Below are positions 1-64,000 of a stretch of 64,000 nucleotides of DNA, piece after piece. The notes beneath the pieces were generated by a model, which saw only the letters and a list, made by a program, of their open reading frames with translations, did not search any database and was not told where the DNA came from. How positions within the stretch are numbered: the first letter of the stretch is position 1; each line of letters starts with the position of its first letter. A program made the position numbers and the translations under genes. This stretch comes from Escherichia coli (GTDB taxonomy: Bacteria > Pseudomonadota > Gammaproteobacteria > Enterobacterales > Enterobacteriaceae): NCBI RefSeq assembly GCF_041886205.1, contig NZ_CP169029.1. The stretch is one strand, 5' to 3'.

Positions 1-268
1 AACTTCATTTCCTGAACCGCGAAACGCCGCGTTTTAGCTGTTACCCGGCTGACGCGGCTCTCTCCTGCCTTTTTCCCTGCTCCTGGACGGTTTTCCCCCT
101 GTTACACGGGAAGCGACCGCGATCAAAAAAGTCTGTTTATAAACTAATTCCTAACAACATCGCATTTTTTTGACACTAGAATTGCAGCAATATGGCGACG
201 CCATTACATTGTGCTTCTCAAAAAGCTTAAACGTTGGCTAAACAGCCCGGTTTAGTGAGGATCGCCCG

Positions 269-2560
269 TTGTCAGAACTACTCTCTTTCGCCCTTTTTCT
301 CGCCTCTGTGCTGATTTACGCATGGAAAGCGGGACGTAACACCTGGTGGTTTGCAGCCACATTAACGGTGCTGGGGCTATTTGTCGTTTTAAATATCACC
401 CTGTTTGCCAGCGACTATTTTACTGGCGATGGTATTAACGACGCGGTTCTCTATACCTTAACCAACAGCCTGACCGGTGCTGGCGTCAGCAAATACATCC
501 TGCCGGGTATCGGCATTGTGCTGGGGCTGACGGCGGTGTTCGGTGCGCTGGGCTGGATCCTGCGCCGTCGTCGTCATCATCCGCACCATTTTGGTTACAG
601 CCTGCTGGCGCTCTTACTGGCGCTGGGTTCGGTGGACGCCAGCCCGGCATTTCGTCAGATAACGGAACTGGTGAAATCCCAGTCACGCGATGGCGACCCG
701 GACTTTGCGGCTTATTATAAAGAGCCGTCGAAAACTATCCCTGACCCGAAACTCAACCTGGTTTATATCTATGGCGAAAGTCTCGAGCGAACCTATTTTG
801 ATAACGAAGCTTTCCCGGATCTCACGCCTGAACTGGGCGCGTTGAAAAATGAAGGCCTTGATTTCAGCCACACGCAGCAGCTGCCAGGAACGGATTACAC
901 GATTGCGGGCATGGTGGCTTCTCAGTGCGGCATTCCGCTTTTTGCCCCATTTGAAGGTAACGCCTCCGCTTCTGTTTCCAGCTTCTTCCCGCAGAACATC
1001 TGTCTGGGCGATATCCTGAAAAACTCGGGTTATCAGAACTATTTCGTGCAGGGCGCGAATCTGCGTTTTGCCGGTAAAGATGTGTTCCTGAAGTCGCATG
1101 GCTTCGACCACTTATACGGCTCAGAAGAGCTGAAAAGCGTGGTGGCCGACCCGCACTATCGCAACGACTGGGGATTCTACGACGATACCGTTCTCGATGA
1201 AGCGTGGAAAAAGTTTGAAGAGCTTTCCCGTTCTGGTCAGCGATTCTCACTGTTTACCCTGACAGTCGATACCCATCACCCGGATGGTTTTATCTCGCGT
1301 ACCTGTAACCGCAAAAAATATGATTTTGACGGTAAACCGAATCAGTCATTCAGCGCGGTAAGTTGCAGCCAGGAGAACATCGCGACGTTTATCAACAAAA
1401 TCAAAGCGTCACCGTGGTTTAAAGATACTGTCATCGTCGTCTCTTCTGACCATTTAGCGATGAACAACACGGCGTGGAAATACCTTAATAAGCAGGATCG
1501 CAATAACCTGTTTTTTGTCATTCGTGGCGACAAGCCGCAGCAAGAGACGCTGGCAGTGAAGCGTAACACGATGGATAACGGCGCGACGGTGCTGGACATT
1601 CTCGGTGGCGATAACTATCTCGGACTTGGTCGTAGCAGTTTATCCGGGCAGTCAATGTCGGAAATCTTCCTCAATATCAAAGAGAAAACATTGGCGTGGA
1701 AGCCGGATATCATCCGCCTGTGGAAATTCCCTAAAGAGATGAAAGAGTTCACCATCGACCAGCAGAAAAACATGATTGCCTTCTCGGGTAGCCATTTCCG
1801 TTTGCCGCTGCTGTTGCGGGTTTCAGACAAACGCGTGGAACCGCTGCCGGAAAGCGAATACTCAGCACCGCTGCGTTTCCAGTTGGCCGATTTCGCTCCA
1901 CGCGACAATTTCGTCTGGGTTGACCGTTGCTATAAGATGGCACAACTCTGGGCTCCGGAACTGGCACTCTCCACCGACTGGTGTGTCTCGCAGGGGCAGC
2001 TTGGCGGTCAGCAAATTGTCCAGCATGTTGATAAAACAATGTGGAAGGGCAAAACGGCATTTAAAGATACGGTCATCGACATGGCGCGTTACAAAGGCAA
2101 TGTCGATACGCTGAAGATTGTTGATAACGATATTCGCTACAAAGCCGACAGTTTCATCTTTAACGTCGCCGGTGCGCCAGAAGAGGTGAAACAGTTTAGC
2201 GGGATTTCCCGTCCGGAGTCGTGGGGCCGCTGGTCCAACGCGCAGCTGGGCGATGAAGTAAAAATCGAGTACAAGCATCCGCTGCCGAAGAAATTTGACC
2301 TGGTGATTACCGCCAAAGCATACGGCAATAACGCCAGCCGTCCTATTCCGGTACGCGTAGGCAATGAAGAACAAACTCTTGTGCTGGGCAATGAAGTGAC
2401 CACCACCACACTGCATTTCGATAACCCAACCGATGCCGACACACTGGTAATTGTGCCGCCGGAACCTGTCTCAACCAACGAAGGGAATATCCTCGGACAC
2501 TCGCCGCGTAAGCTCGGGATCGGCATGGTGGAAATTAAAGTTGTGGAACGTGAAGGGTAA
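269..2560 (+). CDS. opgB: Phosphoglycerol transferase I (OPG biosynthesis), sulfatase-family membrane enzyme
   Basis: 763-aa ORF with TTG start; N-terminal multi-TM region followed by sulfatase-like periplasmic domain; matches remembered OpgB/MdoB length and N-terminus [14 protein letters not shown]; synteny next to lgo genes. Confidence 0.88.
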
Positions 2561-2571
2561 TTCCTGACTGA

Positions 2572-2602
2572 TGTGTAGGTCGCATAAGGTGCGACCTACA
2601 CA
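2572..2602. repeat. REP-like perfect 13-bp inverted repeat immediately downstream of opgB
   Basis: tgtgtaggtcgca / taagg / tgcgacctacaca; no T-run, so more REP-like than intrinsic terminator. Confidence 0.5.
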
Positions 2603-2699
2603 CCTTCTCCGGCCTACAAAACATCATTGAGAAACAGAAAAAAAACAGCGCCCAACACTTCCCCGGACGCTGCATGGCAACTTTAATAATCTCGCCTTA

Positions 2700-3722
2700 T
2701 CAGAAAGTAATTACACCCTTAATCAACTCACGATTGTTAATCACATCGCGCTCGTAGGTTTCTGCCAGCGTGGCGAACGGATAGCGATGGGTTAACATCA
2801 TGTCAGCAGTGATTTTTCCTTCCGCCATCAGTCGACCGACTTTAGCAAAATCTTCCGGCGTGGCGTTGCGGCTGCCCATCATCGTCGTTTCTTTTTTATG
2901 GAATTCCGGATCGGAGAACTGCAACTCACCTTTAAACAGGCCGACAAATACCACCGTGCCGCCGTGACGAATCAGATTCACGGTGTTATTCATCGCATGT
3001 TGATTACCTGTCGCGTCGATCACTTTCTGCGCCAGCGAACCACCAAACTGCGCCCGCAGCTGCGCGTCAAAATCTTCGGCTGACGGGTCCAGCACGGGCA
3101 ACTCCAGACGCGTTGCCACATGTTCACGGCGCGCCGGACTGGTATCCGCCACCACCACCTGTGCGCCATCGGCTTTAGCGATTGCCGCCGCGCCCAGACC
3201 GATTGGCCCCGCCCCGACCACCAGCACCTGCTCGCCGGGAGCAATGGCTGCGCGACGCACTGCATGAGCGCTAATAGCGAAAGGTTCAATCAATGCTGCC
3301 GCCTGCGGGTCAATACCGTCTGCGGGCAAAATGTTCGCCACCGGCACGCTCAAATACTCACTAAAACCGCCATCCTGATGCACGCCAATGACTGAAATTT
3401 TTTCACAGCAATTGGTACGCCCGCTTTTACACGCCGGGCATTGCTGACAGGCAACATAAGGGATCACAGCAACTTGCTGACCATTTTTAAGATCAGCAAT
3501 ATTTTTACCCAGCCCAACAATCTCCCCACATATTTCATGGCCTAAAACCCGTGGATAACTAAAAAAAGGTTGATTTCCACCCCAGGCATGAATATCGGTA
3601 CCGCAAATCCCGACAGACTTAATTTTTATTAATGCTTCATTGTCACCCGGAATAGGTATCTCGCGTTGTTTCCAGACTAATTCTTTCGGCTGCTGGCAAA
3701 TTAAAACATTCATCGTAGACAT
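2700..3722 (-). CDS. lgoD: L-galactonate 5-dehydrogenase, Zn-dependent alcohol dehydrogenase family
   Basis: 340 aa from ATG at 3722 (MSTMNVLICQQPKE); Zn-ADH motifs GHEICGEIV and Cys cluster CQQCPACK, NAD-binding GAGPIGLG; synteny with lgoR/lgoT. Confidence 0.85.
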   Translation of the reverse strand: MSTMNVLICQQPKELVWKQREIPIPGDNEALIKIKSVGICGTDIHAWGGNQPFFSYPRVLGHEICGEIVGLGKNIADLKNGQQVAVIPYVACQQCPACKSGRTNCCEKISVIGVHQDGGFSEYLSVPVANILPADGIDPQAAALIEPFAISAHAVRRAAIAPGEQVLVVGAGPIGLGAAAIAKADGAQVVVADTSPARREHVATRLELPVLDPSAEDFDAQLRAQFGGSLAQKVIDATGNQHAMNNTVNLIRHGGTVVFVGLFKGELQFSDPEFHKKETTMMGSRNATPEDFAKVGRLMAEGKITADMMLTHRYPFATLAETYERDVINNRELIKGVITF

Positions 3723-3860
3723 GATTCGGCTCTCCATTTTTTGTTGCCTTAGATATCAATGAAAATGAAAAATGGCAGCGGAACGGAAAATCTGTTTTGT
3801 GAAAACACACGCATAAAAATGTTTTAAATCGGGTTTTAATGGACTCACAAGGAGGAAAAT

Positions 3861-4775
3861 ATGAGTCGTTCACAAAATTTACGCCACAATGTGATTAACC
3901 AGGTCATTGATGATATGGCGCGGGGTCATATCCCTTCCCCACTTCCATCGCAAAGTGCGCTGGCGGAAATGTACAACATCAGCCGCACCACAGTGCGTCA
4001 TATTCTCAGCCATTTACGCGAATGCGGCGTCTTGACGCAGGTTGGAAACGACTATGTTATTGCGCGTAAACCTGACCACGATGACGGTTTCGCCTGTACT
4101 ACCGCTTCAATGAGTGAACAAAACAAAGTGTTTGAGCAGGCTTTTTTCACGATGATAAACCAGCGTCAGTTACGCCCTGGGGAAACTTTTTCTGAACTGC
4201 AACTGGCGCGGGCCGCGGGTGTCAGCCCGGTGGTTGTAAGAGAATATCTTTTAAAATTCGGCCGTTATAATCTAATTCAAAGCGAAAAGCGCGGCCAGTG
4301 GAGCATGAAGCAATTCGATCAATCCTACGCCGAGCAGCTGTTTGAGCTACGCGAAATGCTCGAAACACATTCACTTCAGCACTTTCTCAACCTGCCTGAT
4401 CATGATCCCCGCTGGCTGCAGGCGAAAACCATGCTCGAACGTCATCGGCTACTGCGTGACAACATCGGCAATAGCTTTCGCATGTTCTCGCAACTTGACA
4501 GAGATTTTCACTCCTTACTGCTTTCGGCTGCCGACAATATCTTTTTTGATCAATCGCTTGAGATCATCTCAGTCATCTTTCATTTTCACTATCAATGGGA
4601 CGAAAGCGATCTTAAACAGCGCAATATCATTGCCGTCGATGAGCATATGACCATTCTCAGCGCTCTGATTTGCCGCAGTGACCTTGATGCCACCCTTGCG
4701 CTCCGTAACCATTTGAATTCAGCTAAACAATCAATGATTCGATCCATTAATGAGAACACGCGTTATGCTCATTAA
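3861..4775 (+). CDS. lgoR: GntR-family transcriptional regulator of L-galactonate utilisation
   Basis: 304 aa; N-terminal winged-HTH (ISRTTVRHILSHLRECGVL) plus C-terminal FCD-like domain; SD GGAGG before ATG. Confidence 0.82.
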   Translation: MSRSQNLRHNVINQVIDDMARGHIPSPLPSQSALAEMYNISRTTVRHILSHLRECGVLTQVGNDYVIARKPDHDDGFACTTASMSEQNKVFEQAFFTMINQRQLRPGETFSELQLARAAGVSPVVVREYLLKFGRYNLIQSEKRGQWSMKQFDQSYAEQLFELREMLETHSLQHFLNLPDHDPRWLQAKTMLERHRLLRDNIGNSFRMFSQLDRDFHSLLLSAADNIFFDQSLEIISVIFHFHYQWDESDLKQRNIIAVDEHMTILSALICRSDLDATLALRNHLNSAKQSMIRSINENTRYAH

Positions 4776-4989
4776 GTACGGATTAAAAACAGCAAACTAT
4801 TAGCGGGTGCACGGTTTTATCAAAAGATAAATACCGGGAAATTCCCGCTTACCTATGCTCACAATCAGTCGACTAAAAATGTTTTTGTGAGCGGTAGTAA
4901 AGTCCTAAAACTTTAACCTGCCGTTAATGTCAACCTTGCGTAATGCACAATTACGTAAACAATTAAAATTATAAATACAGGAGTCCGGC

Positions 4990-6351
4990 GTGGAAAAAGA
5001 AAATATCACCCTCGATCCGCGTTCTTCATTTACTCCATCTTCGTCGGCAGATATTCCCGTGCCACCAGATGGATTAGTTCAACGCAGTACCCGAATTAAA
5101 CGCATTCAAACCACCGCCATGTTGTTATTATTTTTTGCGGCGGTAATCAATTATCTCGACCGCAGTTCGCTGTCGGTAGCAAATTTAACGATTCGTGAAG
5201 AATTGGGATTAAGTGCCACCGAAATCGGCGCTTTGCTCTCCGTGTTTTCACTCGCTTACGGCATTGCGCAACTTCCTTGCGGCCCACTATTGGATCGTAA
5301 AGGCCCACGCCTGATGCTGGGACTGGGGATGTTCTTCTGGTCACTGTTCCAGGCCATGTCTGGCATGGTGCACAGCTTTACGCAGTTCGTGTTGGTGCGT
5401 ATCGGTATGGGGATTGGTGAAGCGCCGATGAACCCATGCGGTGTAAAAGTCATTAACGACTGGTTCAACATCAAAGAGCGCGGACGCCCGATGGGCTTCT
5501 TCAACGCAGCTTCTACCATTGGCGTTGCCGTAAGCCCACCGATTCTGGCGGCGATGATGCTGGTGATGGGCTGGCGCGGGATGTTTATTACCATTGGTGT
5601 ACTGGGGATTTTTCTCGCCATCGGCTGGTATATGCTCTATCGCAACCGCGAGCACGTAGAACTGACTGCCGTTGAACAAGCTTATCTCAATGCAGGTAGC
5701 GTCAATGCCCGCCGAGATCCGCTCAGTTTTGCCGAATGGCGCAGCTTGTTCCGTAACCGCACAATGTGGGGAATGATGCTCGGATTCAGTGGCATCAACT
5801 ACACTGCGTGGCTGTATCTGGCCTGGCTTCCTGGTTACCTGCAAACAGCCTATAACCTGGATTTAAAAAGCACAGGGTTGATGGCGGCTATCCCTTTCCT
5901 GTTTGGGGCTGCCGGGATGCTGGTCAACGGTTACGTTACCGACTGGCTGGTCAAAGGGGGAATGGCTCCGATTAAAAGCCGTAAGATCTGCATTATTGCC
6001 GGGATGTTCTGTTCTGCCGCCTTTACGCTGATAGTACCACAAGCGACAACATCCATGACGGCGGTTCTGCTGATTGGCATGGCACTGTTCTGTATTCACT
6101 TTGCCGGAACATCCTGCTGGGGCTTGATCCACGTCGCAGTTGCTTCTCGCATGACTGCGTCGGTGGGCAGTATCCAGAACTTTGCCAGCTTCATCTGCGC
6201 CTCTTTCGCGCCGATCATTACTGGTTTTATTGTTGATACCACCCACTCATTCCGTCTGGCACTAATCATCTGCGGTTGCGTCACCGCAGCGGGGGCACTG
6301 GCGTACATCTTCCTGGTTCGTCAGCCGATCAACGACCCACGTAAAGATTAA
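4990..6351 (+). CDS. lgoT: MFS-family L-galactonate:H+ symporter
   Basis: 453 aa, GTG start, 12 predicted TM segments, MFS signature region GPLLDRKGPR. Confidence 0.82.
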   Translation: MEKENITLDPRSSFTPSSSADIPVPPDGLVQRSTRIKRIQTTAMLLLFFAAVINYLDRSSLSVANLTIREELGLSATEIGALLSVFSLAYGIAQLPCGPLLDRKGPRLMLGLGMFFWSLFQAMSGMVHSFTQFVLVRIGMGIGEAPMNPCGVKVINDWFNIKERGRPMGFFNAASTIGVAVSPPILAAMMLVMGWRGMFITIGVLGIFLAIGWYMLYRNREHVELTAVEQAYLNAGSVNARRDPLSFAEWRSLFRNRTMWGMMLGFSGINYTAWLYLAWLPGYLQTAYNLDLKSTGLMAAIPFLFGAAGMLVNGYVTDWLVKGGMAPIKSRKICIIAGMFCSAAFTLIVPQATTSMTAVLLIGMALFCIHFAGTSCWGLIHVAVASRMTASVGSIQNFASFICASFAPIITGFIVDTTHSFRLALIICGCVTAAGALAYIFLVRQPINDPRKD

Positions 6352-6360
6352 TCTCCCTAT

Positions 6361-6394
6361 GCCCGATAACATTTTGCTTATCGGGCATTTTTAT
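6361..6394 (+). terminator. Rho-independent terminator after lgoT
   Basis: gcccgataa / cattttgc / ttatcgggc hairpin followed by atttttat. Confidence 0.7.
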
Positions 6395-6399
6395 GGCGA

Positions 6400-8064
6400 T
6401 TAAAACGTTTCCCAGTTCTCACCGCTATCTGCCACGGCCATTTTACGCGGCGCAGCTGGCATCACGGTTTTTACCACAGCCGATGTTTCACGCTGCTGTT
6501 GCTGCTGTTGCTGAATCCGGAACACTGCCACAGCTTCGGTCAGGCGACTGGCCTGCTCTTCCAGCGCGGCGGCGGCAGCGGCAGACTCTTCCACCAACGC
6601 GGCGTTCTGTTGAGTTACCCGGTCCATCTCAGCAACCGCTAAGCCAACCTGATCGATACCGCGGCTCTGCTCATCAGAAGCAGAAGCAATTTCGCCCATA
6701 ATGTCCGTCACGCGGGTCACGGCGCTGACAATCTCCGCCATTGTTTCCCCGGCGCTTTCGACCAGCGTAGAGCCAACATCCACTTTCCCCACCGAGTCTT
6801 CAATCAGGCTTTTAATTTCACGAGCCGCCTGGGCGCTGCGCTGGGCCAGATTACGCACTTCACCCGCGACCACCGCAAAACCGCGCCCTTGCTCACCCGC
6901 ACGCGCAGCCTCAACCGCCGCGTTCAAAGCCAGAATATTGGTCTGGAAGGCAATGCCGTCAATTACGCTGATAATATCGGCGATTTTCTGCGAACTGGTG
7001 GAAATATCGCGCATAGTCTGCACCACGTTATCTACCACTTTGCCGCCGCGTTGCGCCGTTTCAGAAGCACTTAACGCCAGGTGGCTGGCCTGGCGCGCAT
7101 TCTCGGCGTTCTGTTTCACCGTTGCGGTCAGTTGCTCCATGCTGGCTGCCGTCTCTTCCAGCGAAGCGGCCTGTTGCTCGGTGCGCGAAGAGAGATCGTT
7201 ATTGCCGGTGGCGATTTCGCTGGCACCGCTATAGATGGCATTGGCCCCGTTGCGCACATCACCGACGGTACGCATCAGCTCTCCCTGCATATGGCGCAAA
7301 CTCTCTGCCAGTTGCCCCATCTCATTAGAGCCATCCACCTCAATCGGTTTCACCAGATCGCCGCCTGCAATATGACGAATGCTGTCAATCAGGCGATTCA
7401 TTGGCGCTACCAGCGAGGCTTTAATACCGAACCAGACGGCGAAGATGACCGCCAGTACGACGATCATCACGCCCACCAGAATCCACATCGCCTGGCTGTA
7501 GGAGGCATTGTTATCGCTGACGGCGATATCATAGAGCCGATCGTTTTGCTCCATGTAAGCCACATACTGCTTCTCGAAACCGTCCTGATATCCCTGGGTC
7601 GGCTGATCAAAGAACTCGTTGATTTTGCCTGCACCTAACAGTTGGATCAGCTCCGCCAGCGCATTGTGATAAATATCGTAATTACGTTTGATCTCTGCCG
7701 CTGCGGCGGTGCTCTGACGCGGGTCACGCGGCAACGCTTCGTAATCCGCCCAGTTTTTTTCCGCCTGTTTCAGCGAAATACTGGCACTCTGCATCAGCTC
7801 AGCAACGGTTGAACCGCTACCAATATTATTCTGATCCATCATGTAGCGGATACCCGCGCGGTTGAGGGTGTTACGCGTCTGCAACAACGCGACCCAGCTG
7901 CCATTCAGCGTGGATTGCTGCTGGCGAATGGTTTGTAAAACAGTGAAATTTTCTTTGTCATTCTTTAAGGCATTAAAGAACAGACCGCCTGATGTCAGTT
8001 GTAAAAGGCCAAAAACGGCCAAAACCAGCAGTAAGCTGGTCACGATCTTGATACGTTTTAACAT
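6400..8064 (-). CDS. tsr: Methyl-accepting chemotaxis protein I (serine chemoreceptor)
   Basis: 554 aa; two TM segments, HAMP, highly conserved MCP signalling core ([37 protein letters not shown]), C-terminal NWETF pentapeptide; contains a 7-Gln tract near the C-terminus. Confidence 0.92.
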
Positions 8065-8095
8065 GGTTTCTCTTTCCTGTGGACCGACATCAGGA

Positions 8096-8122
8096 TTTTC
8101 GGCCTGAAATGAGAAAACTTTA
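8096..8122 (-). promoter_or_regulatory. Sigma-28 (FliA) class-3 flagellar promoter of tsr
   Basis: On the minus strand TAAAGTTT-N11-GCCGAAAA, one mismatch from consensus TAAAGTTT-N11-GCCGATAA, about 30 nt upstream of the tsr ATG. Confidence 0.7.
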
Positions 8123-8292
8123 TAGGTAGCGACTTGAAACTGGTTAATTTTACCTCACTTTTTTAATTTTTGTTCAAAAATACAATAACCACTTATTGAT
8201 ACATTTTCTTTTCTTATTTTTTTCACACGAATTGTATCTATTTTGAACGAAATATTTTATAGAGTGTGGAATTTTAAGAAAGGACATCTGAA

Positions 8293-8835
8293 ATGTTAAA
8301 CCGTGACTTCGATCATCTCTCAACGCTATTACATCTCTTTTTTGAACGTGAGGATATTTGCCAAAAGCTTAATATTATTGACCAAAACAATATCACCGGT
8401 TGGGAAGTGTGGTTCCAGGTAGAATTTGCTAATATGCTCTGCTCAACAGACCATGAATGGTGGCGTGAACAGGCACTTTCCTGTGATATGCGCAAAAAAC
8501 CTGAACGCCCGACACTACGCACAGATTTCTTACTACGTAAAAAAGGCTGGGCGCAAGATAGCTATATCGCGCTTGAAATAAAACAAAACAGTGACGCGAC
8601 CAGTTGTGTTAAAAATATGATCGCAGACTTAGAAAAAAGCGCCAAAATCAAACGTTCAGAACTCGAGTTACGCAGTTTCTGGACCCTGGGTATCACCCCT
8701 GTGATAGACAGAGAAAGGCTGGATTCTCTCATCGATTGCTATTTAGATGAGAAATTTTATCTTACTAAATCTCGTAAAAAACACGTTTTACTTAAAGAAA
8801 TAAATAATACACCATATTCCTATATTGTTATTTAA
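8293..8835 (+). CDS. Hypothetical 180-aa protein with PD-(D/E)XK-like motif, AT-rich
   Basis: 543-nt ORF in strongly AT-rich DNA where long ORFs are unlikely by chance; AAGGA upstream of ATG; motif D(TDFLL)...E-I-K (YIALEIKQ) spaced like a PD-(D/E)XK nuclease core; I do not recall a gene between tsr and btsT in K-12. Confidence 0.5.
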   Translation: MLNRDFDHLSTLLHLFFEREDICQKLNIIDQNNITGWEVWFQVEFANMLCSTDHEWWREQALSCDMRKKPERPTLRTDFLLRKKGWAQDSYIALEIKQNSDATSCVKNMIADLEKSAKIKRSELELRSFWTLGITPVIDRERLDSLIDCYLDEKFYLTKSRKKHVLLKEINNTPYSYIVI

Positions 8836-8943
8836 TATTTATAGCATGAATATAATTTTTATATGAGTTACACAACCGAGGGCTAAAAATCGCTTCGGTT
8901 GTGATCATCATCACATAAATAACCTTCATAAACCTTGCTCAAA

Positions 8944-8971
8944 ACCGCTCAACCGCAAAACTGACCGCTTA
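8944..8971 (+). promoter_or_regulatory. Putative BtsR (YehT) LytTR-type response-regulator binding site upstream of btsT
   Basis: Direct repeats ACCGCTCA ... ACCGCTTA separated by about 12 bp, matching the remembered ACC(G/T)CT(C/T)A repeat motif of the yjiY/btsT promoter. Confidence 0.5.
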
Positions 8972-9127
8972 CGTCCCTAAAATAACCACTCAGTTATTTA
9001 CCTTACTTTACGCGCGCGTAACTCTGGCAACATCACTGCAGGATAGCGGTCAATTTACCTCCTCAAACGCAACGCAAACCTAGAACGGCTTCGGCCAACG
9101 ATTAATCAATACATGCCAGGTTTTACT

Positions 9128-11278
9128 ATGGATACTAAAAAGATATTCAAGCACATACCCTGGGTGATTCTCGGAATCATCGGTGCATTCTGCCTCGCGG
9201 TAGTTGCATTACGTCGGGGGGAGCACGTCAGCGCCCTGTGGATCGTGGTCGCCTCTGTGTCGGTGTATCTGGTGGCGTATCGCTACTACAGTCTGTACAT
9301 CGCCCAGAAGGTGATGAAACTCGACCCCACGCGCGCGACGCCTGCGGTTATTAACAACGACGGTCTGAACTACGTTCCGACCAACCGTTACGTGTTGTTT
9401 GGTCACCACTTCGCCGCTATCGCCGGTGCTGGTCCGCTGGTCGGTCCGGTTCTCGCCGCACAGATGGGCTACCTGCCTGGCACGCTGTGGCTGCTGGCGG
9501 GGGTAGTACTGGCCGGTGCGGTTCAGGACTTTATGGTGCTGTTTATCTCCTCTCGCCGTAACGGCGCATCTCTCGGTGAGATGATCAAAGAAGAGATGGG
9601 GCCAGTTCCGGGGACTATCGCGCTGTTTGGCTGTTTCTTAATCATGATCATCATCCTCGCCGTTCTGGCGCTGATTGTGGTTAAAGCCCTGGCCGAAAGT
9701 CCGTGGGGTGTCTTCACCGTTTGCTCAACCGTACCGATTGCGCTGTTTATGGGTATCTACATGCGCTTTATCCGTCCGGGGCGTGTGGGTGAAGTCTCTG
9801 TCATTGGTATCGTGCTGCTGGTTGCCTCTATCTACTTCGGTGGCGTGATTGCTCACGATCCGTACTGGGGTCCGGCACTGACCTTTAAAGACACCACCAT
9901 TACCTTCGCGCTGATTGGCTATGCGTTTGTTTCCGCACTGCTGCCGGTGTGGCTGATCCTCGCACCGCGCGACTATCTGGCAACCTTCCTGAAAATCGGC
10001 GTTATCGTCGGCCTGGCGCTGGGTATCGTGGTGCTGAACCCGGAACTGAAAATGCCTGCGATGACCCAGTACATTGACGGTACTGGCCCGCTATGGAAAG
10101 GCGCTCTGTTCCCGTTCCTGTTCATCACCATCGCCTGTGGTGCGGTATCTGGCTTCCACGCGCTGATCTCTTCCGGTACGACGCCGAAACTGCTGGCTAA
10201 TGAAACCGACGCGCGTTTCATTGGCTACGGCGCAATGCTGATGGAGTCCTTCGTGGCGATTATGGCGCTGGTTGCTGCATCCATCATCGAACCGGGTCTT
10301 TACTTCGCGATGAATACCCCGCCTGCTGGCCTTGGCATCACCATGCCTAACCTGCATGAAATGGGTGGCGAGAACGCGCCGATCATCATGGCGCAGCTGA
10401 AAGACGTTACCGCACACGCGGCAGCGACAGTCAGCTCCTGGGGCTTCGTGATTTCGCCAGAGCAGATCCTGCAAACCGCGAAAGACATTGGTGAGCCTTC
10501 TGTCCTGAACCGTGCAGGTGGTGCGCCGACGCTGGCGGTAGGTATCGCTCACGTGTTCCACAAAGTGCTGCCGATGGCTGACATGGGCTTCTGGTATCAC
10601 TTCGGTATTCTGTTCGAAGCCCTGTTCATCCTGACCGCGCTGGATGCGGGTACTCGTTCTGGCCGCTTTATGCTGCAAGACCTGCTGGGTAACTTCATCC
10701 CGTTCCTGAAAAAAACCGACTCTCTGGTTGCCGGTATCATCGGTACTGCGGGCTGTGTGGGTCTGTGGGGCTACCTGCTGTATCAGGGCGTGGTCGATCC
10801 GCTGGGCGGCGTTAAGAGCCTGTGGCCGCTGTTCGGTATTTCCAACCAGATGCTGGCAGCCGTAGCGCTGGTACTGGGCACCGTTGTGCTGATTAAGATG
10901 AAGCGCACCCAATACATCTGGGTAACTGTTGTTCCGGCTGTATGGCTGCTTATCTGCACCACCTGGGCGCTGGGTCTGAAACTGTTCAGCACCAACCCGC
11001 AGATGGAAGGCTTCTTCTACATGGCAAGCCAGTACAAAGAGAAGATTGCTAACGGTACTGACCTGACGGCGCAGCAGATTGCCAACATGAACCACATCGT
11101 TGTGAACAACTACACCAACGCGGGCCTGAGTATTCTGTTCCTGATTGTGGTGTACAGCATCATCTTCTACGGTTTCAAAACCTGGCTTGCGGTGCGTAAC
11201 AGCGACAAACGTACTGACAAAGAAACACCGTACGTTCCAATCCCGGAAGGCGGCGTGAAGATCTCTTCGCACCACTAA
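9128..11278 (+). CDS. btsT: Pyruvate/H+ symporter, CstA-family transporter
   Basis: 716 aa from ATG at 9128 (MDTKKIFKHIPWVILG); many TM helices; CstA family architecture; synteny with yjiX-yjiA. Confidence 0.88.
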   Translation: MDTKKIFKHIPWVILGIIGAFCLAVVALRRGEHVSALWIVVASVSVYLVAYRYYSLYIAQKVMKLDPTRATPAVINNDGLNYVPTNRYVLFGHHFAAIAGAGPLVGPVLAAQMGYLPGTLWLLAGVVLAGAVQDFMVLFISSRRNGASLGEMIKEEMGPVPGTIALFGCFLIMIIILAVLALIVVKALAESPWGVFTVCSTVPIALFMGIYMRFIRPGRVGEVSVIGIVLLVASIYFGGVIAHDPYWGPALTFKDTTITFALIGYAFVSALLPVWLILAPRDYLATFLKIGVIVGLALGIVVLNPELKMPAMTQYIDGTGPLWKGALFPFLFITIACGAVSGFHALISSGTTPKLLANETDARFIGYGAMLMESFVAIMALVAASIIEPGLYFAMNTPPAGLGITMPNLHEMGGENAPIIMAQLKDVTAHAAATVSSWGFVISPEQILQTAKDIGEPSVLNRAGGAPTLAVGIAHVFHKVLPMADMGFWYHFGILFEALFILTALDAGTRSGRFMLQDLLGNFIPFLKKTDSLVAGIIGTAGCVGLWGYLLYQGVVDPLGGVKSLWPLFGISNQMLAAVALVLGTVVLIKMKRTQYIWVTVVPAVWLLICTTWALGLKLFSTNPQMEGFFYMASQYKEKIANGTDLTAQQIANMNHIVVNNYTNAGLSILFLIVVYSIIFYGFKTWLAVRNSDKRTDKETPYVPIPEGGVKISSHH

Positions 11279-11287
11279 CCGTGTTTA

Positions 11288-11314
11288 GCCCCGCTTCGGC
11301 GGGGCTTTGTTCTT
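11288..11314 (+). terminator. Hairpin plus T-run after btsT (terminator or attenuator before yjiX)
   Basis: gccccgc / ttcg / gcggggc followed by tttgttctt. Confidence 0.6.
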
Positions 11315-11327
11315 ATCAGAGTGAACT

Positions 11328-11531
11328 ATGTTTGGTAACTTAGGACAGGCAAAAAAATATCTCGGCCAGGCGGCGAAGATGTTGATTGGCATTCCAGACT
11401 ACGACAACTACGTCGAGCATATGAAGACCAACCATCCCGACAAACCGTACATGAGCTATGAAGAATTCTTCCGCGAACGCCAGAACGCGCGCTACGGCGG
11501 CGATGGTAAAGGCGGTATGCGCTGTTGTTAA
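11328..11531 (+). CDS. yjiX: Small DUF466-family protein
   Basis: 67-aa ORF between btsT and yjiA; conserved position. Confidence 0.75.
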
Positions 11532-11541
11532 TGGAGAGAGC

Positions 11542-12498
11542 ATGAACCCGATTGCAGTTACCCTACTCACCGGTTTTTTAGGCGCGGGAAAAACCACCCT
11601 GCTGCGCCATATTCTTAATGAACAACACGGCTACAAGATTGCCGTGATTGAAAACGAATTCGGCGAAATCTCCGTTGATGATCAATTGATTGGTGATCGC
11701 GCAACGCAGATCAAAACGCTGACCAACGGCTGCATCTGCTGTTCGCGCTCCAACGAGCTGGAGGACGCGCTACTCGACCTGCTGGATAATCTCGACAAGG
11801 GCAATATTCAGTTCGATCGTCTGGTCATTGAATGCACCGGCATGGCCGATCCCGGCCCGATTATTCAGACCTTTTTCTCCCATGAGATTTTATGCCAGCG
11901 CTACCTGCTGGACGGCGTGATTGCGCTGGTGGATGCGGTACATGCCGATGAGCAGATGAACCAGTTCACCATCGCCCAGTCACAGGTTGGCTACGCCGAC
12001 CGTATTCTGCTGACTAAAACCGACGTCGCAGGCGAAGCAGAAAAACTGCGTGAACGCCTGGCGCGCATCAACGCCCGTGCACCGGTCTACACCGTTACCC
12101 ACGGCGACATCGACCTGGGCCTGCTGTTCAACACCAACGGTTTTATGCTGGAAGAAAACGTCGTCAGCACCAAACCGCGTTTCCACTTTATCGCGGATAA
12201 ACAAAACGATATTTCGTCGATTGTGGTGGAACTGGATTACCCGGTAGATATCAGCGAAGTTTCCCGGGTGATGGAAAACCTGCTGCTGGAATCGGCGGAT
12301 AAACTGCTGCGTTACAAAGGGATGCTGTGGATTGACGGCGAACCTAACCGCCTGCTGTTCCAGGGCGTCCAGCGCCTCTACAGCGCCGACTGGGACAGGC
12401 CATGGGGCGATGAAAAACCGCATAGCACGATGGTGTTTATCGGGATTCAGTTGCCGGAGGATGAGATTCGGGCAGCGTTTGCGGGGTTGAGGAAGTAA
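11542..12498 (+). CDS. yjiA: CobW/G3E-family metal-binding GTPase
   Basis: 318 aa from ATG 11542; P-loop GFLGAGKTTL, CxCC metal motif (NGCICCS); stop of yjiX 10 bp upstream. Confidence 0.85.
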   Translation: MNPIAVTLLTGFLGAGKTTLLRHILNEQHGYKIAVIENEFGEISVDDQLIGDRATQIKTLTNGCICCSRSNELEDALLDLLDNLDKGNIQFDRLVIECTGMADPGPIIQTFFSHEILCQRYLLDGVIALVDAVHADEQMNQFTIAQSQVGYADRILLTKTDVAGEAEKLRERLARINARAPVYTVTHGDIDLGLLFNTNGFMLEENVVSTKPRFHFIADKQNDISSIVVELDYPVDISEVSRVMENLLLESADKLLRYKGMLWIDGEPNRLLFQGVQRLYSADWDRPWGDEKPHSTMVFIGIQLPEDEIRAAFAGLRK

Positions 12499-12832
12499 TT
12501 ACCTTAACCTACTCATACGAAGCGGACGAGGATAAAATCCTATCATTTTCCGTTCGCTTCATTATTTTATTTTCTTTCCAATGCCCATTCAAATTAAAAA
12601 TATAACTCTGCCATAACTTCCTGAACACAGATGTAATTACATTGCCACCTCTCATACTTTTAAAAACGATCCATATGACAAGTCGTCCTATTGGGGCGTG
12701 ATAGATGTATTAATTTCCAAATATGCAAACATTCTGATACAGTCCCAAAAAGAAAATAATTACCAACCCAGATAATCAGCAAATAAATTAATGACAGTTG
12801 AATTATAATCAACACGAATACAAGAGATTAAC

Positions 12833-14683
12833 ATGGCAACAATAATCCCAACAATCAGTAGCTGCAACGATAAAATTACTGCCGGAGAGAAAAGGCTGGC
12901 AAGAATTCTGGAAAGAGGACTAGGCGAAGAGTGCTGCTGTTGGTATGACATTCCCACGGGTGATAAGCATCTTCACCCAGATTTTATGATACTTTCGCCA
13001 GAAAAAGGCATTATTTTTCTCGAGGTAAAAGATTGGTTTATTACAAAAATAAAAAAAGCCAACAAGTCTAATGTGTGGTATGAGACACAAAATGGCATTC
13101 AATCTTTAAAGAATCCGATAGAACAAGTTAGGCGATATGCTTTCGAAGCTGTAAACCAGTTAAAAAAAGACCCCCTATTGCGCCAACAGGATGATCGTTA
13201 CAATGGCAATCTTCTTTTCCCCTATGGATATGGCGTCTACTTTAGTAATATTACACGAGAAGCATTAAATAATAAATTTACTCAAGAAGAGCTGCTCGGG
13301 ATCTTCCCATCAGATCTCATCATCTGCAAAGACGAACTAAATGAATTCATGTCAAAAGAGGATGTTTCATCTAAAATACATTCGTTAATTAAATATGACT
13401 TCAAATGTCATGCTACACAAGAACAGTTGAACAGGATTAGATGGCACTTATACCCCGATGTCAGAATAGAAAGGGAAAAGAGAAGTAAAAACCGTGATGA
13501 ATTGAGTGTCGATGCACCAACCATCATTTCTATCCTGGATACTCAACAGGAACAACTTGCCAGGAGTATGAGAGATGGCCACCGAATCATTCATGGTGTT
13601 GCAGGTTCAGGGAAGACATTGATCCTCTATCATCGCTGTCAGGAATTAGCGAAAAAAAATGACAGCGAAAAGCCAATACTTGTCATTTGCTACAATATTA
13701 CTTTAGCCAAAAAACTTCGGTCGATGTTCATCAATCATCCCTTTGCAGAGAAAATAAAGGTTAAAAATTTTCATGCATGGTGTTTCCAACAAATTAAAGA
13801 AAACAAGATCACCATTCCAGAAGGGGATAATATTTTTGAAAATATGGAGCAAGCGTTGACTGATGGTTTCAACACAGGAAAAATAAAACCAGAACAATAC
13901 AGCGCTGTATTAATTGATGAAGGACATGATTTTAAGCCCGAATGGTTAAAAATCCTTGCAAAAATGACTGACTCTCAGGACGAGAATTTGCTATTCCTTT
14001 ATGATGATGCTCAGTCAATTTACCAAAAAAAGAAAGCATTAGACTTTACACTGTCCAGCGTAGATATTAAAGCGACAGGGCGCACAACTATTCTTAATAT
14101 AAATTATAGAAACACACAGCAAATCCTACACTTTGCCAGTTGCATTGCATTTAATTATCTTAATAGCCATATCGATAGTTCTTTAACCTATCATAAACCT
14201 GCTGCGGGAGGAATGAATGGCGATTATCCCAACCTTGAACATTTCGACACACAGGACGAAGAAATAGCAAGAGCAGTCAAATGGATTACAGAGCAAAATG
14301 AACAAGGGATTCCGTGGTCTGAAATTGCTATACTAAGTCCATCAACTCATACCCTTTCTAACTCTCTAAGTTCTGTACTTGAATCGAAAAACATCCCCTT
14401 TAATCTTATTGTAAGCTCTGCAGATAAAAAATCCTGGACGCCAGAACAAGAGCGTGTTTCTGTGATGCCATTACCCAGCAGCAAAGGGCTTGAGTTTCAC
14501 TCAGTTGTCATTATTGACGCAGCGAGAACACGGGATAATAGCGATGATTTGAGTGAGGATATAAAGAGACTCTATGTAGGTTTTACCCGAGCACGTTGCA
14601 ATCTCTTGGTAACCTTGCACGGTGAAGGTGCGTTAAATGAGCATCTACTAAAAACCTATGAGCAAAGCCCACAATATATGTAA
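12833..14683 (+). CDS. NERD-domain nuclease fused to SF1 (UvrD-like) helicase; Nhi-like candidate anti-phage protein
   Basis: 616 aa; N-terminal NERD-like region with PD...(E)VK core (HPDFMIL ... IIFLEVKDW); Walker A GVAGSGKT, Walker B VLIDEGHDF, SF1 motif V/VI-like LPSSKGLEFHSVVII and LYVGFTRARCNLLV; AT-rich; occupies the slot that holds mrr-hsdRMS in K-12. Confidence 0.75.
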   Translation: MATIIPTISSCNDKITAGEKRLARILERGLGEECCCWYDIPTGDKHLHPDFMILSPEKGIIFLEVKDWFITKIKKANKSNVWYETQNGIQSLKNPIEQVRRYAFEAVNQLKKDPLLRQQDDRYNGNLLFPYGYGVYFSNITREALNNKFTQEELLGIFPSDLIICKDELNEFMSKEDVSSKIHSLIKYDFKCHATQEQLNRIRWHLYPDVRIEREKRSKNRDELSVDAPTIISILDTQQEQLARSMRDGHRIIHGVAGSGKTLILYHRCQELAKKNDSEKPILVICYNITLAKKLRSMFINHPFAEKIKVKNFHAWCFQQIKENKITIPEGDNIFENMEQALTDGFNTGKIKPEQYSAVLIDEGHDFKPEWLKILAKMTDSQDENLLFLYDDAQSIYQKKKALDFTLSSVDIKATGRTTILNINYRNTQQILHFASCIAFNYLNSHIDSSLTYHKPAAGGMNGDYPNLEHFDTQDEEIARAVKWITEQNEQGIPWSEIAILSPSTHTLSNSLSSVLESKNIPFNLIVSSADKKSWTPEQERVSVMPLPSSKGLEFHSVVIIDAARTRDNSDDLSEDIKRLYVGFTRARCNLLVTLHGEGALNEHLLKTYEQSPQYM

Positions 14684-14827
14684 AAATGATAAATGATCTC
14701 CATAACGCCCGGTAACGCGGTACCGGGCGAAATGAATGCATATCTAAGATATTAGTCACGCCTGATAGCCGCTACCAAAAACACCATCATCTCCCTCGCA
14801 TCTTTGCGGTGATAAAATCGTACCATT

Positions 14828-15121
14828 TTGCTGTTAAATTCCAGCGCGTTAGCCGCTGGAATTAACAAGATCAGACTTCCGGCAACGAAGAGCCAGTTAT
14901 TACAAAAATTACTGGCAAAAGAGATAAAAAGCATTGTTGACAACACATCGAAATATCCTGACTGGAGTAAACACGATGATATTAAAGCGAAACTGAAAGT
15001 TGAACTTATTCTGCTTCTACACAAGCATAAGTTCCCGTCAGTAGCGAATGATGATGTTTATATGGGTGTGCTGGCACAGGCAGAGAGTTTTAAAGAACAT
15101 CATATGAGTCCTATAAATTAA
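14828..15121 (+). pseudogene. Orphan ORF fragment without ATG start, possible relic of a displaced restriction cassette
   Basis: 97-codon frame beginning at TTG with no convincing RBS; reads like the C-terminal tail of a larger protein; located between the NERD-helicase gene and symE. Confidence 0.3.
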
Positions 15122-15299
15122 TCATGAAGGCTGGATACACTTTGTTATCCGGCCATTGTGAATTAACGTTAATTTTTCTTCCAAATCTTTCCAGTAACGC
15201 TTTTATTATTTTCTATTTTTAGCTGGACTTTCCCTGTATTTACTGATGATATGTCCAGGTATTTAGCGCGGTGCGGATGTGCGCCAACACACCCGCACC

Positions 15300-15376
15300 A
15301 CTCATCACAATCACTATTTTCAAGGAATAGCAGTTATGACTGACACGCATTTTATTGCACAACCGTTCGAAGCAGA
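15300..15376 (-). ncRNA. symR: Expected position of SymR antisense sRNA (type I antitoxin) overlapping the symE RBS and start
   Basis: Placement inferred from the known symE/symR arrangement; boundaries not determinable from sequence alone. Confidence 0.35.
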
Positions 15377-15677
15377 AGTCTCCCCGGCAAATAACCGTCA
15401 ATTAACCGTGAGTTATGCGAGCCGCTACCCGGATTACAGCCGTATTCCCGCCATCACCCTGAAAGGTCAGTGGCTGGAAGCCGCCGGTTTTGCCACCGGC
15501 ACGGCGGTAGATGTCAAAGTAATGGAAGGCTGTATTGTCCTCACCGCCCAACAACCCGCCGCCGAAGAGAGCGAACTGATGCAGTCGCTGCGCCAGGTGT
15601 GCAAACTGTCGGCGCGTAAACAAAAGCAGGTGCAGGATTTTATTGGGGTGATTGCCGGTAAACAGAAAGTCGCCTGA
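15336..15677 (+). CDS. symE: SOS-induced toxin SymE (AbrB/MazE-like fold endoribonuclease)
   Basis: 113 aa from ATG 15336 with AAGGAA SD; sequence [25 protein letters not shown] ... matches remembered SymE (YjiW). Confidence 0.8.
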
Positions 15678-15684
15678 TAAATTG

Positions 15685-15716
15685 ACCCGGTAGCGCCAGT
15701 GCTACCGGGTATTATT
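15685..15716. terminator. Bidirectional hairpin between convergent symE and GmrSD-like gene
   Basis: acccggtagc / gccagt / gctaccgggt followed by attatt; lies between stop codons 15677 and 15724. Confidence 0.6.
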
Positions 15717-15723
15717 CGCCACG

Positions 15724-17817
15724 TTATACCAACGCGCTCTCCATCTGTTTTTCAAATGCCTGACGAATTAATCCCATAATGTAAGGAAGTTGTGCGAGGT
15801 CGCTGAAACCAATTTCCACATCACCATTACCCCAGCGCCCAATATTTGTCACATCTTTGGCAATACCTTTCGGATCGACCAGTTCATGAAACTGCATATT
15901 AAGCGACAATCGCAGTCGGCTTTTTTGCGGCACAACATCAACAAAATTCGTTTCAGCTTTAAACGCAATATACAGCTTTAAAACTTCCTGCGTGATCCCT
16001 GCGTCCAGGCGCATAACTTCATCGCGAAGATGATCGAATAACACCCGGCTATGCGAACCATCAGCAAGAAAAGGATAATCACTCAGGCTGTAACTGGTTT
16101 TGTTTTCTGGCTGCCCCCGATAAACAGCTAAAACCTCTTCAGAAAGAGAAGGCGCTTGCCAGACCTGAACCGCGAGATCGGCCAGACGATCGGCTCGGGC
16201 GTGAATGGCGGCTTCATCCCATTTTTCGCACTGTCCAAGACCGATATTCAAATAAAGCGGGCTATGTTTAAAGCCATCTTCAATATCGCGTTTTTCCGCG
16301 AAAGGTCTGTCACTGTAGCGGGAGTTATAGCGCGTTAAAGTGAGATTCCCCAACGTATGTAACAGTTCTTTATGCACACGCTGCCAGTCGCTTCCCAGCT
16401 CTTCACGCCATTTAGCCGACAGATTTTCGTTCTGCGGCATAATGTGCTCAATCGTAAACTCTTCCACGCGCTCTCTGCGTTTATCGTTTTCCAGTCGTCG
16501 TAACCAGTAGCTGCGGCTGCGGAAGTTATAGAGATCGCGCACTTTTAATTCCCGTTTAAATTCATCATCGTTGGGGAAACGACGATATGAAGGCAGGTTC
16601 ATAAAATGTACCTGAATACTTTCCAGATATTTTTCTTTATTAATGACCTTATAAAAAGTGGCAAACGTCTTGTTAAGAGAATTCGTCGGAATCGCACATA
16701 CTGCACGGCGGAAAACATAAGATTCAATTAAACGAATTATGCTCAGGAAATCTTCGTGAGACAAATCGTCATTTTTATAGTCATGATAAAGCGCCAGTAA
16801 GAAAGGATACGCCACATCAACCTTTAACTCGCGCAAATCCTGAAAAGCCGTAGCAAGCGATTTGTCACTTTCTTTTCCCAATGCCATTGCACAGTAATAC
16901 TCCGCGTAGATATGAATATCTTCAACCAGCCGATCTACGCCTTTTTCAGCAACACTCTGGCTGCGGGCATGGAGTTTAAATGCCTCATAGACTTCATCTG
17001 TCCGAGGGATCTCCCCCGTTTTTACCGTCAGATAATGACGCATAAAACTGTCAAAATATTCGCTGTAACCTTGCTGACCAAAGGCGACTTCCATTGGACG
17101 CCAGTGATCTTCATACAACCGGGTTTGATGCTCTGGTTCGAGACCCATCAGAATAAAATTGCGCACCAGATCGGCCTGACTTAACGCCTTACCGGTGGAG
17201 TTCATACTTTCAAAAATCAGTTGCGGATTATCCTGACCACGATTAAGCGCCACATCGACAATTAATAACTTTGCTAACCCTCGACATAAGGGAATCAAGT
17301 CATCCCCGAGTTTGGCAATTTGCTCATCAAAGAAAGTAAAGTTTTCCATTATTCGATGGGAATAGTTTTCTGGCATTGGTCTTTGTTTTATTAACGCCAG
17401 CAAACTGTCTTTATCAGTCTCGGTCAGCAGTAATTTAAAACCTTTCTCGCCGGACTCATAAGGATTGAGCAAATAATAATTACGCAATTTCATTGCCGAA
17501 AAGCCATCAAAAACTTCGTCTTCGCCAAGATGGCGCGATAAAGCCTCAATCAGCAACATTGCGGTCGTCAGCCGCTGCTGACCATCAATGACCAGCAACG
17601 GAGAAATACCAGAAACCTGATACAACCCCTGCTCAATATAAACAACCGAACCGATAAAATGCGCTGATATATCGTCACGCTTTCCGGCACGAATGATGTC
17701 GTCCCAAAGTTGCCGACATTGTTGCCCGGTCCATGAATAGGTGCGTTGATAAATGGGAATAACAAACTGCTGCGAACGTTTTAAAAAATCGAGTAGGCGG
17801 GCTTCTGTAGCTTTCAT
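15724..17817 (-). CDS. Type IV modification-dependent restriction endonuclease, GmrSD family (DUF262 + DUF1524)
   Basis: 697 aa; N-terminal DUF262/ParB-like NTPase motifs (IPIYQRTYSW, IDGQQRLTT); C-terminal DUF1524 His-Me finger motifs (EHIMPQ, HTLGNLTLT); sits where mcrBC lies in K-12. Confidence 0.75.
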   Translation of the reverse strand: MKATEARLLDFLKRSQQFVIPIYQRTYSWTGQQCRQLWDDIIRAGKRDDISAHFIGSVVYIEQGLYQVSGISPLLVIDGQQRLTTAMLLIEALSRHLGEDEVFDGFSAMKLRNYYLLNPYESGEKGFKLLLTETDKDSLLALIKQRPMPENYSHRIMENFTFFDEQIAKLGDDLIPLCRGLAKLLIVDVALNRGQDNPQLIFESMNSTGKALSQADLVRNFILMGLEPEHQTRLYEDHWRPMEVAFGQQGYSEYFDSFMRHYLTVKTGEIPRTDEVYEAFKLHARSQSVAEKGVDRLVEDIHIYAEYYCAMALGKESDKSLATAFQDLRELKVDVAYPFLLALYHDYKNDDLSHEDFLSIIRLIESYVFRRAVCAIPTNSLNKTFATFYKVINKEKYLESIQVHFMNLPSYRRFPNDDEFKRELKVRDLYNFRSRSYWLRRLENDKRRERVEEFTIEHIMPQNENLSAKWREELGSDWQRVHKELLHTLGNLTLTRYNSRYSDRPFAEKRDIEDGFKHSPLYLNIGLGQCEKWDEAAIHARADRLADLAVQVWQAPSLSEEVLAVYRGQPENKTSYSLSDYPFLADGSHSRVLFDHLRDEVMRLDAGITQEVLKLYIAFKAETNFVDVVPQKSRLRLSLNMQFHELVDPKGIAKDVTNIGRWGNGDVEIGFSDLAQLPYIMGLIRQAFEKQMESALV

Positions 17818-18254
17818 TCTGACGTCTTTCCGTGAAGCGATGATTTCGCAATAATAACCGCTTCCTTGTGGAGGTTATAGAGAAATCCTGTTTATCCGCG
17901 ATGAATTGCCCCCTCACTCCACATCCTCCCTACGTAACCCAATATCCCTCAACCGCTCATCACTCATCTGCTGTAACACTCGTCGGGTCTGCATTTGCCG
18001 CCGCCAACGCCTCACCGCCTGCCAGAGTTGCACAAGTCTGATAAACGGCGTTTTGGCTTTGTTTTCGTGAAATTCCATCTGCTGCCTCCTCATCTTTCAG
18101 AGGCTTCATCATCCGCCTTCTGGCAGTTCACAATACAGATGCAAATATTAGTTTTATTTAACATACAGACAGGTTAAAACAGCATCTGCATCCGGTTTTT
18201 TAGCCTCATCTGTACCGGTTTTTCTTTCTGTATGGGCCAAATAAGGAATACAGC

Positions 18255-19667
18255 ATGACGCGTTATCAACATCTGGCGACTCTACTTGCCGAGCGGATTG
18301 AGCAAGGGCTGTATCGTCACGGGGAGAAATTGCCGTCGGTGCGCAGCTTAAGTCAGGAGCACGGCGTCAGCATCAGCACCGTGCAACAGGCGTATCAGAC
18401 GCTGGAAACGATGAGGCTCATCACTCCGCAGCCGCGTTCGGGTTATTTTGTCGCACAACGTAAAGCCCAGCCGCCTGTACCGCCGATGACGCGTCCGGTG
18501 CAGCGCCCGGTGGAAATTACCCAGTGGGATCAGGTGCTGGATATGCTGGAGGCGCATAGCGACAGTTCCATTGTTCCGTTAAGCAAAAGCACGCCGGATG
18601 TCGAAACGCCCAGCCTGAAACCGCTGTGGCGGGAGCTAAGCCGGGTGGTGCAGCATAATCTACAAACCGTTCTCGGTTATGACTTGTTAGCCGGTCAGCG
18701 AGTGTTGCGAGAGCAGATTGCCCGCCTGATGCTCGACAGCGGCTCGGTGGTCACCGCCGATGACATCATCATCACCAGCGGCTGCCATAACTCGATGTCG
18801 CTGGCGTTAATGGCGGTGTGTAAACCGGGCGATATTGTCGCGGTCGAATCCCCCTGTTATTACGGTTCGATGCAGATGCTGCGCGGCATGGGCGTGAAAG
18901 TGATTGAAATCCCAACCGATCCAGAAACTGGCATCAGCGTCGAAGCGCTGGAACTGGCGCTGGAACAGTGGCCGATTAAAGGCATCATTCTGGTGCCAAA
19001 CTGTAATAATCCGCTGGGATTTATTATGCCGGACGCACGCAAACGGGCCGTTCTCTCTCTCGCTCAGCGTCATGATATTGTGATTTTTGAAGATGATGTC
19101 TACGGCGAACTGGCAACGGAGTATCCGCGCCCGCGGACCATCCATTCATGGGATATCGACGGGCGAGTGTTGTTGTGCAGCTCGTTCAGTAAAAGTATTG
19201 CTCCAGGCCTGCGCGTGGGTTGGGTCGCACCGGGGCGTTATCACGATAAACTGCTGCATATGAAATACGCCATCAGCAGCTTTAATGTGCCGTCCACGCA
19301 AATGGCGGCGGCAACGTTTGTGCTGGAAGGTCACTATCATCGCCATATCCGGCGGATGCGGCAGACTTATCAGCGCAATCTGGCGCTTTATACCTGCTGG
19401 ATACGGGAATATTTTCCCTGCGAAATCTGTATTACGCGCCCGAAAGGCGGATTTTTACTGTGGATCGAATTGCCTGAACAGGTCGATATGGTTTGCGTTG
19501 CGCGGCAGCTGTGCCGCATGAAAATCCAGGTGGCGGCAGGCTCGATTTTCTCGGCTTCCGGCAAATATCGTAATTGTCTGCGCATCAACTGCGCTTTGCC
19601 GCTCAGCGAAACCTATCGCGAAGCACTGAAGCAAATTGGCGAAGCCGTGTATCGGGCAATGGAATGA
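18255..19667 (+). CDS. yjiR: MocR-type GntR-family regulator with PLP aminotransferase-like domain
   Basis: 470 aa; N-terminal GntR wHTH (SVRSLSQEHGVSISTVQQAYQTLE) fused to class I/II aminotransferase-fold domain. Confidence 0.8.
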   Translation: MTRYQHLATLLAERIEQGLYRHGEKLPSVRSLSQEHGVSISTVQQAYQTLETMRLITPQPRSGYFVAQRKAQPPVPPMTRPVQRPVEITQWDQVLDMLEAHSDSSIVPLSKSTPDVETPSLKPLWRELSRVVQHNLQTVLGYDLLAGQRVLREQIARLMLDSGSVVTADDIIITSGCHNSMSLALMAVCKPGDIVAVESPCYYGSMQMLRGMGVKVIEIPTDPETGISVEALELALEQWPIKGIILVPNCNNPLGFIMPDARKRAVLSLAQRHDIVIFEDDVYGELATEYPRPRTIHSWDIDGRVLLCSSFSKSIAPGLRVGWVAPGRYHDKLLHMKYAISSFNVPSTQMAAATFVLEGHYHRHIRRMRQTYQRNLALYTCWIREYFPCEICITRPKGGFLLWIELPEQVDMVCVARQLCRMKIQVAAGSIFSASGKYRNCLRINCALPLSETYREALKQIGEAVYRAME

Positions 19668-19744
19668 ATTCGAAATAGTGGCGAAGCACCTGATTTACTC
19701 TCAAGAATCGCCTGTAACTCGTTTTATCTTTATAGCGACATCGC

Positions 19745-19905
19745 CACGTTCCGGCATGGCTTAGGCAAAGTGCGCTTTGTTCATGCCGGATGCCATGTGA
19801 ACGCCTTACCAGGTCTACAAAATCTTTAAAGTTCAATATATTTAATGGGTTATGTAGACCTGATAAGCGTAGCGCATCAGGCTGCTTTGCGTTTGTCATC
19901 AGTCT
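19745..19905. repeat. REP/BIME elements
   Basis: REP-like units gccggatgccatgtgaacgccttaccaggtctaca and gtagacctgataagcgtagcgcatcaggc. Confidence 0.7.
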
Positions 19906-19909
19906 CTGA

Positions 19910-34300: not shown

Positions 34301-36578
34301 CTCCATGACCGGGAACTTCACGCTAAGTAGTGAAACCGCCCGCACCGATGCAAACGGCGATGCCATGGTCACATTGCGAGGCACAAAAGCGGGTGAGTTT
34401 ACAGTTACGGCGACGCTGACAAGAAATAATACCATTGCTCATCAGCAAGTTTCTTTTATTGGGGATACAAACAGTGCGCAGCTCCAGCCGCTGACTGCCT
34501 CATTAAATACCATTGTTGCGGGTAACAGTACGGGGAGTACCCTGACGGCAACGATCCTGGACGCTTACCAAAATCCGCTTAAAGACCAGCTGGTCACTTT
34601 CCAGAGTAACGATGTCACTCTAAGCGGAACAGAAGTCACCACCAATACGCTGGGTCAGGCGACGGTAACAATGACCAGCAATATTGCCGGACAACATAAC
34701 GTCGTGGTGAGCCGGAAAGCACAAGCCTCCGATAATAAAACGTTTAGTTTATCAGTGCTCCCGGATGAAAGTTCGGCGAAGGTAATAAGTATAACCGGAG
34801 CCGAAAAAACGATAACGGTTGGCGAAAACATCACGCTACGGATACTCGTCCAGGACGCGTTTAACAATGTAATAGCGGGTCAACGTGTCAGATTAAGTGC
34901 GCAGCCAACAGCTCACATTACGATAGGCGATACGGCTTACACCGATAATAACGGTTATGCGTACGTTCACCTTATTAGCACCCAGTCTGGGGTTTATCAG
35001 GTGACGGCAACGCTGGACAATAACAGTAGTAGTAAGGTTGACGTGAATGTGGCAAATGGCAAACTCGAGTTAACATCATCGAAGCCAGAAACCACGGTCC
35101 ATAACAGTGAGGGTATTACGCTTACCGCAACGGCGAGAAATGCGCGGGATGAATTGATGCCTGGGCAAATTATCACCTTTAGCGTAACGCCTGAAGGTGC
35201 AACGCTAAGCAATACAGGGGAAGTCCTTACTGACCAGTCTGGTCAGGCCAAAGTGACGCTGACCAGTGACAAAGTGAATGTCTATACCGTTACGGCCACA
35301 ATGGGCAAAGATGTTCCCGTTCAGAGCCAGGTAACGGTTGCGGTTAAGGCAGATGCTAAAACGGCACATGTTGTAAGCGTCGTGGCCTCTCCTGACACCA
35401 TAACCGCCGACGGCGTTGATAGCAGCACCGTCACGTCACGAGTAGAAGATGATTACGGATTCCCGGTTGAAGGTGTCGATGTTAGTTATGCCTTAGACAC
35501 CAAAGGTCGCCCGGTTGTTAATATTCCAACTACGCGTACCGATCAATCCGGGCAAGTCACGGCGACAATAACCAGTACATTGGCAGAAACCTTAACAGTC
35601 AATGTGCAAGTTCCTGGTACAGCCAACCAATCCGCAGCTATTACCTTGATTGCCGGCACGGCGGATGAAAGTAAGTCAATTTTGAAATCCGACGTTGGCA
35701 CTCTGATGGCTGACTACCAGCATAGCGCGAAACTTACGCTAACATTGCAAGACAAGTACGGTAACCCGATAGTGACGTCTGATCATCTGGAATTTGTCCA
35801 GTCAGGTCCCTTCGTGAACTTTCTCAAGTTGAGCGATATTGATTACAGCCAAAGAAATTATGGCGAGTACACCGTGACTGTCACTGGCGGAAAAGAGGGA
35901 ACAGCGACTCTCATTCCCATGCTGAACGGGGTTCATCAGGCAAACTTAAGCGTATCGCTGAATCTCATCCGCTCGATAAAAGAAATGTCCGGTCATGTCA
36001 CTGCAAACAACCATACCTTCTCCACGGCTAAATTCCCGAGCGAAGGTTTTGCAGGAGCGTATTACACACTCAACAATGATAACTTTGAAGCGGGTAAAAC
36101 CGTTGATGATTATATGTTTTCAAGTTCACAGAGTTGGGTGTCTGTCGATGCGTCAGGTAAGGTTTCTTTCACAAATATCGGCGATCAAACGTCAGTCACA
36201 ATAAGCGCTGTTCCCCGACAAGGAGGTACAACCTACCAGACCTTAATTAAGCTGAAAGGCTGGTGGGTGAATAATGGAAATCAAACCAATATCTGGCTAA
36301 CTGCCAATGCGCTCTGTCATGCGAAAAATGATGGATATACTCTTCCTGGCATCACACATTTGACGTCTGGCGAAAACAAACGCACGCAGGGATCGCTATA
36401 TGGTGAATGGGGGAACGTTGCAGCGTTTTCCAGTAATTCGCCATTTACACCAGGTGCTTACTGGACAAATGAATCTGATGATTACAATAGGCACTACTAT
36501 GTGCAGATGCTAACGGGTATGACCGGAAGCGACGCTGATTCCAGCCCCCAACTGACCGCCTGCCGTAAATCACTTTAA
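31338..36578 (+). CDS. Inverse autotransporter adhesin (intimin/invasin family) with LysM, beta-barrel and many Big domains
   Basis: 1746 aa; SD GGAAGG; extended N-terminal signal region; LysM-like segment (SVADRFGVSLEELRRLNQF); intimin/invasin-type beta-barrel (GLGWRHFTPSWMSGINLFFDHDLSRYHSRAGLGAEYW); at least 12 Ig-like repeats (e.g. TLTATVTDFHNNPLKDMKVNF); divergent C-terminal domain with Cys residues. Confidence 0.8.
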   Translation: MASTNAHQIKNNDQNSLCGLGDKIRRLTAGVCLFTQIFFPVMATAQNVVHAKSQTTVSSAPPLIENNTVPYTLGALESAQSVADRFGVSLEELRRLNQFRTFARGFDNVRQGEELDVPATTSQKSHEQQNAVPPANGENTLENQIASTSQRVGTLLSQDMNSEQASGMARGWASSEASGAMTDWLNNFGTARISLGVDEDFSLKNSQFDFLHPWYDTPDYLLFSQHTLHRTDDRTQINTGLGWRHFTPSWMSGINLFFDHDLSRYHSRAGLGAEYWRDYLKLSSNAYIGLTGWRSAPELDNDFEARPANGWDLRAEGWLPAWPQLGGKLVYEQYYGDEVALFDKNDRQSNPHAITAGLNYTPFPLLTLSAEQRQGKQGENDTRFAVDLTWQPSSSMQKQLNPDEVAGRRSLVGSRYDLIDRNNNIVLEYRKKELIRLSLLDPVKGKSGEIKPLVSSLQTKYALKGYNIEAAALEAAGGKVSTSGKDITVTLPGYRFTNTPETDNTWSIDVTAEDVKGNLSHHEQSMVVIQAPTLSQKDSLLSVNPLTVAADKKSTTTLTVTAHDSDGTPVPGLALQTRSEGVQDITLSDWTDNGDGSYTQMLTAGTTSGSVTLTPQINGESAVKESIVVNIVPVVSSRDHSSITIDNVSYYAGDDIKVRVELKDDSNQPVAYQKEELVKAVTVENSKPGATIVWHEELPGVYTANYPAHKQGTALRAQLSLHNWNAPLQSHIYNIEANQNKARVATLSATNNDVYADKKTFNTLTINVTDESDNPLTNHQVTFKNEKGSAEFVEPPQQNTDAYGVATINMVSQVAEENTISATLPNGFSQRIIAKFVSDSSTPKFKQLVADPDTIIAGNSQGSTLTATVTDFHNNPLKDMKVNFVAPGGSQLDNTTATTDQYGIVRVHLTSSKAGSYSVDASLEADKNIHQSVTITVVPNREQSVMTLNAGSGSAVANNTNTVTLTASVKDVYGHPLPDEDVKFTLPASMTGNFTLSSETARTDANGDAMVTLRGTKAGEFTVTATLTRNNTIAHQQVSFIGDTNSAQLQPLTASLNTIVAGNSTGSTLTATILDAYQNPLKDQLVTFQSNDVTLSGTEVTTNTLGQATVTMTSNIAGQHNVVVSRKAQASDNKTFSLSVLPDESSAKVISITGAEKTITVGENITLRILVQDAFNNVIAGQRVRLSAQPTAHITIGDTAYTDNNGYAYVHLISTQSGVYQVTATLDNNSSSKVDVNVANGKLELTSSKPETTVHNSEGITLTATARNARDELMPGQIITFSVTPEGATLSNTGEVLTDQSGQAKVTLTSDKVNVYTVTATMGKDVPVQSQVTVAVKADAKTAHVVSVVASPDTITADGVDSSTVTSRVEDDYGFPVEGVDVSYALDTKGRPVVNIPTTRTDQSGQVTATITSTLAETLTVNVQVPGTANQSAAITLIAGTADESKSILKSDVGTLMADYQHSAKLTLTLQDKYGNPIVTSDHLEFVQSGPFVNFLKLSDIDYSQRNYGEYTVTVTGGKEGTATLIPMLNGVHQANLSVSLNLIRSIKEMSGHVTANNHTFSTAKFPSEGFAGAYYTLNNDNFEAGKTVDDYMFSSSQSWVSVDASGKVSFTNIGDQTSVTISAVPRQGGTTYQTLIKLKGWWVNNGNQTNIWLTANALCHAKNDGYTLPGITHLTSGENKRTQGSLYGEWGNVAAFSSNSPFTPGAYWTNESDDYNRHYYVQMLTGMTGSDADSSPQLTACRKSL

Positions 36579-36596
36579 TTTCTGCAGTTGTTATTA

Positions 36597-36626
36597 AAGG
36601 ATACCCTTGTGCGAGGGTATCCTTTC
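36597..36626. terminator. Perfect 12-bp inverted repeat between convergent adhesin gene and kptA
   Basis: aaaggataccct / tgtgcg / agggtatccttt. Confidence 0.6.
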
Positions 36627-36701
36627 CGACTGATAACAAACGCTACATTGCCTAATGCGCTGCGCTTATCTGGCCTATATAATCCCTGCAATATATTGAA
36701 T

Positions 36702-37286
36702 TTATTGTTTTTGTGGCCCAGCCGACATGAACGGCCACTCAAGAAACTCAACAGCAACCGTTGATGTCAGCCAGACCCCGTTTTCCGCTTGCCAGAAAGG
36801 GATGCCTCGTTTCGCCATTTCCTGTGCTTTGACGGTTAAGATAACCGGCGATCCGTGTCTTGCTCCCACTTTGCGTGCCGTTGCTTCATCAGCAGAGAGA
36901 TGTACGTAATGACGCTCCCCTGCAATCAGCCCCTGTTTTTTTATCTCGTCAAGGAAACGGCTTGCCGTACCGTGGTAGAGAAACTGTGGCGGTGTTTTTT
37001 CGGCAAAGGAAATGGCGACCTGCGAAGTCGAATGCCCCTGAACCGCGCGGATGCACCTACCATCACTGGAATAACTAAAACGCTTTTTATCGCTGGTGGC
37101 AACCACAGTATCCAGCAATGCACGGGTTAACCGCTTGCCCGCTTTTTGGGCACAGAGTATAAGCTTATCGATATCCGCCCATCCTTCACGGTCAAGTACG
37201 ATACCAATCGCCTCCGGTTTGTGTCGGAGGACAAAACTTAAAAACTTGCTCGTATCCGCCAGCTCTTTTTCGTTGTACTTTGCCAT
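36702..37286 (-). CDS. kptA: RNA 2'-phosphotransferase (Tpt1 family)
   Basis: Starts [25 protein letters not shown] (Tpt1 N-terminal motif); the ORF-track frame extends 34 codons further upstream, so the true start is uncertain. Confidence 0.78.
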
Positions 37287-37523
37287 CTCGTTTTCGTCCC
37301 TGGATTTTCTGTTTTTATTTACTGATGTCATTGTCACTTGGTTTATGAATTTTCTGCAACTCAATCCTGCGCAGAGCCTTTTCCACACAGCGTAATTTTT
37401 CCGCTATGCAAAAAACGCATAGCCAGAAACATACTTGCATTTTCCCCATACCCACATGGCTGATAAGGTTTTTCCGCTCCAGGAATTTTCCTGGCTCAAG
37501 CAACACACAAACACAAAAAAACA

Positions 37524-38219
37524 ATGGGGATTGTTATGACACAACAAGGGGATGCTGTAGCCGGGGAGCTGGCGACAGAAAAAGTGGGCATTAAAGGGTA
37601 TCTGGCTTTTTTTCTCACCATAATCTTTTTTTCCGGTGTTTTTTCCGGGACAGACAGTTGGTGGCGCGTTTTTGATTTTTCCGTTCTGAACGGATCGTTT
37701 GGGCAACTGCCTGGTGCGAATGGAGCCACCACCTCATTTCGCGGGGCGGGTGGCGCGGGGGCTAAAGATGGCTTTCTCTTTGCGCTGGAGCTGGCACCGT
37801 CAGTCATTCTCTCTCTGGGGATTATTTCAATTACCGATGGTCTTGGTGGATTACGCGCCGCGCAGCAGTTAATGACACCTGTGCTAAAACCGTTGTTGGG
37901 CATTCCAGGGATCTGCTCGCTGGCGCTGATCGCTAACCTGCAAAACACGGATGCCGCCGCCGGTATGACCAAAGAGCTGGCGCAGGAAGGTGAAATTACC
38001 GAACGCGATAAAGTGATTTTCGCCGCATATCAAACCAGCGGTAGCGCCATCATCACCAACTACTTCTCTTCCGGCGTCGCGGTGTTTGCCTTTCTGGGCA
38101 CGTCCGTAATCGTACCTTTAGCCGTCATCCTGGTGTTTAAATTTGTCGGAGCCAACATTTTGCGCGTCTGGCTTAACTTCGAAGAACGTCGCAACCCAAC
38201 GCAAGGAGCGCAAGCATGA
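37524..38219 (+). CDS. yjiH: Inner-membrane protein YjiH (nucleoside-recognition-domain-like)
   Basis: 231-aa ORF (alternative ATG at 37536); hydrophobic; 4-bp overlap with yjiG. Confidence 0.72.
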   Translation: MGIVMTQQGDAVAGELATEKVGIKGYLAFFLTIIFFSGVFSGTDSWWRVFDFSVLNGSFGQLPGANGATTSFRGAGGAGAKDGFLFALELAPSVILSLGIISITDGLGGLRAAQQLMTPVLKPLLGIPGICSLALIANLQNTDAAAGMTKELAQEGEITERDKVIFAAYQTSGSAIITNYFSSGVAVFAFLGTSVIVPLAVILVFKFVGANILRVWLNFEERRNPTQGAQA

Positions 38220-38677
38220 CAACTCAGGTCCGCAAAAATGTCATGGATATGTTTATCGATGGTGCGCGCCGTGGCTTTACTATCGCCACGACCAACCTGC
38301 TGCCAAACGTGGTGATGGCGTTTGTCATCATTCAGGCGCTGAAAATTACCGGCCTGCTCGACTGGGTGGGGCATATCTGTGAACCCGTAATGGCGCTGTG
38401 GGGATTACCCGGTGAAGCGGCAACCGTCCTTTTAGCCGCATTAATGAGTATGGGCGGCGCAGTCGGTGTTGCCGCCAGTCTGGCGACCGCCGGCGCATTA
38501 ACCGGTCACGATGTCACCGTTTTACTGCCCGCGATGTATTTAATGGGCAACCCGGTGCAAAATGTCGGTCGCTGCCTGGGGACAGCCGAAGTGAATGCCA
38601 AATATTACCCGCATATCATTACGGTCTGCGTGATTAACGCATTGCTGTCGATCTGGGTTATGCAGCTTATTGTTTAA
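38216..38677 (+). CDS. yjiG: Inner-membrane protein YjiG
   Basis: 153 aa; ATGA overlap with yjiH; synteny with iadA. Confidence 0.72.
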   Translation: MTTQVRKNVMDMFIDGARRGFTIATTNLLPNVVMAFVIIQALKITGLLDWVGHICEPVMALWGLPGEAATVLLAALMSMGGAVGVAASLATAGALTGHDVTVLLPAMYLMGNPVQNVGRCLGTAEVNAKYYPHIITVCVINALLSIWVMQLIV

Positions 38678-38689
38678 CAAGGAGTTACC

Positions 38690-39862
38690 ATGATTGATTA
38701 TACCGCAGCCGGTTTTACCCTGCTGCAGGGAGCGCATTTGTATGCGCCGGAAGATCGGGGAATTTGCGATGTCCTCGTCGCTAACGGCAAAATTATCGCC
38801 GTTGCCAGCAATATCCCTTCTGACATTGTACCGGACTGCACGGTTGTCGATCTCAGCGGGCAGATCCTCTGTCCTGGTTTTATTGATCAACACGTCCATT
38901 TGATTGGTGGTGGCGGTGAAGCAGGTCCCACGACGCGCACGCCAGAAGTGGCGCTAAGTCGCCTGACGGAAGCGGGCGTCACGTCAGTGGTTGGTCTGCT
39001 GGGCACCGACTCTATCTCTCGCCACCCGGAATCCCTGCTCGCCAAGACCCGTGCGCTCAATGAAGAAGGCATCAGCGCCTGGATGCTGACCGGCGCTTAT
39101 CATGTCCCTTCCCGCACCATTACAGGTTCCGTGGAAAAAGACGTGGCGATTATCGATCGTGTGATTGGCGTGAAATGCGCCATCTCTGATCACCGTTCTG
39201 CCGCACCGGACGTTTATCACCTGGCTAATATGGCGGCGGAATCCCGCGTTGGCGGTTTGCTCGGCGGTAAACCTGGCGTCACCGTGTTCCACATGGGCGA
39301 CAGCAAAAAGGCGTTACAGCCTGTCTATGACCTGCTGGAAAACTGCGATGTGCCGATCAGCAAGTTGCTGCCGACCCACGTTAACCGCAACGTTCCGTTG
39401 TTTGAGCAGGCGCTGGAGTTCGCGCGCAAAGGCGGCACTATCGATATCACCAGCAGCATTGACGAACCGGTCGCCCCTGCCGAAGGTATTGCGCGCGCCG
39501 TTCAGGCGGGTATTCCGCTGGCACGCGTCACCCTCAGCTCCGACGGCAACGGTAGCCAGCCGTTCTTCGATGACGAAGGGAATTTAACCCATATCGGTGT
39601 TGCCGGTTTTGAAACGTTGCTGGAAACCGTGCAGGTGCTGGTCAAAGACTATGATTTCAGTATCAGCGATGCCCTGCGCCCGCTCACCAGTAGCGTAGCC
39701 GGTTTCCTTAACCTGACCGGGAAAGGCGAAATTCTGCCAGGCAATGATGCTGACTTGCTGGTCATGACGCCAGAACTGCGCATTGAGCAGGTATACGCTC
39801 GCGGCAAACTGATGGTCAAAGACGGCAAAGCCTGCGTGAAAGGAACGTTTGAAACGGCTTAA
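38690..39862 (+). CDS. iadA: Isoaspartyl dipeptidase (amidohydrolase superfamily)
   Basis: 390 aa; metal-binding HxH motif (GFIDQHVHLIGGGGE); SD AAGGAG. Confidence 0.85.
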   Translation: MIDYTAAGFTLLQGAHLYAPEDRGICDVLVANGKIIAVASNIPSDIVPDCTVVDLSGQILCPGFIDQHVHLIGGGGEAGPTTRTPEVALSRLTEAGVTSVVGLLGTDSISRHPESLLAKTRALNEEGISAWMLTGAYHVPSRTITGSVEKDVAIIDRVIGVKCAISDHRSAAPDVYHLANMAAESRVGGLLGGKPGVTVFHMGDSKKALQPVYDLLENCDVPISKLLPTHVNRNVPLFEQALEFARKGGTIDITSSIDEPVAPAEGIARAVQAGIPLARVTLSSDGNGSQPFFDDEGNLTHIGVAGFETLLETVQVLVKDYDFSISDALRPLTSSVAGFLNLTGKGEILPGNDADLLVMTPELRIEQVYARGKLMVKDGKACVKGTFETA

Positions 39863-39926
39863 ACGGTTGTCAGCCGCCCGAATGGACGTAGAATGCCCGC
39901 AAGGGCGGCTGACAGAGTAAAACGTA

Positions 39927-40763
39927 ATGGATGACTGTGGTGCGATTTTGCATAATATTGAAACCAAATGGCTTTATGATTTTCTGACCCTGGAAAAATG
40001 CCGCAATTTTTCCCAGGCGGCAGTCAGTCGCAACGTCTCGCAACCGGCATTCAGCCGCCGCATCCGTGCGCTGGAACAGGCGATTGGTGTTGAATTGTTT
40101 AACCGCCAGGTAACGCCGCTGCAACTCTCAGAACAAGGGAAAATCTTCCATTCGCAGATCCGCCATCTGTTGCAACAGTTAGAGAGCAATCTGGCAGAGC
40201 TGCGTGGCGGCAGCGATTACGCGCAACGAAAAATCAAGATAGCCGCTGCACACTCTCTTTCCCTCGGGCTGTTACCGTCCATTATCAGCCAGATGCCGCC
40301 GCTCTTTACCTGGGCAATTGAAGCTATTGATGTCGATGAAGCGGTCGATAAACTGCGTGAAGGGCAAAGTGACTGTATTTTTTCCTTTCACGACGAAGAT
40401 TTGCTGGAAGCGCCGTTTGACCACATTCGCTTATTTGAATCTCAATTGTTCCCTGTCTGCGCCAGTGACGAACACGGAGAAGCACTTTTTAACCTCGCGC
40501 AGCCACACTTTCCGTTACTGAATTACAGCCGCAACTCCTACATGGGGCGATTGATTAATCGCACCCTGACGCGCCACAGTGAGTTAAGTTTCAGCACCTT
40601 TTTTGTCTCTTCGATGAGCGAGCTTTTAAAGCAGGTTGCCCTCGACGGCTGTGGGATTGCCTGGCTGCCGGAGTACGCCATCCAACAAGAAATTCGCAGC
40701 GGGAAGCTCGTTGTACTGAATCGGGACGAACTGGTGATCCCGATTCTGGCCTATGCATACTGA
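39927..40763 (+). CDS. hypT: LysR-family hypochlorite-responsive regulator, C-terminally truncated allele
   Basis: LysR wHTH (LEKCRNFSQAAVSRNVSQPAFSRRIRALE); ORF ends at TGA 40761-40763 and the same frame continues for 24 more sense codons ([24 protein letters not shown]) before the next stop; 278 + 1 + 24 = 303, the length I recall for HypT. Confidence 0.75.
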   Translation: MDDCGAILHNIETKWLYDFLTLEKCRNFSQAAVSRNVSQPAFSRRIRALEQAIGVELFNRQVTPLQLSEQGKIFHSQIRHLLQQLESNLAELRGGSDYAQRKIKIAAAHSLSLGLLPSIISQMPPLFTWAIEAIDVDEAVDKLREGQSDCIFSFHDEDLLEAPFDHIRLFESQLFPVCASDEHGEALFNLAQPHFPLLNYSRNSYMGRLINRTLTRHSELSFSTFFVSSMSELLKQVALDGCGIAWLPEYAIQQEIRSGKLVVLNRDELVIPILAYAY

Positions 40764-40830
40764 ATGAATACCCGCATGAATCCAGTTGCCGAACGCTTCT
40801 GGCGTGAACTGCGCGAGCTGGAGATTGTAC

Positions 40831-41223
40831 TTAGCTGACATTCTCCAGCGTCGCACTACGCCAACCGCCATTATCCCAGACCAGATCAAACGTTAGCGGT
40901 TCATCGTCGTGGTACAGCATTATCTCAAGGCTGATCGCCAGCGTGTGACTGTACGCTTCTTTCAGATTGACCTGCAACGCCGCAATCCGTGGCTCATGAA
41001 ATAACAGTGCAGAACGCAGCTGACGGCAATACCAGCTCTGGAGATGTTTGTCGCTCTGGTTATGCACTTGCCACTCGGGCATGCCTGAAACAAGTAATGA
41101 CGGTAATGCCGAAAGAGGAGAATTAAAAAGAGTGAGGAGATCGCTGCATACCGATTTACGCAGCAATGACGTTTTATTGCCTGAAATTTTAGGTAAAACA
41201 GCCTGAAGTGATTGGCGCATCAT
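40831..41223 (-). CDS. iraD: Anti-adaptor protein stabilising RpoS
   Basis: 130 aa from [11 protein letters not shown]; synteny between hypT and yjiC. Confidence 0.78.
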
Positions 41224-41894
41224 TTTGCGCACTCCTGACGTTTAGCAACATATGCGGCTTGCCCTGAACACCGGGCACCACTGTATTGATGCTCATTTTC
41301 CATAGCCATTCCCTTTTGTTCATTACATCCATGTCAGTCTGAGACAGGCCTGAATCCTGTCAGCAAAGTATAAAACCTTACTTGCCTATGAATATCTACT
41401 GACTTTTCAGGAAAAAAGTCATGATTTGATAAAAATCATCAAACTCAAAAAAAAACCGCTAGTATATTCTGAATATTCCGAATAGTTACGTAGATGAAAA
41501 TACTTGTCACCGCCGCTACTTAATTCCGGTTGGAAATTATTTATTTCCGCATAATCATCTATGTATTATTTGAAACAATTAGTTTGTAAATAATATAAAT
41601 TGATAACATATCAAATACATCAAAAATACCATTCACAGGCATTATTAATATAGACCTCAATATAGCAACATCAAATTCCAATTAGTAATAAGATATGCTT
41701 TTAAATTGCATGCAAATAATTTTAAATGAGCGTTTTTTGATACTTTAGAGTGTTTCCTACCATTTAATATCACTGTGTAGAGTTGATATCACTACAACAG
41801 AAACATGCATGTCATTTGTTTACTTCTCTTTTACTACAGAAAAATTTATCTATTTTTCTAAACATCAGTGAAATACTCATAAAAGGTAACTATT

Positions 41895-42725
41895 ATGTCT
41901 ATGCCATTAAGCAATGCCGCTAATAACCAATTCTATATAAATAATCACTTCCTTCATCATCCAAAAGTCGACAATGAGTTAACACGTAAATATGAACGTG
42001 CACGCCTGGATACGGAAAATATCTATCTTCTGCCTCTTACTCGTGGCAATAACCATAATTACGATGGAAAAAGCGTTGTCGAAATTAGAAAACTTGATAT
42101 TAGTAAAGAGTCCTGGCCATTTAATTATGTGACAGAAACATGCAGAGAATCCGATGGTATTACAACAACAGGTCGTATGCTCTATCGAAACTTGCGAATT
42201 ACCTCAGCTTTAGACGAAATATATGGTGGTATATGTAAAAAGGCGCATGCTGCCACAGAGTTAGCAGAAGGATTACGGCTAAATTTATTTATGAAGAGCC
42301 CTTTCGATCCTGTTGAGGACTATACAGTTCATGAAATAACATTAGGCCCTGGTTGCAATGTTCCTGGTTATGCCGGAACCACGATAGGATATATTTCAAC
42401 CCTTCCAGCTTCTCAGGCAAAAAGATGGACCAATGAGCAGCCAAGGATTGATATCTATATTGATCAGATAATGACGGTAACAGGGGTAGCAAATTCTTCC
42501 GGATTCGCCCTTGCCGTATTACTTAATGCTAATATTGAGTTGGGTAATGACCCAATAATTGGTATAGAAGCCTATCCCGGTACCGCGGAGATCCATGCAA
42601 AAATGGGATATAAAGTTATCCCGGGTGATGAAAATGCACCACTCAAACGTATGACTCTGCAACCGTCATCTCTTCCAGAACTGTTTGAATTAAAAAATGG
42701 TGAATGGAATTATATTGGTAAATAA
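41895..42725 (+). CDS. yjiC: Uncharacterised protein YjiC
   Basis: 276-aa ORF in AT-rich DNA preceded by about 650 bp of AT-rich non-coding sequence; synteny. Confidence 0.65.
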   Translation: MSMPLSNAANNQFYINNHFLHHPKVDNELTRKYERARLDTENIYLLPLTRGNNHNYDGKSVVEIRKLDISKESWPFNYVTETCRESDGITTTGRMLYRNLRITSALDEIYGGICKKAHAATELAEGLRLNLFMKSPFDPVEDYTVHEITLGPGCNVPGYAGTTIGYISTLPASQAKRWTNEQPRIDIYIDQIMTVTGVANSSGFALAVLLNANIELGNDPIIGIEAYPGTAEIHAKMGYKVIPGDENAPLKRMTLQPSSLPELFELKNGEWNYIGK

Positions 42726-42865
42726 CTACCAGGAAGAATGAGTACTAACATTCAGGTTATACAGATAGCTAAACAATACCCTGCAATTTACAAAGTAATA
42801 CTCATTGCGACTTCTTAATTTAAGAAAGCGCAAGGAACGTTTACCCTTGCGCTTATTATAATAAG

Positions 42866-43639
42866 TCAGGCGTCGACTTTATCCAGCGGCCATGAATCAA
42901 ACAGATAGCCATCAAAATAAATATCGTCAACGTTCGAGAATTCCAGCAGACGTTGCTTAACGTTTTCCAGATGCTGCCACATTGCCAGCTTCGCCGCTCG
43001 GGCATCTTTTTTGATTAACGCGGCGAGGATCTGTTTGTGATCGCCCAACCACTCTTTGCGATACAGGCTGTCATCCAGATGGCTGTGCAACTGGATCCAC
43101 ATTGGATTGTTTTCCCGCCACTGCCAGGACTGACGGAACAGCTCCACCAGCATGCTGTTATGCGTTGCTTCGGCAATAGCGAGATGGAACTGCATGTCAC
43201 CGCTTTCGCTGCTGCCCGGCGCACTGGAAGCCAGTTCACGCTCTTCCAGTTGCAATGCCTGACGCATTTTGACGATATCTTCGCGGGTAGCCTGCAGGGC
43301 GGCAAACTCGGCGATGTTGCTCTCAAGAAGCTGTCGCGCCTGCAACAGCTCAAAAGGACCCGCATCATTGCAAACGTTGGCATCCGGACTGTCTGTGTTG
43401 TGGCTGCCTGAGCTATCAAGAACATAGATACCGGCACCCCGGCGCACTTCCACCAGCCCTTTGATCTCCAGCATGATCAGCGCTTCACGTACCACCGTCC
43501 GCGTGACATCAAGCATTTCTGCAATTTCACGCTCCGGCGGCAGCCGTTCGCCAGGATTGTACGGCGTCTTTATGATCAGATCGCGGATCATCGCCCCGAC
43601 TTCCTGGTAAGGTCTTTGCGCAGAGGTGGCAGATTTCAT
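42866..43639 (-). CDS. uxuR: GntR/FadR-family repressor of hexuronate utilisation
   Basis: 257 aa; N-terminal wHTH (DVTRTVVREALIMLEIKGLVEVRRGAGIYV) plus FCD domain. Confidence 0.9.
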   Translation of the reverse strand: MKSATSAQRPYQEVGAMIRDLIIKTPYNPGERLPPEREIAEMLDVTRTVVREALIMLEIKGLVEVRRGAGIYVLDSSGSHNTDSPDANVCNDAGPFELLQARQLLESNIAEFAALQATREDIVKMRQALQLEERELASSAPGSSESGDMQFHLAIAEATHNSMLVELFRQSWQWRENNPMWIQLHSHLDDSLYRKEWLGDHKQILAALIKKDARAAKLAMWQHLENVKQRLLEFSNVDDIYFDGYLFDSWPLDKVDA

Positions 43640-43675
43640 GGTGTTGTGTCCGTTAGGTGCGGTTAATCAAATTTT

Positions 43676-43710
43676 GCCGGATGCGGCGTGAACGCCTTAT
43701 CCGGCCTACA
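43676..43710. repeat. REP element
   Basis: gccggatgcggcgtgaacgccttatccggcctaca. Confidence 0.75.
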
Positions 43711-43782
43711 ACGGGCAATTTTACGGCCCCCGTTAATCTCAAACTATACCATTAGCACTGGAAGTTGGCACGTACAGGTGGG

Positions 43783-43832
43783 CAAAAAAACGAAAACTGG
43801 TCAACCAAATATCAGTTTGATTGACCAGTAAG
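43783..43832 (-). terminator. Intrinsic terminator downstream of uxuB
   Basis: Minus-strand hairpin actggtcaa / 16-nt loop / ttgaccagt followed by a T-run (plus-strand aaaaaaacgaaa at 43783-43793). Confidence 0.55.
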
Positions 43833-43852
43833 TCTGTAGGGTAATCAGTTAG

Positions 43853-45313
43853 TTACAGCGCAGCCACACACTCGCGCGCACCGCGTTCGCACAGCTGCTG
43901 ATATGCCGCCGTCACCGCGCCAACAAAGTCCGCATTTTGCGGCAGATCATCGGCAAAAATACCGCTCAGGCCCAGCAACGCTTTCACGCGGTCTGCGCCC
44001 TGATTCTGCGCGTTGATCTTCTGGAACTCCGCCAGCATCGGGTCAACTACGTCAATGGCATTACCCTGCTCATCCACGCCCTGGGTGTAGCGCATCCAGC
44101 CAGCCACGCCCAGCGCCAGGTGACGCCAGCTGCCGCCGTTTTGCAGGTGCAGACGCACCGGATCCAGCAGACGCTGCGGTAACTTCTGGCTGCCGTCCAT
44201 CGCAATCTGCCAGGTACGGTGACGCAGAGACGGGTTGCTGAAACGCTCGATCAGCAGCGTCGCATAGGCGTTCAGGTCCGTACCTTCCGGCATCGACAGC
44301 GTTGGCGCTTGTTCCTGCATCATCAGGGCAAAGGCCGCTTTGCGATAATCCGGGTTAGTCATGGTGTCGGCAATAGTTTCATAGCCGCCGAGGTAACCGA
44401 GGTATGCCAGGAAAGAGTGGCTGCCGTTCAGCATACGCAGCTTCATCATTTCGAACGGCACAACGTCTGCAACGAACTGTGCGCCCACTTTATCCCAGTC
44501 CGGGCGACCATTAACGAAGTTATCTTCAATCACCCACTGACGGAACGGTTCGCAGGCAATGGCGCACGGGTCGTAAACACCCAGCTGGTCAGCAATTTCC
44601 TGTAAGGTTTCTGGCGTCGCCGCCGGAACGATGCGGTCAACCATGGTGCACGGGAAGGTGACGTTCTCTTCAATCCATGCCGCCAGCTGCGGATCGCGTG
44701 CCTGAGCCAGCCCAAGAACGGCAACCTTCGCCACATGACCGTTTTCTCGCACGTTGTCGCAGGACATCACCGTAAACGCTTTCAACCTTTTTTCACGACG
44801 CAGGCGCAACGCTTCTACGATGTAACCAATCGCGGACTTCGGCGCAGTCGGGTTTTCCAGATCGTGCTTGATCAGCGGGTTATTGAGATCCAGTTGACCG
44901 CTTGCCGCATCAGCGCAGTAGCCTTTTTCCGTGACCGTTAGAGAGACAATCGCCGTTTGCGGACGCGCCATCGCGTTGAGAATACCTTCGCAGCCATCGA
45001 TTTCCGGATGCAGCGCTTCTTTCATTGAACCGATAATTTTCAGCTCGGTGCTTTCTGCGCCTTTTTCCGCCACGGTGTACAGCAGTTGCTGTTTTTTCAG
45101 GTTTTCGATCAGCACGCGGTCGTTGCCTGGCATCAGGTTAACTTCGCAGATACCCCAGTCGCTGTCGGTGCTTTCCAGCAGGTGATGGGTATACAGCGCC
45201 TGGTGCGCGCGGTGAAACGCCCCGCAACCGAGATGCACAATGCGTGATTCCAGACGAGAATGATCCCATGACGGGCGGGCAACCGGCAGATTGCTGTCAA
45301 CAATAGTAGTCAT
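43853..45313 (-). CDS. uxuB: D-mannonate oxidoreductase (fructuronate reductase)
   Basis: 486 aa; mannitol-dehydrogenase-family Rossmann fold; synteny uxuA-uxuB-uxuR. Confidence 0.9.
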   Translation of the reverse strand: MTTIVDSNLPVARPSWDHSRLESRIVHLGCGAFHRAHQALYTHHLLESTDSDWGICEVNLMPGNDRVLIENLKKQQLLYTVAEKGAESTELKIIGSMKEALHPEIDGCEGILNAMARPQTAIVSLTVTEKGYCADAASGQLDLNNPLIKHDLENPTAPKSAIGYIVEALRLRREKRLKAFTVMSCDNVRENGHVAKVAVLGLAQARDPQLAAWIEENVTFPCTMVDRIVPAATPETLQEIADQLGVYDPCAIACEPFRQWVIEDNFVNGRPDWDKVGAQFVADVVPFEMMKLRMLNGSHSFLAYLGYLGGYETIADTMTNPDYRKAAFALMMQEQAPTLSMPEGTDLNAYATLLIERFSNPSLRHRTWQIAMDGSQKLPQRLLDPVRLHLQNGGSWRHLALGVAGWMRYTQGVDEQGNAIDVVDPMLAEFQKINAQNQGADRVKALLGLSGIFADDLPQNADFVGAVTAAYQQLCERGARECVAAL

Positions 45314-45393
45314 CGTAAACTCCAGAATCCGTCTTCAGAGAGTGACGGCAAGGAAGAAGGAACCGGCACGGCGCGCAGCCATGCCGGTGGATA

Positions 45394-46578
45394 TTAACGG
45401 CTAAAGAAAGCGCGCTGGATCGCCAGTTCGACACCGCGAACTTCGGCCAGGCCTTTCAGACGACCAATTGCGGAGTAACCTGGGTTGGTTTTCTTCTTCA
45501 GGTCGTCCAGCATCTGATGACCGTGGTCCGGACGCATCGGGATCAGGTCTTCTTTGCCTTCCGCTTTACGACGGTGTTCTTCTTCAACAATCGCTTTCAC
45601 CACTTCGTACATATCAACGTCACCGTTCAGGTGCGCCGCTTCGTGGAAGGTTTTGGGGTTATCTTCACGCATGGTGGAGCGCAGATGGGTGAAGTAAATG
45701 CGCGGACCAAACTGCTTGATCATATCAACCAGATCGTTGTCAGCACGCACGCCGTAGGAACCGGTGCACATGGTGAAACCGTTCGCCATGCTGTTTACGG
45801 TATCAACCATCCACTGCATATCTTCAATGGTGGAAACAATGCGCGGCAGGCCGAGGATCGGGCGCGGCGGATCGTCCGGGTGAACAGCCATACGCACGCC
45901 AACTTCTTCGGCAACCGGAATAATCGCTTTCAGGAAGACCGCAAAGTTTTCGCGCAGTTTGGCTTTGTCGATATCTTTGTACAGCTCCAGGTGTTTACGG
46001 AACTGGTCGAGGGTGTAGCCTTCTTCCGCGCCCGGAAGACCAGCAATGATGTTACGGGTCAGACGCGCTTTGTCTTCGTCGCTCATAGTGGCGAAGCGAA
46101 CAGCAGCCTGAGCAATTTCTTCTTCGGCGTAATCCGCTTCCGCGCCTGGACGTTTCAGGATATGCATTTCGAATGCAGCGAATTCGATCTGGTCGAAGCG
46201 CAGCGCTTTGGAGCCGTCTGGCAGCACGTATTCGAGGTCAGTACGGGTCCAGTCGAGCACCGGCATGAAGTTGTAGCACACGGTGCGAATGCCGCACTGC
46301 GCCAGGTTGCGCAGAGTCTGCTGATAGTTAGCGATCCACTGCTCATAGTTGCCAGTGTGGGTTTTGATATCTTCGTGAATTGGTACGCTTTCTACGACAG
46401 ACCACACCAGGCCTGCGTCTTCAACGATCGCCTTGCGTTTGAGGATCTCTTCTACGGACCATACTTCGCCGTTCGGGATATGGTGCAGCGCGGTAACCAC
46501 GCCAGTTGCGCCCGCCTGACGGACATCAGCTAAAGAAACCGGATCGTTTGGGCCGTACCAGCGCCAGGTCTGTTCCAT
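45394..46578 (-). CDS. uxuA: D-mannonate dehydratase
   Basis: 394 aa from [16 protein letters not shown]; synteny. Confidence 0.9.
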
Positions 46579-46740
46579 GATTTTTCCTCTTTCACATAGT
46601 GGGTTCCACAGCAAAGAGACGCGGAACCCTGGAGTTGTTTAGGTATCCGGATGAACAACCAGACCGCAGCCGTGGCGTTGCATCGGATGAGATGGCGTAT
46701 AAGTTCTACCTTTTGGTAAGACATGTCAACCCGAATTCTG

Positions 46741-46757
46741 AAATTGGTTAACCACAT
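46741..46757. promoter_or_regulatory. UxuR/ExuR operator-like palindrome in uxuA upstream region
   Basis: aaattggttaaccacat with TGGTTAACCA palindromic core. Confidence 0.5.
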
Positions 46758-46972
46758 CACAAGAAATCAACTCTATTGCTGGTTGATGCAAATGACAACA
46801 AAGGAGAAGCGGCGGTTAGTAATCGGGGGATGTGACATTCATCGCAATAATGGTTGACCAATTTACATAACGTGTCGCCCAAAATAACAATGGATTAACC
46901 TACTCCCCCATTGCATAAGTTGTGACCGACACAACAAAACTGATGTTGTTGCAAAGATTGCTATTTAGTTTT

Positions 46973-46987
46973 GGTATAAAAGGTATA
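46973..46987 (+). promoter_or_regulatory. Tandem GGTATA repeats, NanR-operator-like, about 50 bp upstream of nanM
   Basis: GGTATAaaaGGTATA; NanR is known to bind GGTATA repeats. Confidence 0.4.
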
Positions 46988-47036
46988 CAGGCACATGGTG
47001 CGACATTTGAATTCCAGCGATCAGGAGTAATTCACA

Positions 47037-48143
47037 ATGAATAAAACAATAACGGCGCTTGCTATCATGATGGCTTCATTTGCCGCAAACGCGTCTGTAT
47101 TACCGGAAACTCCTGTGCCATTTAAAAGTGGTACCGGAGCAATTGATAACGACACTGTCTACATTGGTTTAGGTAGCACAGGTACGGCATGGTACAAGCT
47201 GGATACACAGGCCAAAGATAAAAAATGGACAGCGTTAGCTGCATTCCCTGGCGGACCAAGAGATCAAGCAACCTCGGCATTTATTGATGGCAATCTGTAT
47301 GTGTTTGGCGGCATTGGCAAAAACAGCGAGGGCTTGACTCAGGTATTTAATGACGTACACAAATACAACCCCAAAACCAATAGTTGGGTTAAATTGATGT
47401 CGCACGCACCGATGGGCATGGCGGGTCATGTAACTTTTGTACACAACGGCAAGGCTTATGTTACTGGCGGTGTTAACCAGAATATCTTCAATGGCTATTT
47501 TGAAGATCTCAACGAGGCTGGAAAAGATTCAACCGCTGTAGATAAAATCAACGCTCACTATTTTGACAAAAAAGCAGAAGATTATTTCTTCAATAAGTTT
47601 CTGTTGTCTTTTGATCCCTCAACACAGCAATGGAGTTACGCTGGCGAATCCCCCTGGTACGGAACGGCTGGTGCGGCGGTTGTGAATAAAGGTGATAAAG
47701 CCTGGCTTATTAATGGCGAAGCCAAACCAGGATTGCGAACGGATGCCGTATTTGAACTTGATTTCACCGGTAATAATTTAAAATGGAATAAGCTTGCTCC
47801 CGTCTCATCACCAGATGGCGTCGCTGGCGGTTTTGCGGGGATAAGCAATGATTCTCTTATATTTGCCGGAGGGGCCGGATTCAAAGGTTCACGAGAAAAT
47901 TACCAGAACGGTAAGAACTATGCGCATGAAGGCCTGAAAAAATCATATAGCGCTGATGTTCATCTTTGGCATAACGGGAAATGGGATAAATCGGGCGAAT
48001 TGTCGCAAGGTCGGGCCTACGGAGTATCATTGCCCTGGAATAATAGTTTATTAATTATTGGCGGTGAAACTGCAGGCGGCAAAGCGGTGACGGATTCAGT
48101 TTTGATCTCTGTGAAGGATAATAAAGTCACAGTACAAAACTAA
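47037..48143 (+). CDS. nanM: N-acetylneuraminate mutarotase (Kelch-repeat beta-propeller, periplasmic)
   Basis: 368 aa; signal peptide MNKTITALAIMMASFAANA; repeated GG-containing Kelch blades (YVFGGIG, YVTGGVN, IFAGGAGF, LLIIGGE). Confidence 0.85.
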   Translation: MNKTITALAIMMASFAANASVLPETPVPFKSGTGAIDNDTVYIGLGSTGTAWYKLDTQAKDKKWTALAAFPGGPRDQATSAFIDGNLYVFGGIGKNSEGLTQVFNDVHKYNPKTNSWVKLMSHAPMGMAGHVTFVHNGKAYVTGGVNQNIFNGYFEDLNEAGKDSTAVDKINAHYFDKKAEDYFFNKFLLSFDPSTQQWSYAGESPWYGTAGAAVVNKGDKAWLINGEAKPGLRTDAVFELDFTGNNLKWNKLAPVSSPDGVAGGFAGISNDSLIFAGGAGFKGSRENYQNGKNYAHEGLKKSYSADVHLWHNGKWDKSGELSQGRAYGVSLPWNNSLLIIGGETAGGKAVTDSVLISVKDNKVTVQN

Positions 48144-48207
48144 CGCTTCAGGGCCCCAGTAAAGGGGCCCTGCTATCAATTTATCATATCAATTACGCGA
48201 AAATTAT

Positions 48208-49188
48208 ATGGACGCAATAATATCGCCCGATTATTACTATGTTCTTACCGTTGCTGGTCAGTCTAATGCCATGGCGTATGGCGAAGGACTGCCATTACCG
48301 GACAGGGAAGATGCGCCTCATCCCAGAATTAAACAATTAGCAAGATTTGCGCATACGCATCCCGGAGGCCCGTCATGTCACTTTAACGACATTATTCCAC
48401 TGACTCACTGCCCACACGATGTTCAGGATATGCAGGGTTATCACCATCCTCTGGCAACGAATCATCAAACACAGTACGGCACCGTTGGCCAGGCACTGCA
48501 TATTGCACGGAAATTACTGCCCTTCATTCCTGATAATGCAGGGGTTCTCATCGTTCCATGTTGTCGTGGCGGCTCGGCTTTTATCGCAGGCAGCGAAGGG
48601 ACATATTCAGAACGGCACGGAGCCAGCCATGATGCTTGTCGTTGGGGAACGGATACTCCGCTATACCAGGATTTAGTCAGCAGAACGCGAGCCGCACTGG
48701 CAAAAAATCCGCAGAACAAATTCCTCGGCGTATGCTGGATGCAAGGCGAATTTGACTTAATGACCTGTGACTACTCGTCACACCCTCAACACTTTAATCA
48801 TATGGTTGAAGCCTTTCGTAGGGATCTAAAACAATACCATTCTCAGCTTAATAAAATTACTGACGCGCCGTGGTTTTGCGGCGATACCACCTGGTACTGG
48901 AAAGAAAATTTCCCTCATGCGTATGAAGCTATTTATGGCAATTATCAAAATAATGTTTTAGCTAATATTATTTTCGTCGACTTCCAGCAACAAGGTGAAA
49001 GAGGACTGACGAACGCGCCTGATGAAGACCCGGACGATTTAATCATGGGATATTACGGTTCAGCGTACCGGTCACCGGAGAACTGGACGACGGCACTGCG
49101 AAGCAGTCATTTCAGCGCGGCAGCCCGTCGGGGGATTATTTCTGACAGGTTTGTAGAAGCAATTTTGCAGTTTTGGCGCGAAAGGTGA
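48208..49188 (+). CDS. nanS: 9-O-acetyl-N-acetylneuraminate esterase (SGNH-like)
   Basis: 326 aa directly downstream of nanM; LTVAGQSNAM Ser-containing motif near N-terminus. Confidence 0.8.
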   Translation: MDAIISPDYYYVLTVAGQSNAMAYGEGLPLPDREDAPHPRIKQLARFAHTHPGGPSCHFNDIIPLTHCPHDVQDMQGYHHPLATNHQTQYGTVGQALHIARKLLPFIPDNAGVLIVPCCRGGSAFIAGSEGTYSERHGASHDACRWGTDTPLYQDLVSRTRAALAKNPQNKFLGVCWMQGEFDLMTCDYSSHPQHFNHMVEAFRRDLKQYHSQLNKITDAPWFCGDTTWYWKENFPHAYEAIYGNYQNNVLANIIFVDFQQQGERGLTNAPDEDPDDLIMGYYGSAYRSPENWTTALRSSHFSAAARRGIISDRFVEAILQFWRER

Positions 49189-49195
49189 GCGTTCA

Positions 49196-49846
49196 TTAAT
49201 TTGATTTATTCGCATCCATTAGCGCTTTTAACTGCTCCGGCGTAAACGGTGGTTTGCGTCGGTGCAGCATCGCATGGCAATTAGGGCACACAGGAAGCAA
49301 ATCATTAACTGGATCCAGCTGGTAATCCTCTTTAATGGCTGAAAGCGGCACCAGGTGATGCACATGGATAAAGCCTTCAGCGATATCACCATAGATCTTC
49401 ACCAGATCAACGCCGCATACGTTGCATTGGCATCCATGATGTTCGACCGCTTTATCTCGGGCCTTTTTATCGCGTTCATAGCGGTTTACTGTCACCTTTA
49501 TCGCCGCACCTTCAACGTAGGTCCCCTGCGACGGCAGCTCATCCGGGAACAGAACGTCGGCTATGGGAGCCGCAGCGGCTTTATCCTGATGAATATGAAA
49601 TCCCTGCTCTATGAGTAGCTTGACACATTTAGATTTTATTCCGCCGGTGAAATCCGCAGGGGTAAATTGCGTCCCCGTCATCAATGTCGCTGCGATGCCA
49701 GCAATCGCCTTCGAGGGGTAACGTCGGCCATGATATTCAATTTCATACAACCGTGCAGGCTGGAACTGATGAGTTTCTCCCGCATCCCATAAATGAATAG
49801 CTTCGATGATATACCGCCGCGGAAGATGATCGGGGAGTTTATTCAT
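49196..49846 (-). CDS. HNH endonuclease with N-terminal putative DNA-recognition domain (candidate modification-dependent restriction enzyme)
   Basis: 216 aa; SD AAGGA; C-terminal HNH motif (CQCNVCGVD ... HVHHLVPL ... CPNCHAMLH); stop codon 8 bp from nanS stop (convergent). Confidence 0.7.
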   Translation of the reverse strand: MNKLPDHLPRRYIIEAIHLWDAGETHQFQPARLYEIEYHGRRYPSKAIAGIAATLMTGTQFTPADFTGGIKSKCVKLLIEQGFHIHQDKAAAAPIADVLFPDELPSQGTYVEGAAIKVTVNRYERDKKARDKAVEHHGCQCNVCGVDLVKIYGDIAEGFIHVHHLVPLSAIKEDYQLDPVNDLLPVCPNCHAMLHRRKPPFTPEQLKALMDANKSN

Positions 49847-49992
49847 AGAGAATGTCCTTATACGTTCTCAGAACAAGCAGCAAAAAAACAAATGAGATCA
49901 AAGTAATATATCTTCACTTGCAGGCTTGAACAGCAGAAAATTTGCGAGCATGATCGCAATTATTTCACTGCCAGGGAGGTAATGACTCCAAC

Positions 49993-50496
49993 TTATTGAT
50001 AGTGTTTTATGTTCAGATAATGCCCGATGACTTTGTCATGCAGCTCCACCGATTTTGAGAACGACAGCGACTTCCGTCCCAGCCGTGCCAGGTGCTGTCT
50101 CAGATTCAGGTTATGCCGCTCAATTCGCTGCGTATATCGCTTGCTGATTACGTGCAGCTTTCCCTTCAGGCGGGATTCATACAGCGGCCAGCCATCCGTC
50201 ATCCATATCACCACGTCAAAGGGTGACAGCAGGCTCATAAGACGCCCCAGCGTCGCCATAGTGCGTTCACCGAATACGTGCGCAACAACCGTCTTCCGGA
50301 GCCTGTCATACGCGTAAAACAGCCAGCGCTGGCGCGATTTAGCCCCGACATAGCCCCACTGTTCGTCCATTTCCGCGCAGACGATGACGTCACTGCCCGG
50401 CTGTATGCGCGAGGTTACCGACTGCGGCCTGAGTTTTTTAAATGGCGGAAAATCGTGTTGAGGCCAACGCCCATAATGCGGGCGGTTGCCCGGCAT
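49993..50496 (-). CDS. insB: IS1 transposase InsB
   Basis: 167-aa ORF matching IS1 InsB ([19 protein letters not shown]...). Confidence 0.9.
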
Positions 50497-50690
50497 CCAA
50501 CGCCATTCATGGCCATATCAATGATTTTCTGGTGCGTACCGGGTTGAGAAGCGGTGTAAGTGAACTGCAGTTGCCATGTTTTACGGCAGTGAGAGCAGAG
50601 ATAGCGCTGATGTCCGGCGGTGCTTTTGCCGTTACGCACCACCCCGTCAGTAGCTGAACAGGAGGGACAGCTGATAGAAACAGAAGCCAC
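50415..50690 (-). CDS. insA: IS1 protein InsA
   Basis: 91 aa, zinc-finger [37 protein letters not shown]; overlaps insB as in IS1 (frameshift fusion InsAB'). Confidence 0.9.
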
Positions 50691-50766
50691 TGGAGCACCT
50701 CAAAAACACCATCATACACTAAATCAGTAAGTTGGCAGCATCACCCAGCAAACGAACCTGGATGAT

Positions 50767-51057
50767 TTGCCGGATAAAGCCAGCATCATTGACGCGTTTT
50801 TTACCTTTGCTCAACGCGAACAGCAACGTGAAGCAGAAGCCTTGATCAAAGAAGAAAATCTCAATGAAGAGGCGGCGAAACGCTATATTCGCACGTCTTT
50901 AAAACGCGAATACGCCACCGAAAATGGCACGGAATTAAACGAGACATTGCCAAAACTCAGTCCGTTAAATCCGCAATATAAGACGAAAAAACAGACGGTT
51001 TTCCAGAAGATCGTCGCGTTTATTGAGAAGTTTAAAGGTGTAGGCGGGCAGATATAA
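50767..51057 (+). pseudogene. Truncated ORF (C-terminal fragment) abutting the IS1 end
   Basis: 96-codon frame beginning 22 bp after the IS1 terminus; charged, helical-looking sequence; followed by a perfect hairpin cctgatctg/cagatcagg; identity unknown. Confidence 0.35.
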
Positions 51058-51241
51058 TGTATTAATCCGAACCTGATCTGGCAGATAGCTGTCAGATCAG
51101 GACTGAGCTAATACAAATTAATGTCGAACCGAAAATACCAACGCCTGTACCAACATTTTTCGTTTGCGATGGGTTGGAATTGGTTAGCCCTGAGAGAGTT
51201 AAAATAGCGAGAAAGATAGGTAACTAACGGATTTCAGACAC

Positions 51242-51266
51242 AAAAAAAGCCGCTCTTGAGCGGCTC
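51242..51266 (-). terminator. Rho-independent terminator of leuX
   Basis: Minus strand: gccgctc / tcaa / gagcggc followed by a T-run (plus-strand aaaaaaa at 51242-51248). Confidence 0.75.
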
Positions 51267-51282
51267 GATTTGCATACGGTGT

Positions 51283-51367
51283 GGTGCCGAAGGCCGGACT
51301 CGAACCGGCACGTATTTCTACGGTTGATTTTGAATCAACTGCGTCTACCGATTTCGCCACTTCGGCA
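51283..51367 (-). tRNA. leuX: tRNA-Leu (anticodon CAA)
   Basis: 85-nt minus-strand sequence GCCGAAGTGGCGAAATCGGTAGACGCAGTTGATTCAAAATCAACCGTAGAAATACGTGCCGGTTCGAGTCCGGCCTTCGGCACCA; anticodon loop TTCAAAA; next to ahr as in K-12. Confidence 0.92.
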
Positions 51368-51561
51368 CTGAAGAGGTATGCGGAAAACGTTGTGGATTAT
51401 ACCTGTCGCACGCCACCATGCAAGCGCCAGCTTGCTCGCACCTCGCTAAGTGCTGAAATTTTCAGCATTGCATACAGCGATGTGTAACCTTTGTCACACT
51501 CCAGGCACCCCGCCCTGCCATGCTCTACACTTCCCAGACCACACCAGAGAAGGACCAAAAA

Positions 51562-52581
51562 ATGTCGATGATAAGAAGCTATGCCGCAAAAGAAGCGGGC
51601 GGCGAACTGGAAGTTTATGAGTACGATCCCGGTGAGCTGAAGCCACAAGATATTGAAGTGCAGGTGGATTACTGCGGGATCTGCCATTCCGATCTGTCGA
51701 TGATCGATAACGAATGGGGATTTTCACAATATCCGCTGGTTGCCGGGCATGAGGTGATTGGGCGCGTGGTGGCACTCGGGAGCGCCGCGCAGGATAAAGG
51801 TTTGCAGGTCGGTCAGCGTGTCGGGATTGGCTGGACGGCGCGTAGCTGTGGTCACTGCGACGCCTGTATTAGCGGTAATCAGATCAACTGCGAGCAAGGT
51901 GCGGTGCCAACAATTATGAATCGCGGCGGTTTTGCCGAGAAGTTGCGTGCGGACTGGCAATGGGTGATTCCACTGCCAGAAAATATTGATATCGAGTCCG
52001 CCGGGCCGCTGTTGTGCGGCGGTATCACGGTCTTTAAACCACTGTTGATGCACCATATCACTGCTACCAGCCGCGTTGGGGTAATTGGTATTGGCGGGCT
52101 GGGGCATATCGCTATAAAACTTCTGCACGCAATGGGATGCGAGGTGACAGCCTTTAGTTCGAATCCGGCGAAAGAGCAGGAAGTGCTGGCGATGGGTGCC
52201 GATAAAGTGGTGAATAGCCGCGATCCGCAGGCACTCAAAGCACTGGCGGGGCAGTTTGATCTCATTATCAATACTGTGAACGTCAGCCTCGACTGGCAGC
52301 CTTATTTTGAGGCGCTGACCTATGGCGGTAATTTCCATACGGTCGGTGCGGTTCTCACGCCGCTGTCTGTTCCGGCCTTTACGTTAATTGCGGGCGATCG
52401 CAGCGTCTCTGGTTCTGCTACCGGCACGCCTTATGAGCTGCGTAAGCTGATGCGTTTTGCCGCCCGCAGCAAGGTTGCGCCGACTACCGAACTGTTCCCG
52501 ATGTCGAAAATTAACGACGCCATTCAGCATGTACGCGATGGTAAAGCGCGCTACCGAGTGGTCCTGAAAGCCGACTTCTGA
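51562..52581 (+). CDS. ahr: NADPH-dependent aldehyde reductase (Zn-ADH family)
   Basis: 339 aa from [14 protein letters not shown]; Zn-ADH motif [12 protein letters not shown], Cys cluster CGHCDAC, Rossmann GIGGLGH. Confidence 0.85.
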
Positions 52582-52710
52582 TCCCTTTGCCGGGTGCCTG
52601 TCGCCCGGCACTTAAATCTCTTTGGAAGGCATCTCGCAATCTGCTTAATTTAGCGGTGAAGAGTGCATAGCCGTTGCCTATACTCCAGGCAGGAAACTGG
52701 AGGAAATCTC

Positions 52711-54213
52711 ATGAGTGAACCCCTGTTAATTGCCCGCACGCCGGACACAGAACTGTTTTTACTGCCGGGAATGGCTAACCGTCACGGGCTGATTACTGGC
52801 GCAACGGGGACGGGTAAAACTGTCACGCTGCAAAAACTGGCGGAGTCTCTATCGGAAATCGGTGTTCCGGTGTTTATGGCCGATGTGAAAGGCGATCTGA
52901 CCGGCGTCGCGCAGGCAGGAACGGCGTCGGAAAAACTGCTCGCAAGGCTTAAAAATATCGGCGTCAATGACTGGCAACCGCATGCCAATCCGGTGGTGGT
53001 GTGGGATATCTTTGGCGAGAAAGGCCATCCGGTGCGGGCGACGGTTTCGGATCTGGGGCCGCTGTTGCTGGCGCGGCTGTTGAATCTCAACGATGTGCAA
53101 TCTGGCGTGCTGAATATCATCTTCCGCATTGCTGACGATCAGGGGCTGTTACTGCTCGACTTTAAAGATTTGCGGGCGATTACCCAGTACATCGGCGATA
53201 ACGCCAAATCTTTCCAGAATCAGTACGGTAATATCAGTAGCGCATCGGTTGGTGCCATCCAGCGCGGATTACTGTCGCTGGAACAGCAAGGCGCAGCACA
53301 CTTCTTTGGTGAGCCGATGCTGGATATCAAAGACTGGATGCGCACCGATGCCAACGGTAAAGGCGTTATCAATATCCTCAGCGCCGAGAAACTTTATCAG
53401 ATGCCGAAACTGTACGCCGCCAGCCTGCTGTGGATGCTTTCAGAGTTGTATGAACAATTGCCGGAAGCGGGCGATCTGGAGAAACCAAAACTGGTGTTTT
53501 TCTTCGACGAGGCACATCTGCTGTTTAACGATGCACCGCAGGTACTGCTGGATAAGATTGAGCAGGTGATAAGGCTTATTCGCTCAAAAGGCGTGGGCGT
53601 CTGGTTCGTTTCGCAAAACCCGTCTGATATTCCGGATAATGTGCTCGGCCAGCTCGGTAATCGCGTTCAGCACGCTTTGCGGGCTTTTACGCCCAAAGAT
53701 CAGAAAGCAGTGAAGGCAGCGGCGCAAACCATGCGGGCCAATCCGGCATTTGATACCGAAAAGGCAATCCAGGAACTGGGGACCGGCGAGGCGTTAATCT
53801 CGTTTCTCGATGCAAAAGGAAGTCCTTCTGTGGTGGAACGGGCGATGGTGATTGCGCCTTGTTCGCGGATGGGACCGGTGACGGAAGATGAGCGCAATGG
53901 CTTGATTAATCACTCTCCGGTGTATGGCAAGTACGAGGATGACGTGGACCGGGAATCCGCCTATGAGATGTTGCAAAAAGGCTTTCAGGCCAGTACCGAG
54001 CAGCAAAATAATCCTCCCGCGAAAGGGAAAGAGGTGGCGGTGGATGACGGTATTCTTGGTGGATTGAAGGATATTTTGTTTGGCACTACCGGACCACGCG
54101 GCGGGAAGAAAGATGGTGTGGTGCAAACAATGGCGAAAAGCGCCGCCCGCCAGGTGACGAATCAGATTGTACGCGGGATGTTGGGGAGTTTGCTGGGGGG
54201 GAGAAGAAGGTAA
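52711..54213 (+). CDS. yjgR: DUF853-family P-loop NTPase
   Basis: 500 aa from [11 protein letters not shown]; Walker A GATGTGKT; Walker B-like [10 protein letters not shown]. Confidence 0.8.
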
Positions 54214-54373
54214 GTCAGGCGCGATTTGTCTTTGCCTGATGCGACGCTGGCGCGTCTTATCATGCCTACACCACTGCAACATATTGGATTTTCATGATTT
54301 TTCAGGCATGAACGAAGCACACTTTGCTAACAATAATAAAGGGAGCTTTAGCTCCCTTTATTCGTTCATCAGG

Positions 54374-64000: not shown

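Follow-up and report, generated by a model that had tools for sequence, protein, structure and literature searches.

The tsr gene of the window, the stretch of 64,000 nucleotides of Escherichia coli DNA (contig NZ_CP169029.1) analysed here, encodes a run of seven glutamines in the C-terminal tether of the serine chemoreceptor. The question raised by this locus is whether the run is an expansion, produced by slipped-strand addition of 9 bp to a K-12-like gene and lengthening the tether for CheR and CheB, or one of several natural lengths of a variable tract. The first view was the original prediction, which was made from the letters of the window and a length of 551 aa for K-12 Tsr.

The reading frame that carries the run is Tsr by each available sequence criterion. 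Pfam matches, all above the curated cut-offs, were obtained for TarH (PF02203, residues 1-176), HAMP (PF00672, residues 217-263) and MCPsignal (PF00015, residues 327-484), giving the order of periplasmic four-helix-bundle ligand domain, HAMP and MCP signalling domain, and the translation ended in SGENWETF with the pentapeptide NWETF on its linker. Over the full length, 547 of 554 residues (99%) were identical to K-12 Tsr (b4355), and the matching gene is named tsr in thousands of RefSeq genomes. Domains, methylation helices, NWETF and neighbours were common to the window and K-12, tsr being flanked, as in MG1655, by lgoT on its downstream and btsT on its upstream side. Relative to K-12, the substitutions E92Q, H178Y, one T-to-M and one E-to-G in the tail were found. 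Positions of the tether elements and of other features of the window are compiled in Table 1; the tether boundaries were set by counting from I517 (PMC10561060) and by taking residue 517 as the last of the conserved region (PMC4692393).

Table 1. Positions of the tsr tether elements and of other features in the window.
Feature	Position	Strand	Remarks
tsr CDS (serine chemoreceptor)	6400..8064	(-)	554 aa + stop; ORF, K-12 match, Pfam, RefSeq naming
C-terminal linker (tether), I517-E549	6418..6516	(-)	33 aa vs 30 aa in K-12
Seven-glutamine run Q518-Q524, CAGCAACAGCAGCAACAGCAG	6493..6513	(-)	2.33 perfect copies of the 9-bp unit CAGCAACAG; variable-number repeat
Repeat unit copy 1, CAG CAA CAG, Q518-Q520	6505..6513	(-)	sequence reading
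Repeat unit copy 2, CAG CAA CAG, Q521-Q523	6496..6504	(-)	one such unit missing in K-12
NWETF pentapeptide	6403..6417	(-)	window translation; role per PMC7390727, PMC4692393
Six-alanine run of Tsr, SAAAAAAL	6565..6582	(-)	GCC/GCT/GCG codons; Tandem Repeats Finder period 6, 3.2 copies
180-aa ORF	8293..8835	(+)	between tsr and btsT; absent from K-12
755-aa ORF	26501..28768	(+)	pentapeptide-repeat-like segments and two coding tandem arrays
First array of the 755-aa ORF	27997..28162		period 9, about 18 copies; proline-rich IPxTPQ-like stretch
Second array of the 755-aa ORF	28486..28675		period 24, 7.9 copies; EKQANNST repeats
Rfam matches above gathering score	15265-15341, 51285-51366, 57381-57575, 58409-58484	(-)	SymR antitoxin RNA, tRNA, Ysr276, naRNA4
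98-bp tandem repeat, 2.1 copies	58340..58539		overlaps the naRNA4 match

The surroundings of tsr differed among strains. The gap between tsr and btsT measured 377 bp in K-12 and 1,048 bp in the window, where it holds the 180-aa reading frame, which is annotated as 'hypothetical protein' in strains 6EVA and 120. No Pfam match was found for this frame, and its PADLOC matches were weak only (E = 0.0014 and 0.009); by eye, a D...E-x-K pattern (TDFLL...ALEIKQ) appears to resemble that of PD-(D/E)xK nucleases. Upstream of tsr, btsT followed directly in K-12, the 180-aa frame in the window, 6EVA and 120, hpaR with the hpa cluster in many strains, and a MurR/RpiR regulator in E272. The downstream neighbour was lgoT in most strains and a TRAP transporter permease in strains of the ST95/LF82 type. 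Farther along the window, the two arrays of the 755-aa reading frame are much larger than the tsr tract, and this repeat locus is probably far more variable. Rfam gave no match in or near tsr.

On the minus strand, positions 6484-6522 read TTC CGG ATT (F515, R516, I517), then CAG CAA CAG CAG CAA CAG CAG (Q518-Q524), then CGT GAA ACA (R525, E526, T527), so that the seven-glutamine tract of CAG and CAA codons in a 554-aa Tsr was confirmed. The 21-nt tract consists of (CAGCAACAG)x2 plus CAG, and its two units are identical, synonymous positions included; at 6492-6513, Tandem Repeats Finder reported 2.4 copies of period 9 with 100% match. Among all long reading frames of the window, only one other homopolymer run reaches 5 aa, and from composition about 1e-5 runs of seven glutamines are expected there. 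The nearby six-alanine run was constant in length in all 80 orthologues and every E. coli allele examined, unlike the glutamine run.

The run had been described as lying just before NWETF. It was found instead at the proximal start of the tether, directly after I517, the last residue of the conserved helix, with 25 residues between the run and the pentapeptide. In an alignment of 82 sequences F515 was invariant and R516 and I517 nearly invariant, and conservation stopped after I517. The glutamine segment thus follows the conserved helical bundle and precedes the pentapeptide. Counted from I517, the K-12 Tsr tether has 30 aa, and that of Tar 34 aa (PMC10561060).

In MG1655 (NC_000913, b4355) Tsr has 551 aa and reads FRIQQQQRE, with the four glutamines written CAGCAACAGCAG, as the original prediction had stated. 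Pairwise alignment gave one clean 9-bp gap within the tract as the sole length difference between the two genes; an identical tract and length in K-12, named beforehand as the result that would speak against the idea, was not seen. Window Tsr therefore has three more glutamines at the start of the linker (7Q vs 4Q). Both forms occur among deposited structures. The sequence of PDB 3ZX6, a fusion of Af1503 HAMP and Tsr, has a 7Q tail ending in SGENWETF and represents the 7Q allele, with two residues differing from the window tail (T/M and T/A); PDB 6S1K is the K-12 4Q form, and 1QU7 ends at FRIQQQ.

Tract length was surveyed across complete E. coli genomes, as had been proposed, and was found to vary (4Q, 7Q, 10Q, 13Q). 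A 101-nt query spanning the 7Q tract matched 5,382 of 5,426 genomes. At 95% identity or higher there were 4,059 of the 5,382 genomes, and each sampled row of this class had the 101-nt span of 7Q; below 95% there were 1,323, nearly all sampled rows having the 92-nt span of 4Q. A 6Q query gave a consistent split (3,846, 1,320 and 63 genomes for 7Q, 4Q and 10Q or longer). Synthetic queries of 1Q, 6Q, 10Q, 13Q and 16Q were run against the same genomes; allele shares were taken from the identity bands of the 7Q and 6Q queries and from spans in the listed rows only. Allowing for allele classes that share identity bands, about 75% of some 5,380 complete genomes were estimated to carry 7Q, about 23% 4Q and about 1% 10Q or longer, in a collection that is redundant (many K-12 derivatives and outbreak clones), so that these shares are not population frequencies. 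Since megablast breaks large indels into two perfect pieces, the counts of rare alleles are bounds: among the matches listed, at least 56 genomes had the 110-nt span of 10Q, and at least two, a lower bound for the total, had the 119-nt span of 13Q. Tract lengths that departed from multiples of 9 bp were not seen in the rows examined, by a method that would not strictly exclude rare alleles below 4Q or of 5Q or 6Q.

The 7Q allele was found in all major lineages sampled (O157:H7, ST131, Nissle 1917, ATCC 8739, SMS-3-5), and 4Q not only in K-12 and its derivatives but also in numerous wild isolates, whose sources were chicken, pig, human and environmental. Longer alleles were read directly in HS and LF82 (both with a tsr of 1,674 bp, 557 aa, 10Q) and in RM14723 (1,683 bp, 560 aa, 13Q); each tract is a perfect (CAGCAACAG)n CAG, and the three genes are annotated as intact tsr. 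The 10Q length was reproduced in four independent assemblies of HS and two of LF82, which indicates that such lengths are real and stable on laboratory time-scales.

Several individual alleles deviated in other ways. In E. coli SWHEFF_68 a CAG to CAT change in the second unit interrupts the tract (QQQQQHQ), which should therefore be less able to slip. WP8-S17-ESBL-12 and AHB6 carry 7Q alleles (WP_000919580.1) with R516L (CGG to CTG) directly before the tether, at a residue whose conservation across the 82 aligned sequences is 90% or more and which is termed the 'tethering site' (PMC10561060). The tsr of ST95-32 (1,664 bp) is annotated as a frameshifted pseudogene; the loss of 1 nt lies outside the glutamine tract, which is an intact 7Q.

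For the history of the tract, 27 tsr alleles were aligned: 24 from E. coli, one further, divergent allele of this species (E272), and two outgroups from cryptic clades. GPEC389 (4Q), S3 (7Q) and HS (10Q) were 1, 1 and 2 nt apart over the 1,644 nt outside the tract, with S3 as the central haplotype, so that the tract changed repeatedly on one flanking background. The 4Q allele was also present on the unrelated ST95-type haplotype, where UTI89 and BEN2908 were nested among the 7Q alleles ST95-32, AHB6 and WP8-S17; LF82 (10Q) and RM14723 (13Q) fell into the same broad clade. Ordered parsimony on a neighbour-joining tree required at least eight copy-number steps for the 24 alleles of E. coli, a count that is approximate because the gene tree is visibly mosaic from recombination. 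Repeated independent copy-number changes at the tsr tract are hard to avoid.

With its 9-bp unit, the glutamine tract of tsr is a coding variable-number tandem repeat. Head-to-tail copies were detected at 6492-6513, strains differ by whole units (12 nt in K-12, 21 in the window, 30 in HS and LF82, 39 in RM14723), and the copy number has changed recurrently on closely related haplotypes. The known alleles have 1.33, 2.33, 3.33 and 4.33 copies, corresponding to 4Q, 7Q, 10Q and 13Q and to proteins of 551, 554, 557 and 560 aa. An imperfect QQxQQ(R/K)x motif, as found in other enterobacteria, would have become a perfect repeat in E. coli proper, and the perfect repeat gains and loses whole units, most simply by replication slippage, to give these four lengths.

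Coding variable-number tandem repeats in bacterial genes serve MLVA strain typing, and phase-variable contingency loci are driven by simple-sequence repeats. With loci of the MLVA kind the tsr tract shares a perfect short unit, whole-unit differences among strains and recurrent change on close backgrounds, but its copy number is very low (1.33-4.33) and it is stable across laboratory resequencing. Slippage of repeats as the mechanism is also common to contingency loci; classification of tsr among them was rejected, because the 9-bp unit keeps the frame, all alleles encode intact proteins and there is no ON/OFF switch. A literature search for published tsr repeat polymorphism, or for tsr as a typing locus, returned nothing relevant; 'tsr' in a Salmonella MLVA paper is the name of a reagent and not of a locus. 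The polymorphism is apparently undescribed in the literature, though all alleles sit in public databases.

The direction of change was approached with outgroups. Species-representative genomes were searched with Tsr residues 1-260, yielding 80 orthologues. This set was without representatives of E. coli, E. albertii, E. fergusonii and S. enterica subsp. enterica, and the nearest outgroups were therefore the two cryptic-clade Escherichia genomes and the divergent allele E272. Tsr had 554 aa in 47 of the 80 species, 553 aa in 14 and 555 aa in 11, and the length of 554 aa was shared with cryptic Escherichia clades, Citrobacter, Salmonella, Enterobacter and others. The linker, measured from F-R to the pentapeptide, had 33 aa in 47 species and 33 +/- 1 aa in 72, over a range of 30-36 with one outlier at 48; K-12, with 30 aa, stands at the lower extreme of the family.

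At the seven glutamine positions of the window the outgroups had QQxQQ(R/K)x. Extended by the two following residues, where the window reads QQQQQQQRE, the segment was QQTQQRQHE and QQAQQRQHE in cryptic Escherichia, QQEQQRSRE and QQEQQRARE in Citrobacter and Salmonella (all in proteins of 553-554 aa), and QQEQQKARE in Enterobacter. The basal E272 allele (554 aa) reads QQEQQRQRE, encoded up to the last glutamine by CAG CAA GAG CAG CAA CGC CAG, an imperfect version of both units. On these comparisons the architecture of 554 aa with a 33-aa linker is ancestral, and the window allele has the ancestral length.

The alternative, in line with the original prediction, is that 7Q is derived, by duplication of 9 bp, from a K-12-like 4Q ancestor. 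The identity of the two units even at synonymous positions fits such a duplication, and the 10Q and 13Q alleles demonstrate that expansions occur at the locus. Within the tract, moreover, a path from an E272-like sequence to 4Q and on by duplication to 7Q costs no more events than substitution in place, and this route would also explain the identical units; the deep history is accordingly the less settled part of the account. For the extant alleles the evidence points the other way. 7Q predominates in the genomes and occurs in every major lineage sampled, the outgroups and the basal E272 share its length, and on the gene tree a 7Q ancestor of E. coli costs 8 steps against 9-10 for a 4Q ancestor. 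S3, with 7Q, lies centrally between GPEC389 and HS. The tract itself is asymmetric in the same sense: 7Q has a pair of overlapping 12-nt direct repeats able to misalign, whereas at that spacing 4Q, with only 1.33 copies, offers a repeat of 3 nt, so that loss of a unit should be easy and its regain by microhomology hard. A 4Q ancestor is thus unlikely, and the 4Q tract of K-12 is probably a contraction of 7Q, the better-supported reading for the extant alleles.

The predicted slipped-strand expansion therefore stands as to the one-unit difference from K-12 and the kind of change, since natural whole-unit differences are what slippage leads one to expect, but its direction is probably wrong. Nor is the length peculiar to this genome: 7Q is the majority allele (about 75%), has the length of the outgroups and is favoured as ancestral by parsimony. 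The allele found in the window is the common one and has nothing unusual about it; the difference from K-12 is ordinary allelic variation.

Shortening of the linker was reportedly studied in earlier truncation work by Li and Hazelbauer in 2006. The claim of a longer tether for CheR and CheB holds in that the tract lies in the C-terminal tether and adds three residues relative to K-12, but the resulting 33 aa are the same as in most orthologues. Engineered linker lengths in Tar alter adaptation behaviour, and for Tar linkers of 22, 29, 34 and 46 aa the fitted CheR position parameter x0 changed by +0.128 +/- 0.048 nm per residue (PMC10561060). The element varied there is the same, located between the helical bundle and NWETF; the Tar variants, however, are laboratory constructs altered by 5-12 residues close to the pentapeptide, whereas Tsr varies naturally, in steps of three glutamines, at the helix-proximal end.

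Each repeat unit changes the CheR/CheB tether by three residues. The point along the methylation helices where the tethered enzymes most probably lie may thereby shift by some tenths of a nanometre; extrapolation from the Tar data predicts about 0.4 nm of CheR displacement per Q3 unit. An AlphaFold monomer model, which is weak (mean pLDDT 62), continued the helix through the run to residue 527, while pLDDT dropped from 68 to 48, and gave no structure from residue 528. If the run is helical, an added residue would contribute less reach than in a coil. Natural pentapeptide linkers range from 29 to 39 aa in one species and up to 91 aa elsewhere (bioRxiv 10.1101/2024.03.07.583918), and the four Tsr alleles all fall within the linker range of working receptors. 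Because all alleles are in frame and within that range, the effect of the allele on adaptation is expected to be small.

A more far-reaching possibility is that selection maintains different tether lengths for different kinetics or precision of adaptation to serine and AI-2, according to niche. The perfect 9-bp repeat of E. coli would then act as a heritable and reversible 'length dial' (30, 33, 36 or 39 residues), with which lineages retune the reach of CheR and CheB and the speed and precision of adaptation. Length does appear to matter, given the narrow linker distribution among the orthologues and the behaviour of the engineered Tar linkers, and two alleles stand at intermediate frequency. 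However, no association with niche or host was seen among the strains listed, each class including isolates from humans, animals, the environment and laboratories; the predicted shift per unit is small, the sampling is heavily biased, and a mutable, nearly neutral repeat would give the same pattern equally. Such tuning is at present improbable. A sequencing or assembly artefact in the low-complexity tract was rejected and is effectively refuted by the census: short repeats are open to miscalling, and one ST95 genome has a frameshifted tsr, though with the frameshift elsewhere in the gene, but the same 21-nt tract was recovered from thousands of independently finished genomes, alternative lengths were repeated across assemblies of HS and LF82, and the 3ZX6 construct has the 7Q tail.

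We assign a probability of about 0.8 to the account as a whole, namely a 9-bp coding variable-number repeat of which the window carries the modal 7Q allele of ancestral length and K-12 a contracted 4Q allele, with an expected small effect on adaptation. Nearly all quantitative chemotaxis work has been done with K-12 Tsr. Its tether of 30 aa falls short of the 33 aa found in most enterobacterial orthologues, and within E. coli roughly three quarters of the genomes encode a longer one. Adaptation in natural strains may differ slightly from that in the model strain if the reach of the enzymes depends on tether length, as the engineered Tar variants suggest. The four natural alleles form an existing length series for examining the tethered-enzyme model in Tsr. 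Should the improbable reading of the repeat as a length dial be true, the K-12 receptor behind nearly all quantitative models of chemotaxis would be an atypical short-tether variant.

Follow-up and report, generated by a model that had tools for sequence, protein, structure and literature searches.

A tri-allelic slot between tsr and btsT in Escherichia coli holds, as one allele, the gene for a small solitary protein with a predicted PD-(D/E)XK nuclease fold

The gap between the serine chemoreceptor gene tsr and the pyruvate/H+ symporter gene btsT of Escherichia coli is a tri-allelic slot, which contains a short filler, the hpa (4-hydroxyphenylacetate) operon, or the gene for a predicted nuclease. 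In the window, i.e., the whole 64,000-nt stretch of contig NZ_CP169029.1 that was analyzed, the gene order is lgoT (4990–6351, + strand), tsr (6400–8064, − strand), a gap of 1063 bp, btsT (9128–11278, + strand), yjiX, and yjiA, and the gap carries the third of these alleles, with an ORF for a 180-amino-acid protein on the + strand (8293–8835; 543 nt including the stop codon, ATG start). This ORF is a real gene under purifying selection, with dN/dS values of 0.03–0.08. The explanation that we prefer, and consider moderately probable, is that it encodes a small, solitary, Mg-dependent DNA endonuclease of the PD-(D/E)XK type, which is an old resident of the slot and acts in a restriction-like manner on foreign or modified DNA.

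The GC content of the region 8000–9050 was 31–44%, whereas that of the flanking genes was 51–61%; the ORF itself has a GC content of 38.7%, compared with approximately 55% for tsr, btsT, and yjiA. Given the base composition of the segment, the probability of 180 stop-free codons arising by chance was 1.9e-6, and in 5000 shuffles the longest run without a stop was 148 codons, against 185 in the actual sequence, which excludes chance and indicates that the ORF is real. The dN/dS ratio was 0.083 between the alleles of the window and of O157:H7 and 0.031 between the homologs of two Citrobacter species; in comparisons between genera dS was saturated, and dN amounted to only 0.12–0.22. A Shine–Dalgarno-like AAGGA was recognized in the sequence at 8280–8284 (+ strand), 8 nt upstream of the ATG, and in an alignment of the orthologous loci an A/G-rich block, (A)AGGA, was kept at the matching position. 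Consensus scans of the region detected neither a promoter on the + strand nor a canonical intrinsic terminator, and an Rfam scan yielded a noise match only. RefSeq already annotates the product as a "hypothetical protein" (WP_000934391.1, in O157:H7 EDL933, with locus tag EDL933_RS28245, and elsewhere), and "hypothetical" is its label in all the sources consulted. Searches of the literature with O157 locus tags and RefSeq and UniProt accessions, and of a paper on E. coli defense hotspots, found no mention of the gene or of the tsr–btsT slot. An earlier note on this DNA, written from the sequence alone, had pointed to a 543-nt ORF surviving in AT-rich DNA, to the SD-like AAGGA in front of it, and to the lack of such a gene at this site in K-12, and all three points were borne out, the last by direct comparison with K-12.

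The window aligned to K-12 with 97–99% identity at 7700–8123 and 8945–9500. Between these stretches lies a low-GC cassette of 821 bp (8124–8944) that is absent from K-12, in which an unrelated sequence of 136 bp takes its place; a local alignment of this filler with the cassette produced only a trivial match of 21 nt. In a census of 5426 complete E. coli genomes, the K-12-type filler was present in 2753, the hpa operon in 2228, and the cassette in 362–365, where it was single-copy, chromosomal, and always located between tsr and btsT. The carriers of the cassette were mostly O157:H7 strains; the others were scattered isolates from the environment, animals, and humans. On the left, the three alleles part from one another at a single shared point, 1–2 bases from the −35 element of the tsr promoter, and the boundaries of the slot coincide with the sigma-28 promoter of tsr and the CRP/BtsR sites of btsT. 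Neither terminal repeats nor a target duplication were detected around 8124–8944, where only short chance repeats occur; with no flanking repeats, and with one copy at one site in 365 genomes, the cassette lacks the hallmarks of a mobile insertion. The earlier note had described a small, horizontally acquired insertion and had asked for its boundaries against K-12 and other E. coli. A foreign origin is plausible and the boundaries could be placed at 8124–8944, but what they enclose is a replacement of 136 bp by 821 bp, without repeats or duplication and as one of three alleles, rather than a clean insertion. In one cassette-bearing genome, E. coli ZF8-1 (NZ_CP178597.1, 4190772–4192371), an IS1A element lies inside the 821-bp segment, which is evidence that disruption is one route to loss of the gene. 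Strains with the hpa allele have a further sequence of approximately 130 bp between the control region of btsT and its start codon (STEC719; L064, 15787–15916). This extra sequence contains GTGAATCCCCGGGAGCTTACAACAGTAAGTGACAGGGGTGAACGA, a candidate ERIC/IRU repeat element.

On the left of the slot, the sigma-28-type promoter of tsr was present where it had been proposed (8096–8122, − strand), with TAAAGTTT at 8122–8115 and GCCGAAAA at 8103–8096 separated by 11 nt, and its core blocks were invariant across genera in the alignment. The length of Tsr itself varied by strain (551 amino acids in K-12, 554 in the window and O157, and 557 in EC6622), and Tsr of the window carries seven consecutive glutamines close to its C-terminal end, a likely site of this variation. 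On the right, btsT is controlled by BtsS/BtsR, and CRP is also needed (PMC7730263). The btsT promoter contains boxes of the form ACC(G/A)CT(C/T)A on the + strand. The BtsR-like repeats proposed for 8944–8971 were found as two boxes (ACCGCTCA, 8944–8951; ACCGCTTA, 8964–8971), and a third (ACCACTCA, 8985–8992), 21 bp past the second repeat, is kept in Escherichia, Citrobacter, Phytobacter, and another enterobacterium; from the YehT/BtsR motif, we presume that all three are BtsR sites. These boxes make up the conserved flank to the right of the cassette. Further to the left, a palindrome of the TGTGA-N6-TCACA type (TGTGATCATCATCACA, 8900–8915), a candidate CRP site by its consensus, is kept in the three E. 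coli alleles and in all the genera aligned, and it belongs to the control region of btsT rather than to the function of the cassette itself. The bracketing of the ORF by the tsr promoter and the BtsR-like repeats stands, but the control region of btsT reaches further left than had been supposed, to 8900–8915. Because the palindrome and the boxes are kept in all three alleles, the cassette ends, in functional terms, at about 8898, and none of the E. coli alleles disrupts the control region of btsT.

A stable hairpin on the + strand (8871–8903; 11-bp stem, −17 kcal/mol, z = −4.6) starts 36 nt past the stop codon of the ORF, immediately before the palindrome. Hairpins of unrelated sequence occur at the same place in E. 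coli, two Citrobacter species, Phytobacter, and another enterobacterium (z = −2.1 to −4.6). Although the hairpin has no T-run, the retention of its position across the loci fits a conserved role as terminator or insulator for the ORF transcript, and it is probably the terminator or a 3′ stabilizer of the ORF, insulating it from the btsT promoter.

The tsr–ORF–btsT arrangement is not confined to E. coli. It is shared by E. marmotae/ruysiae, by four Citrobacter genomes (C. portucalensis, C. braakii, and two others), and by Phytobacter diazotrophicus and another enterobacterium, and in Franconibacter pulveris a homolog adjoins tsr in the other orientation. Between E. coli and C. portucalensis, the ORF had an identity of 0.49 at third codon positions, compared with 0.535 in tsr and 0.70 in btsT; the ORF is therefore about as diverged as tsr, which favors long residence over recent acquisition. 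Since the same slot is occupied in other Escherichia, Citrobacter, and Phytobacter, presence of the gene is probably the older state, and it was probably ancestral at the slot, with later loss or replacement in the majority of E. coli, including the K-12 lineage. An ultimately foreign origin is plausible, considering that the GC content of the gene was below that of its flanks in 31 of 32 species, by a mean of 9.5 points. Outside the slot, homologs were found in an island with an integrase and a type I restriction–modification system in Serratia fonticola, near hipBA in Aeromonas, beside a CI/LexA-like repressor in Xenorhabdus, and among transporters and a fimbrial gene on a metagenomic enterobacterial contig. 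A second case of a slot that is fixed at the level of a genus is seen in five Acinetobacter species, where the homolog follows, on the same strand and at a distance of approximately 90–150 bp, a gene for an aconitase-like protein of approximately 875 amino acids. In related loci, genes for methylisocitrate-lyase-like and citrate-synthase-like proteins occur further upstream, in a context resembling a prp operon. Clustering of the neighbors at 49 loci revealed no recurring neighbor family, and no methyltransferase, antitoxin, transposase, or NTPase recurred next to the homologs. Overall, the family has the character of an accessory gene passed on by horizontal exchange.

In enteric bacteria, the gene lies a few kilobases from the immigration control region, which is filled differently in the window. 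After yjiA, where K-12 has mrr-hsdRMS-mcrBC, the window encodes a 616-amino-acid protein with NERD and a UvrD-type helicase (12833–14683, + strand; PADLOC C3a187, E = 2.7e-140) and a 696-amino-acid DUF262/GmrSD-like protein (15724–17817, − strand; PADLOC Orf5, E = 1.9e-223, with further matches to HEC-06, mREase_IV, and SspE-like models). The 132-amino-acid ORF between these two genes (15279–15677) had no match. A 317-amino-acid homolog of the Rpn-family recombination-promoting nucleases, also named "ISNCY transposase," follows at 19910–20866 (− strand; TIGR01784, 165.8 bits against a cutoff of 52.1) and is another nuclease of the PD-(D/E)XK type in the neighborhood of the ORF. The ORF product proved unrelated to the NERD domain of the 616-amino-acid helicase.

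A word-indexed search identified 40 close homologs of the ORF product, and an exhaustive search (E ≤ 1e-3) approximately 187 clusters at 50% identity. Nearly all the family members are single-domain proteins of 170–200 amino acids that match the query over its full length; their hosts are Gammaproteobacteria, Betaproteobacteria, and Campylobacterota, and all are labeled hypothetical. The ORF product had no significant match in NCBIfam, PHROGs, PADLOC, or Pfam, and nothing significant emerged among the PDB sequences, either with the single protein or with profiles of 23 and 96 sequences. The sole recurring Pfam match was Tn7_TnsA-like_N (PF08722), which touched residues 56–112 at a sub-threshold E value of 0.054 and was detected at E ≤ 0.1 in seven of 23 family members; PDDEXK_9 matched one member (E = 0.013), and no Pfam match reached E ≤ 0.001. 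The defense HMMs of PADLOC-DB 2.0 produced only noise (oMTase, E = 0.0014, over a non-core stretch; PDC-S58, E = 0.009), and tblastn of the plasmid and phage collections with the ORF product yielded no match. Two large representatives among the matches, P0120 and P0161, proved to be repetitive junk. One metagenomic member, P0061 (295 amino acids), has approximately 100 residues before the nuclease domain, which, as we read the sequence, resemble a fragment of an IS200/REP-associated tyrosine transposase; this arrangement may reflect either a fusion made by the gene call or a true juxtaposition.

The structure of the ORF product was predicted with AlphaFold2 from an alignment of 23 sequences (pLDDT, 86.5; pTM, 0.84). 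In the model, two N-terminal helices are followed by a helix (residues 38–50), three strands (55–64, 74–82, and 90–98), a helix (102–116), and a further strand (125–136), and the C-terminal part is small, with helical and beta elements. As modeled, this order of elements is that of the PD-(D/E)XK core, alpha-beta-beta-beta-alpha-beta. Among 96–101 diverse members of the family, E44 was invariant, D112 was invariant or nearly so, and E38, W40, Q42, E59, D78, E95, K97, K115, and G133 were at least 90% conserved. E38 and E44 fall on the first core helix of the model, D78 on strand 2, E95-x-K97 on strand 3, and D112 and K115 on the helix after strand 3 (102–116), and several family members read literally P-D-F at the position of D78. 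An acidic residue on helix 1, the D of strand 2, and the E-x-K of strand 3 make up, in the predicted structure, the canonical PD-(D/E)XK arrangement. The D...E-x-K motif that had been noticed in the translation (TDFLL ... YIALEIKQ) thus corresponds to D78, E95, and K97, a near-invariant core in a family with this predicted fold. The family is best filed as an uncharacterized one inside the well-known PD-(D/E)XK superfamily.

A mechanism can be proposed on this basis. E44, together with E38, D78, and E95-x-K97, would bind one or two Mg2+ ions and activate a water molecule for the cleavage of a phosphodiester bond, most probably in DNA, and the basic residues R82-K83-K84, K115, and R127 would contact the backbone. 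The ORF would be transcribed alone from the AT-rich 170 bp upstream of it, and its transcript would end at the hairpin before the CRP site of btsT, making it an insulated transcription unit of a single gene, flanked by the promoters of tsr and btsT. Our best guess at its role is that of a solitary, self-sparing, restriction-like nuclease directed against foreign or modified DNA. The reality of the gene, its purifying selection, the predicted fold, the conserved motif, the alleles, and the synteny are shown, and we infer from them nuclease activity, DNA as the substrate, and, above all, the defense role. With no partner recurring across the 49 loci, neither a classical type II enzyme nor a TnsA relic nor a toxin–antitoxin pair is likely. 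The patchy spread, the low GC content, a fold close to those of restriction enzymes, and the nearby immigration control region make a defense role the single most likely one. The defense step is nevertheless weak, because the product has no PADLOC match and no reading domain, many of the contexts of the family are not those of defense, and synteny has been retained for a long time. Still more tentatively, the whole family may represent a minimal, methyltransferase-less, single-gene immune nuclease, a new type of stand-alone restriction that O157:H7 and scattered Proteobacteria would carry, that the defense catalogues miss, and that could be triggered, for example, by a modification or a structure.

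The main rival to a restriction-like endonuclease, unlikely on balance but with a real chance of being right, is a housekeeping-type, structure-specific nuclease of repair or recombination, comparable to Hjc, RecU, MutH, or Vsr, whose substrates would be branched, nicked, or mismatched DNA and which would play no part in defense. It would account for a gene that is solitary, without a partner, and exclusively chromosomal, that has been retained in synteny for a long time under strong purifying selection, and that many hosts have among ordinary genes; the small size of the product is typical of resolvases, and Hjc, NucS, VRR-NUC, and XPB-Bax1 are among its fold-level matches. The fold-level matches also include cap-snatching endonucleases, the tRNA-splicing endonuclease subunit Sen2, RAP domains, and Schlafen proteins, and these agree with a second, minor rival, that the product is an RNase of the PD-(D/E)XK fold, such as an effector of stress or abortive infection that acts on tRNA or mRNA. 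A solitary RNase would need no methyltransferase for self-protection if it were kept silent, and the AT-rich promoter region of the ORF may be repressed by H-NS; we nonetheless regard an RNase as improbable. Equally minor, and hardly probable, is a selfish nuclease, of the free-standing homing type or an addiction toxin, that would maintain itself in the slot by cutting its empty or alternative alleles. Homing endonucleases of the PD-(D/E)XK type exist, and a single gene of low GC content and patchy presence between conserved genes, with an identical left breakpoint in three alleles, is consistent with such an element. However, the gene is single-copy, occupies different slots in other taxa without a shared flanking target, has no antitoxin-like neighbor, and was not found among the phages and plasmids searched, where such genes thrive, and its divergence tracks that of tsr, which suggests vertical descent over homing. 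That the product is a lone TnsA-type endonuclease, the relic of a decayed Tn7-like transposon, is very improbable and already largely refuted: Tn7_TnsA-like_N is the sole Pfam family touched and UniProt automatically labels a few family members as TnsA-like, but these matches are sub-threshold, the C-terminal domain of TnsA is lacking (180 vs. approximately 270 amino acids), no tnsB/tnsC-like or transposase neighbor recurs, the cassette has no terminal repeats, and a family that is uniformly approximately 180 amino acids long and under purifying selection is not decaying. Finally, a chance reading frame in AT-rich intergenic DNA, with which the failure of the scans to find a canonical promoter or terminator would agree, is already refuted by the conservation pattern, as homologs with 25–40% identity in Gammaproteobacteria, Betaproteobacteria, and Campylobacterota keep the length and the motifs, the fold prediction is confident, and both the chance probability of approximately 2e-6 and the dN/dS values argue against it.

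If the product is indeed a self-sparing, restriction-like nuclease, it would be a very small, single-gene addition to the defense repertoire, and also a functional lineage marker; if it is not restriction-like, it is one more orphan PD-(D/E)XK family. A "hypothetical" protein of every O157:H7 genome now has a predicted fold and a predicted active site (E44, D78, E95, and K97).

Among known systems, the type II restriction endonucleases of the BamHI/BglII/OkrAI/BstYI and SwaI/BglI/EcoRV groups are alike at the level of the fold, with no detectable similarity in sequence (7–12% identity), but a type II restriction–modification system has its cognate methyltransferase in the adjacent position, whereas the ORF family is without one at approximately 50 loci, and in E. 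coli, Citrobacter, and E. marmotae/ruysiae the neighbors of the ORF are tsr and btsT instead. The nuclease domain of CinB, the cytoplasmic-incompatibility factor of Wolbachia, is likewise similar in fold only (9% identity); CinB is a two-domain toxin of 659–732 amino acids paired with CinA, whereas the ORF product is a single domain of 180 amino acids with no partner. The N-terminal domain of TnsA (PF08722) shows a weak likeness over the three core strands that bear the D and the E-x-K (residues 56–112), but the TnsA of Tn7-like elements also has a C-terminal domain and is accompanied by tnsB/tnsC and transposon ends, none of which occur at the ORF locus. The solitary type IV enzymes of the E. 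coli immigration control region (Mrr, McrA, and the GmrSD-like proteins) have an extra domain that reads DNA or its modification, or an NTPase, and match PADLOC or Pfam models; in the ORF product no extra domain is recognized, the PADLOC mREase_IV models yield no match, and the core domain stands by itself apart from short helical extensions. Like the ORF, these type IV systems stand alone, have no methyltransferase, vary among strains, and are low in GC content.

Follow-up and report, generated by a model that had tools for sequence, protein, structure and literature searches.

[quoted passage not shown] The locus as a whole is probably best explained by independent, horizontally exchanged single-gene cassettes filling both slots: a NERD nuclease–helicase that would serve as a stand-alone immunity enzyme, and a type IV restriction enzyme of the GmrSD family.

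Framework and boundaries of the locus

The framework genes yjiA, symE/symR, yjiS and yjiR are all present in the window, as judged by the ORF list, NCBIfam, Rfam and the annotation that RefSeq gives for 6EVA, a near-identical strain (Table 1). BLASTN matches to K-12 are limited to 9000–12498, 15205–15673 and 17909 onward; homology stops at the yjiA stop codon and picks up again just past yjiS. Every ICR allele compared diverges right after the yjiA stop codon, with K-12, ST131-type and E. coli C homology ending at 12498–12501. The middle K-12 match contains symE, whose product is 94.7% identical in amino acids to K-12 SymE and which forms a retained framework island between the slots. The K-12 ICR (mrr-hsdRMS/symER/mcrBC-yjiTV) has the same framework genes and break points (yjiA stop and yjiS stop), whereas the allele in the window holds other cargo in both slots and lacks any modification enzyme. 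BLASTN, annotation and profile matches thus bear out the first-pass annotation in placing the locus in the ICR, with yjiA, symE and yjiR retained and the K-12 mrr-hsdRMS and mcrBC exchanged for other nuclease-type genes. ICR variation was described as cassette-like by Sibley and Raleigh (2004), as cited in PMC12707154.

TBLASTN of the whole 64-kb window found no HsdM, HsdS, McrB, McrC or Mrr homologs. With K-12 McrB, McrC, HsdS, HsdM, HsdR, Mrr and YjiT and ST131-type BrnTA, REase, HsdM and HsdS as queries, the only matches at E ≤ 1e-3 were at symE and an hsdR remnant, in agreement with the earlier statement that methyltransferase, HsdS, McrB and Mrr are absent. The hsdR remnant, just upstream of symE, had been missed in that annotation. 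Residues 901–924 of ST131-type HsdR map to 14855–14926 and residues 1019–1087 to 14912–15118 (90% identity, TBLASTN), and 14911–15653 aligns by BLASTN with the 3′ end of hsdR on through symE in another ICR allele (L012). PADLOC assigns the remnant to positions 959–1026 of the 1029-position REase_I profile, and RefSeq labels it a partial pseudogene. Judged by its sequence, it is a relic of an ST131-type type I system with the gene order hsdM-hsdS-hsdR.

Both inserted segments are AT-richer than the flanks, as first proposed. GC and GC3 are 38.5% and 35% for the NERD-helicase gene and 44.6% and 44% for the GmrSD gene, compared to 54–56% and 63–68% for the flanking genes; over 12499–14910 and 15674–17908, the GC fractions of cassettes 1 and 2 are 0.38 and 0.447. 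In cassette 1, the helicase gene is preceded by 334 nt of AT-rich sequence and followed by a hairpin. The right-hand slot is delimited by empty alleles (L005 and L012), which align to 15200–15653 and then from 17903/17906. Convergent hairpins had also been proposed, and this stands in part. A perfect stem occupies the 46-nt gap between the convergent symE and GmrSD genes and, from its sequence, is likely a bidirectional terminator; the GC-rich hairpin, beginning 18 nt past the helicase stop codon, may possibly be a terminator. Neither was picked up by a simple stem-plus-T-run terminator scan.

Table 1 Features of the ICR allele in the window
Feature	Coordinates	Strand	Description and evidence
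yjiA	11542..12498	+	Left framework gene; RefSeq annotation of near-identical 6EVA
Cassette 1, unique segment	12499..14858	+	~2.36 kb, ~38% GC; lacks homology to the alleles of K-12, E. coli C and the ST131 type
NERD nuclease + UvrD-like SF1 helicase	12833..14683	+	616 aa; Pfam, PADLOC, motifs, AF2 model
GC-rich hairpin	14701..14734		Inverted repeat, 17-nt arms, 82% complementary
hsdR 3′ remnant	14855..15121	+	Two pieces; TBLASTN, BLASTN, PADLOC, RefSeq
symR	15265..15341	-	Antisense antitoxin sRNA; Rfam RF01809, 88.4 bits (gathering 61), full length
symE	15336..15677	+	113 aa; NCBIfam SymE, 226 bits (cutoff 132)
Cassette 2	15654..17902	-	~2.25 kb, ~45% GC; GmrSD gene, own hairpin, alternative last 8 symE codons
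Hairpin between convergent symE and GmrSD	15685..15710		Inverted repeat ACCCGGTAGC/GCTACCGGGT; perfect 10-bp stem, 6-nt loop
Single-chain GmrSD-family protein	15724..17817	-	697 aa; Pfam, PADLOC and PDB matches
yjiS (DUF1127)	17914..18078	-	Right framework gene; RefSeq annotation of 6EVA
yjiR	18255..19667	+	Right framework gene; ORF list and RefSeq annotation

A rare NERD-helicase in the left slot

The 616-residue protein joins an N-terminal PD-(D/E)xK nuclease domain (NERD, residues 17–110) to a compact UvrD/PcrA-like SF1 helicase (Pfam AAA_19, UvrD-helicase and UvrD_C). PADLOC's only label for it is C3a187 'NERD+UvrD', with residues 1–599 aligned to 1–547 of 559 (E 2.7e-140). Other PADLOC models matched less closely: RTasNERD-Hel over 1–594 (E 1.4e-24) and Nhi over a part of the helicase core only (residues 235–436, 33.8 bits, E 3.6e-9). 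A weak match to PF09848 (DUF2075/SLFN-g3) was also detected (E 2e-4). The UvrD, PcrA and Rep equivalogs of NCBIfam score ~50–58 bits against cutoffs of ~900–1150. The AF2 model (pLDDT 77.6) has PcrA, UvrD, Rep and the nuclease-helicase SLFN11 as top folds. Across 32 homologs down to 41% identity, the motifs of both the nuclease and the helicase active site, P49-D50, E64-V-K66, GxGxGKT (255–262), DEGHD (362–366) and TRA (585–587), are invariant, and at a dN/dS of 0.10–0.13 the gene is, by this measure, under purifying selection.

Among 5426 complete E. coli genomes, the gene is present in 100 (1.8%), as one chromosomal copy that always lies in the ICR. Defense-type neighborhoods recur around its orthologs. 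At 57–64% identity, these directly follow yjiA in Salmonella, Enterobacter and Leclercia and adjoin yjiR in Klebsiella aerogenes. In Yersinia the ortholog adjoins an Hhe-like DUF4011 helicase and an integrase, in Serratia it lies beside a ScoMcrA-like SBD-HNH gene, in Budvicia in an integrase island, in Photobacterium next to a PLD-helicase beside smpB, and in Vibrio among housekeeping genes. Paralogs are carried by IncF plasmids and Ralstonia megaplasmids, and no full-length copy was found in 50,697 phage records. The ORF is uninterrupted in the window. Loss of the gene is evidently tolerated, because 6EVA, the closest complete genome, has a nonsense mutation in it (a pseudogene in RefSeq) and another strain has an IS903B insertion. 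No published functional study of the family was found in the literature, which agrees with the earlier remark that it has no characterized E. coli member.

A GmrSD-family gene in the right slot

The 697-residue protein encoded 96 nt downstream of yjiS, on the same strand, matches GmrSD_N (4e-34), GmrSD_C (1.6e-26) and DUF5655 (3.6e-13) in Pfam. Its layout is a DUF262 domain (DGQQR, 78–82), a helical linker, a DUF1524 His-Me finger (E457-H458-x-x-P461) and a C-terminal DUF5655; both the DGQQR and EHxxP motifs are intact, and PDB searches matched DUF262 and SspE. The best PADLOC model is Orf5 (741 bits), and HEC-06 (225 bits) and mREase_IV also matched. The gene is present in 1351 of the 5426 genomes (25%), including APEC O1 and O157:H7, and its dN/dS of 0.07 (0.03 for neighboring core genes) is that of a gene under purifying selection. 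RefSeq shows it as split, with the N-terminal part a pseudogene; the ORF is intact in the window, and no stop or frameshift backs the split in 6EVA or SMS-3-5. The PADLOC matches (full-length E 2.7e-140 for the helicase and 1.9e-223 for GmrSD), with the repair equivalogs far below cutoff, assign both genes, in keeping with the first-pass annotation, to defense-associated rather than housekeeping families, and their frequencies show that neither is a standard core gene.

The GmrSD cassette itself is not new: published descriptions of ICR GmrSD genes in place of mcrBC go back to 2015, when He et al. (PMC4437046) reported such homologs, with APECO1_2080 as an example, and the 2025 EcoSal Plus review lists GmrSD homologs for 12% of enterobacterial ICRs (PMC12707154, Table 3). 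The APEC O1 copy, which from its locus and description we take to be APECO1_2080, is 96.9% identical in nucleotides to the gene in the window over all 2094 nt; the locus and essentially the gene are the same. The annotated lengths of 733 and 697 aa probably reflect a different start choice.

Two cassettes rather than one system

Non-K-12 cassettes, each with one distinct nuclease-type gene, do occupy both slots as first described, but the reading of them as a pair was only partly right because helicase and GmrSD assort independently. That the two form one two-component defense system straddling symE is very improbable. They are both nuclease-type genes in one hotspot and occur jointly in the window and in 40 complete genomes. 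However, no more than those 40 among the 100 helicase genomes have both, and at most 100 of the 1351 GmrSD genomes could also carry the helicase. The genes lie on opposite strands with symER between them, no GmrSD gene adjoins the helicase orthologs of seven other genera, and the two helicase loci without GmrSD that were inspected (L004 and L005) have an empty symE–yjiS slot.

A role of the NERD-helicase in repair, recombination or replicon maintenance (Dna2-/AddA-like end processing), riding in variable regions, is the most serious competitor, though still unlikely. The helicase core resembles UvrD, PcrA and Rep, Dna2 is among the fold matches, the Vibrio setting is of the housekeeping type, the IncF and Ralstonia paralogs could serve plasmid biology and natural knock-out alleles exist. 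Such a role fits poorly with a gene of foreign composition that is rare and confined to the ICR in E. coli, recurs in the same ICR slot in a further four genera and elsewhere next to integrases or to Hhe-like or ScoMcrA-like genes, and scores far under the repair-helicase cutoffs. We give little credence to the NERD domain acting on RNA rather than DNA, as an RNA-targeting effector. The NERD-domain protein ZwsA is reported to be an RNA endonuclease against RNA phages (2026 preprint, 10.64898/2026.04.06.716636) and the RNA-active SF1 helicases Upf1, Ighmbp2 and SLFN are among the fold matches, yet DNA helicases (PcrA, UvrD and Rep) head both the sequence and the fold matches, and the ZwsA architecture (VHS, DUF647, NERD and S4) differs and lacks a helicase. 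Equally improbable is that either cassette, or both, is a relic in decay that no longer functions. The hsdR remnant in the same interval and the RefSeq pseudogene marks on the GmrSD N-terminal part and the 6EVA helicase would fit decay; against it, neither ORF is interrupted in the window and the catalytic motifs are intact, dN/dS values of 0.07–0.13 are within ~fourfold of the neighboring core genes and the GmrSD split has no lesion behind it in the two genomes named above.

Related systems and proposed functions

Under the preferred reading of two independent immunity cassettes, we infer the substrates and anti-phage phenotypes of both genes from analogy. The GmrSD protein would be a type IV restriction enzyme of one chain like its characterized relatives, in which DUF262 would bind NTP and read the DNA, and the DUF1524 His-Me finger would then cut DNA with modified cytosines, such as the hmC or glucosyl-hmC of T-even phages. 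Unmodified host DNA would not be a substrate, so no methyltransferase would be needed. The prototypes EcoCT596GmrSD and Eco94GmrSD share the single-chain DUF262 + DUF1524 organization and the DGQQR and (D/E)HxxP motifs, although the ICR homolog is only 24% identical in amino acids to Eco94GmrSD (He et al. 2015, PMC4437046) and, unlike the prototypes, has the extra DUF5655. HEC-06 (Payne et al. 2024 preprint, 10.1101/2024.01.29.577857) and BrxU/SspE are stand-alone GmrSD-like nucleases with demonstrated anti-phage activity; HEC-06 homologs block T4 but not the unmodified T4-GT7 (10.1101/2024.01.29.577857; 10.1101/2025.02.28.640651). The HEC-06 HMMs match residues 14–554 of the protein in the window, below Orf5 in score, and HEC-06 was discovered inside Hma systems rather than in the ICR. 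In the PDB sequence search, SspE matched weakly and at the DUF262 N terminus only, and BrxU was not among the matches.

In the left slot, an older ST131-type brnTA-REase-hsdMSR array would have given way to the NERD-helicase gene, leaving the hsdR 3′ end alone. The ATP-driven helicase may load onto invading DNA at ends, gaps or replication intermediates, after which the unwound strand may be degraded by the NERD domain. An Nhi-type stand-alone nuclease-helicase immunity enzyme is a plausible model. Nhi (Bari et al. 2022, Staphylococcus) and Nhi-like proteins (Millman et al. 2022, 10.1101/2022.05.11.491447) likewise fuse an N-terminal nuclease to a C-terminal SF1 helicase in one polypeptide encoded by a stand-alone gene in variable or defense regions, and NERD is listed as the Nhi-like nuclease domain (PMC10952713). 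There is no family-level homology between Nhi and the UvrD/AAA_19-type helicase in the window, and the analogy rests on architecture because the Nhi model covers such a limited segment. The same domain fusion as in the window occurs in C3a187 (Shah et al. 2018, PMC6546367), a type III CRISPR accessory cluster known from three instances and not a validated system, and in the UG34-associated NERD-helicase (Mestre et al. 2022, PMC9226505), one of the related NERD-helicases, represented in PADLOC by RTasNERD-Hel, that accompany defense-associated reverse transcriptases (PMC9226505). Those are defined by adjacency to type III CRISPR-cas and to a UG reverse transcriptase, respectively, whereas the NERD-helicase in the window and all sampled relatives stand alone. 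For the ICR, the 2025 review tabulates Type I, Mrr, McrBC and GmrSD systems (PMC12707154), and the helicase class is not among them. The GmrSD half of this locus is already known, and the rare NERD-helicase half is a candidate anti-phage gene.

Layout of the immigration control region

Among E. coli defence islands, the immigration control region (ICR) is the textbook case. In the window it contains two independent single-gene cassettes, one carrying a common and already described GmrSD gene and the other a rare, uncharacterized gene for a NERD and UvrD-like SF1 protein (NERD-helicase). BLASTN comparison with K-12 returned homology only over 9000-12498, 15205-15673 and from 17909 onward, which identifies the interval as the ICR with both variable slots, yjiA to symE (slot 1) and symE to yjiS (slot 2), filled unlike those of K-12. 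As the first-pass annotation had described, the framework genes are present and the K-12 cargo is replaced in both slots. The window is chromosomal DNA of E. coli, and the closest complete genome, 6EVA, differs by 8 SNPs in 17.7 kb.

Features of the ICR and its flanks in the window
Feature	Position	Strand	Remarks
btsT, yjiX, yjiA	yjiA end at 12498		left of slot 1
NERD-helicase, 616-aa ORF	12833-14683	+
GC-rich hairpin	14701-14734		3' of the helicase gene
Short hsdR-like ORF			between the 616-aa ORF and symR
HsdR remnant, piece 1	14855-14926		ST131-type aa 901-924 (TBLASTN)
HsdR remnant, piece 2	14912-15118		ST131-type aa 1019-1087 (TBLASTN)
symR	15265-15341	-	Rfam 88 bits; overlaps symE start at 15336
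symE	15336-15677	+	NCBIfam 226 bits
Perfect 10-bp hairpin	15685-15710		between convergent symE and GmrSD
GmrSD, 697-aa ORF	15724-17817	-
yjiS	from 17914	-
yjiR	18255-19667	+	followed by rpn, mdtM

TBLASTN searches of the whole 64-kb window (E<=1e-3) gave no match to K-12 McrB, McrC, HsdS, HsdM, HsdR, Mrr or YjiT, nor to the BrnTA, REase, HsdM or HsdS of the ST131-type allele, the sole exceptions being symE and the two ST131-type HsdR fragments. The reported absence of methyltransferase, HsdS, McrB and Mrr genes was thus borne out. With the McrB GTPase, the McrC nuclease and Mrr all without a match at this threshold, the locus does not belong to the McrBC/Mrr class; of HsdM, HsdS and HsdR, only ~90 C-terminal HsdR residues are found, and it is not a type I restriction-modification (R-M) system either. 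The SymE protein and the antisense SymR over its 5' end have the arrangement of a type I toxin-antitoxin pair.

Both inserts are AT-richer than their surroundings, in agreement with the earlier observation: GC is 38.5% (GC3 35%) in the NERD-helicase gene and 44.6% (GC3 44%) in the GmrSD gene, compared to 54-56% (GC3 63-68%) in flanking genes. The proposal that convergent hairpins end the two segments is borne out in part: hairpins exist, although neither passed a simple scan for canonical intrinsic terminators at the cassette ends.

Other variable sites were seen nearby. Between tsr and btsT lies another slot of this kind, the second (8100-9100), with a low-GC insert (~36-40%). The insert has a 180-aa ORF (8293-8835, +) containing a PD-(D/E)xK-like motif, 'TDF...LEIKQ'; its Pfam TnsA-like match is weak (E 0.054), and PADLOC gave no meaningful match. 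The insert occurs in 362 of 5426 genomes, and E. coli C carries the hpa operon at the same position. Beyond yjiR, the gene yjiP/rpnD for an Rpn-family recombination-promoting nuclease (19910-20866, -) is an intact 318-aa ORF, in contrast to the K-12 pseudogene. One proposal has Rpn proteins promoting RecA-independent exchange at the ICR locus (PMC4498929).

Independence of the two cassettes

The helicase cassette was found in 100 of 5426 complete E. coli genomes, one copy each and always chromosomal, and the GmrSD gene (identity threshold 95% or more) in 1351, including APEC O1 and O157:H7; neither is a core gene of most E. coli. GmrSD was present alongside the helicase in 40 of the 100 helicase genomes, and at both inspected helicase loci without GmrSD, yjiS directly follows symE. 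The two cassettes are therefore independent. The same co-occurrence counts and empty-slot loci led to the rejection of a two-gene system of helicase and GmrSD, and the initial reading of the genes as a cassette pair was abandoned. The suggestion of nuclease-type genes at a defence locus stood, as did the underlying observation; the joint pair did not.

E. coli C, the classical restrictionless strain, was considered as a helicase carrier, since presence of the gene there would have told something of its phenotype, and lacks the gene. Its classically 'empty' ICR (NZ_CP020543.1, L021 23501-25994) does hold genes between yjiA and yjiS, namely a 550-aa DUF262 gene, 24% identical to the GmrSD of the window, and an hsdR N-terminal remnant; symE is absent.

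The slot-2 GmrSD is a described ICR occupant

The slot-2 protein has the sequence features of GmrSD-family type IV restriction enzymes. GmrSD_N (Pfam, residues 9-222, E 4e-34) corresponds to an N-terminal DUF262 whose NTP-binding motif VIDGQQRLTT (76-85, with DGQQR at 78-82) is intact in alignments, and GmrSD_C (415-547, E 1.6e-26) to a DUF1524 His-Me finger with an intact E457-H458-I-M-P461 motif (EHxxP) and a downstream Asn in LGN491LTL; DUF5655 is an additional C-terminal Pfam domain. The HEC-06 profiles of PADLOC (PDLC04157, 04155 and 04154) match full length, at ~14-555 of the protein and over nearly the whole of each profile, with E 3e-67 to 1e-61 and ~225 bits. They are outscored by PADLOC 'Orf5' (741 bits, full-length), and mREase_IV is also a full-length match. 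A dN/dS of 0.07 was obtained against SMS-3-5.

Comparison with empty-slot alleles set the cassette limits at 15654-17902. The left boundary lies inside symE (15654-15677), and the cassette supplies the last 8 symE codons: the protein ends in ...IAGKQKVA in occupied-slot alleles versus ...ISSKTPR in empty-slot alleles, which have a C-rich hairpin unlike that of the occupied ones.

This cassette is known biology, common and already described. A diverged homologue, APECO1_2080, sits in the APEC O1 ICR at the position of K-12 mcrBC (He et al. 2015, PMC4437046), and GmrSD occupies 12% of enterobacterial ICRs according to a 2025 EcoSal Plus review (PMC12707154); with this homologue class already in both publications, a claim of novelty is not tenable. 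T4 is blocked by proteins of the HEC-06 type, whereas unmodified T4-GT7 is not (10.1101/2024.01.29.577857; 10.1101/2025.02.28.640651).

The interest of GmrSD is mainly in its annotation, as RefSeq systematically splits an intact gene of about one-quarter of E. coli genomes. In 6EVA (L001 9226-11319) and SMS-3-5 (L002 7219-9312), RefSeq/PGAP divides the ORF, 697 uninterrupted codons in the window, into a 387-aa CDS and an N-terminal 'incomplete' pseudogene, and the same two product names stand under the match in most other genomes listed. Translation of the 6EVA and SMS-3-5 genes revealed no stop or frameshift, and the split is probably a propagated annotation artefact. Certain O157:H7 matches are shorter by 1 nt, so these alleles may be truly frameshifted.

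The NERD-helicase replaces a type I R-M array

Pfam places NERD at residues 17-110 of the slot-1 protein, followed by AAA_19, UvrD and UvrD_C. In a PDB sequence search the matches were confined to the helicase cores of PcrA, UvrD and Rep, and the fold of an AF2 model (pLDDT 77.6) matches these and also the nuclease-helicase SLFN11. Neither the PD-(D/E)xK residues (P49-D50 and E64-V-K66) nor the helicase motifs GxGxGKT (255-262), DEGHD (362-366), R417, YRN (425-427) and TRA (585-587) vary in 32 homologues with identity down to 41%. Assignment to a housekeeping SF1 helicase family (UvrD, Rep, PcrA, HelD or RecB) was not seen, the best score being 57.9 bits against NCBIfam repair-helicase equivalog cutoffs of 911-1144. 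Between E. coli alleles dN/dS is 0.10-0.13. Loss-of-function alleles show that the gene is dispensable: position 13418 is C in the window, where the gene is intact, and T in 6EVA (CAA to TAA, codon 196), where RefSeq flags an internal stop, and strain LR-62-2 has an IS903B insertion.

The ST131-type allele has the order yjiA-brnTA-REase-hsdM-hsdS-hsdR-symE-yjiS, and from 14911 onward the window matches the 3' end of that allele's hsdR and what lies downstream of it. The helicase cassette has therefore taken the place of such an array, with 12499-14858 as the unique insert. In a Leclercia metagenome contig (L016 11957-12442), a ~490-nt duplicate of the yjiA end lies 3' of the NERD-helicase gene, with 81% identity to window 12010-12498, which suggests cassette entry with, or within, the yjiA 3' end.

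At E<=1e-10 the NERD-helicase has more than 7000 protein matches, and most of the listed ones are ~615 aa long. The gene directly follows yjiA in Enterobacter kobei and Leclercia, and yjiA-brnTA in Salmonella Enteritidis, where an hsdS fragment comes next; type I R-M remnants thus lie beside it in Salmonella (hsdS) as in E. coli (hsdR). It adjoins yjiS-yjiR in Klebsiella aerogenes, an Hhe-like DUF4011 helicase and an integrase in Yersinia, a ScoMcrA-like SBD-HNH gene in Serratia and a PLD-helicase beside smpB in Photobacterium, and is found within an integrase island in Budvicia and among housekeeping genes in Vibrio. Between genera, DNA identity is 65-69% for the helicase versus 83-86% for yjiA, and intergenic flanks are unconserved. 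No conserved partner gene or intergenic element was found across the genera compared, except for a small SAM methyltransferase in two Vibrionaceae. This ~195-aa class I enzyme is divergently encoded beside the orthologue in Vibrio coralliilyticus and Photobacterium damselae (L010 7076-7684, L011 7103-7684, L025 8245-8820). The E. coli cassette lacks it, and it may be a partner restricted to its lineage.

IncF plasmids of E. coli, plasmids of Vibrio and megaplasmids of Ralstonia carry paralogues of ~40% identity, the last with 114 matches in the plasmid collection. On the E. coli IncFIA/IncFII plasmid NZ_AP027831.1 (L022 7043-8791), the paralogue lies in an accessory region with a RelE/ParE-NadS toxin-antitoxin pair, a recombinase and IS elements. 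The phage collection contained no full-length homologue, and a phage origin was rejected.

Relation to known defence systems

Nhi and Nhi-like proteins share a nuclease-helicase architecture (10.1101/2022.05.11.491447; PMC10952713), and the PADLOC Nhi model PDLC02372 does detect the NERD-helicase (E 3.6e-9, 33.8 bits). The match is confined to residues 235-436 (profile 183-339 of 470), however, leaving the nuclease domain unmatched and homology short of full length. Nhi-like proteins (Millman 2022) combine an N-terminal nuclease with a DUF2075 (PF09848) helicase. The slot-1 protein has NERD, and PF09848 matches it weakly and partially (E 2e-4, 21 bits, 252-401), below AAA_19 and UvrD_C. A far stronger hit, to C3a187 (PDLC01087, E 2.7e-140, 1-599 versus 1-547 of 559), was traced to a three-member cluster of candidate accessories to type III CRISPR (PMC6546367) and rejected as a validated system; the neighbours here are yjiA, the hsdR remnant and symE instead of type III cas genes, and no cas genes were seen at the nine relatives' loci sampled.

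A related NERD-helicase is found together with UG34 reverse transcriptases (PMC9226505), and a defence role has been implicated for NERD proteins in HEC-02 (10.1101/2024.01.29.577857) and ZwsA (10.64898/2026.04.06.716636). The literature yielded no functional study of the NERD+UvrD family and nothing specific on NERD+UvrD defence, in keeping with the first-pass view that it lacks a characterized E. coli member. On comparative evidence, the NERD-helicase is a credible candidate for stand-alone defence that would be Nhi-like in its working and outside the Nhi family. We give even chances to the broader proposal that NERD+UvrD-like proteins are a separate and widespread family of immunity enzymes, each a stand-alone nuclease-helicase, functionally an analogue and not a homologue of Nhi. 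Under this proposal the family recurs throughout Enterobacteriaceae in the ICR slot next to yjiA, has displaced type I R-M operons more than once and would act without a modification partner.

Published inventories of ICR occupants comprise Type I, Mrr, McrBC and GmrSD systems, with nuclease-helicases not among them. Should the NERD-helicase prove to be a single-gene defence that works, the ICR would gain a new class of occupant, a family with thousands of homologues in Gammaproteobacteria and on plasmids would gain an experimentally tractable E. coli representative, and a function could be assigned to the PADLOC model, which now flags only a CRISPR accessory candidate.

What the first reader, a model, noticed from the sequence alone, without database searches (positions are those of the whole stretch)
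12833..14683. Single-gene NERD nuclease / SF1 helicase fusion (Nhi-like) as candidate defence protein
The 616-aa protein combines an N-terminal NERD-type PD-(D/E)XK-like region (HPDFMIL ... FLEVKDW) with a compact UvrD-like helicase core (GVAGSGKT, LIDEGHDF, KGLEFHSVVII, YVGFTRARCNLLV). Nuclease-helicase fusions of this kind act as stand-alone anti-phage or anti-plasmid enzymes in other bacteria. It has its own SD, no companion methyltransferase and a GC-rich hairpin immediately after its stop.
Basis: partly seen in the sequence, partly recalled or inferred. Interest (0 to 1): 0.8.

Follow-up and report, generated by a model that had tools for sequence, protein, structure and literature searches.

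The report
Untested nuclease-helicase defence gene candidate
An intact E. coli gene in a well-known defence-gene hotspot encodes a DNA-cutting domain fused to a stripped-down DNA motor; it is a credible but untested anti-phage or anti-plasmid enzyme from a widespread family that resembles the known Nhi enzymes in layout but is not related to them.

Summary
Window 12833..14683 (+) is an intact 616-aa ORF with an N-terminal NERD nuclease domain and a UvrD-type SF1 helicase core. The nuclease residues E19, D50, E64 and K66 and all helicase motifs are invariant in 35 orthologues down to 41% identity.

The window is E. coli. The gene is low-GC and present in about 2% of complete genomes. It sits in the immigration control region, in the slot where K-12 has mrr-hsdRMS. 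Orthologues lie at the same hotspot in Salmonella, Leclercia and Klebsiella, and in islands or on plasmids elsewhere. They have no conserved partner and are essentially absent from phages.

PADLOC matches it end to end with a candidate model called 'NERD+UvrD' (E 2.7e-140). A matching cluster in Millman 2022 has a defence score of 0.54.

It is not a member of Nhi or of the validated 'Nhi-like' family, because sequence tests fail. Only the architecture is shared. The helicase lacks the 2B domain and most of 1B.

The likeliest function is a stand-alone ATP-driven nuclease-helicase that degrades invading DNA. How it tells self from non-self is unknown, and I found no experimental test of this family.

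Interest is moderate: a solid, already-catalogued candidate.

The parts
12822..12827 (+). Weak Shine-Dalgarno-like purine run AAGAGA, 5 nt upstream of the ATG
   Evidence: Read directly from the sequence. A partial match to the consensus only.
12833..14683 (+). Intact CDS, 616 aa: NERD nuclease fused to a minimal SF1A helicase
   Evidence: RefSeq annotates the same frame and start. PADLOC PDLC01087 'NERD+UvrD' matches at E 2.7e-140 over aa 1-599. dN/dS is 0.14 against the common E. coli allele.
12833..13450 (+). N-terminal nuclease domain (aa 1-206), predicted as one compact PD-(D/E)xK fold. The Pfam NERD match covers aa 17-110 (12881-13162).
12980..13030 (+). Putative nuclease active site D50 ... 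E64-V-K66 (PDF ... EVKDW). E19, on the first helix, is also invariant.
   Evidence: Invariant in 35 sequences down to 41% identity and in alignment A2.
13451..13525 (+). Variable, low-confidence linker (aa 207-231) between the nuclease and the helicase
   Evidence: pLDDT below 50 in both models. Length and sequence vary in the alignment.
13526..14629 (+). SF1A (UvrD/PcrA/Rep-type) helicase core, aa 232-599, with no 2B domain and most of 1B missing
   Evidence: Pfam AAA_19, UvrD_C and UvrD-helicase. PDB sequence hits to PcrA, UvrD and Rep. Foldseek hits to UvrD, PcrA and Rep. In the PcrA alignment, PcrA residues 104-217 correspond to only 32 query residues and PcrA 382-549 to only 6.
13595..13618 (+). 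Walker A / motif I, GVAGSGKT (aa 255-262)
   Evidence: Invariant G255, G258, G260, K261 and T262.
13916..13930 (+). Walker B / motif II, DEGHD (aa 362-366)
   Evidence: Invariant. Other invariant motifs: III YDDxQxIY 390-397, IV NYRNT 424-428, V SxKGLEF 549-555, VI YVxxTRA 581-587.
14706..14729 (+). GC-rich hairpin downstream of the stop codon (9-bp stem, 6-nt loop, no T tract)
   Evidence: Its function is undetermined, and it is not a canonical intrinsic terminator.

Best explanation
The gene encodes a stand-alone, single-chain immune enzyme. An ATP-driven UvrD-type (SF1A) motor is tethered to a metal-dependent PD-(D/E)xK endonuclease of the NERD type.

Proposed mechanism (inferred, not shown):
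- The motor loads on single-stranded regions, 3' tails or nicks of incoming or replicating foreign DNA, such as phage replication or recombination intermediates or entering plasmid DNA.
- It translocates 3'->5' and drives or feeds that DNA to the N-terminal nuclease, which cuts it and blocks accumulation of invader DNA.
- The nuclease domain may take over the DNA-handling role of the missing 1B and 2B domains.

No partner protein and no host-protecting methyltransferase is needed. Discrimination of self is presumed to rest on DNA structure or an infection-specific cue, and remains unknown.

Shown here by computation: the architecture, intact and conserved catalytic residues, purifying selection, accessory-gene behaviour, location in a defence hotspot, and the lack of a conserved partner.

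Inferred from family knowledge: nuclease chemistry, translocation polarity, coupling of the two activities, and the target.
For: Architecture and conserved catalytic residues.

Selection: dN/dS is 0.14 between two E. coli alleles.

Accessory-gene behaviour:
- GC is about 0.37 against about 0.52 in the flanks.
- Only 100 of 5426 complete E. coli genomes carry at least 80% of the 2.8-kb query that spans the gene and its flanks.

Location:
- The gene lies between yjiA and an hsdR C-terminal remnant plus symE. K-12 has mrr-hsdR-hsdM-hsdS in exactly that slot.
- The next gene is an intact GmrSD-like type IV enzyme.
- Orthologues occupy the same hotspot in Salmonella (yjiA|BrnTA|gene|hsdS fragment), Leclercia and Klebsiella aerogenes (next to yjiR, solitary).
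- Elsewhere they are in islands or on plasmids with no shared neighbour.

Defence association:
- Full-length match to the PADLOC candidate model 'NERD+UvrD', E 2.7e-140.
- The nearest named relative is the NERD-helicase that accompanies UG34 defence-type reverse transcriptases, E 1.4e-24.
- Millman 2022 Table S1 lists a NERD + pfam13361 SF1-helicase cluster (mean 623 aa, 1823 genes, 279 genera) with a defence score of 0.541, q = 0.
- Among 50,697 phage genomes there are only two partial helicase hits.

Precedents for single-chain nuclease-helicase defence: Nhi, Nhi-like, Hna and HmaA.
Against: - I found no experimental test of this family in the searchable literature. The library misses many subscription papers.
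- There is no expression data for this strain.
- The closest complete genome (strain 6EVA) carries the same gene inactivated by a single nonsense mutation, Q196*, so the gene is dispensable and can decay.
- No domain that would explain self/non-self discrimination was identified.
- The relative orientation of nuclease and helicase in the model is unreliable (pTM 0.59, disordered linker).
- I could not confirm that the Millman cluster contains this exact protein. The match rests on domains and mean length.
- I could not establish the origin of the PADLOC model name 'C3a187', or which PADLOC system uses it.
Confidence: 0.6

Rival explanations
1. It is a modification-dependent (type IV-like) restriction enzyme. 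The nuclease-helicase attacks DNA that carries a foreign methylation or hypermodification pattern, functionally replacing Mrr at the same chromosomal slot.
For: - It occupies the position of mrr in K-12, beside a GmrSD-like type IV enzyme.
- It has no cognate methyltransferase.
- The architecturally similar Nhi-like protein is escaped by phages that lose a DNA methylase.
Against: - No modification-reading domain (SRA, Mrr-N or winged-helix type) was detected by Pfam or suggested by the fold search.
- The Nhi-like precedent is not a homologue.
- Position in a hotspot says nothing about specificity.
Confidence: 0.12
2. It is an abortive-infection effector. The enzyme is held inactive until an infection cue releases it, for example a phage SSB-ssDNA complex or DNA damage. 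It then degrades DNA indiscriminately, the host chromosome included, killing the infected cell.
For: - Related single-chain helicase-nucleases respond to phage SSB, and Hna acts by abortive infection.
- NERD domains have been proposed as suicidal 'backup' effectors in BREX and Dnd contexts.
- The absence of any self-protection module fits a tightly gated toxin.
Against: - There is no evidence of toxicity or of an antitoxin.
- Nhi, the best-studied analogue, is reported to degrade phage-specific replication intermediates rather than kill the host.
- Nothing in the sequence distinguishes this reading from direct interference.
Confidence: 0.12
3. It is not a defence gene. It is a DNA repair, recombination or replication-restart helicase-nuclease (a miniature AddA/RecB/Dna2-type enzyme), or a maintenance or competition factor of mobile elements.
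For: - The helicase core is UvrD/PcrA/Rep-like.
- Family members occur on plasmids and megaplasmids: 138 records, including E. coli IncF plasmids and Ralstonia megaplasmids.
Against: - It is present in about 2% of E. coli genomes, has low GC and sits in a variable hotspot.
- Every NCBIfam repair-helicase equivalog scores far below its cut-off: at most 58 bits against cut-offs of 400-1700.
- The domain order, nuclease first, is the reverse of AddA/RecB.
- It has no partner subunits and no consistent link to replication or transfer genes.
Confidence: 0.1
4. It is a decaying, functionless remnant of a once larger system, for example a gene formerly embedded in the type I R-M operon whose remnant lies next to it.
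For: - An hsdR C-terminal remnant is adjacent.
- The nearest relative has a nonsense mutation.
- The neighbouring GmrSD-like gene is split or frameshifted in other strains.
Against: - The ORF is intact here, with all catalytic residues.
- dN/dS is 0.14.
- Orthologues stand alone in many genera, with a conserved length of about 615 aa.
Confidence: 0.04

Closest known systems
PADLOC-DB candidate model PDLC01087 'C3a187' (description 'NERD+UvrD')
   Same: End-to-end HMM match: aa 1-599 against profile positions 1-547 of 559, E 2.7e-140. The N-terminal 232 aa alone also match, E 3e-48. This is the family the protein belongs to.
   Different: It is a bioinformatic candidate only. I found no experimental validation, and I could not establish which PADLOC system definition uses the model or where its name comes from. 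The name does not follow the PDC-S## pattern of other PADLOC candidates.
Nhi (nuclease-helicase immunity, Staphylococcus epidermidis; Bari et al. 2022)
   Same: A single chain of about 610 aa, with an N-terminal PD-(D/E)xK-superfamily nuclease and a C-terminal SF1 helicase, stand-alone and with no methyltransferase. The proposed working principle is the same.
   Different: Nhi has an HsdR-like nuclease and a DUF2075 (PF09848) helicase. Here the nuclease is NERD and the helicase is UvrD-type, and PF09848 scores only E 2.1e-4. PADLOC's Nhi model matches only aa 235-436 at E 3.6e-9 and nothing in the N-domain. It is not a member.
Nhi-like (Bacillus cereus FSL H8-0482, validated by Millman et al. 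2022; PADLOC model PDC-S41)
   Same: 611 aa against 616 aa. It has an N-terminal nuclease with a PD...(I/V)E(C/V)K motif of the NERD type, a C-terminal SF1 helicase, and is a single gene.
   Different: There is no detectable homology beyond the active-site motif. BLASTP gives E >= 2.1, and hhalign aligns 37 columns at 6% probability. PADLOC assigns the two proteins to different models. Its helicase is DUF2075-type.
NERD-helicase associated with UG34 reverse transcriptases (PADLOC 'RTasNERD-Hel'; Mestre et al. 2022, cluster 485)
   Same: Same NERD-then-helicase order. It is the only other PADLOC model that matches both halves: full-length E 1.4e-24, N-domain E 2.2e-9.
   Different: That protein works next to a reverse transcriptase. 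No RT gene lies within about 15 kb here or in the other loci examined. The similarity is far weaker than to C3a187.
GajB of Gabija, and UvrD/PcrA/Rep
   Same: The same SF1A helicase motifs and structural matches to UvrD, PcrA, Rep and GajB 8sm3_B.
   Different: GajB acts with the GajA nuclease as a separate protein, and no GajA-like gene is nearby. UvrD, PcrA and Rep carry full 1B and 2B domains, which are largely or wholly missing here, and they have no fused nuclease.
Hna and HmaA (single-chain SF2 helicase-nuclease defences)
   Same: One polypeptide combining a helicase with a PD-(D/E)xK nuclease and acting alone against phages.
   Different: Those have SF2 helicases, carry the nuclease at the C-terminus, and are larger (about 840 and 1150 aa).
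Eukaryotic Schlafen group III proteins (SLFN11, SLFN14)

Membership tests
NERD (Pfam PF08378), PD-(D/E)xK superfamily | Significant match to the NERD profile | tested here: met
   PF08378, aa 17-110, E 1.5e-9, 38.8 bits. The domain is precomputed for nearly all listed homologues.
NERD (Pfam PF08378), PD-(D/E)xK superfamily | Conserved catalytic D ... (D/E)xK motif | tested here: met
   D50, E64 and K66, plus E19, are invariant in 35 sequences at 41-64% identity.
NERD (Pfam PF08378), PD-(D/E)xK superfamily | Restriction-endonuclease-like fold | tested here: met
   [not shown]
NERD (Pfam PF08378), PD-(D/E)xK superfamily | Metal-dependent nuclease activity | not testable with these tools
   Needs biochemistry.
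SF1A helicases (UvrD/Rep/PcrA type) | Motifs Q, I, Ia, II, III, IV, V and VI present and conserved | tested here: met
   QQEQ 238-241, GVAGSGKT, DEGHD, YDDAQSIY, NYRNT, SSKGLEF and YVGFTRA are all invariant or nearly so. Pfam AAA_19, UvrD_C and UvrD-helicase match, and there are PDB sequence hits to PcrA, UvrD and Rep.
SF1A helicases (UvrD/Rep/PcrA type) | Accessory domains 1B and 2B, as in UvrD, Rep and PcrA proper | tested here: not met
   PcrA residues 104-217 correspond to 32 query residues and PcrA 382-549 to 6. All NCBIfam equivalogs fall far below their cut-offs.
SF1A helicases (UvrD/Rep/PcrA type) | ATP-dependent 3'->5' translocation or unwinding | not testable with these tools
   Inferred from family membership only.
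Nhi (Bari et al. 2022) | Single chain with an N-terminal nuclease and a C-terminal SF1 helicase, about 610 aa, stand-alone | tested here: met
Nhi (Bari et al. 2022) | Sequence homology to Nhi over the whole protein | tested here: not met
   PADLOC's Nhi model covers only aa 235-436 (profile 183-339 of 470), E 3.6e-9. There is no N-domain hit even at E <= 1.
Nhi (Bari et al. 2022) | DUF2075 (PF09848) type helicase | tested here: inconclusive
   PF09848 scores E 2.1e-4 over aa 252-401, much weaker than the UvrD-type profiles.
Nhi (Bari et al. 2022) | Blocks phage DNA accumulation; escape through phage SSB | not testable with these tools
   Experimental.
Nhi-like (Millman et al. 2022; PADLOC PDC-S41) | Sequence homology to the verified B. 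cereus protein | tested here: not met
   BLASTP E >= 2.1. hhalign gives 6% probability over 37 columns. The verified protein hits PDC-S41 at 8.8e-76. PDC-S41 is not among the 25 best of the 37 PADLOC families matched by the full-length query, and it does not match its N-terminal 232 aa. Only the first 399 of 611 aa of the verified protein were available.
PADLOC candidate 'NERD+UvrD' (PDLC01087) | Full-length match to the model | tested here: met
   E 2.7e-140, aa 1-599 against profile 1-547 of 559.
Gabija (GajA + GajB) | Adjacent GajA (OLD-family ATPase-TOPRIM nuclease) | tested here: not met
   No such gene lies in the 30 kb around the locus. The GajB models match only parts of the helicase.
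UG34 DRT-type system with NERD-helicase | Adjacent reverse transcriptase | tested here: not met
   No RT is annotated nearby, and none appears in the orthologous loci.
Type IV (modification-dependent) restriction enzymes | A domain that reads modified bases, and dependence on target modification | tested here: inconclusive
   No such domain was found by Pfam or by the fold search, but an unrecognised reader cannot be excluded. Dependence on modification needs experiments.
AddA/RecB helicase-nucleases | Helicase first and nuclease at the C-terminus, with partner subunits | tested here: not met
   The domain order is reversed. AddA and RecB NCBIfam scores are about 28-30 bits against cut-offs of about 700. 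No partner genes are present.

The most novel reading that the evidence does not exclude
This is a third, independently assembled family of ~615-aa single-chain nuclease + SF1-helicase immune enzymes, alongside Nhi and Nhi-like. It uses a minimal UvrD-type motor without the 2B and most of the 1B regulatory domains, and it recognises foreign DNA without any modification system. Its closest solved structural analogues, for the whole chain and for the nuclease domain, are the eukaryotic antiviral Schlafens. It could therefore be a prokaryotic counterpart, or even a relative, of the Schlafen nuclease-helicase design.
Probability: 0.15. Interest if true: 0.7.

Novelty: new variant of a known kind. 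Interest (0 to 1): 0.45.

Why it matters
If active, this would add a widespread one-gene immune enzyme to the known repertoire. The matching cluster in the Millman 2022 table spans hundreds of genera, and family members also occur on plasmids and in cyanobacteria.

It would show that the 'nuclease tethered to an SF1 motor' solution arose at least three times from different building blocks.

It is compact, needs no partner, and sits in the classic E. coli immigration control region, so it is easy to test. It also bears on phage-therapy host range and on plasmid uptake in the roughly 2% of E. coli strains, and the many Enterobacter, Salmonella, Klebsiella and Vibrio strains, that carry it.

The open mechanistic question is how a lone nuclease-helicase without a methyltransferase spares the host chromosome. 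The same question is unresolved for Nhi, Hna and related enzymes.

Tried and rejected
1. Membership in Nhi. Rejected: only a partial helicase match to the PADLOC Nhi model and no N-domain match.

2. Membership in Millman's validated Nhi-like family. I recovered the first 399 aa of the verified B. cereus protein from the preprint's supplement. There is no significant similarity, and PADLOC assigns it a different model, PDC-S41.

3. GajB or Gabija, a DRT/UG34 system, a type I R-M subunit, and AddA/RecB. All rejected on missing partners, domain order or scores.

4. RefSeq's product name '3'-5' exonuclease'. No exonuclease domain appears in Pfam or NCBIfam. The newer RefSeq name, 'nuclease-related domain-containing DEAD/DEAH box helicase', fits better.

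5. The hairpin as an intrinsic terminator. There is no T tract and the scan does not call it.

6. Origin of the PADLOC name 'C3a187'. It is not in the held supplements of the PADLOC candidate preprint. My recollection that such labels may come from CRISPR type III accessory-gene clusters is unverified.

7. Literature searches for an experimental test of a NERD-UvrD single-gene system found nothing specific. The search terms were NERD + helicase + anti-phage; NERD + UvrD + defense; 'nuclease-related domain'; the accession WP_021557503; NERD + SF1; and E. coli nuclease-containing systems.

8. A sequence search of the PDB with the N-domain profile found no solved relative.

9. Phage genomes carry essentially no homologue, so a phage-replication role was dropped.

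10. Juxtaposition of the two active sites could not be judged.
Full report
**Observation.**
The ORF at 12833..14683 (+) exists, starts with ATG, is uninterrupted and encodes 616 aa. RefSeq annotates the same frame and start in near-identical E. coli genomes, and the N-terminus MAxxIP is conserved across the family. The gene has about 37% GC against about 52% in the flanks. The 'own SD' is a weak AAGAGA, 5 nt upstream of the ATG. The downstream GC-rich hairpin is real: 14706-14729, 9-bp stem, z -2.7. It lacks a T tract and is not called as an intrinsic terminator.

**Anatomy.**
Pfam gives NERD (aa 17-110, E 1.5e-9), AAA_19 (238-398) and UvrD_C (421-526, 537-596). I aligned 35 orthologues at 41-64% identity (A1).
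- The putative nuclease residues E19, D50, E64 and K66 (PDF...EVKDW) are invariant.
- All SF1 motifs are invariant: Walker A G255-T262, DEGHD 362-366, YDDxQxIY 390-397, NYRNT 424-428, SxKGLEF 549-555, YVxxTRA 581-587.
- A motif just before the linker, RxRWxLxP (201-208), is also invariant.
- HMMER alignment to PcrA pairs query 232-324 with PcrA 9-103, 357-526 with 218-381, and 533-594 with 550-618. The 1B region is therefore reduced to about 32 residues and the 2B domain to about 6. The motor is a minimal 1A/2A core. The PcrA domain boundaries come from my knowledge of the PcrA and UvrD structures.
- No NCBIfam equivalog is approached: at most 58 bits against cut-offs of 400-1700.

**Structure.**
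- The full-length AF2 model has pLDDT 77 and pTM 0.59, with a disordered linker at 207-231. The N-domain alone has pLDDT 81 and pTM 0.79 and forms one compact domain, aa ~1-206.
- Foldseek against the PDB returns UvrD, PcrA, Rep, Upf1, GajB and, at the top, human SLFN11 and SLFN14.
- A profile search of PDB sequences finds no solved relative of the N-domain.
- The inter-domain geometry is not reliable enough to judge whether the two active sites face each other.

**Family.**
- More than 7000 90%-identity clusters match at E <= 1e-10. The best 120 are almost all 613-636 aa, and nearly all carry NERD plus UvrD domains.
- The N-domain profile finds 236 50%-identity clusters at E <= 1e-30. The full-length ones are 590-650 aa with the domain at the N-terminus, so this N-domain is essentially tied to this architecture.
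- Members occur in Enterobacterales, Vibrio, Photobacterium and Microbulbifer. On plasmids they occur in E. coli (about 40% identical paralogues), Vibrio harveyi and Nostoc, and on the Ralstonia megaplasmid.
- Phage genomes lack the family: 2 partial hits in 50,697 records.
- Two E. coli alleles differ by 25 synonymous and 14 non-synonymous changes, giving dN/dS 0.14.

**Context.**
- The window is E. coli chromosome. The gene order is tsr, btsT, yjiX, yjiA | this gene | hsdR C-terminal remnant | symR/symE | GmrSD-like gene | yjiS | yjiR.
- K-12 has yjiA | mrr | hsdR hsdM hsdS | symR/symE | mcrB mcrC | yjiV yjiT | yjiS. The gene therefore sits in the slot of mrr-hsdRMS in the immigration control region, a classic variable defence locus.
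- Only 100 of 5426 complete E. coli genomes hold at least 80% of the 2.8-kb query that spans the gene and its flanks.
- Orthologues lie at the same hotspot in Salmonella (yjiA | BrnTA | gene | hsdS fragment), Leclercia (yjiA | gene) and Klebsiella aerogenes (yjiR | gene, solitary).
- In Vibrio, Yersinia and Microbulbifer, and on plasmids, the neighbours differ every time. No partner gene is conserved, and no methyltransferase, RT or GajA-like gene is nearby.

**Comparison with known systems.**
- PADLOC's best hit by far is PDLC01087 'C3a187', described as 'NERD+UvrD' (E 2.7e-140, end to end). The N-domain alone hits only that model and the UG34-RT-associated NERD-helicase (PMC9226505).
- Nhi has an HsdR-like nuclease plus a DUF2075 helicase in about 610 aa (PMC11232893). 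Its PADLOC model matches only part of the helicase here.
- Millman's 'Nhi-like' was so named for its domain organisation, with no sequence identity to Nhi (10.1101/2022.05.11.491447). I retrieved the first 399 aa of the verified B. cereus protein. BLASTP gives E >= 2.1. hhalign aligns only the PD..ExK core, at 6% probability. PADLOC assigns it to PDC-S41.
- This protein is thus an architectural analogue of Nhi and Nhi-like, not a member of either family.
[quoted passage not shown] It was marked 'known' only because UvrD_C was on their list of defence Pfams. It very probably corresponds to this family, and that marking would explain why it was never picked for testing.
- I found no experimental report on the family. 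The library is incomplete for subscription journals.

**Mechanism.**
The best-supported reading (confidence about 0.6) is a stand-alone defence enzyme in which an ATP-driven SF1A motor is coupled to a NERD endonuclease and degrades invading DNA.
- The two catalytic centres are shown to be intact and under selection.
- Nuclease chemistry, 3'->5' polarity, coupling and target are inferred from the families and from Nhi, Hna and HmaA as precedents.
- Self/non-self discrimination is unknown.
- Sub-variants that cannot be separated here are a type IV-like modification-dependent enzyme and an abortive-infection effector. The first is suggested by the mrr slot and by Nhi-like escape through loss of a phage methylase.
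- Non-defence roles are unlikely, given the distribution, the hotspot location and the scores.

**Verdict.**
- The 'Nhi-like' label holds only as an analogy.
- The family is already catalogued as a candidate in PADLOC, named by RefSeq, and present in a published defence-score table. The gene is therefore a good, testable candidate rather than a surprise.
- The points of some originality are its independence from Nhi and Nhi-like, the minimal motor lacking 2B and most of 1B, and the Schlafen-like structural echo.
- Interest 0.45; novelty: new variant of a known kind.

Noticed in passing
L001 15434-17284 (E. coli strain 6EVA), corresponding to window 12833-14683: The closest complete genome (99.9% identical over 2.8 kb) differs from the window gene by one nucleotide, C586T, which turns Q196 into a stop codon. 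The same gene is a fresh pseudogene there but intact in the window.
   Followed up: yes
window 15724-17817 (-): An intact 697-aa GmrSD-like (DUF262 + DUF1524) type IV restriction candidate: PADLOC Orf5 E 1.9e-223, HEC-06 E 3e-67, with a C-terminal part matching PDC-S18. In the other E. coli genomes examined that carry the same island it is split, truncated or frameshifted (L001, L015, L016).
   Followed up: partly
window 14828-15121 (+); the RefSeq-annotated part corresponds to 14912-15121: A remnant of the C-terminal end of a type I restriction R subunit (PADLOC REase_I, profile positions 959-1026 of 1029). No hsdM or hsdS follows. It is a relic of the hsdRMS operon that K-12 carries at this place.
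   Followed up: partly
window 15265-15341 (-) and 15336-15677 (+): The SymR antisense RNA (Rfam RF01809, 88 bits) and the symE toxin-like gene are retained between the two variable defence slots, as in K-12.
   Followed up: partly
window 8293-8835 (+): A low-GC (~0.37) 180-aa ORF lies between tsr and btsT. K-12 has only a 378-bp intergenic region there. The ORF has no significant Pfam or PADLOC match. It is annotated 'hypothetical protein' in strain 6EVA and as a pseudogene with an internal stop in strains XH990 and GF66.1.
   Followed up: partly
window ~26000-29500: A second low-GC stretch (GC 0.33-0.42). By offset from the 6EVA annotation it corresponds to a ~696-aa pentapeptide-repeat protein (about window 26506-28596) followed by an SdiA-regulated-domain gene. 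I did not examine it.
   Followed up: no
[not shown]
   Followed up: partly
L017 7043-8791 (E. coli IncFIA/IncFII plasmid NZ_AP027831.1): E. coli conjugative plasmids carry a ~40%-identical paralogue of the gene. It lies directly downstream of a DUF6710 gene on the same strand and near a RelE/NadS toxin-antitoxin pair. This may be a two-gene variant.
   Followed up: partly
L010/L011 10161-15725 (-) (Yersinia): The Yersinia orthologue sits beside an 1854-aa DUF4011/AAA_11/AAA_12/MTES_1575/DUF3320 helicase and a phage-type integrase. This looks like an integrated island carrying another large helicase-nuclease-type candidate.
   Followed up: no
L018 8298-10793 (-) (Vibrio harveyi plasmid p3): On this conjugative plasmid the orthologue is convergent with an 831-aa N-6 DNA methylase gene and lies near a fragment of a type I M subunit. 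This was the only locus examined with a DNA methyltransferase next to the gene.
   Followed up: no
window 19910-20866 (-): A 318-aa ORF annotated in relatives as an Rpn-family recombination-promoting nuclease/putative transposase, at the edge of the variable region just beyond yjiR.
   Followed up: no

Follow-up and report, generated by a model that had tools for sequence, protein, structure and literature searches.

The 97-codon open reading frame between the NERD-helicase gene and symE is very probably a non-functional remnant of hsdR, which keeps 86 of 1087 codons, has a deletion history of two steps and descends from the hsdR family found in the gene order hsdM-hsdS-hsdR (M-S-R). The analysed window, a stretch of 64,000 nucleotides, represents the 'immigration control region' of Escherichia coli. 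The genes are arranged there in the order btsT (9113–11278), yjiX, yjiA (11458–12498), the NERD/UvrD-type helicase gene, the scar with the remnant, symE, a GmrSD-type nuclease gene on the minus strand (15724–17817), yjiS and yjiR. The closest complete genome is that of strain 6EVA, with 99.9% identity over positions 14600–15340. The features of the scar and its flanks are collected in Table 1.

Table 1. Features in and around the scar between yjiA and the end of symE (positions in the window)
Feature	Positions	Strand	Basis or remark
NERD + UvrD-type helicase gene, 616 aa	12833–14683	+	Pfam NERD, UvrD-helicase, UvrD_C; slot beside yjiA
GC-rich hairpin, 9-bp stem CGCCCGGTA/TACCGGGCG	14706–14729		Between the convergent stops of the NERD-helicase gene and the Fic-like relic
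Fic-like gene 3' relic, last 35 codons (PAANALEFNSKMVRFYHRKDAREMMVFLVAAIRRD) and stop	14752–14859	−	blastn, tblastn, base-by-base reading of the junction
hsdR piece A, codons ~903–920 of 1087 (INKIRLPATKSQLLQKLL)	14860–14915	+	blastn 94% over 67 bp; tblastn 19/24 identical
Site of the 297-bp in-frame deletion, 15-bp motif ACTGGCAAAAGAGAT	14911–14925	+	Three-way alignment with Nissle and 1919D3 hsdR; overlapping HSPs
hsdR piece B, codons ~1020–1087 and native stop	14916–15121	+	blastn 93%; tblastn 62/69, E 2e-38; T1RH-like_C
Native 3' flank of the hsdR family, hairpin ~15129–15155	15122–15204	+	Continuous with the Nissle hsdR-symE spacer; absent from K-12
'Framework' DNA upstream of symE, common to K-12	15205–15335	+	blastn 93.6% over 15205–15673 vs K-12
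LexA-box-like CTG-N10-CAG	15243–15258	+	Pattern match
SymR antisense antitoxin RNA	15265–15341	−	Rfam RF01809, 88.4 bits (gathering 61), E 8.7e-17, full length
symE toxin gene, 113 aa	15336–15677	+	Pfam SymE_toxin E 1.4e-21; RefSeq annotation in near-identical 6EVA

The 97-codon frame and hsdR

The frame occupies positions 14828–15121 of the plus strand, starts with TTG at 14828 and ends with a stop codon at 15119–15121; reading is open from 14813. There was no in-frame ATG in the region of 14828, no Shine-Dalgarno sequence was seen by eye before the TTG, and a consensus scan of the plus strand found no sigma-70-like site upstream of the frame. These results agree with the preliminary description, which had reported a 97-codon frame devoid of an ATG or a convincing ribosome-binding site and had quoted a peptide that lies inside this frame. 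The span of 14700–15121 given there does contain the frame, while its left end also takes in a non-frame hairpin and the minus-strand tail of a dead gene. A length of 97 codons is unremarkable, and the ORF list of the window holds many spurious ORFs similar in size. The frame was counted as real because its homology is far beyond chance, not because of its length.

One class of HsdR ends in the domain T1RH-like_C (Pfam PF11867). The translated frame matched this profile with 57.1 bits (cut-off 26.8; E 2.6e-15), and the match covered only its last 63 positions (266–328 of 329). The tblastn comparison of the frame with full-length HsdR of strain Nissle showed identity at 62 of 69 residues (1019–1087; E 2e-38) and at 19 of 24 (residues 901–924). 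The proposal that the frame reads like the C-terminal tail of a larger protein was thus borne out by both searches.

At the DNA level, blastn gave 93% identity to Nissle over 490 bp, which run from inside the frame through the 3' end of hsdR and the hsdR-symE spacer into symE. Two collinear pieces of hsdR lie in the same reading frame: positions 14859–14925 correspond to Nissle codons ~902–924 (94% identity; Nissle locus 11652–11718) and positions 14911–15121 to codons ~1018–1087 and the stop (93%). A megablast search of 5426 complete E. coli genomes matched 14911–15340 to the 3' end of full-length genes annotated as 'type I restriction endonuclease subunit R' and the spacer before symE, and the 3' end in piece B was present at a coverage of at least 80% in 1072 of these genomes. 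The order hsdM-hsdS-hsdR-symE with an hsdR of 1087 codons is seen in Nissle, ATCC 25922 and 1919D3. The PF11867 match, together with the colinearity of the DNA with the 3' end and the flank of an intact gene family at the same locus, marks the fragment as an HsdR-derived pseudogene. As such it is already known through public annotation: in every carrier inspected, RefSeq (PGAP) calls a pseudogene at the equivalent of 14912–15121, with the label 'type I restriction enzyme endonuclease domain-containing protein, missing N-terminus'.

As compared with the HsdR of Nissle 1917 and ATCC 25922 (WP_000058884.1, 1087 aa), the last 69 residues are 90% identical in amino acid sequence and residues 901–924 are 79% identical. 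The DNA identity of 93% extends across the stop codon, the 3' hairpin and the spacer as far as symE, and the strand and the position relative to symE match. The scar differs from the Nissle system in what it lacks. Full-length Nissle HsdR contains HSDR_N at residues 5–234 and the ResIII/SWI2_SNF2 motor with domain 3 at residues 293–729, whereas Pfam found neither the PD-(D/E)xK nuclease domain HSDR_N nor the SF2 ATPase/translocase motor in the fragment, and most of the C-terminal domain is gone as well. The scar has no start codon, showed no promoter-like site and carries an internal deletion of 297 bp, and no hsdM or hsdS is present between yjiA and symE. The attributes of a functional full-length HsdR, namely HSDR_N, the motor and adjacent hsdM and hsdS genes, are therefore missing from the fragment.

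Only type IA, IB and ID systems, and no type IC system, were listed for this island in a 2025 review (PMC12707154). Because the island holds only these three types, type IA ends in EcoEI_R_C and this HsdR ends in T1RH-like_C, we infer by elimination, and not by comparison with the prototypes, that the parent was of type ID (StySBLI/EcoR9I/KpnAI); in this assignment type IB is assumed, from the name of the domain, to end in EcoEI_R_C too. The sole solved relative of the parent HsdR is that of EcoR124I (type IC; PDB 2W00), with E ~4e-24 over the motor region, and the 97-aa fragment itself had no meaningful match among the solved structures.

The Fic-like relic and the two junctions

A second dead gene, missed by the preliminary description, abuts the hsdR remnant on its left: it is Fic-like, lies on the opposite strand and is reduced to its 3' tail. 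Positions 14752–14847 matched the 3' end of a gene of strain M7424 annotated by RefSeq as 'Fic family protein' and located in the same island, with 82.5% identity over 97 bp (blastn), and the minus-strand translation (PAANALEFNSKMVRFYHRKDAREMMVFLV...stop) matched the C-terminus of the M7424 protein (tblastn E 8e-17). The relic covers only 35 residues that follow the Fic motif region. The M7424 protein (WP_000208602), the closest intact relative, scored 22.1 bits against the 24-bit cut-off of Pfam Fic and had no NCBIfam match; its motif FFFDGNKRTSR, with no His, is degenerate as compared with the Fic motif HxFx(D/E)GNGRxxR. A protein-database search for an intact donor with the peptide of the relic returned only five short spurious ORFs over the same relic in Escherichia. 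An extension of the minus-strand tblastn match into 14860–14901 was dismissed as chance, as the DNA there is 94% identical to hsdR. The M7424 island, with its Fic-like gene, GmrSD and type I system, was also rejected as a direct ancestor, since identity between its HsdR and the parent (Nissle) family is no more than 24% and symE is absent.

The composition of the frame reflects both relics. Its first 11 codons (MLLNSSALAAG) are antisense to the Fic-like relic, the next 18 correspond to HsdR residues 903–920 and the last 68 to residues 1020–1087. When read base by base, the junction between the Fic-like relic and hsdR at 14859/14860 has at most two shared bases.

The internal junction lies at a 15-bp motif which is present twice in intact hsdR, 297 bp apart, as ACTGGAAAAAGCGAT and ACTGGCAAAAGAGAT, with 13 of 15 bases alike. 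The three-way alignment with Nissle and 1919D3 showed that both the upstream flank (TT before ACTGG) and the downstream variant bases are present in the window. As both are retained, the crossover was placed within ACTGG, the 5 bp shared at 14911–14915. The deletion removed 297 bp, or 99 codons (921–1019), in frame.

Alleles, relatives and neighbouring genes

The NERD cassette was found in exactly 100 of the 5426 complete E. coli genomes (about 2%), including E2348/69 and SMS-3-5, and the scar query and its left part each gave 100 genomes at a coverage of at least 80%. Judging by the equal counts, and not by accession lists, the three sets appear to be the same genomes, so that the scar appears to travel with the NERD haplotype. 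Nine alleles were aligned (the window, 6EVA, ApSLC23, 2A, Santai, SMS-3-5, E2348/69, PAR and DCE7), and the 297-bp deletion was thus inspected in nine of the 100 E. coli alleles. They are ~92–100% identical across the scar, have the same length and share identical junctions; in Santai, where the junctions are also as in the others, one additional T in piece A breaks the frame. From the identical junctions in the nine alleles, we conclude that the scar arose once and later diverged or recombined.

Outside this set, Escherichia sp. E4742, of a cryptic Escherichia lineage, shares the NERD gene, hairpin, Fic-like relic and Fic-like|hsdR junction with the E. coli haplotype. Its hsdR is undeleted past the 15-bp motif for ~50 more bases, to codon ~940, where a 9-bp microhomology (ACCCGCCGC) connects it with codon ~73 of symE (window 15554). 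As the first junction is the same and the secondary deletion is another one, the primary junction is older, and two secondary deletions took place in different lineages. The deletion in E4742 (~4090–4260 in the reverse complement; window-equivalent 14844–15600) took away SymR along with the 5' two-thirds of symE, and both parts of the toxin-antitoxin module were thus lost at once.

Independent 3' remnants of hsdR beside symE were found in MS20657 and TCM3e1 as an hsdM'-'hsdR fusion, in which the N-terminus of hsdM is followed by the last ~220 codons of hsdR. They resemble the scar in gene family, in the position of the 3' end beside symE and in the RefSeq label. However, their breakpoint joins hsdM to hsdR instead of the Fic-like gene to hsdR, they have no 297-bp deletion, and their yjiA neighbour is brnTA with an Mrr-type nuclease, not the NERD helicase.

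A search for relatives of the NERD helicase with one genome per species returned three loci, and the sequence of one of them, E1V33 (Escherichia sp.), ends before the scar. In Huaxiibacter chinensis and Lelliottia sp., a NERD helicase with 63% identity directly follows yjiA and neither relic, Fic or hsdR, lies downstream of it, which suggests that the slot next to yjiA, held by this gene, is independent of the type I slot. In the spacer between yjiA and the helicase gene (12499–12832, 334 bp), the similarity to all other island types ends at most 3 bp past the yjiA stop. The window is only ~89–90% identical to other NERD carriers over this spacer, as against ~97% over the helicase region overall, and no relic was recognised within it.

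The hairpin at 14706–14729, a putative terminator, is kept in the nine alleles, with one loop base different in seven. The stretch 14690–14750 folds with −19.1 kcal/mol on the plus strand (z −3.1) and −23.1 kcal/mol on the minus strand (z −4.0). The hairpin at the 3' end of hsdR has a fold of −19.1 kcal/mol (z −4.25). The LexA-box-like pattern precedes symE, which is under LexA control. The eight central bases of the 3' stem-loop of SymR (window 15277–15290, GCGCCAAC) are inverted to GTTGGCGC in Nissle only (~12369–12382), and the window, K-12 and five other strains have the same loop orientation; the difference in Nissle is a hairpin-loop inversion inside the antitoxin RNA.

Both the nuclease of GmrSD type, with 697 aa, and the NERD helicase are intact in the window. 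In 6EVA, Santai and SMS-3-5, the annotation gives the GmrSD gene as split or partial. An internal stop interrupts the helicase gene of 6EVA and a frameshift that of DCE7, and in one E4742 assembly two genes are called for the helicase; the defence genes of the NERD haplotype seem to decay often, or some of the assemblies seem to be erroneous. Several carriers (2A, E2348/69, PAR and DCE7) have no GmrSD gene downstream of symE. In the same four, yjiR is missing or cut to a short 'GntR family' pseudogene, and no mdtM is annotated between the rpn gene and yjiN. As NERD carriers thus differ in their content downstream of symE, variation in the right half of the island is independent of that in the left.

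Origin and meaning of the remnant

The preliminary description had taken the frame for a possible relic of HsdS or HsdR at the place where the 3' end of the hsd operon abuts symE in K-12-type genomes, marking the crossover of a cassette replacement. Its HsdR alternative holds, as the C-terminal domain and the match to Nissle HsdR indicate, but not for the K-12 family, and the position holds only for genomes with the M-S-R order such as Nissle, ATCC 25922 and 1919D3. In K-12, the order is hsdR-hsdM-hsdS-symE, so hsdS and not hsdR adjoins symE. A K-12-type (EcoKI, type IA) hsd or Mrr relic left by a homologous exchange of a K-12-like cassette for the NERD cassette would agree with the shared yjiA-symE island and strand, broadly the position of the K-12 hsd operon, and with the cassette-like exchange noted for this island (PMC12707154). 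Nevertheless, we give this explanation next to no chance. The blastp comparison of the 97 aa with K-12 HsdR, HsdM, HsdS and Mrr found no similarity (best E 1.5), the K-12 HsdR ends in EcoEI_R_C and not in T1RH-like_C, and colinearity with the K-12 DNA upstream of symE exists only from 15205 onward, 84 bp past the relic stop, and does not include the relic itself. These three results refute a K-12-family origin of the fragment. The bases shared at the two junctions, at most two and five, are also not the homology stretches of a crossover; the junctions are those of illegitimate deletions, and the DNA on the left is the Fic-like tail, not the NERD cassette.

An insertion of the NERD cassette could itself have truncated hsdR, the breakpoint then being the right end of the incoming DNA and the Fic-like piece a co-arrival. 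The seemingly perfect linkage of cassette and scar (100 genomes in each search) would fit this, as would the fact that the NERD gene and the relic of the Fic-like gene converge on one hairpin between them, in the manner of native neighbours which could have come together. We consider it unlikely, since the NERD helicase of Huaxiibacter chinensis and Lelliottia sp. looks long-standing in its slot after yjiA, with no relics and apart from the type I slot, and a Fic-like gene is already resident in the island of another E. coli strain (M7424), although no feature tells arrival with NERD from deletion in place. The remnant might also be retained as useful, either as a small protein that consists of the helical domain at the C-terminus of HsdR and might, for instance, hinder the assembly of type I enzymes, or as a homology arm easing the re-acquisition of a type I system. 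The frame was left open by the 297-bp deletion, piece B is protein-identical to functional HsdR in several alleles (L005 and L006 (2A) among them), and ~970 other E. coli genomes with this hsdR 3' end (the 1072 less the 100 of the NERD haplotype) are homologous to piece B with the spacer over ~300 bp. The protein identity fits a recent origin or gene conversion and is also compatible with constraint. Retention for use is still extremely unlikely, given the missing ATG, promoter-like site and visible Shine-Dalgarno sequence, the frameshift in Santai, the complete deletion of piece B in E4742 and the antisense origin of the first 11 codons, and homology for exchange is already provided by the framework genes symE, yjiS and yjiR. 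The window allele moreover has a non-synonymous excess: as compared with functional alleles over 69 codons, it has ~7.5 non-synonymous and 0.5–2.5 synonymous changes, a pN/pS of 0.75–3.8 from small counts (~10 sites), and two full-length functional hsdR genes gave 0.03. Strain S37, misaligned and with a C-terminus of another length, was left out of this comparison. The substitutions in the remnant look neutral.

We therefore return to the reading in which the relic records how a type I system was lost through deletion and what remained of it eroded further. In a first step, an illegitimate deletion would have fused the last 35 codons of the opposite-strand Fic-like gene to hsdR at codon ~903, with the loss of the rest of the Fic-like gene, any intervening DNA, hsdM, hsdS and 83% of hsdR. 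The shared junctions are observed; the mechanism and a single deletion we infer, the latter because no intact predecessor, with the NERD helicase, an intact Fic-like gene, hsdM-S-R and symE, was found among the genomes searched. The closest Fic-like gene, only 82.5% identical and located beside another type I family (the one with an HsdR 24% identical to that of Nissle), is a weak point of this history. In the second step, which the alignment displays directly for the E. coli haplotype, the deletion between the imperfect 15-bp direct repeats took the 99 codons, and it was an accident that the frame stayed open. On this reading, what is left has no function as a gene: it drifts neutrally, fills the space from the NERD-helicase gene to the symE/SymR module and keeps the old 3' hairpin of hsdR.

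It is very unlikely that the hsdR tail and its 3' flank (14916–15204) are preserved as a homology arm or 'landing pad'. If they were, the pad and symE would let strains without a type I system regain one from the ~18% of E. coli with this hsdR family. This would explain why repeated independent deletions leave the same 3' end of hsdR by symE and why some scar alleles are protein-identical to functional HsdR through gene conversion.

The scar is an ordinary pseudogene that does not point to a novel type of gene, RNA or mechanism, and its importance goes little beyond bookkeeping. Its nested junctions are a small clean case of the stepwise erosion of a pseudogene via short-homology deletions and may serve as lineage markers of the haplotype. 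For E. coli, the remnant means that the NERD haplotype, carried by E2348/69, SMS-3-5 and ~2% of complete genomes, once had a type I system of the M-S-R order and lost it by deletion.

Follow-up and report, generated by a model that had tools for sequence, protein, structure and literature searches.

Gene content of the locus

The window analysed here (the whole stretch of 64,000 nt of Escherichia coli DNA) carries the symE gene, its antisense RNA SymR and a LexA operator between two cassettes that differ from those of strain K-12. The following features were localized in this region (positions are those of the window):

12833–14683, plus strand: gene of a 616-aa NERD and UvrD-like helicase protein, a candidate defence gene (Pfam NERD, UvrD-helicase, UvrD_C)
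14911–15121, plus strand: 3′ stump (last 211 bp) of a type I hsdR gene, left behind when the upstream cassette was replaced
15205–15677, plus strand: conserved symE-symR module, the sole K-12-homologous stretch between the two exchanged cassettes
15224–15252, plus strand: putative symE promoter, proposed by eye
15224–15229, plus strand: putative −35 hexamer TGGACT, followed by a 17-bp spacer
15241–15260: LexA (SOS) box, 20-mer TACTGATGATATGTCCAGGT, orthologous to the published K-12 yjiW box
15247–15252, plus strand: putative TG-extended −10 hexamer TGATAT, overlapped by the LexA box
15265–15341, minus strand: SymR, 77 nt (Rfam RF01809), spanning the symE start codon, Shine-Dalgarno sequence and 5′ leader
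15322–15326, plus strand: symE Shine-Dalgarno sequence AAGGA, 9 nt before the ATG and inside the SymR-complementary stretch
15336–15677, plus strand: symE coding sequence, 113 codons plus stop (ATG at 15336, stop codon at 15675–15677)
15349–15354, minus strand: predicted SymR promoter −10 hexamer TAAAAT (TAGAAT in K-12), inside symE codons 5–7
15685–15710: GC-rich hairpin of 10 bp that lies between symE and the convergent GmrSD gene and belongs to the downstream cassette
15724–17817, minus strand: intact gene of a 697-aa GmrSD-family type IV restriction enzyme (Pfam GmrSD_N, GmrSD_C, DUF5655)

The original prediction described symE as intact and preceded by a good Shine-Dalgarno sequence, and this was borne out. 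The 113-codon frame is complete, and the encoded protein scored well above the cut-offs of both the Pfam SymE_toxin profile (PF08845; 76.8 bits, cut-off 29) and the NCBIfam equivalog model PRK13605 (227 bits, cut-off 132, residues 1–112 of 113 covered), which places it in the AbrB/MazE-like SymE_toxin family. It is 95% identical to K-12 SymE, from which it differs by six substitutions (K-12 to window: S6F, H22Q, V23L, G26S, P73Q and A101D); four of these six window residues also occur in other sampled alleles. According to the summary of Thompson (2022) in PMC11894785, SymE is no longer regarded as an endoribonuclease but as a non-specific DNA-binding, nucleoid-condensing protein, and the current annotation of SymE in MG1655 matches the revised function.

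The Rfam search recognized SymR over its full length (1–77; 88.4 bits against a gathering threshold of 61, E = 4e-17). The RNA is predicted to form two hairpins (−37.4 kcal/mol, z = −5.5), with the same architecture as in K-12 (−37.8 kcal/mol; z about −5.4), and is encoded in cis, antisense to the Shine-Dalgarno sequence and start codon of symE. By both the Rfam match and the fold, the antisense partner on which the original prediction depended appears to be present.

The predicted SymR promoter is embedded in the symE reading frame. In K-12, the −10 hexamer of symR has been knocked down experimentally by a CATTCT to CACTCC exchange within symE (PMC1891008). The alignment revealed that the window reads CATTTT at this position, and its −10 hexamer is therefore TAAAAT and not TAGAAT; judged as a hexamer, TAAAAT would be equally good, and the rest of the SymR upstream stretch is identical in the window and K-12. 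A single C>T change within 15348–15354 alters both this hexamer and the SymE protein, where Ser6 becomes Phe; in the sample of 21 loci it was found solely in the window and in strain 6EVA.

A blastn comparison with K-12 matched window positions 15205–15673 (93.8% identity); outside this stretch, homology to K-12 is limited to one side, from yjiA onwards. In the alignment of 21 loci, the flanks diverge fully upstream of approx. 15214 and just after the symE stop codon (in some loci just before it). Relative to K-12, both neighbouring cassettes were thus exchanged, as had been proposed: the NERD+UvrD gene and the hsdR stump stand in place of hsdRMS-mrr, and the GmrSD gene in place of mcrBC. With 99.4% identity over 24.6 kb, the window is closely related to E. 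coli 6EVA but is not that strain. The 601-bp stretch 15100–15700, which runs from the hsdR stump across symE into the downstream spacer, has a match of at least 99% in 7 of 5426 genomes.

The NERD+UvrD gene (PADLOC C3a187 'NERD+UvrD', 467 bits) occupies the place of hsdM, hsdS and most of hsdR. In 6EVA it is annotated as a '3′-5′ exonuclease' pseudogene with an internal stop; in the window the frame is open. Homology of the hsdR stump to strain NCTC9040, where an intact hsdR ends at this site, begins at window position 14911, and the stump matches Pfam T1RH-like_C at profile positions 266–328 of 329 only. On the other side, the RefSeq annotation of relatives gives a 387-aa 'DUF1524/GmrSD' protein and a 'DUF262 pseudogene' for the GmrSD gene; such a split was rejected for the window, which has one continuous 697-aa frame. 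This frame is 100% identical in 6EVA (12625–14718 of the fetched locus, L001) and continuous in MCJCHV-1 (6489–8690 of L008), and the split annotation in the relatives looks like an artefact; the GmrSD gene of NCTC9040 is genuinely frameshifted. The hairpin at 15685–15710 (−20.2 kcal/mol, z = −2.7) is also present in CFT073-type loci and absent from K-12; it lacks a T-run and was therefore missed by the terminator scan.

Around the module we identified at least three downstream flank types and three upstream flank families, while the module itself is approx. 94–96% identical among the intact sampled loci. The symER block begins approx. 30 bp upstream of the LexA box, and therefore the promoter, operator, SymR and ORF move together. 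Of 5426 complete E. coli genomes, 2872 (53%) contain a match to symE. A link between SymE genes and restriction-modification islands was pointed out as early as 2007; yjiA and yjiN have been named as the boundary genes of the locus, and symE-symR as one toxin-antitoxin system accompanying type I families there (PMC12707154). The proposal that symE is a framework gene of the locus therefore stands as regards a conserved block retained between swapped cassettes. It does not extend to an E. coli-wide anchor, and the term is too strong in view of the 53% presence, the disruptions by insertion sequences described below and the naming of yjiA and yjiN as boundaries.

Variation of the module was also observed within symE. 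In E. coli LST200A (NZ_CP110858.1), IS1A is inserted after approx. codon 11 (965–1680 of the fetched locus), with the promoter, LexA box and SymR region retained. In strains EcPF18, N47, LCP30S3_I3 and muskdeer13-4, a recombination breakpoint lies approx. 30 bp before the symE stop codon, which indicates that the downstream cassette junction is not always at this codon; these strains encode a 112-aa variant with an altered C-terminus, and yjiS directly follows the 3′-end of symE, without GmrSD or McrBC.

Position of the LexA box

The core of the predicted box, the 16-mer CTGATGATATGTCCAG at 15243–15258, has the form CTG-N10-CAG, with 8 A/T pairs among the 10 positions of the spacer (CTG ATGATATGTC CAG). 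Alignment with MG1655 revealed that it corresponds column for column to the K-12 yjiW/symE box CTGATGATATATACAG, which Fernandez De Henestrosa (2000; quoted in PMC2585105) listed as a LexA site of yjiW. The LexA-like element of the original prediction is thereby placed at the position of a validated K-12 operator, and its overlap with the −10 hexamer would follow from the putative promoter given above. It is very likely that this 20-mer represents the operator orthologous to that of K-12, in an allele common in nature.

Scoring of the window with a matrix derived from 21 published LexA boxes ranked the 20-mer at 15241–15260 second among the LexA-like sites of all 64 kb. The best one, TATTGGGGATACAAACAGTG (34457–34476, index 12.34), lacks the CTG and is located inside a 1746-aa ORF (31338–36578), and so is probably due to chance. 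Closer to symE, a TG/CA polymorphism at 15234–15239 (CCCTGTATT in the window, CCCCATATT in K-12 and O157) creates a perfect CTGTAT half-site 9 bp upstream of the LexA box; no partner for this half-site was found (20-mer index 22.8). In E. coli MSB1_1A (NZ_LR890288.1) the box itself is interrupted by ISKox3 (ISL3 family; approx. 590–620 of the fetched locus, L006): the left half-site and the whole promoter are gone, ...GACCCTGATATATACAGG remains, and symE and SymR are intact downstream of the element.

Two rival readings were weighed. One holds that the motif is a chance CTG-N10-CAG and that the real LexA box, if any, lies elsewhere upstream. Bare cores are indeed frequent in the window (22, compared with 12.7 ± 3.2 in shuffled sequences), and such a core has no significance by itself, but the base-for-base orthology with the published K-12 box means that the motif call is not misplaced and already refutes this reading. 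Moreover, neither a better nor a second LexA box was found on either strand of 15000–15750, where the next-best 20-mer has an index of 20.4 compared with 13.3. A degenerate DNA pattern scan of species-representative genomes returned six loci, five of which cover the upstream region. Four of these have the CTG-N10-CAG box at −95 from the ATG, and the remaining one (Pseudocitrobacter) has it at −99. We give the chance origin of the motif practically no credence. The other reading regards the window symE as a non-functional, decaying remnant of cassette replacement, and it could draw on the reduction of the upstream hsd operon to a 211-bp stump and on the insertion sequences that disrupt symE in LST200A (L013) and, by way of its operator, in MSB1_1A. 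Against it stand the full-length frame with its 227-bit equivalog match, the intact state of SymR, the SymR −10 hexamer and the Shine-Dalgarno sequence, and the small number of residues that distinguish the protein from its K-12 counterpart (six, most of which recur in other alleles as noted above), so that decay seems extremely improbable.

The putative promoter block is conserved in all intact loci of the 21-locus alignment. The hexamers are tentative, since a pattern scan detected neither a consensus sigma-70 promoter nor an intrinsic terminator near symE. The hairpins that follow the NERD-helicase gene and the hsdR stump are without T-runs, and read-through into symE from the upstream genes may occur; in strain CFT073, deletion of hsd altered the expression of yjiW (PMC8287963).

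In K-12, LexA, SymR and Lon repress symE additively (PMC1891008). By homology, LexA bound to the promoter-overlapping box would keep symE transcription low in the window strain, and DNA damage would remove it from the operator. Abundant, constitutively produced SymR would pair with the leader, Shine-Dalgarno sequence and start codon and block translation, and the SymE that is nevertheless made would be degraded by Lon.

Operator alleles and their predicted strength

Two substitutions separate the window box from that of K-12, A>G at 15253 and A>C at 15255; only the first of them separates it from the commonest E. coli allele. The distribution of these alleles was determined by exact matching of flanked sequence in 5426 complete E. 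coli genomes (the window allele as a 59-mer, the other two as 60-mers); approx. 1000 further symE-matching genomes, which differ elsewhere in the 60-mer, lie outside these counts:

...ATATCCAG: at least 1029 genomes, the commonest E. coli state
...ATATACAG (K-12 type): 435 genomes, many of the listed examples being lab strains
...ATGTCCAG (window): at least 248 genomes

The K-12 box is therefore a minority allele and not typical for E. coli. The original prediction counted two deviations from the consensus in the window, and both are present in the sequence. They are not marks of the strain: CTGA is shared by the K-12 box and every intact E. coli locus fetched, and CCAG is the ending of the commonest allele. 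Of the 21 published LexA boxes, 9 have a C before CAG, and the published ybfE box CTGATTAAAAACCCAG carries both CTGA and CCAG. To speak of only a degenerate box was thus an overstatement.

The change that sets the window apart is A>G at position 13 of the box (15253), where 17 of the 21 reference boxes have A and none has G; the palindromic mirror of this G, a C at position 8, occurs once among them, in sulA. All symE alleles have a poor left half-site, CTGATG. On the right, the half-site read on the opposite strand is perfect in K-12 (CTGTAT), and becomes CTGGAT in the common allele and CTGGAC in the window. Both half-sites therefore deviate in the window. By affecting the better half-site at an A-preferring position, A>G would weaken the operator to near the level of polB, ybfE and yoaA.

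A heterology index was rebuilt from the 21 published K-12 boxes with symE left out (18 boxes of 20 nt, two of 18 nt taken from PMC3009722 and one of 16 nt); with 21 sites, the penalty for a base absent from them depends largely on the pseudocount. The following values were obtained:

K-12 symE box: symmetrised index 9.30, unsymmetrised 10.36
common E. coli symE allele: symmetrised index 10.12, unsymmetrised 10.55
window symE box: symmetrised index 13.31, unsymmetrised 14.11
polB, the highest full-length reference box: symmetrised index 12.19, unsymmetrised value not directly comparable

Fernandez De Henestrosa (2000) reportedly gave the yjiW box an index of 9.27. The window box, at 13.31, falls outside the range of the 18 full-length reference boxes (1.8–12.2), a result that is borderline and matrix-dependent. 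Since its index is slightly beyond that of polB, the weakest reference box, LexA is predicted to bind this operator with weak or borderline affinity, the lowest predicted for the three symE operator alleles compared. A published table assigns K-12 symE an index of 7.9 and has LexA-dependent genes reaching 13 (polB and yoaA); in that study K-12 symE is LexA-dependent yet not AZT-induced (PMC11228462). If our shift of +4.0 is put onto the published 7.9, the window box would extrapolate to approx. 12.

The G allele was found in nine of the fetched loci (window included), and eleven further loci of the E. coli collection carry other alleles. It is accompanied by an hsdR-type upstream flank in the window, 6EVA and muskdeer13-4, by a type IB EcoAI-family hsdS flank in MCJCHV-1, ChlosBP-23-1, FDAARGOS_1252 and LCP30S3_I3, and by a K-12-like (type IA-like) hsdS flank in TUM9803 and E143. 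Two downstream contexts (GmrSD or yjiS) occur with it in the 21-locus alignment, as do at least four SymR loop sequences and several SymE variants. The G allele is a standing polymorphism and not a product of decay in the window strain; its association with varied flanks, SymR loops and SymE variants points either to recombination inside the promoter block, which is short and conserved, or to recurrent mutation, and speaks against a single recent clone with one haplotype.

No deviation from CTG or CAG was seen in the 19 E. coli-collection loci whose box is intact, nor in the five species-scan loci that cover it. The Pseudocitrobacter box retains both, although its spacer (CTGGTTAGATTTACAG) is largely different, which argues that the symE LexA box is under selection. 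Kluyvera ascorbata (CTGATGATATGTACAG) has the same G as the window. The evidence for conservation across genera comes from few sequences, since six loci were returned and the symE gene of Salmonella, aligned in Kawano 2007, was not recovered by the degenerate-pattern scan of species-representative genomes. The symE upstream flank of Pseudocitrobacter faecalis (L021) is nearly identical to the type IB hsdS-type flank of E. coli, which suggests that the hsd-symE block was recently exchanged horizontally. Two metagenome-assembled genomes labelled 'Bacillota' (one of them L024) also carry E. coli-like symE loci, probably as a result of binning contamination.

How far the G affects regulation can be read in several ways. 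In one of them, A>G drops the operator below useful LexA affinity, leaving symE independent of the SOS response and checked by SymR and Lon only. The index, higher than that of all 18 full-length reference boxes, and the lack of G at position 13 in any of the 21 boxes would agree with this, and loss of LexA control would be tolerable, since the K-12 repressors are additive and SymE is only slightly raised in a lexA51 mutant (PMC1891008). However, the allele keeps CTG-N10-CAG and the A/T-rich spacer, it persists in at least 248 genomes of several backgrounds with CTG and CAG undecayed, Kluyvera combines the same G with an intact CTG and CAG, and LexA-regulated genes have indices of up to 13 in the published table, compared with approx. 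12 extrapolated for the window. We regard complete loss of LexA control as unlikely. A different idea, for which we see still less likelihood, is that the ACAG, CCAG and GTCCAG alleles form a maintained polymorphism with differing SOS thresholds for SymE, shuffled by recombination with the approx. 470-bp symER block as a homology arm, the G allele giving early or constitutive low-level SymE.

The reading that we prefer, and hold to be quite probable as a whole, is that of an ordinary symE-symR type I toxin-antitoxin module of the E. coli immigration control region, with its LexA operator in the normal place and in a natural allele that is predicted to be weaker, with control kept. It seems rather likely that this allele retains LexA dependence. 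Weaker SOS boxes lead to earlier or leakier derepression (PMC9578287), and the same is predicted for the window operator; the anatomy, orthology, allele counts and shift in index were observed, and from these LexA binding, the promoter hexamers and the size of any change in symE expression are inferred. The suggestion that SOS control may be altered in this strain consequently loses its strain-specific part, given the at least 248 genomes with the allele, and keeps a possible, predicted weakening through A>G.

Relation to known systems

The gene pair, its antisense control, the LexA box and the cassette variation of the surrounding defence island have all been published. The window module is the same gene pair as that described in K-12 by Kawano, Aravind & Storz (2007), with a 77-nt SymR antisense to the leader and start codon, a SymR promoter inside the ORF and a LexA box 95 nt before the ATG, and in both strains symE immediately follows a type I hsd gene or what is left of one; the sequence of SymR loop 1 and both flanking cassettes differ. 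The locus likewise corresponds to the immigration control region, situated between yjiA and yjiS/yjiN with swapped defence cassettes, in which the replacement of McrBC by GmrSD is a described variant (PMC12707154). The version found in the window is without a working type I system and has the NERD+UvrD candidate defence gene instead.

Among functional SOS boxes, those of ybfE, polB and yoaA share with the window box a position at the weak end of the index. Unlike it, none of them has G at position 13, and their LexA dependence has been measured (that of ybfE is disputed; PMC11228462). The tisB/istR-1 and dinQ/agrB pairs resemble symE/symR in combining a LexA-repressed toxin with a constitutive base-pairing RNA that blocks translation (PMC4147584). 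In contrast to the 113-aa AbrB/MazE-fold protein SymE, the TisB and DinQ toxins are small membrane peptides, and their boxes are strong (tisB index 1.8).

With an operator variant present in at least 248 strains and one base removed from the commonest allele, the observation is real but ordinary: a known system with a minor natural variation of its operator, which adds little beyond annotation. What is added here is that the K-12 box is atypical, that at least three operator alleles circulate in E. coli and that the window's is the predicted weakest. This is a small point on natural variation of SOS operators and not a new system; if the weakening is true, natural strains would differ in how they tie the toxic, nucleoid-condensing SymE protein to DNA damage.

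Follow-up and report, generated by a model that had tools for sequence, protein, structure and literature searches.

A single C-to-T transition at position 40761 has turned the Arg279 codon (CGA) of hypT into a TGA stop in the Escherichia coli DNA analyzed here, a stretch of 64,000 nucleotides from contig NZ_CP169029.1 that is called the window throughout. The change, R279*, is a genuine inherited mutation and is most likely fixed in one minor clonal lineage of E. coli. Loss of function is its probable consequence: we put at about 0.8 the probability of a null or strongly hypomorphic allele, a figure that also takes in how certain the mutation itself is. R279* is strain-level decay of a non-essential regulator, of the ordinary kind, and no new type of system emerges from it. 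In E. coli, dispensable regulators commonly carry nonsense alleles.

The split hypT gene and its parental allele

The neighborhood of hypT shows the canonical gene order yjiG-iadA-hypT-iraD, as established from profile matches and annotations, and its iadA-hypT-iraD portion is collinear with the corresponding regions of K-12, S43, 2013C-3033, ET201 and O157 TR01. Upstream of hypT lies iadA, encoding isoaspartyl dipeptidase (38690-39862, plus strand; TIGR01975, 623 bits). Downstream lies the convergent gene iraD, encoding an anti-adapter protein (40831-41223, minus strand; NCBIfam IraD NF010726, 295 bits), the 3' end of which overlaps the ancestral 3' end of hypT by 8 nt. The hypT mutation leaves the iraD coding sequence untouched. 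No further gene lies between hypT and convergent iraD, and no polar effect is expected.

The window sequence and the list of open reading frames (ORFs) show that the first hypT ORF (yjiE/qseD; 39927-40763, plus strand) is initiated by ATG and comprises 278 codons followed by the premature TGA of codon 279, which occupies 40761-40763 on the plus strand in the four-base context TGAA. In the same frame, an ATG at 40764 directly follows this stop, and 24 codons then remain open until a second TGA at 40836-40838. This orphaned 3' remnant (40764-40838, plus strand) consists of codons 280-303 and the ancestral stop codon. The original prediction had described a hypT frame that stops at the first TGA and then stays open for 24 residues, and both the sequence and the ORF list confirm that description.

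Profile searches identify the two pieces as parts of one gene. The 278-aa product matches the NCBIfam HypT equivalog model NF007488 with 640.1 bits (cutoff 301) over profile positions 1-278 of 303, while the 24-aa remnant searched alone matches positions 280-303 of the same model with an E-value of 2.4e-8. Since the pieces are adjacent segments of NF007488 with one codon between them, they represent a split homologue rather than a chance open frame. The domains PF00126 (HTH_1) and PF03466 (LysR_substrate) are recorded on a protein identical to the 278-aa product. The window gene is a hypT allele by descent, but it does not encode intact HypT: residues 279-303 are gone, and with them the terminal helix and Trp292 that belong to a complete regulatory domain.

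The same gene occupies the same locus in K-12, where HypT (YjiE, QseD) is a hypochlorite-specific LysR-type regulator. The hypT gene of K-12 MG1655 (b4327) is 912 nt long and encodes 303 aa, with Arg at codon 279 (CGG). K-12 HypT therefore runs past residue 278 with Arg279 in place, and its length agrees with the 303 aa (278 + 1 + 24) from which the truncation had been proposed. Both Arg279 and the helix bearing Trp292 are present in the K-12 protein, whereas the 278-aa window product has neither. Across the 912 nt, window hypT differs from K-12 at 5 bases, with Q274L and R279* as the protein changes; residues 1-278 are otherwise those of K-12, and the remnant is identical to K-12 residues 280-303.

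A closer parent is found among complete genomes. The 912-nt hypT sequence was searched by megablast against 5,426 complete RefSeq E. coli genomes, of which 5,392 contain hypT. None of the 5,426 matches the window sequence at 100%, and the best identity, 99.9%, is reached by six genomes including S43. The full-length S43 allele shows a single mismatch to the window over the 912 nt, at 40761, where S43 has C and the window has T. Because S43-type alleles carry CGA and differ only at this base, the single CGA-to-TGA-type change proposed at the outset is borne out. Codon 279 is likewise CGA in hypT of O157:H7 TR01.

The other protein change relative to K-12 affects codon 274 (40746-40748, plus strand), a missense difference in which the window has CTG (Leu) and K-12 has CAG (Gln). 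A full-length allele with Leu274, WP_001564404.1, occurs on 463 contigs. As Q274L is already present in the full-length parental allele, it predates the stop. The substitution lies in the last beta-strand at a column that is variable among homologues, and by this comparison it is probably neutral.

Inheritance and distribution of the stop

Because the window hypT lies only one base off the closest complete genomes, and because no complete RefSeq genome has the stop, an artefact of sequencing or assembly in the source genome, with the real gene intact, has to be weighed. An exact-sequence look-up in a public protein collection finds the 278-aa product on 85 contigs drawn from NCBI, ENA and Logan, and a gene-position index places it in 107 blocks. 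The GenBank records of the product, EKI47470.1 (titled 'HTH-type transcriptional regulator QseD [Escherichia coli N1]') and GDH14212.1, come from different projects. At the nucleotide level, the TGA is present in all three non-redundant places: an NCBI isolate (GCA_022973295.1), an ENA metagenome (ERZ28665467) and the Logan assembly ERR13331444. Over 6.8 kb, these independently made assemblies are each only 1-2 SNPs away from the window, with different SNPs in each. A shared TGA combined with private SNPs indicates an inherited mutation in a slightly diversified clonal lineage and not a base-calling error; moreover, the change is a substitution rather than a homopolymer indel. The exact-protein look-ups and the three assemblies rule out sequencing error, which had been named as the alternative to a real stop, and we give the artefact reading as a whole next to no chance. 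The private SNPs among lineage members also imply that the allele has persisted and has been at least tolerated.

The rarity of the allele was assessed with a 30-mer across the TGA (GGCCTATGCATACTGAATGAATACCCGCAT), from which megablast cannot seed a match unless the T is present. This 30-mer has no match in the 5,426 complete RefSeq E. coli genomes, whereas a control 30-mer with CGA matches 1,571 genomes of the same set at 100%. An exact-match search with a 61-mer is likewise negative in all 3,380 genomes covered, a search that a genome carrying the TGA together with another mismatch would escape. Over 22 kb, the closest complete genome is ET201, at 99.6% identity; that the closest relative stands at only this level indicates a lineage with no closed RefSeq representative.

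Several other features of the window became apparent in the course of these comparisons. At 46,900-47,022, a block of about 12.5 kb that in K-12 MG1655 comprises nanC-fimB-fimE-fimAICDFGH-gntP is missing, leaving only about 120 bp without a match between nanM and the region upstream of uxuA. The canonical locus thus has no type 1 fimbriae operon. At 46,900-47,022 the window and ET201 are collinear, so that the absence of fim is common to both. A segment of about 770 bp at 49,977-50,746 stands where ET201 has a 9.9-kb block containing an AbiEii-family pseudogene, DUF6088, DUF4942 and a type I restriction-modification system with an IS3 insertion. The segment adjoins a tRNA-Leu gene (51,285-51,366, minus strand), and this arrangement marks it as a variable islet of the leuX tRNA hotspot. 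Between yjiJ and kptA, at approximately 31,000-36,500, collinearity with ET201 (L008 10,339-15,579) predicts iatD, a large inverse autotransporter gene of about 5.2 kb in ET201; by annotation it does not occur in the K-12 interval, where kptA adjoins yjiJ. Rfam matches at the gathering threshold comprise the SymR antitoxin sRNA (15,265-15,341), Ysr276 (57,381-57,575) and naRNA4 (CssrE; 58,409-58,484), all on the minus strand. These are ordinary E. coli small-RNA or repeat features and are unrelated to the hypT stop.

Other irregular forms of HypT occur among public proteins. Nine representatives (P0017-P0020, P0027, P0029, P0036, P0048 and P0059) follow HypT at 95-99% identity for only part of their length, beyond which their sequences depart from it. 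These partial representatives include tails produced by frameshifts into other hypT frames, a fusion of iadA(1-203) to hypT(206-303) and fusions to foreign sequence. Their sequences suggest other independent hypT disruptions among public E. coli data, or assembly artefacts. Further disruptions of this kind, some of which may be artefacts of assembly, are consistent with a dispensable gene.

The lost C-terminal segment and its predicted importance

To describe what the stop removes, HypT was aligned with 101 full-length homologues (27-81% identical) taken from a full HMMER scan of 1.84 billion representatives. These homologues were picked for aligning to at least about position 290, so that the finding that all 101 reach at least HypT position 295 is partly a product of their selection. 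The remaining HMMER matches of about 300 aa have the C-terminal residues as well. Only four columns are invariant in the 102 sequences. Three of them, Q39, E50 and R60, lie in the DNA-binding domain, and the fourth, W292, lies in the lost segment; no other residue of the regulatory domain is invariant. Position 279 itself is Arg in 87% of the aligned sequences.

The secondary structure of a confident AlphaFold2 model built from this alignment (mean pLDDT 94.4, pTM 0.85) is consistent with the LTTR fold; its last beta-strand spans residues 271-280 and its last helix residues 286-297. According to the model, the 25 lost residues include two at the end of this strand and the entire C-terminal helix, which carries Trp292. 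HypT(1-278) keeps the winged helix-turn-helix domain and the linker helix, as well as most of the regulatory domain with its dimer-interface elements and the ligand cavity. A check of individual residues shows that Cys4, Met123, Met206 and Met230 are also kept, together with Ile273 of the Met206 pocket. Roles in HOCl sensing have been described for Met123, Met206 and Met230 and for Cys4 (PMC3792123, PMC6397515). Because the DNA-binding domain, linker, dimer interface, cavity and sensor methionines are all retained, HypT(1-278) may have residual or altered activity.

Structures of related proteins place the lost helix in subdomain RD-I. In the HypT homologue VV2_1132, RD-I is formed by residues 101-155 and 284-300, the latter being helix alpha12, and the crystal structure shows alpha12 to be one of only three RD-I helices (PMC5935101). 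HypT of Salmonella Typhimurium, solved at full length (5YDW) and as the regulatory domain (5YDO, 5YDV, 5YER and 5YEZ), aligns with E. coli HypT over residues 1-301 with an E-value of 4e-165, and the C-terminal pattern RMNTRM..VAE.FWR.LR is conserved across both genera. The Salmonella authors define the regulatory domain as residues 100-302 (PMC6397515). The solved Salmonella proteins are full length, whereas window HypT ends at residue 278.

The proposed consequence follows from the position of this helix. Ribosomes would stop 25 codons early and release HypT(1-278), a protein that would keep its DNA-binding domain and HOCl-sensing methionines while being without the terminal helix of RD-I. 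Without this helix and its Trp292, the RD-I sheet would keep only two of its three covering helices, so that hydrophobic surface would be exposed and the regulatory domain destabilized. Since the terminal helix is one of only three that pack against this sheet, we infer that the truncated protein would be unstable, defective in oligomerization and DNA binding, or both. The C-terminus of LTTRs has been described as important for oligomerization and for non-specific DNA contacts (review, PMC11495319), and HypT itself is prone to aggregation, with single Cys substitutions altering its stability (PMC3792123). The wild-type protein, a dodecamer or tetramer, sediments at about 11.4 S. Under hypochlorite stress, the lineage would then lose, or show weakened, induction of Met and Cys biosynthesis and repression of iron uptake. 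The effect of QseD on motility would also be lost or weakened, and motility might increase, given that deletion of qseD in K-12 raises it (PMC5935101).

The closest precedent comes from another LysR-type regulator. CysB variants lacking 19-30 C-terminal residues are reported to lose repression and to have DNA-binding and oligomerization defects (Lochowska et al., 2001, as summarized in PMC11329422). As far as that summary describes them, the CysB truncations are of similar scale to that in HypT(1-278) and remove the same structural element. They are, however, engineered and concern a different LTTR, so that any extension to HypT would be by analogy. In crystal structures of CysB, the C-terminal residues make no interchain contacts (PMC11329422). 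The conserved last helix of RD-I, its invariant Trp292 and the CysB precedent lend indirect support to the original suggestion that losing the C-terminal segment may affect oligomerization or response, which is plausible.

A natural short form of the regulator has also been described in another E. coli lineage, EHEC O157:H7, for which a truncated QseD is reported (Habdas et al., 2010, as cited in PMC5053249). In the one O157:H7 genome inspected here, TR01, the annotation gives a full 303-aa hypT. The EHEC isoform reportedly lacks the N-terminal HTH and keeps its C-terminus. The EHEC truncation and R279* are unrelated events.

Alternative readings and meaning for the lineage

Set against loss of function is the reading that HypT(1-278) remains stable and binds DNA, having become HOCl-blind, constitutive or dominant, so that it rewires regulation and may be adaptive. 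The truncated protein does keep the DNA-binding domain, the linker helix, Cys4 and Met123/206/230 intact, and the allele has been maintained in a lineage that has diversified. The truncated EHEC QseD is moreover reported to be functional and to repress ler (PMC5053249, citing Habdas et al., 2010), and because K-12 lacking qseD is more motile (PMC5935101), loss or alteration of the regulator could be selectable. The lost helix, however, is a core element of RD-I and contains W292, the one invariant position in the regulatory domain, and the analogous CysB truncations, as summarized in PMC11329422, lose DNA binding and oligomerization. The stop is also found in one haplotype only and is absent from the 5,426 complete genomes, which gives no sign of recurrent selection. 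On balance, we regard an altered-function protein as unlikely. A broader proposal joins several of these elements, with HypT(1-278) either retained by the lineage as a stable HOCl-blind or constitutive DNA-binder or rescued by a 24-aa peptide produced through reinitiation at TGAATG, and with this allele and the missing fim operon, 6 kb away, together marking an adaptive change in how the lineage regulates its surface, motility and oxidative-stress response. This combination is a long shot.

The stop might instead be bypassed, either through readthrough or selenocysteine-type recoding that yields full-length HypT, or through UGA-AUG reinitiation that yields a 24-aa peptide complementing the truncated protein in trans. 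Of the E. coli stop codons, UGA is the most prone to readthrough, and an in-frame ATG abutting the stop (TGAATG) can permit low-level reinitiation; the TGAA context, on the other hand, is not known to be notably leaky. The 24 downstream codons are still intact, a state that can be attributed to the youth of the mutation, the gene being only one base in 912 nt away from the parent allele. All relatives encode Arg at codon 279 rather than selenocysteine or UGA, and the homologues, with Arg at 87% and not selenocysteine or Cys, show no signature of selenocysteine/cysteine recoding. An Rfam scan of the whole window detects neither SECIS nor any other RNA element at the stop, with no match near 40.7 kb, and the 91 nt at 40750-40840 fold no better than shuffled sequences (z = 0.34); selenocysteine or structured recoding was rejected on these two results. 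A reinitiation signal was rejected because the 25 nt upstream of the ATG at 40764 contain no Shine-Dalgarno-like motif, which leaves low-level reinitiation independent of such a motif as the only conceivable form. Taken as a whole, bypass of the TGA is very improbable, and loss of function through truncation stays the preferred reading.

The gene and the locus are known, and the 278-aa product has already been deposited in GenBank under HypT/QseD names; a search of the open-access literature found no paper that discusses it. Annotations of this lineage should mark hypT as interrupted by an internal stop (R279*) rather than list it as an intact regulator. The mutation is also a single-base difference that cleanly marks a minor clonal lineage absent from the complete RefSeq genomes. 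Strains that carry it may be more sensitive to hypochlorite, as encountered with neutrophils or in chlorine disinfection, and may show altered regulation of iron uptake, of Met and Cys, and of motility. For the HypT clade, R279* constitutes a natural test of whether the terminal helix and Trp292 are needed for stability and oligomerization.

Follow-up and report, generated by a model that had tools for sequence, protein, structure and literature searches.

The AT-rich interval between iraD and yjiC in an Escherichia coli chromosome is very probably a dual-promoter, long-leader control region of iraD

The DNA analysed here, a 64-kb stretch of the E. coli chromosome (64,000 nucleotides, hereafter the window), carries iadA, hypT (plus strand), iraD (minus strand), a long intergenic gap, yjiC (plus strand) and, on the minus strand, uxuR and uxuB, in this order. 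The iraD gene (40831-41223, minus strand), identified from its open reading frame and its RefSeq annotation, encodes the 130-residue anti-adapter protein IraD, which shields RpoS from RssB/ClpXP. The product scored 295.6 bits against the NCBIfam model NF010726, for which the cut-off is 198, and also matched the Pfam family GPW_gp25. The divergent neighbour yjiC (41895-42725, plus strand) is an open reading frame of 39% GC for a DUF2686 protein of 276 amino acids (Pfam PF10887, 498 bits); an unrelated glycosyltransferase of Bacillus shares its name. With iraD starting at 41223 and yjiC at 41895, the interval 41224-41894 delimited in the initial annotation is exactly the iraD-yjiC intergenic region, which has a length of 671 bp in the window, compared with 672 bp in K-12 MG1655 (NC_000913.3, 4556321-4556992).

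This interval was accurately described as very AT-rich: its GC content is 31.7%, the window averages 49.2%, and values this low occur in only 1.3% of all 671-bp windows. The bias is uneven, however, as the 137 nt adjoining iraD (41224-41360) have 48% GC, while the values fall to 29% in 41361-41640 and 26% in 41641-41894, an AT content far beyond the average of the window. The run of nine A residues seen at about 41450 occupies 41447-41455; among the homopolymers of the 64 kb it is the longest. Other stretches with a GC content of 36% or less, calculated in 671-bp windows, are located at about 8137-8879, 12485-14432, 26087-28879 and 62243-63404, and the lowest value for any 671-bp window, 29.2%, starts at 26331.

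Of 5426 complete E. coli genomes, 4890 contain the iraD-yjiC region at 95% identity or higher, with the genes idlP, ytiC and ytiD annotated under the match. Over the whole intergenic region the window and K-12 differ at seven places (six substitutions and one 1-nt indel). When positions are counted upstream from the iraD start, so that -n corresponds to window coordinate 41223+n, the two are the same base for base from the iraD start to -290, and all differences other than that at 41560 affect codons of ytiD or fall in the part nearer to yjiC.

Transcription of iraD in K-12 starts at -417 (P1) and -137 (P2), as mapped by the Lovett group (Sass/Lovett, Merrikh/Lovett). At the corresponding places in the window, P1 (41640-41674, minus strand) comprises a start at 41640, a -10 hexamer TATATT at 41652-41647 and a -35 hexamer TTGATG at 41674-41669, and both hexamers were also recovered independently by a generic promoter scan. 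P2 (41360-41372, minus strand) has its start at 41360 and a -10 hexamer TATACT at 41372-41367; the start nucleotide is an A followed by CA-GGA, in agreement with the location three nucleotides before the GGA of CsrA site BS1 given by Park et al. The predicted start sites and -10 elements of both promoters are identical in sequence to those of K-12. In that strain both promoters are induced by the replication inhibitor AZT, repressed by DnaA-ATP and affected by SspA and ppGpp, and AZT raises the expression of ytiC 260-fold, the strongest response of any gene, followed by ytiD (33-fold), idlP (18-fold), iraD (14-fold) and yjiC (11-fold) (PMC11228462).

A DnaA box, TTTTCCATA, is present as an exact match at 41296-41304 (plus strand). 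This is 'box -81', so placed because it ends at -81, and it has been assayed by mutation and EMSA in K-12 (Sass et al. 2021, Lovett). A second DnaA-box-like sequence, TTATTTACA, was found at 41585-41593 on the minus strand, approximately 50 nt downstream of the P1 start, with 8 of 9 positions agreeing with TTWTNCACA, and this site could be linked to the cooperativity (Hill coefficient 1.7) reported for DnaA binding to the 672-bp fragment. Further, an FNR/CRP-like palindrome, TTGATAAAAATCAT, with 9 of 10 consensus bases lies at 41426-41439 (plus strand), its centre ~73 bp upstream of the P2 start, in a block that is partly conserved across Escherichia. iraD is listed among the predicted but unoccupied FNR sites (Myers 2013), an entry that presumably corresponds to TTGATAAAAATCAT.

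With these starts, ~62% of the gap (41224-41640) is minus-strand iraD leader, and its iraD-proximal end is occupied by a short gene. The frame of idlP (ORF27; 41220-41303, minus strand), supported by its translation and by RefSeq annotation, encodes a 27-residue leader peptide; it is intact in this strain, and the translated product is identical to WP_120795393. A Shine-Dalgarno sequence, AAGGGA, is located 6 nt 5' of its ATG, and its TGA (41222-41220) overlaps the ATG of iraD (41223-41221) in the arrangement ATGA. Translation of ORF27 in K-12 was demonstrated experimentally by Park et al. 2017 in mBio (PMC5574718). The initial annotation had found no credible open reading frame in the interval, a view that is contradicted by idlP and also by ytiC and ytiD, the frames of which are annotated by RefSeq in thousands of genomes.

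Park et al. further reported that the ORF27 Shine-Dalgarno sequence is the CsrA site BS3, that the ORF27 stop overlaps the iraD start, and that a hairpin sequesters the iraD Shine-Dalgarno sequence; the repression of iraD by CsrA was shown to proceed entirely via blocked translation of ORF27, a mechanism described by the authors as novel (PMC5574718). All four GGA motifs of the CsrA sites are present in the window at their published positions of -134, -107, -89 and -78, a match of sequence to binding data obtained in K-12. BS4 (41299-41301, minus strand), with its GGA at -78 and a K-12 footprint at -78/-77, is a weak site that overlaps the idlP start codon. BS3 (41307-41313, minus strand; GGA at -89) is strong, overlaps the AAGGGA of idlP and is footprinted from -90 to -84, and BS2 (41326-41335, minus strand; GGA at -107) is the critical high-affinity site, as judged from a footprint from -112 to -103 and the effect of mutation. 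BS1 (41355-41357, minus strand; GGA at -134), three nucleotides past the P2 start, is assigned to P1 transcripts only (Park 2017). A fifth GGA at -12, the motif that is not bound by CsrA, is also present.

Minimum-free-energy folding of the leader predicted a hairpin at 41196-41243 (minus strand, -14.2 kcal/mol) that would sequester the iraD Shine-Dalgarno sequence. The support from folding is modest, with z = -1.65 and 11 of 200 shuffled sequences folding at least as well, and the complete P2 leader folded no better than shuffled sequence (z = -0.10). The hairpin was kept in the consensus fold of six Escherichia sequences, in a segment of ~40 nt that is nearly invariant; since every pair is invariant across the genus, covariation lends it no support. 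In K-12 the structure has been mapped experimentally (Park 2017).

The conservation of these elements was compared within Escherichia, as a scan for IraD in species-representative genomes reached close relatives only. The scan recovered IraD relatives with 75-79% protein identity from E. albertii and E. whittamii and from another three divergent lineages of Escherichia. All five have kept the 27-codon idlP frame from a conserved ATG together with the ATGA overlap, and the peptide ends in ...K/CQECAK, while its middle residues vary freely, as would be expected if the act of translation matters and not the peptide. The GGAs of BS2 and BS3 are likewise kept in six of six Escherichia sequences. 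The weak sites are not kept genus-wide: BS1 is not conserved outside E. coli, and the GGA of BS4 is lost in E. albertii. That idlP and both strong CsrA sites are conserved across the genus supports the model in which translation of iraD is coupled to that of idlP. As a separate observation, iraD and its leader (40822-41502) share only 72-78% nucleotide identity with three of the lineages, vs 88-95% for uxuB, uxuR, hypT and iadA (loci L007-L011), which suggests that the iraD cassette evolves fast or has been exchanged.

Between P1 and P2 the leader holds two further frames. That of ytiD (ORF47; 41419-41562, minus strand) includes the A9/U9 run, and that of ytiC (41559-41642, minus strand) overlaps it. 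Comparison with K-12 revealed that a single substitution in the overlap (41560; C in K-12, T here) affects both, changing TGG to TAG in ytiC, so that the annotated YtiC is shortened from 33 to 27 amino acids, and turning the ytiD ATG into ATA, which leaves ytiD without its ATG. The shorter form of ytiC studied by Park et al., ORF23, begins at an internal ATG at 41609 (-386) and comprises 16 amino acids here after the truncation. The start codon of the annotated 33-residue YtiC (41642-41640) coincides with the P1 transcription start at -417, and the N-terminal extension is therefore probably not translated from P1 transcripts; the long form is probably an over-extension. The exact 65-nt allele spanning 41560 is present in 199 other complete genomes.

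ytiC and ytiD might be taken to encode functional small proteins, which would make the region in part a small-protein operon. Both ORF23 and ORF47 are translated as lacZ fusions in K-12, ytiC is the gene most strongly induced by AZT, and most E. coli genomes have both frames annotated. We nevertheless consider this improbable, given that one substitution disables both frames at once in this strain and in the other carriers of the allele, that E. albertii and E. whittamii have conserved neither frame and show no recognisable counterpart of either, that the start codon of the 33-residue form falls on the P1 start, and that removal of either start codon left iraD expression unchanged in K-12 (Park 2017, PMC5574718). 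The natural double knock-out fits the latter finding that both open reading frames are dispensable for iraD expression. When IraD, IdlP, YtiC and YtiD were searched against NCBIfam in their window and K-12 versions, only IraD was matched; the other three have no HMMs.

The AT-rich part of the region corresponds to a known 'promoter island'. Panyukov and Ozoline (2013) described 78 such islands, one of which is a 526-bp island at yjiC(-)/iraD(+) that is associated with predicted foreign genes (PMC3661553). It is listed as 4554354_526 in U00096.2 and corresponds to about 41360-41884 of the window; the coordinates are approximate, being our own conversion (+1977 to U00096.3, then mirrored), and they cover the AT-rich part. 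The initial annotation had proposed silencing by H-NS, to be checked in H-NS ChIP data from related strains, and the island is marked as H-NS-bound in both the Kahramanoglou (MG1655) and the Oshima (W3110) data sets (PMC3661553, Table 1). The idea thus agrees with published K-12 data, and inhibition of IraD and IraM expression by H-NS has been reported (Battesti et al. 2012, as cited in PMC6064147). The region resembles other H-NS-bound islands in being AT-rich and in adjoining a gene of low GC content, yjiC. As a class, promoter islands are described as transcriptionally almost silent, whereas this one has two productive and strongly inducible promoters, P1 and P2. A simple sigma-70 scan returned five promoter-like sites compared with 4.9 +/- 2.0 in shuffled sequences, and this lack of excess does not reproduce the island property; the scan is a weak test of promoter-island density because the original definition used PlatProm.

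Much of the AT-rich DNA has a restricted distribution in the genus. Both E. coli and E. albertii carry a segment of ~1.37 kb (41488-42865), delimited by BLAST, that includes the 5' half of ytiD, ytiC, P1, yjiC and the spacer between yjiC and uxuR. Four other Escherichia lineages (loci L007, L009, L010 and L011) have ~150 unrelated bp in its place. Their homology to the window breaks off at 41487-41502 and is regained only at the uxuR stop (42865/42866); they have no yjiC at all, and a different uxuR terminator. The -10 element of P1 is not conserved in E. albertii, and P1 looks specific to E. coli. A tentative reading, which we regard as possible and not as probable, is that the half of the iraD control region farther from the gene (P1, ytiC and most of ytiD) is non-ancestral and came with, or was built from, the AT-rich yjiC segment. 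E. coli would then have recruited H-NS-bound, foreign-like DNA as the stress-inducible promoter P1 for a regulator of RpoS, and yjiC might be co-controlled by DnaA, SspA and H-NS through this divergent region. ytiC and ytiD would be incidental and dispensable, as is suggested by the double-null allele that this strain carries naturally.

The distribution of the segment also bears on the original interpretation, according to which all 671 bp belong to the plus-strand gene yjiC as its silenced promoter and non-coding 5' leader. yjiC, starting at 41895, does require some upstream promoter, the DNA of 26-29% GC is bound by H-NS in K-12, and yjiC is co-induced by AZT. A yjiC leader of ~670 bp is nonetheless very unlikely, since 417 of the 671 nt are documented to belong to the oppositely transcribed iraD leader that starts at P1 (137 nt in the case of P2) and contain translated open reading frames. 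Promoter-like matches on the plus strand occur only at 41600-41627 and 41868-41896, and their total is no more than expected by chance. Furthermore, the four lineages without yjiC have retained the iraD-proximal ~265-280 bp, and this part therefore serves iraD.

What is left for yjiC is a stretch of ~220 bp with 26% GC (41675-41894), located 5' of both the P1 -35 element and yjiC, in which no element has been mapped and which contains a conserved block, AAAAAACGCTCATTT, in common with E. albertii. No yjiC transcription start was found in the accessible literature, and we infer that the yjiC promoter lies within these last ~220 bp before the gene. It may be speculated that the co-induction of yjiC by AZT reflects shared control of the divergent region. 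Just inside yjiC, at 41919-41960 (codons about 9-22), the N-terminal part of the protein reads …SNAANNQFYINNHFLHH in the window vs …SNALQSQIITDAHFLHH in K-12, while the upstream DNA is ~99% identical, a pattern resembling that of a recombination breakpoint or of a hypervariable patch.

The initial annotation had also suggested that the interval could hide a small RNA or a regulatory element controlling yjiC or the divergent iraD. The second part was right in spirit, as this is a known control region of iraD. The first part, an independent small regulatory RNA, appears to us barely plausible. The intergenic region is long, and promoter islands as a class yield very short abortive RNAs of 9-14 nt (Panyukov and Ozoline), but no Rfam family reached even about half of its gathering score. 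A search of 40500-43000 with Rfam 15 at a permissive E-value gave chance-level matches only, the best of them, to an unrelated model for a eukaryotic snoRNA, scoring 25.5 bits where the threshold is 50. Intrinsic terminators were found on neither strand, a stable hairpin is lacking upstream of the U9 run, and conservation outside the iraD leader is poor across the genus. A terminator or attenuator at the U9 run was considered separately and rejected on the scan of both strands together with folding: the folds of 41440-41510 and 41444-41485 (both minus strand) are weak, at -5.6 and -3.3 kcal/mol, and do not surpass those of shuffled sequences.

Taken together, we are highly confident in assigning the region, from its sequence correspondence to K-12, as a minus-strand control region of iraD with two promoters and a long leader, shared head-to-head with yjiC; no observation speaks against this assignment. 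The iraD promoter-leader with its coupling uORF is already known from K-12, where it ranks among the better-studied intergenic regions. Locus and flanking genes are the same in both strains, and the mapped elements (P1, P2, the DnaA box, idlP and BS1-BS4) agree fully in position and sequence. The seven nucleotide differences include the one at 41560 that truncates ytiC/ORF23 and abolishes the ATG of ytiD/ORF47, and despite the loss of these two frames this strain would be expected to control iraD as K-12 does.

In such a model, the steps of which were established by other groups in K-12 for a region of matching sequence, sigma-70 would initiate transcription at P1 (41640), which would be inducible by replication stress and in the late log phase, and either sigma-70 or sigma-S would initiate at P2 (41360). 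Both promoters would respond to ppGpp and SspA, and DnaA-ATP would repress them, partly via the box at 41296-41304, while H-NS would bind the AT-rich DNA and repress iraD. On the RNA, the hairpin would hide the iraD ribosome-binding site, and iraD would therefore be translated only when ribosomes read through the 27-codon idlP frame to the ATGA overlap. CsrA, bound at BS1-BS4 and mainly at BS2 and BS3, the latter covering the idlP Shine-Dalgarno sequence, would block idlP translation, thereby switching iraD off and destabilising the mRNA. ytiC and ytiD would fall in the P1-specific part of the leader, where in K-12 they are translated without an effect on iraD expression. The predicted arrangement has the ATGA overlap and the buried Shine-Dalgarno sequence in common with other coupled leader uORFs that open Shine-Dalgarno hairpins (the class discussed in Park et al. 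2017), but differs in that CsrA acts on the ribosome-binding site of the uORF and not on that of the main gene.

By setting the level of IraD, and thereby the stability of RpoS, the region integrates replication stress (DnaA), starvation (ppGpp, SspA), CsrA and H-NS, as has been established for K-12. What the present analysis adds is new but minor: a natural allele that disables ytiC and ytiD, the genus-wide conservation of idlP, BS2 and BS3, and the location of the P1 half on a lineage-specific AT-rich segment. For annotation, the lesson is that the interval should be described as an iraD leader with uORFs, not as empty DNA upstream of yjiC.

Some observations were made in other strains and in neighbouring genes. 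IS1 is repeatedly found in the AT-rich iraD-yjiC region of other strains (1864-2561 of locus L003 and 5181-6731 of locus L005). Strain F1267, otherwise 100% identical to the window, carries IS1B about where ytiC and P1 lie, and in strain 2018-18.25PC two IS1 copies replace the DNA from ~125 bp upstream of iraD to uxuR, including P2, P1, ytiC, ytiD and yjiC. A 605-bp contig of the Bacillus coahuilensis m4-4 draft genome (L006, NZ_ABFU01000118.1) encodes an IraD 96% identical to that of E. coli and almost certainly represents contamination of that assembly by E. coli DNA. In hypT, the open frame of which spans 39927-40763, a change of CGA to TGA at codon 279 (40761) removes the last 25 of 303 amino acids, and a Q-to-L change lies 14 nt upstream of it (40747); the nearest relatives (L002) and K-12 have intact codons. 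The 65-mer of the hypT allele matched none of the 5426 complete E. coli genomes exactly, and the best match had one mismatch.

Follow-up and report, generated by a model that had tools for sequence, protein, structure and literature searches.

The 458-bp spacer between uxuA and nanM in this strain of Escherichia coli (positions 46579-47036 of the 64-kb stretch of DNA that was analyzed, hereafter the window) is very probably an old scar of compound deletion, common to several Escherichia species and with predicted functional consequences. In K-12, the start codons of the same two genes lie 12,870 bp apart, enclosing gntP, the fim genes in the order fimH-G-F-D-C-I-A-E-B, a 1.45-kb spacer and nanC. 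In the window, uxuR-uxuB-uxuA on the minus strand lie directly beside nanM-nanS on the plus strand, an arrangement collinear with the reverse-complemented K-12 chromosome and unchanged in orientation; the K-12 locus (NC_000913.3, 4,536,614-4,555,349) has the flanking genes in the same order. NCBIfam models identify uxuR, uxuB, uxuA and nanM with scores well above their cut-offs (table 1). A sequence-only reading of the window had given the K-12 order and orientation of uxuA, gntP, fimH-fimB, nanC and nanM correctly and had measured the gap exactly, with uxuA ending at 46578 and nanM beginning at 47037. Its claim that gntP, the fim operon and nanC are absent is borne out across the whole 64 kb: blastn with every K-12 gene of the interval gave no match for gntP, fimB-fimH or nanC, the only K-12 genes matched being iraD, yjiC, uxuR, uxuB, uxuA, nanM and nanS.

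The adjacency of uxuA and nanM is real. An assembly artefact is excluded because the same spacer, with 0-3 differences, is found in two complete genomes, ET201 (from a frog, China) and 6EVA (from a human, Singapore), and in all 6 of the 6 independent public contigs that were compared base by base. The same gene neighborhood, moreover, is present in 23 of the 23 public contigs read that encode the identical NanM protein.

Set against K-12, the locus retains the identical uxuA half of the promoter region, both UxuR/ExuR-type palindromes, the spacing of the NanR repeats, and nanM and nanS genes that are 98% identical. Missing are gntP, nine fim genes including the fimS switch and FimR2, about 960 bp of the spacer between fimB and nanC, the nanC leader, and 695 of the 717 bp of nanC.

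Table 1. Coordinates of genes, surviving segments and operator-like elements around the uxuA-nanM spacer
Feature	Position	Strand	Remarks
uxuR, Uxu operon repressor	42866-43639	-	Intact; NF007588 equivalog, 584 bits; 98.2% identity to K-12
uxuB, fructuronate reductase	43853-45313	-	Intact; NF011611, 1122 bits; 97.6% identity to K-12
uxuA, mannonate dehydratase	45394-46578	-	Intact, left flank of the scar; TIGR00695 equivalog, 790 bits; 98.1% identity to K-12, full length
uxuA-proximal half of the uxuA-gntP intergenic region, E. coli type	46579-46765		Identical to K-12 through 46765
UxuR/ExuR operator-like palindrome 1 (AAATTGGTTAACCA)	46741-46754		Inverted-repeat pair I1; conserved in K-12
Decayed gntP-promoter half, 135 bp	46766-46900		About 19% different from K-12; groups with the alleles of E. 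whittamii and SCPM-O-B-8794
UxuR/ExuR operator-like palindrome 2 (TGGTTGACCAATTT)	46851-46864		Kept without gntP; conserved in K-12, E. whittamii and SCPM-O-B-8794
TTAACC at junction 1	46895-46900		Single copy in the window; two copies in E. whittamii (alignment A1)
Remnant of the nanC regulatory region, 95 bp, directly before nanM	46901-46995	+	Kept in E. whittamii, SCPM-O-B-8794 and E1V33
NanR operator-like repeats GGTATA-AAA-GGTATA-CA-GGCACA	46973-46995	+	K-12 spacing: GGTATA-ACA-GGTATA-AA-GGTGCA
Last 22 nt of nanC, remnant	46996-47017	+	Junction 2 just to the left; 16/22 identical to the 3' end of K-12 nanC
nanC-nanM spacer with nanM ribosome-binding site AGGAG	47018-47036	+	Aligned to the K-12 spacer
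nanM, N-acetylneuraminate epimerase	47037-48143	+	Intact, right flank of the scar; NF010730, 601 bits; 98.4% identity to K-12
nanS, sialate O-acetylesterase	48208-49188	+	Intact; 97.7% identity to K-12 nanS, full length; annotated nanS in ET201 and 6EVA

Aligned to K-12, the spacer resolves into three collinear blocks of homology. The first (46300-46900) corresponds to uxuA and the uxuA-gntP intergenic region and ends 18 bp before the position of the gntP ATG; the second (46914-46991) matches the K-12 fimB-nanC spacer at about 425-505 bp upstream of nanC (59/82 identical, E = 6e-4, collinear); and the third runs from 46996 into nanM, beginning 22 nt inside the nanC reading frame, before its stop. 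This alignment with the uxuA-gntP and nanC-nanM regions of K-12, which the earlier reading had proposed, locates the two junctions at 46900/46901 and 46995/46996. The 3' remnant of nanC has a binomial P of about 4e-5 in its anchored, ungapped register against K-12, while as a free local search the same 22 nt are not significant (347/2000 shuffles). The 95 bp of nanC regulatory DNA left standing between the gaps call for two deletions, of about 11.3 and 1.1 kb; the alignment implies a net loss of 12,412 bp with respect to K-12. The deletion of roughly 11-12 kb that had been proposed is therefore upheld in kind, but its size is 12.4 kb and it divides into two events rather than one. Nor does the uxuA promoter region run directly into DNA upstream of nanM, as had been stated, since 135 bp of gntP-promoter and 95 bp of nanC/NanR-operator DNA intervene.

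We propose that the first deletion, of about 11.3 kb, would have extended from the ribosome-binding site of gntP past fimB and over about two thirds of the spacer between fimB and nanC, and that the second, of about 1.1 kb, would have taken the nanC leader and all of nanC except its last 22 nt, leaving between them the approximately 95 bp of the nanC promoter region that carry the NanR operator. The resulting haplotype may then have persisted as an old polymorphism, or homologous recombination through uxuA and nanM may have carried it from one lineage to another.

Could a single deletion, made recently in an E. coli chromosome otherwise like that of K-12, have produced the same structure? In its favor, the genes on either side have 98-100% K-12-like sequence and K-12 has the missing interval in one piece, but the sequence around the junctions tells a different story. 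Past 46765 the divergence from K-12 rises to about 19%, the adjoining flanks being 98-100% identical, and over the 271 bp around the junctions (46766-47036) it amounts to 17-34% while adjacent DNA is identical. Besides, the 95 bp of nanC regulatory DNA between the gaps demand two separate gaps, and the same junctions recur in species whose flanking genes are 16-36% different at four-fold sites. We thus regard a recent deletion as very improbable, and the simplest reading of the loss, as a recent event in a K-12-like genome, gives way to that of an old scar common to several Escherichia species.

The evidence for this wider distribution comes from a scan for NanM in one genome per bacterial (GTDB) species, which yielded four Escherichia loci, with E. 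albertii, E. fergusonii, E. marmotae and E. ruysiae not among them. The locus of E69 is a full fim-nanC-nanM site. In E. whittamii Sa2BVA5 (L005) and in SCPM-O-B-8794 (L006), uxuA adjoins nanM; the latter organism is labelled 'E. coli' but comes from the collection of one genome per GTDB species, and is treated here as the representative of a non-coli Escherichia species. The junctions are identical in the window, ET201, 6EVA, E. whittamii and SCPM-O-B-8794 (alignment A1), and the last two have the same surviving segments as the window. Over the block 46746-47036, identity to the window is 93% for E. whittamii and 87% for SCPM-O-B-8794. Escherichia sp. E1V33 has the same nanC-less fusion of operator and nanM, with different genes upstream; its spacer is longer, and the local alignment by which extra nanC debris was sought in it is not significant (426/2000 shuffles).

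The copy of E. whittamii has a further feature that is absent from the window: 114 extra bp at junction 1 (L005, 9744-9857), bracketed by two copies of TTAACC. This insert contains the start region of gntP followed by 38 bp that are 82% identical to gntP nt ~778-815 (0/2000 shuffles), plus another match of 16/17 to gntP about 160 bp downstream, with gene order kept. The 3' tail of the insert has no significant match in the rest of the interval deleted with respect to K-12 (227/300 shuffles), for which reason no fim remnant is claimed; none was found in any of the scar alleles. The scar is eroding stepwise. The gntP debris is absent also from SCPM-O-B-8794, even though the block of the window is closer to that of E. 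whittamii, a distribution which implies either repeated short-homology deletion (two events, between TTAACC repeats) or recombination within the scar.

Since the E. whittamii copy holds fragments of gntP, this gene was once present there, which argues for loss and not for primary absence, namely that an ancestral uxuA-nanM adjacency has been kept and that ordinary E. coli later gained gntP-fim-nanC by insertion. The latter possibility draws on the fim cluster of Citrobacter, which lies in a different neighborhood and indicates that fim moves over long times, and on the K-12 gntP-promoter block, which is equidistant from all scar alleles: between 46746 and 46900, K-12 has 26-27 differences from each of three scar alleles, and these share 15 unpolarised differences against K-12. 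Equidistance by itself gives no direction, however, while the scar is homologous to nanC over 22 nt of its reading frame and to the gntP promoter over 135 bp, so that an insertion would need to have found the last seven codons of nanC in pre-existing DNA. Furthermore, fimH has been reported in E. marmotae (PMC11546641) and in E. ruysiae (bioRxiv 10.64898/2026.04.21.719883), from which we infer that fim was ancestrally present in this part of the genus and is no novelty of E. coli; together with the layout of the fim-bearing E. coli that were examined, the presence of fimH in other Escherichia suggests that fim lay within the deleted interval. Primary absence is consequently improbable: of the two options that had been left side by side, deletion or a lineage that never carried these genes, the former is favored by the gntP fragments in the E. 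whittamii scar and by the 22 nt from the 3' end of nanC. Two candidates for the role of full-site outgroup were rejected, P0029, with a FimH of 93% identity, which turned out to be an ordinary E. coli with frameshift-type errors, and the FimH of Citrobacter, which sits in an unrelated neighborhood. All FimH proteins of Escherichia share 90% clusters with that of E. coli.

This leaves the question of how a scar so similar in different species came to lie between flanks of E. coli type. From 46582 to 46745 the window has no differences from K-12, 11 from E. whittamii and 6 from SCPM-O-B-8794; from 46746 to 46900, the corresponding numbers are 26, 14 and 21. At the four-fold sites of uxuA, uxuB and nanM, the window differs from K-12 by 5-8%, from E. 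whittamii by 16-36% and from SCPM-O-B-8794 by 18-28%; the flanks of the two latter organisms are thus diverged at species level, whereas those of the window are of E. coli type. Identity to K-12 in segments of 100 bp is 96-100% throughout uxuA and most of nanM-nanS, with one segment at 94% and one at 93%, and it drops only in the segments closest to the junctions on either side. The scar block and its flanks differ in history, because the block groups with alleles of other species and the flanking genes are E. coli-type. The haplotype would then be either an old polymorphism with homogenised flanks, or an entry from a relative of the cryptic clades by homologous recombination through uxuA and nanM. 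Different histories apparently meet in E69 (L004, 9265-12167) too, at the nanC/nanM border, which has the appearance of another recombination boundary: its nanC and fim are 91-97% K-12-like, yet its nanM is 31.8% different at four-fold sites. The alleles of nanM and nanS are in general very diverse (E69, L005-L007), differences at four-fold sites between nanM alleles of Escherichia reaching 37%.

The two UxuR/ExuR operator-like palindromes are 93% complementary to each other, and their presence fits the two UxuR binding sites of the K-12 uxuA-gntP spacer (PMC5934670). The earlier proposal of a UxuR-like operator at 46741-46757 holds good; it corresponds to the first palindrome, at 46741-46754, and is extended by its partner. 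The control region for divergent transcription is present with both palindromes, but the divergent gntP is absent. On the other side, GGTATA occurs at 46973-46978 and 46982-46987, followed by a degenerate third repeat. GGTATA repeats constitute the NanR operator, and an operator of this type is carried by nanCMS (PMC3658417; PMC8012715), and nanCMS is among the three operons controlled by NanR (PMC3658417; PMC8012715; PMC5934670). Here the operon is nanMS instead of nanCMS, nanC being cut to 22 nt and nanM and nanS being intact, and the operator lies about 40 bp from nanM, whereas in K-12 it is about 425 bp from nanC. A scan of 46901-47036 for consensus sigma-70 promoters found no site, and the putative promoter before nanMS is placed solely by homology to the regulatory region of K-12 nanC. 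An Rfam search of 46300-47300 gave no match to any RNA family.

How frequent is the scar? A contiguous uxuA-nanM spacer is present in 2 of 5,426 complete E. coli genomes, those of ET201 and 6EVA. Over the locus, the two nearest complete chromosomes are 99.2-99.5% and 98.4-98.8% identical to the window, and over 24 kb the identity to ET201 is 99.4%, against 96.9% for the next best complete genome. The window would thus represent a rare, deep lineage of the E. coli group, to judge from these comparisons. The lineage has been sampled repeatedly, since 277 blocks of an assembly collection index precisely this NanM protein. Two metagenome contigs have the junction pattern. A strain nearly identical to ours appears to be present in a public metagenome, one contig of which (OGXJ01000071.1, L020, 65.7 kb) is 99.96% identical to the window over uxuB-nanS at its positions 807-6142.

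The closeness of these genomes bears on whether fim, gntP and nanC might be intact elsewhere in the chromosome, displaced by inversion or transposition. The visible part of the source genome is limited to 64 kb, which leaves room for such a relocation, but the genes are not in the window, and a chimeric query that joined the scar to segments of nanC, fimB, fimA, fimD, fimH and gntP matched in one place only on the chromosomes of ET201 and 6EVA, the six segments of missing genes being detected nowhere else at megablast sensitivity. The orientation of the genes at the junction, besides, is that of a simple deletion and not of an inversion. Relocation is, on these grounds, extremely unlikely.

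Loss of fim is in itself common. In the set of 5,426 complete genomes, fimC-fimD had no match in 526 and was covered at 80% or more in 4,733, so that about 10% of complete E. coli genomes are without fimCD altogether; nanC had no match in 363 and at least 80% coverage in 5,045, and for gntP the numbers were 34 and 4,532. Insertion sequences lie at the break in PSS-16 (L015, IS1) and ET151 (L016, IS5/ISKpn26), and six further genomes look like cases of IS-linked partial fim deletion by the annotations under the matches. Some EAEC genomes have just a 171-bp partial match to fimH (PMC8281228). In PSS-16, ET151 and these EAEC the genes for type 1 fimbriae have gone from the same chromosomal site, in what is a recurrent loss. 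A 93-bp incomplete ORF, possibly a remnant of gntP, lies about 450 bp from uxuA in both PSS-16 and ET151.

Should the scar then be attributed to an IS-mediated deletion of the same sort, with later loss of the IS? The independent IS1- and IS5-linked deletions just mentioned would make this an obvious route, and there is an IS1 2.9 kb to the right of the scar in the window; nevertheless, the spacer 46579-47036 contains no IS sequence, IS terminal repeat or transposase ORF, nor was any long repeat found in it. The deletions of PSS-16 and ET151 have other end points, keep nanC plus fragments of gntP and of fimH or fimE, and break in ordinary E. coli-type sequence, whereas the scar of the window is free of IS, has lost nanC as well and is common to several species. 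The TTAACC repeats of E. whittamii, for their part, point to short-homology deletion instead of IS. An IS-mediated origin is accordingly hardly credible. We considered also an excision linked to the tRNA gene leuX, and rejected it: leuX is 4.2 kb away on the right, beyond the retained nanM and nanS, and no direct repeats of 10 nt or more were found at the junctions. What the window presents is a known kind of variation, the unusual part of which is an IS-free scar that crosses species. The literature that was searched yielded no account of this junction, and no phylogroup for ET201 or 6EVA.

Other differences were observed in the vicinity. On the leuX side the island is tiny (49196-51366), comprising a gene for an HNH/ScoMcrA-like endonuclease (49196-49846), next to it a complete IS1 (49977-50745) and finally leuX itself, tRNA-Leu(CAA) (51282-51366). 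In place of this IS1, ET201 and 6EVA have about 9 kb with AbiEii/DUF6088/DUF4942 genes and a type I restriction-modification system, a difference suggestive of a deletion linked to the IS1; in K-12, nanS is followed on the same side by many more genes. In E1V33 (L007, 2746-9790), a type II Zorya anti-phage system (ZorA2, ZorB2, ZorE) and a gene of the DruH/YjiT family replace uxuA, and since the Zorya genes stand directly upstream of the fusion of operator and nanM, a defence island abuts the same remnant of the nan promoter. Further to the left in the window, hypT, encoding a LysR regulator of hypochlorite stress (39927-40763, plus strand), has a stop at codon 279 of 303, and therefore the HypT of this strain is without its last 25 residues; ET201 differs by a single base at the stop site and encodes the full protein. 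The stretches 12501-14910 and 15654-17902, in the area of restriction systems near symE and yjiA, have no counterpart at this position in ET201, so that the window departs here even from the complete genome nearest to it.

In functional terms, the strain should be unable to make type 1 fimbriae, being without fimA-H and the fimB/fimE/fimS switch. It would be devoid of GntP, the UxuR-regulated permease for fructuronate and gluconate, while uxuAB-uxuR and both operators remain, and equally of the sialic-acid channel NanC. The last loss may be read against the observation that K-12 needs NanC only when OmpF and OmpC are absent (PMC3658417). Judging from the operator that is retained, NanR probably continues to repress nanM-nanS, and sialic acid to induce them, with a short leader in place of the nanC leader of about 425 nt. 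The scar also takes away the control region of fimB that links fimbriation to sialic acid.

Type 1 fimbriae, through FimH, are the main mannose-binding adhesin of E. coli, and FimH is a drug and vaccine target whose gene serves as a typing marker. Where the loss is clean, free of IS and irreversible, as here, a lineage would be scored fimH-null on typing and would be expected not to adhere in mannose-sensitive assays. The practical weight of the finding is modest because loss of fim is so common among complete genomes. For the physiology of sialic acid, the NanR-controlled promoter fused to nanMS provides a natural experiment on the importance of NanC and of the long nanC leader for the use of this substrate, and in evolutionary terms the locus is a small but clear example of a deletion haplotype common to different Escherichia species, with homogenised flanks. 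One may go further, tentatively, and imagine a single ancient haplotype, afimbriate and NanC-less, that either lasts as a polymorphism in several Escherichia species or was handed from one to another by homologous recombination through uxuA and nanM, and that was kept working by selection, the 95 bp between the deletions being just the promoter piece with the NanR operator, by which nanMS would stay regulated by sialic acid. We hold this to be possible but rather doubtful; if it were true, the scar would be a case of a regulon rewired in nature, and a marker of lineages living with no mannose-binding fimbriae.
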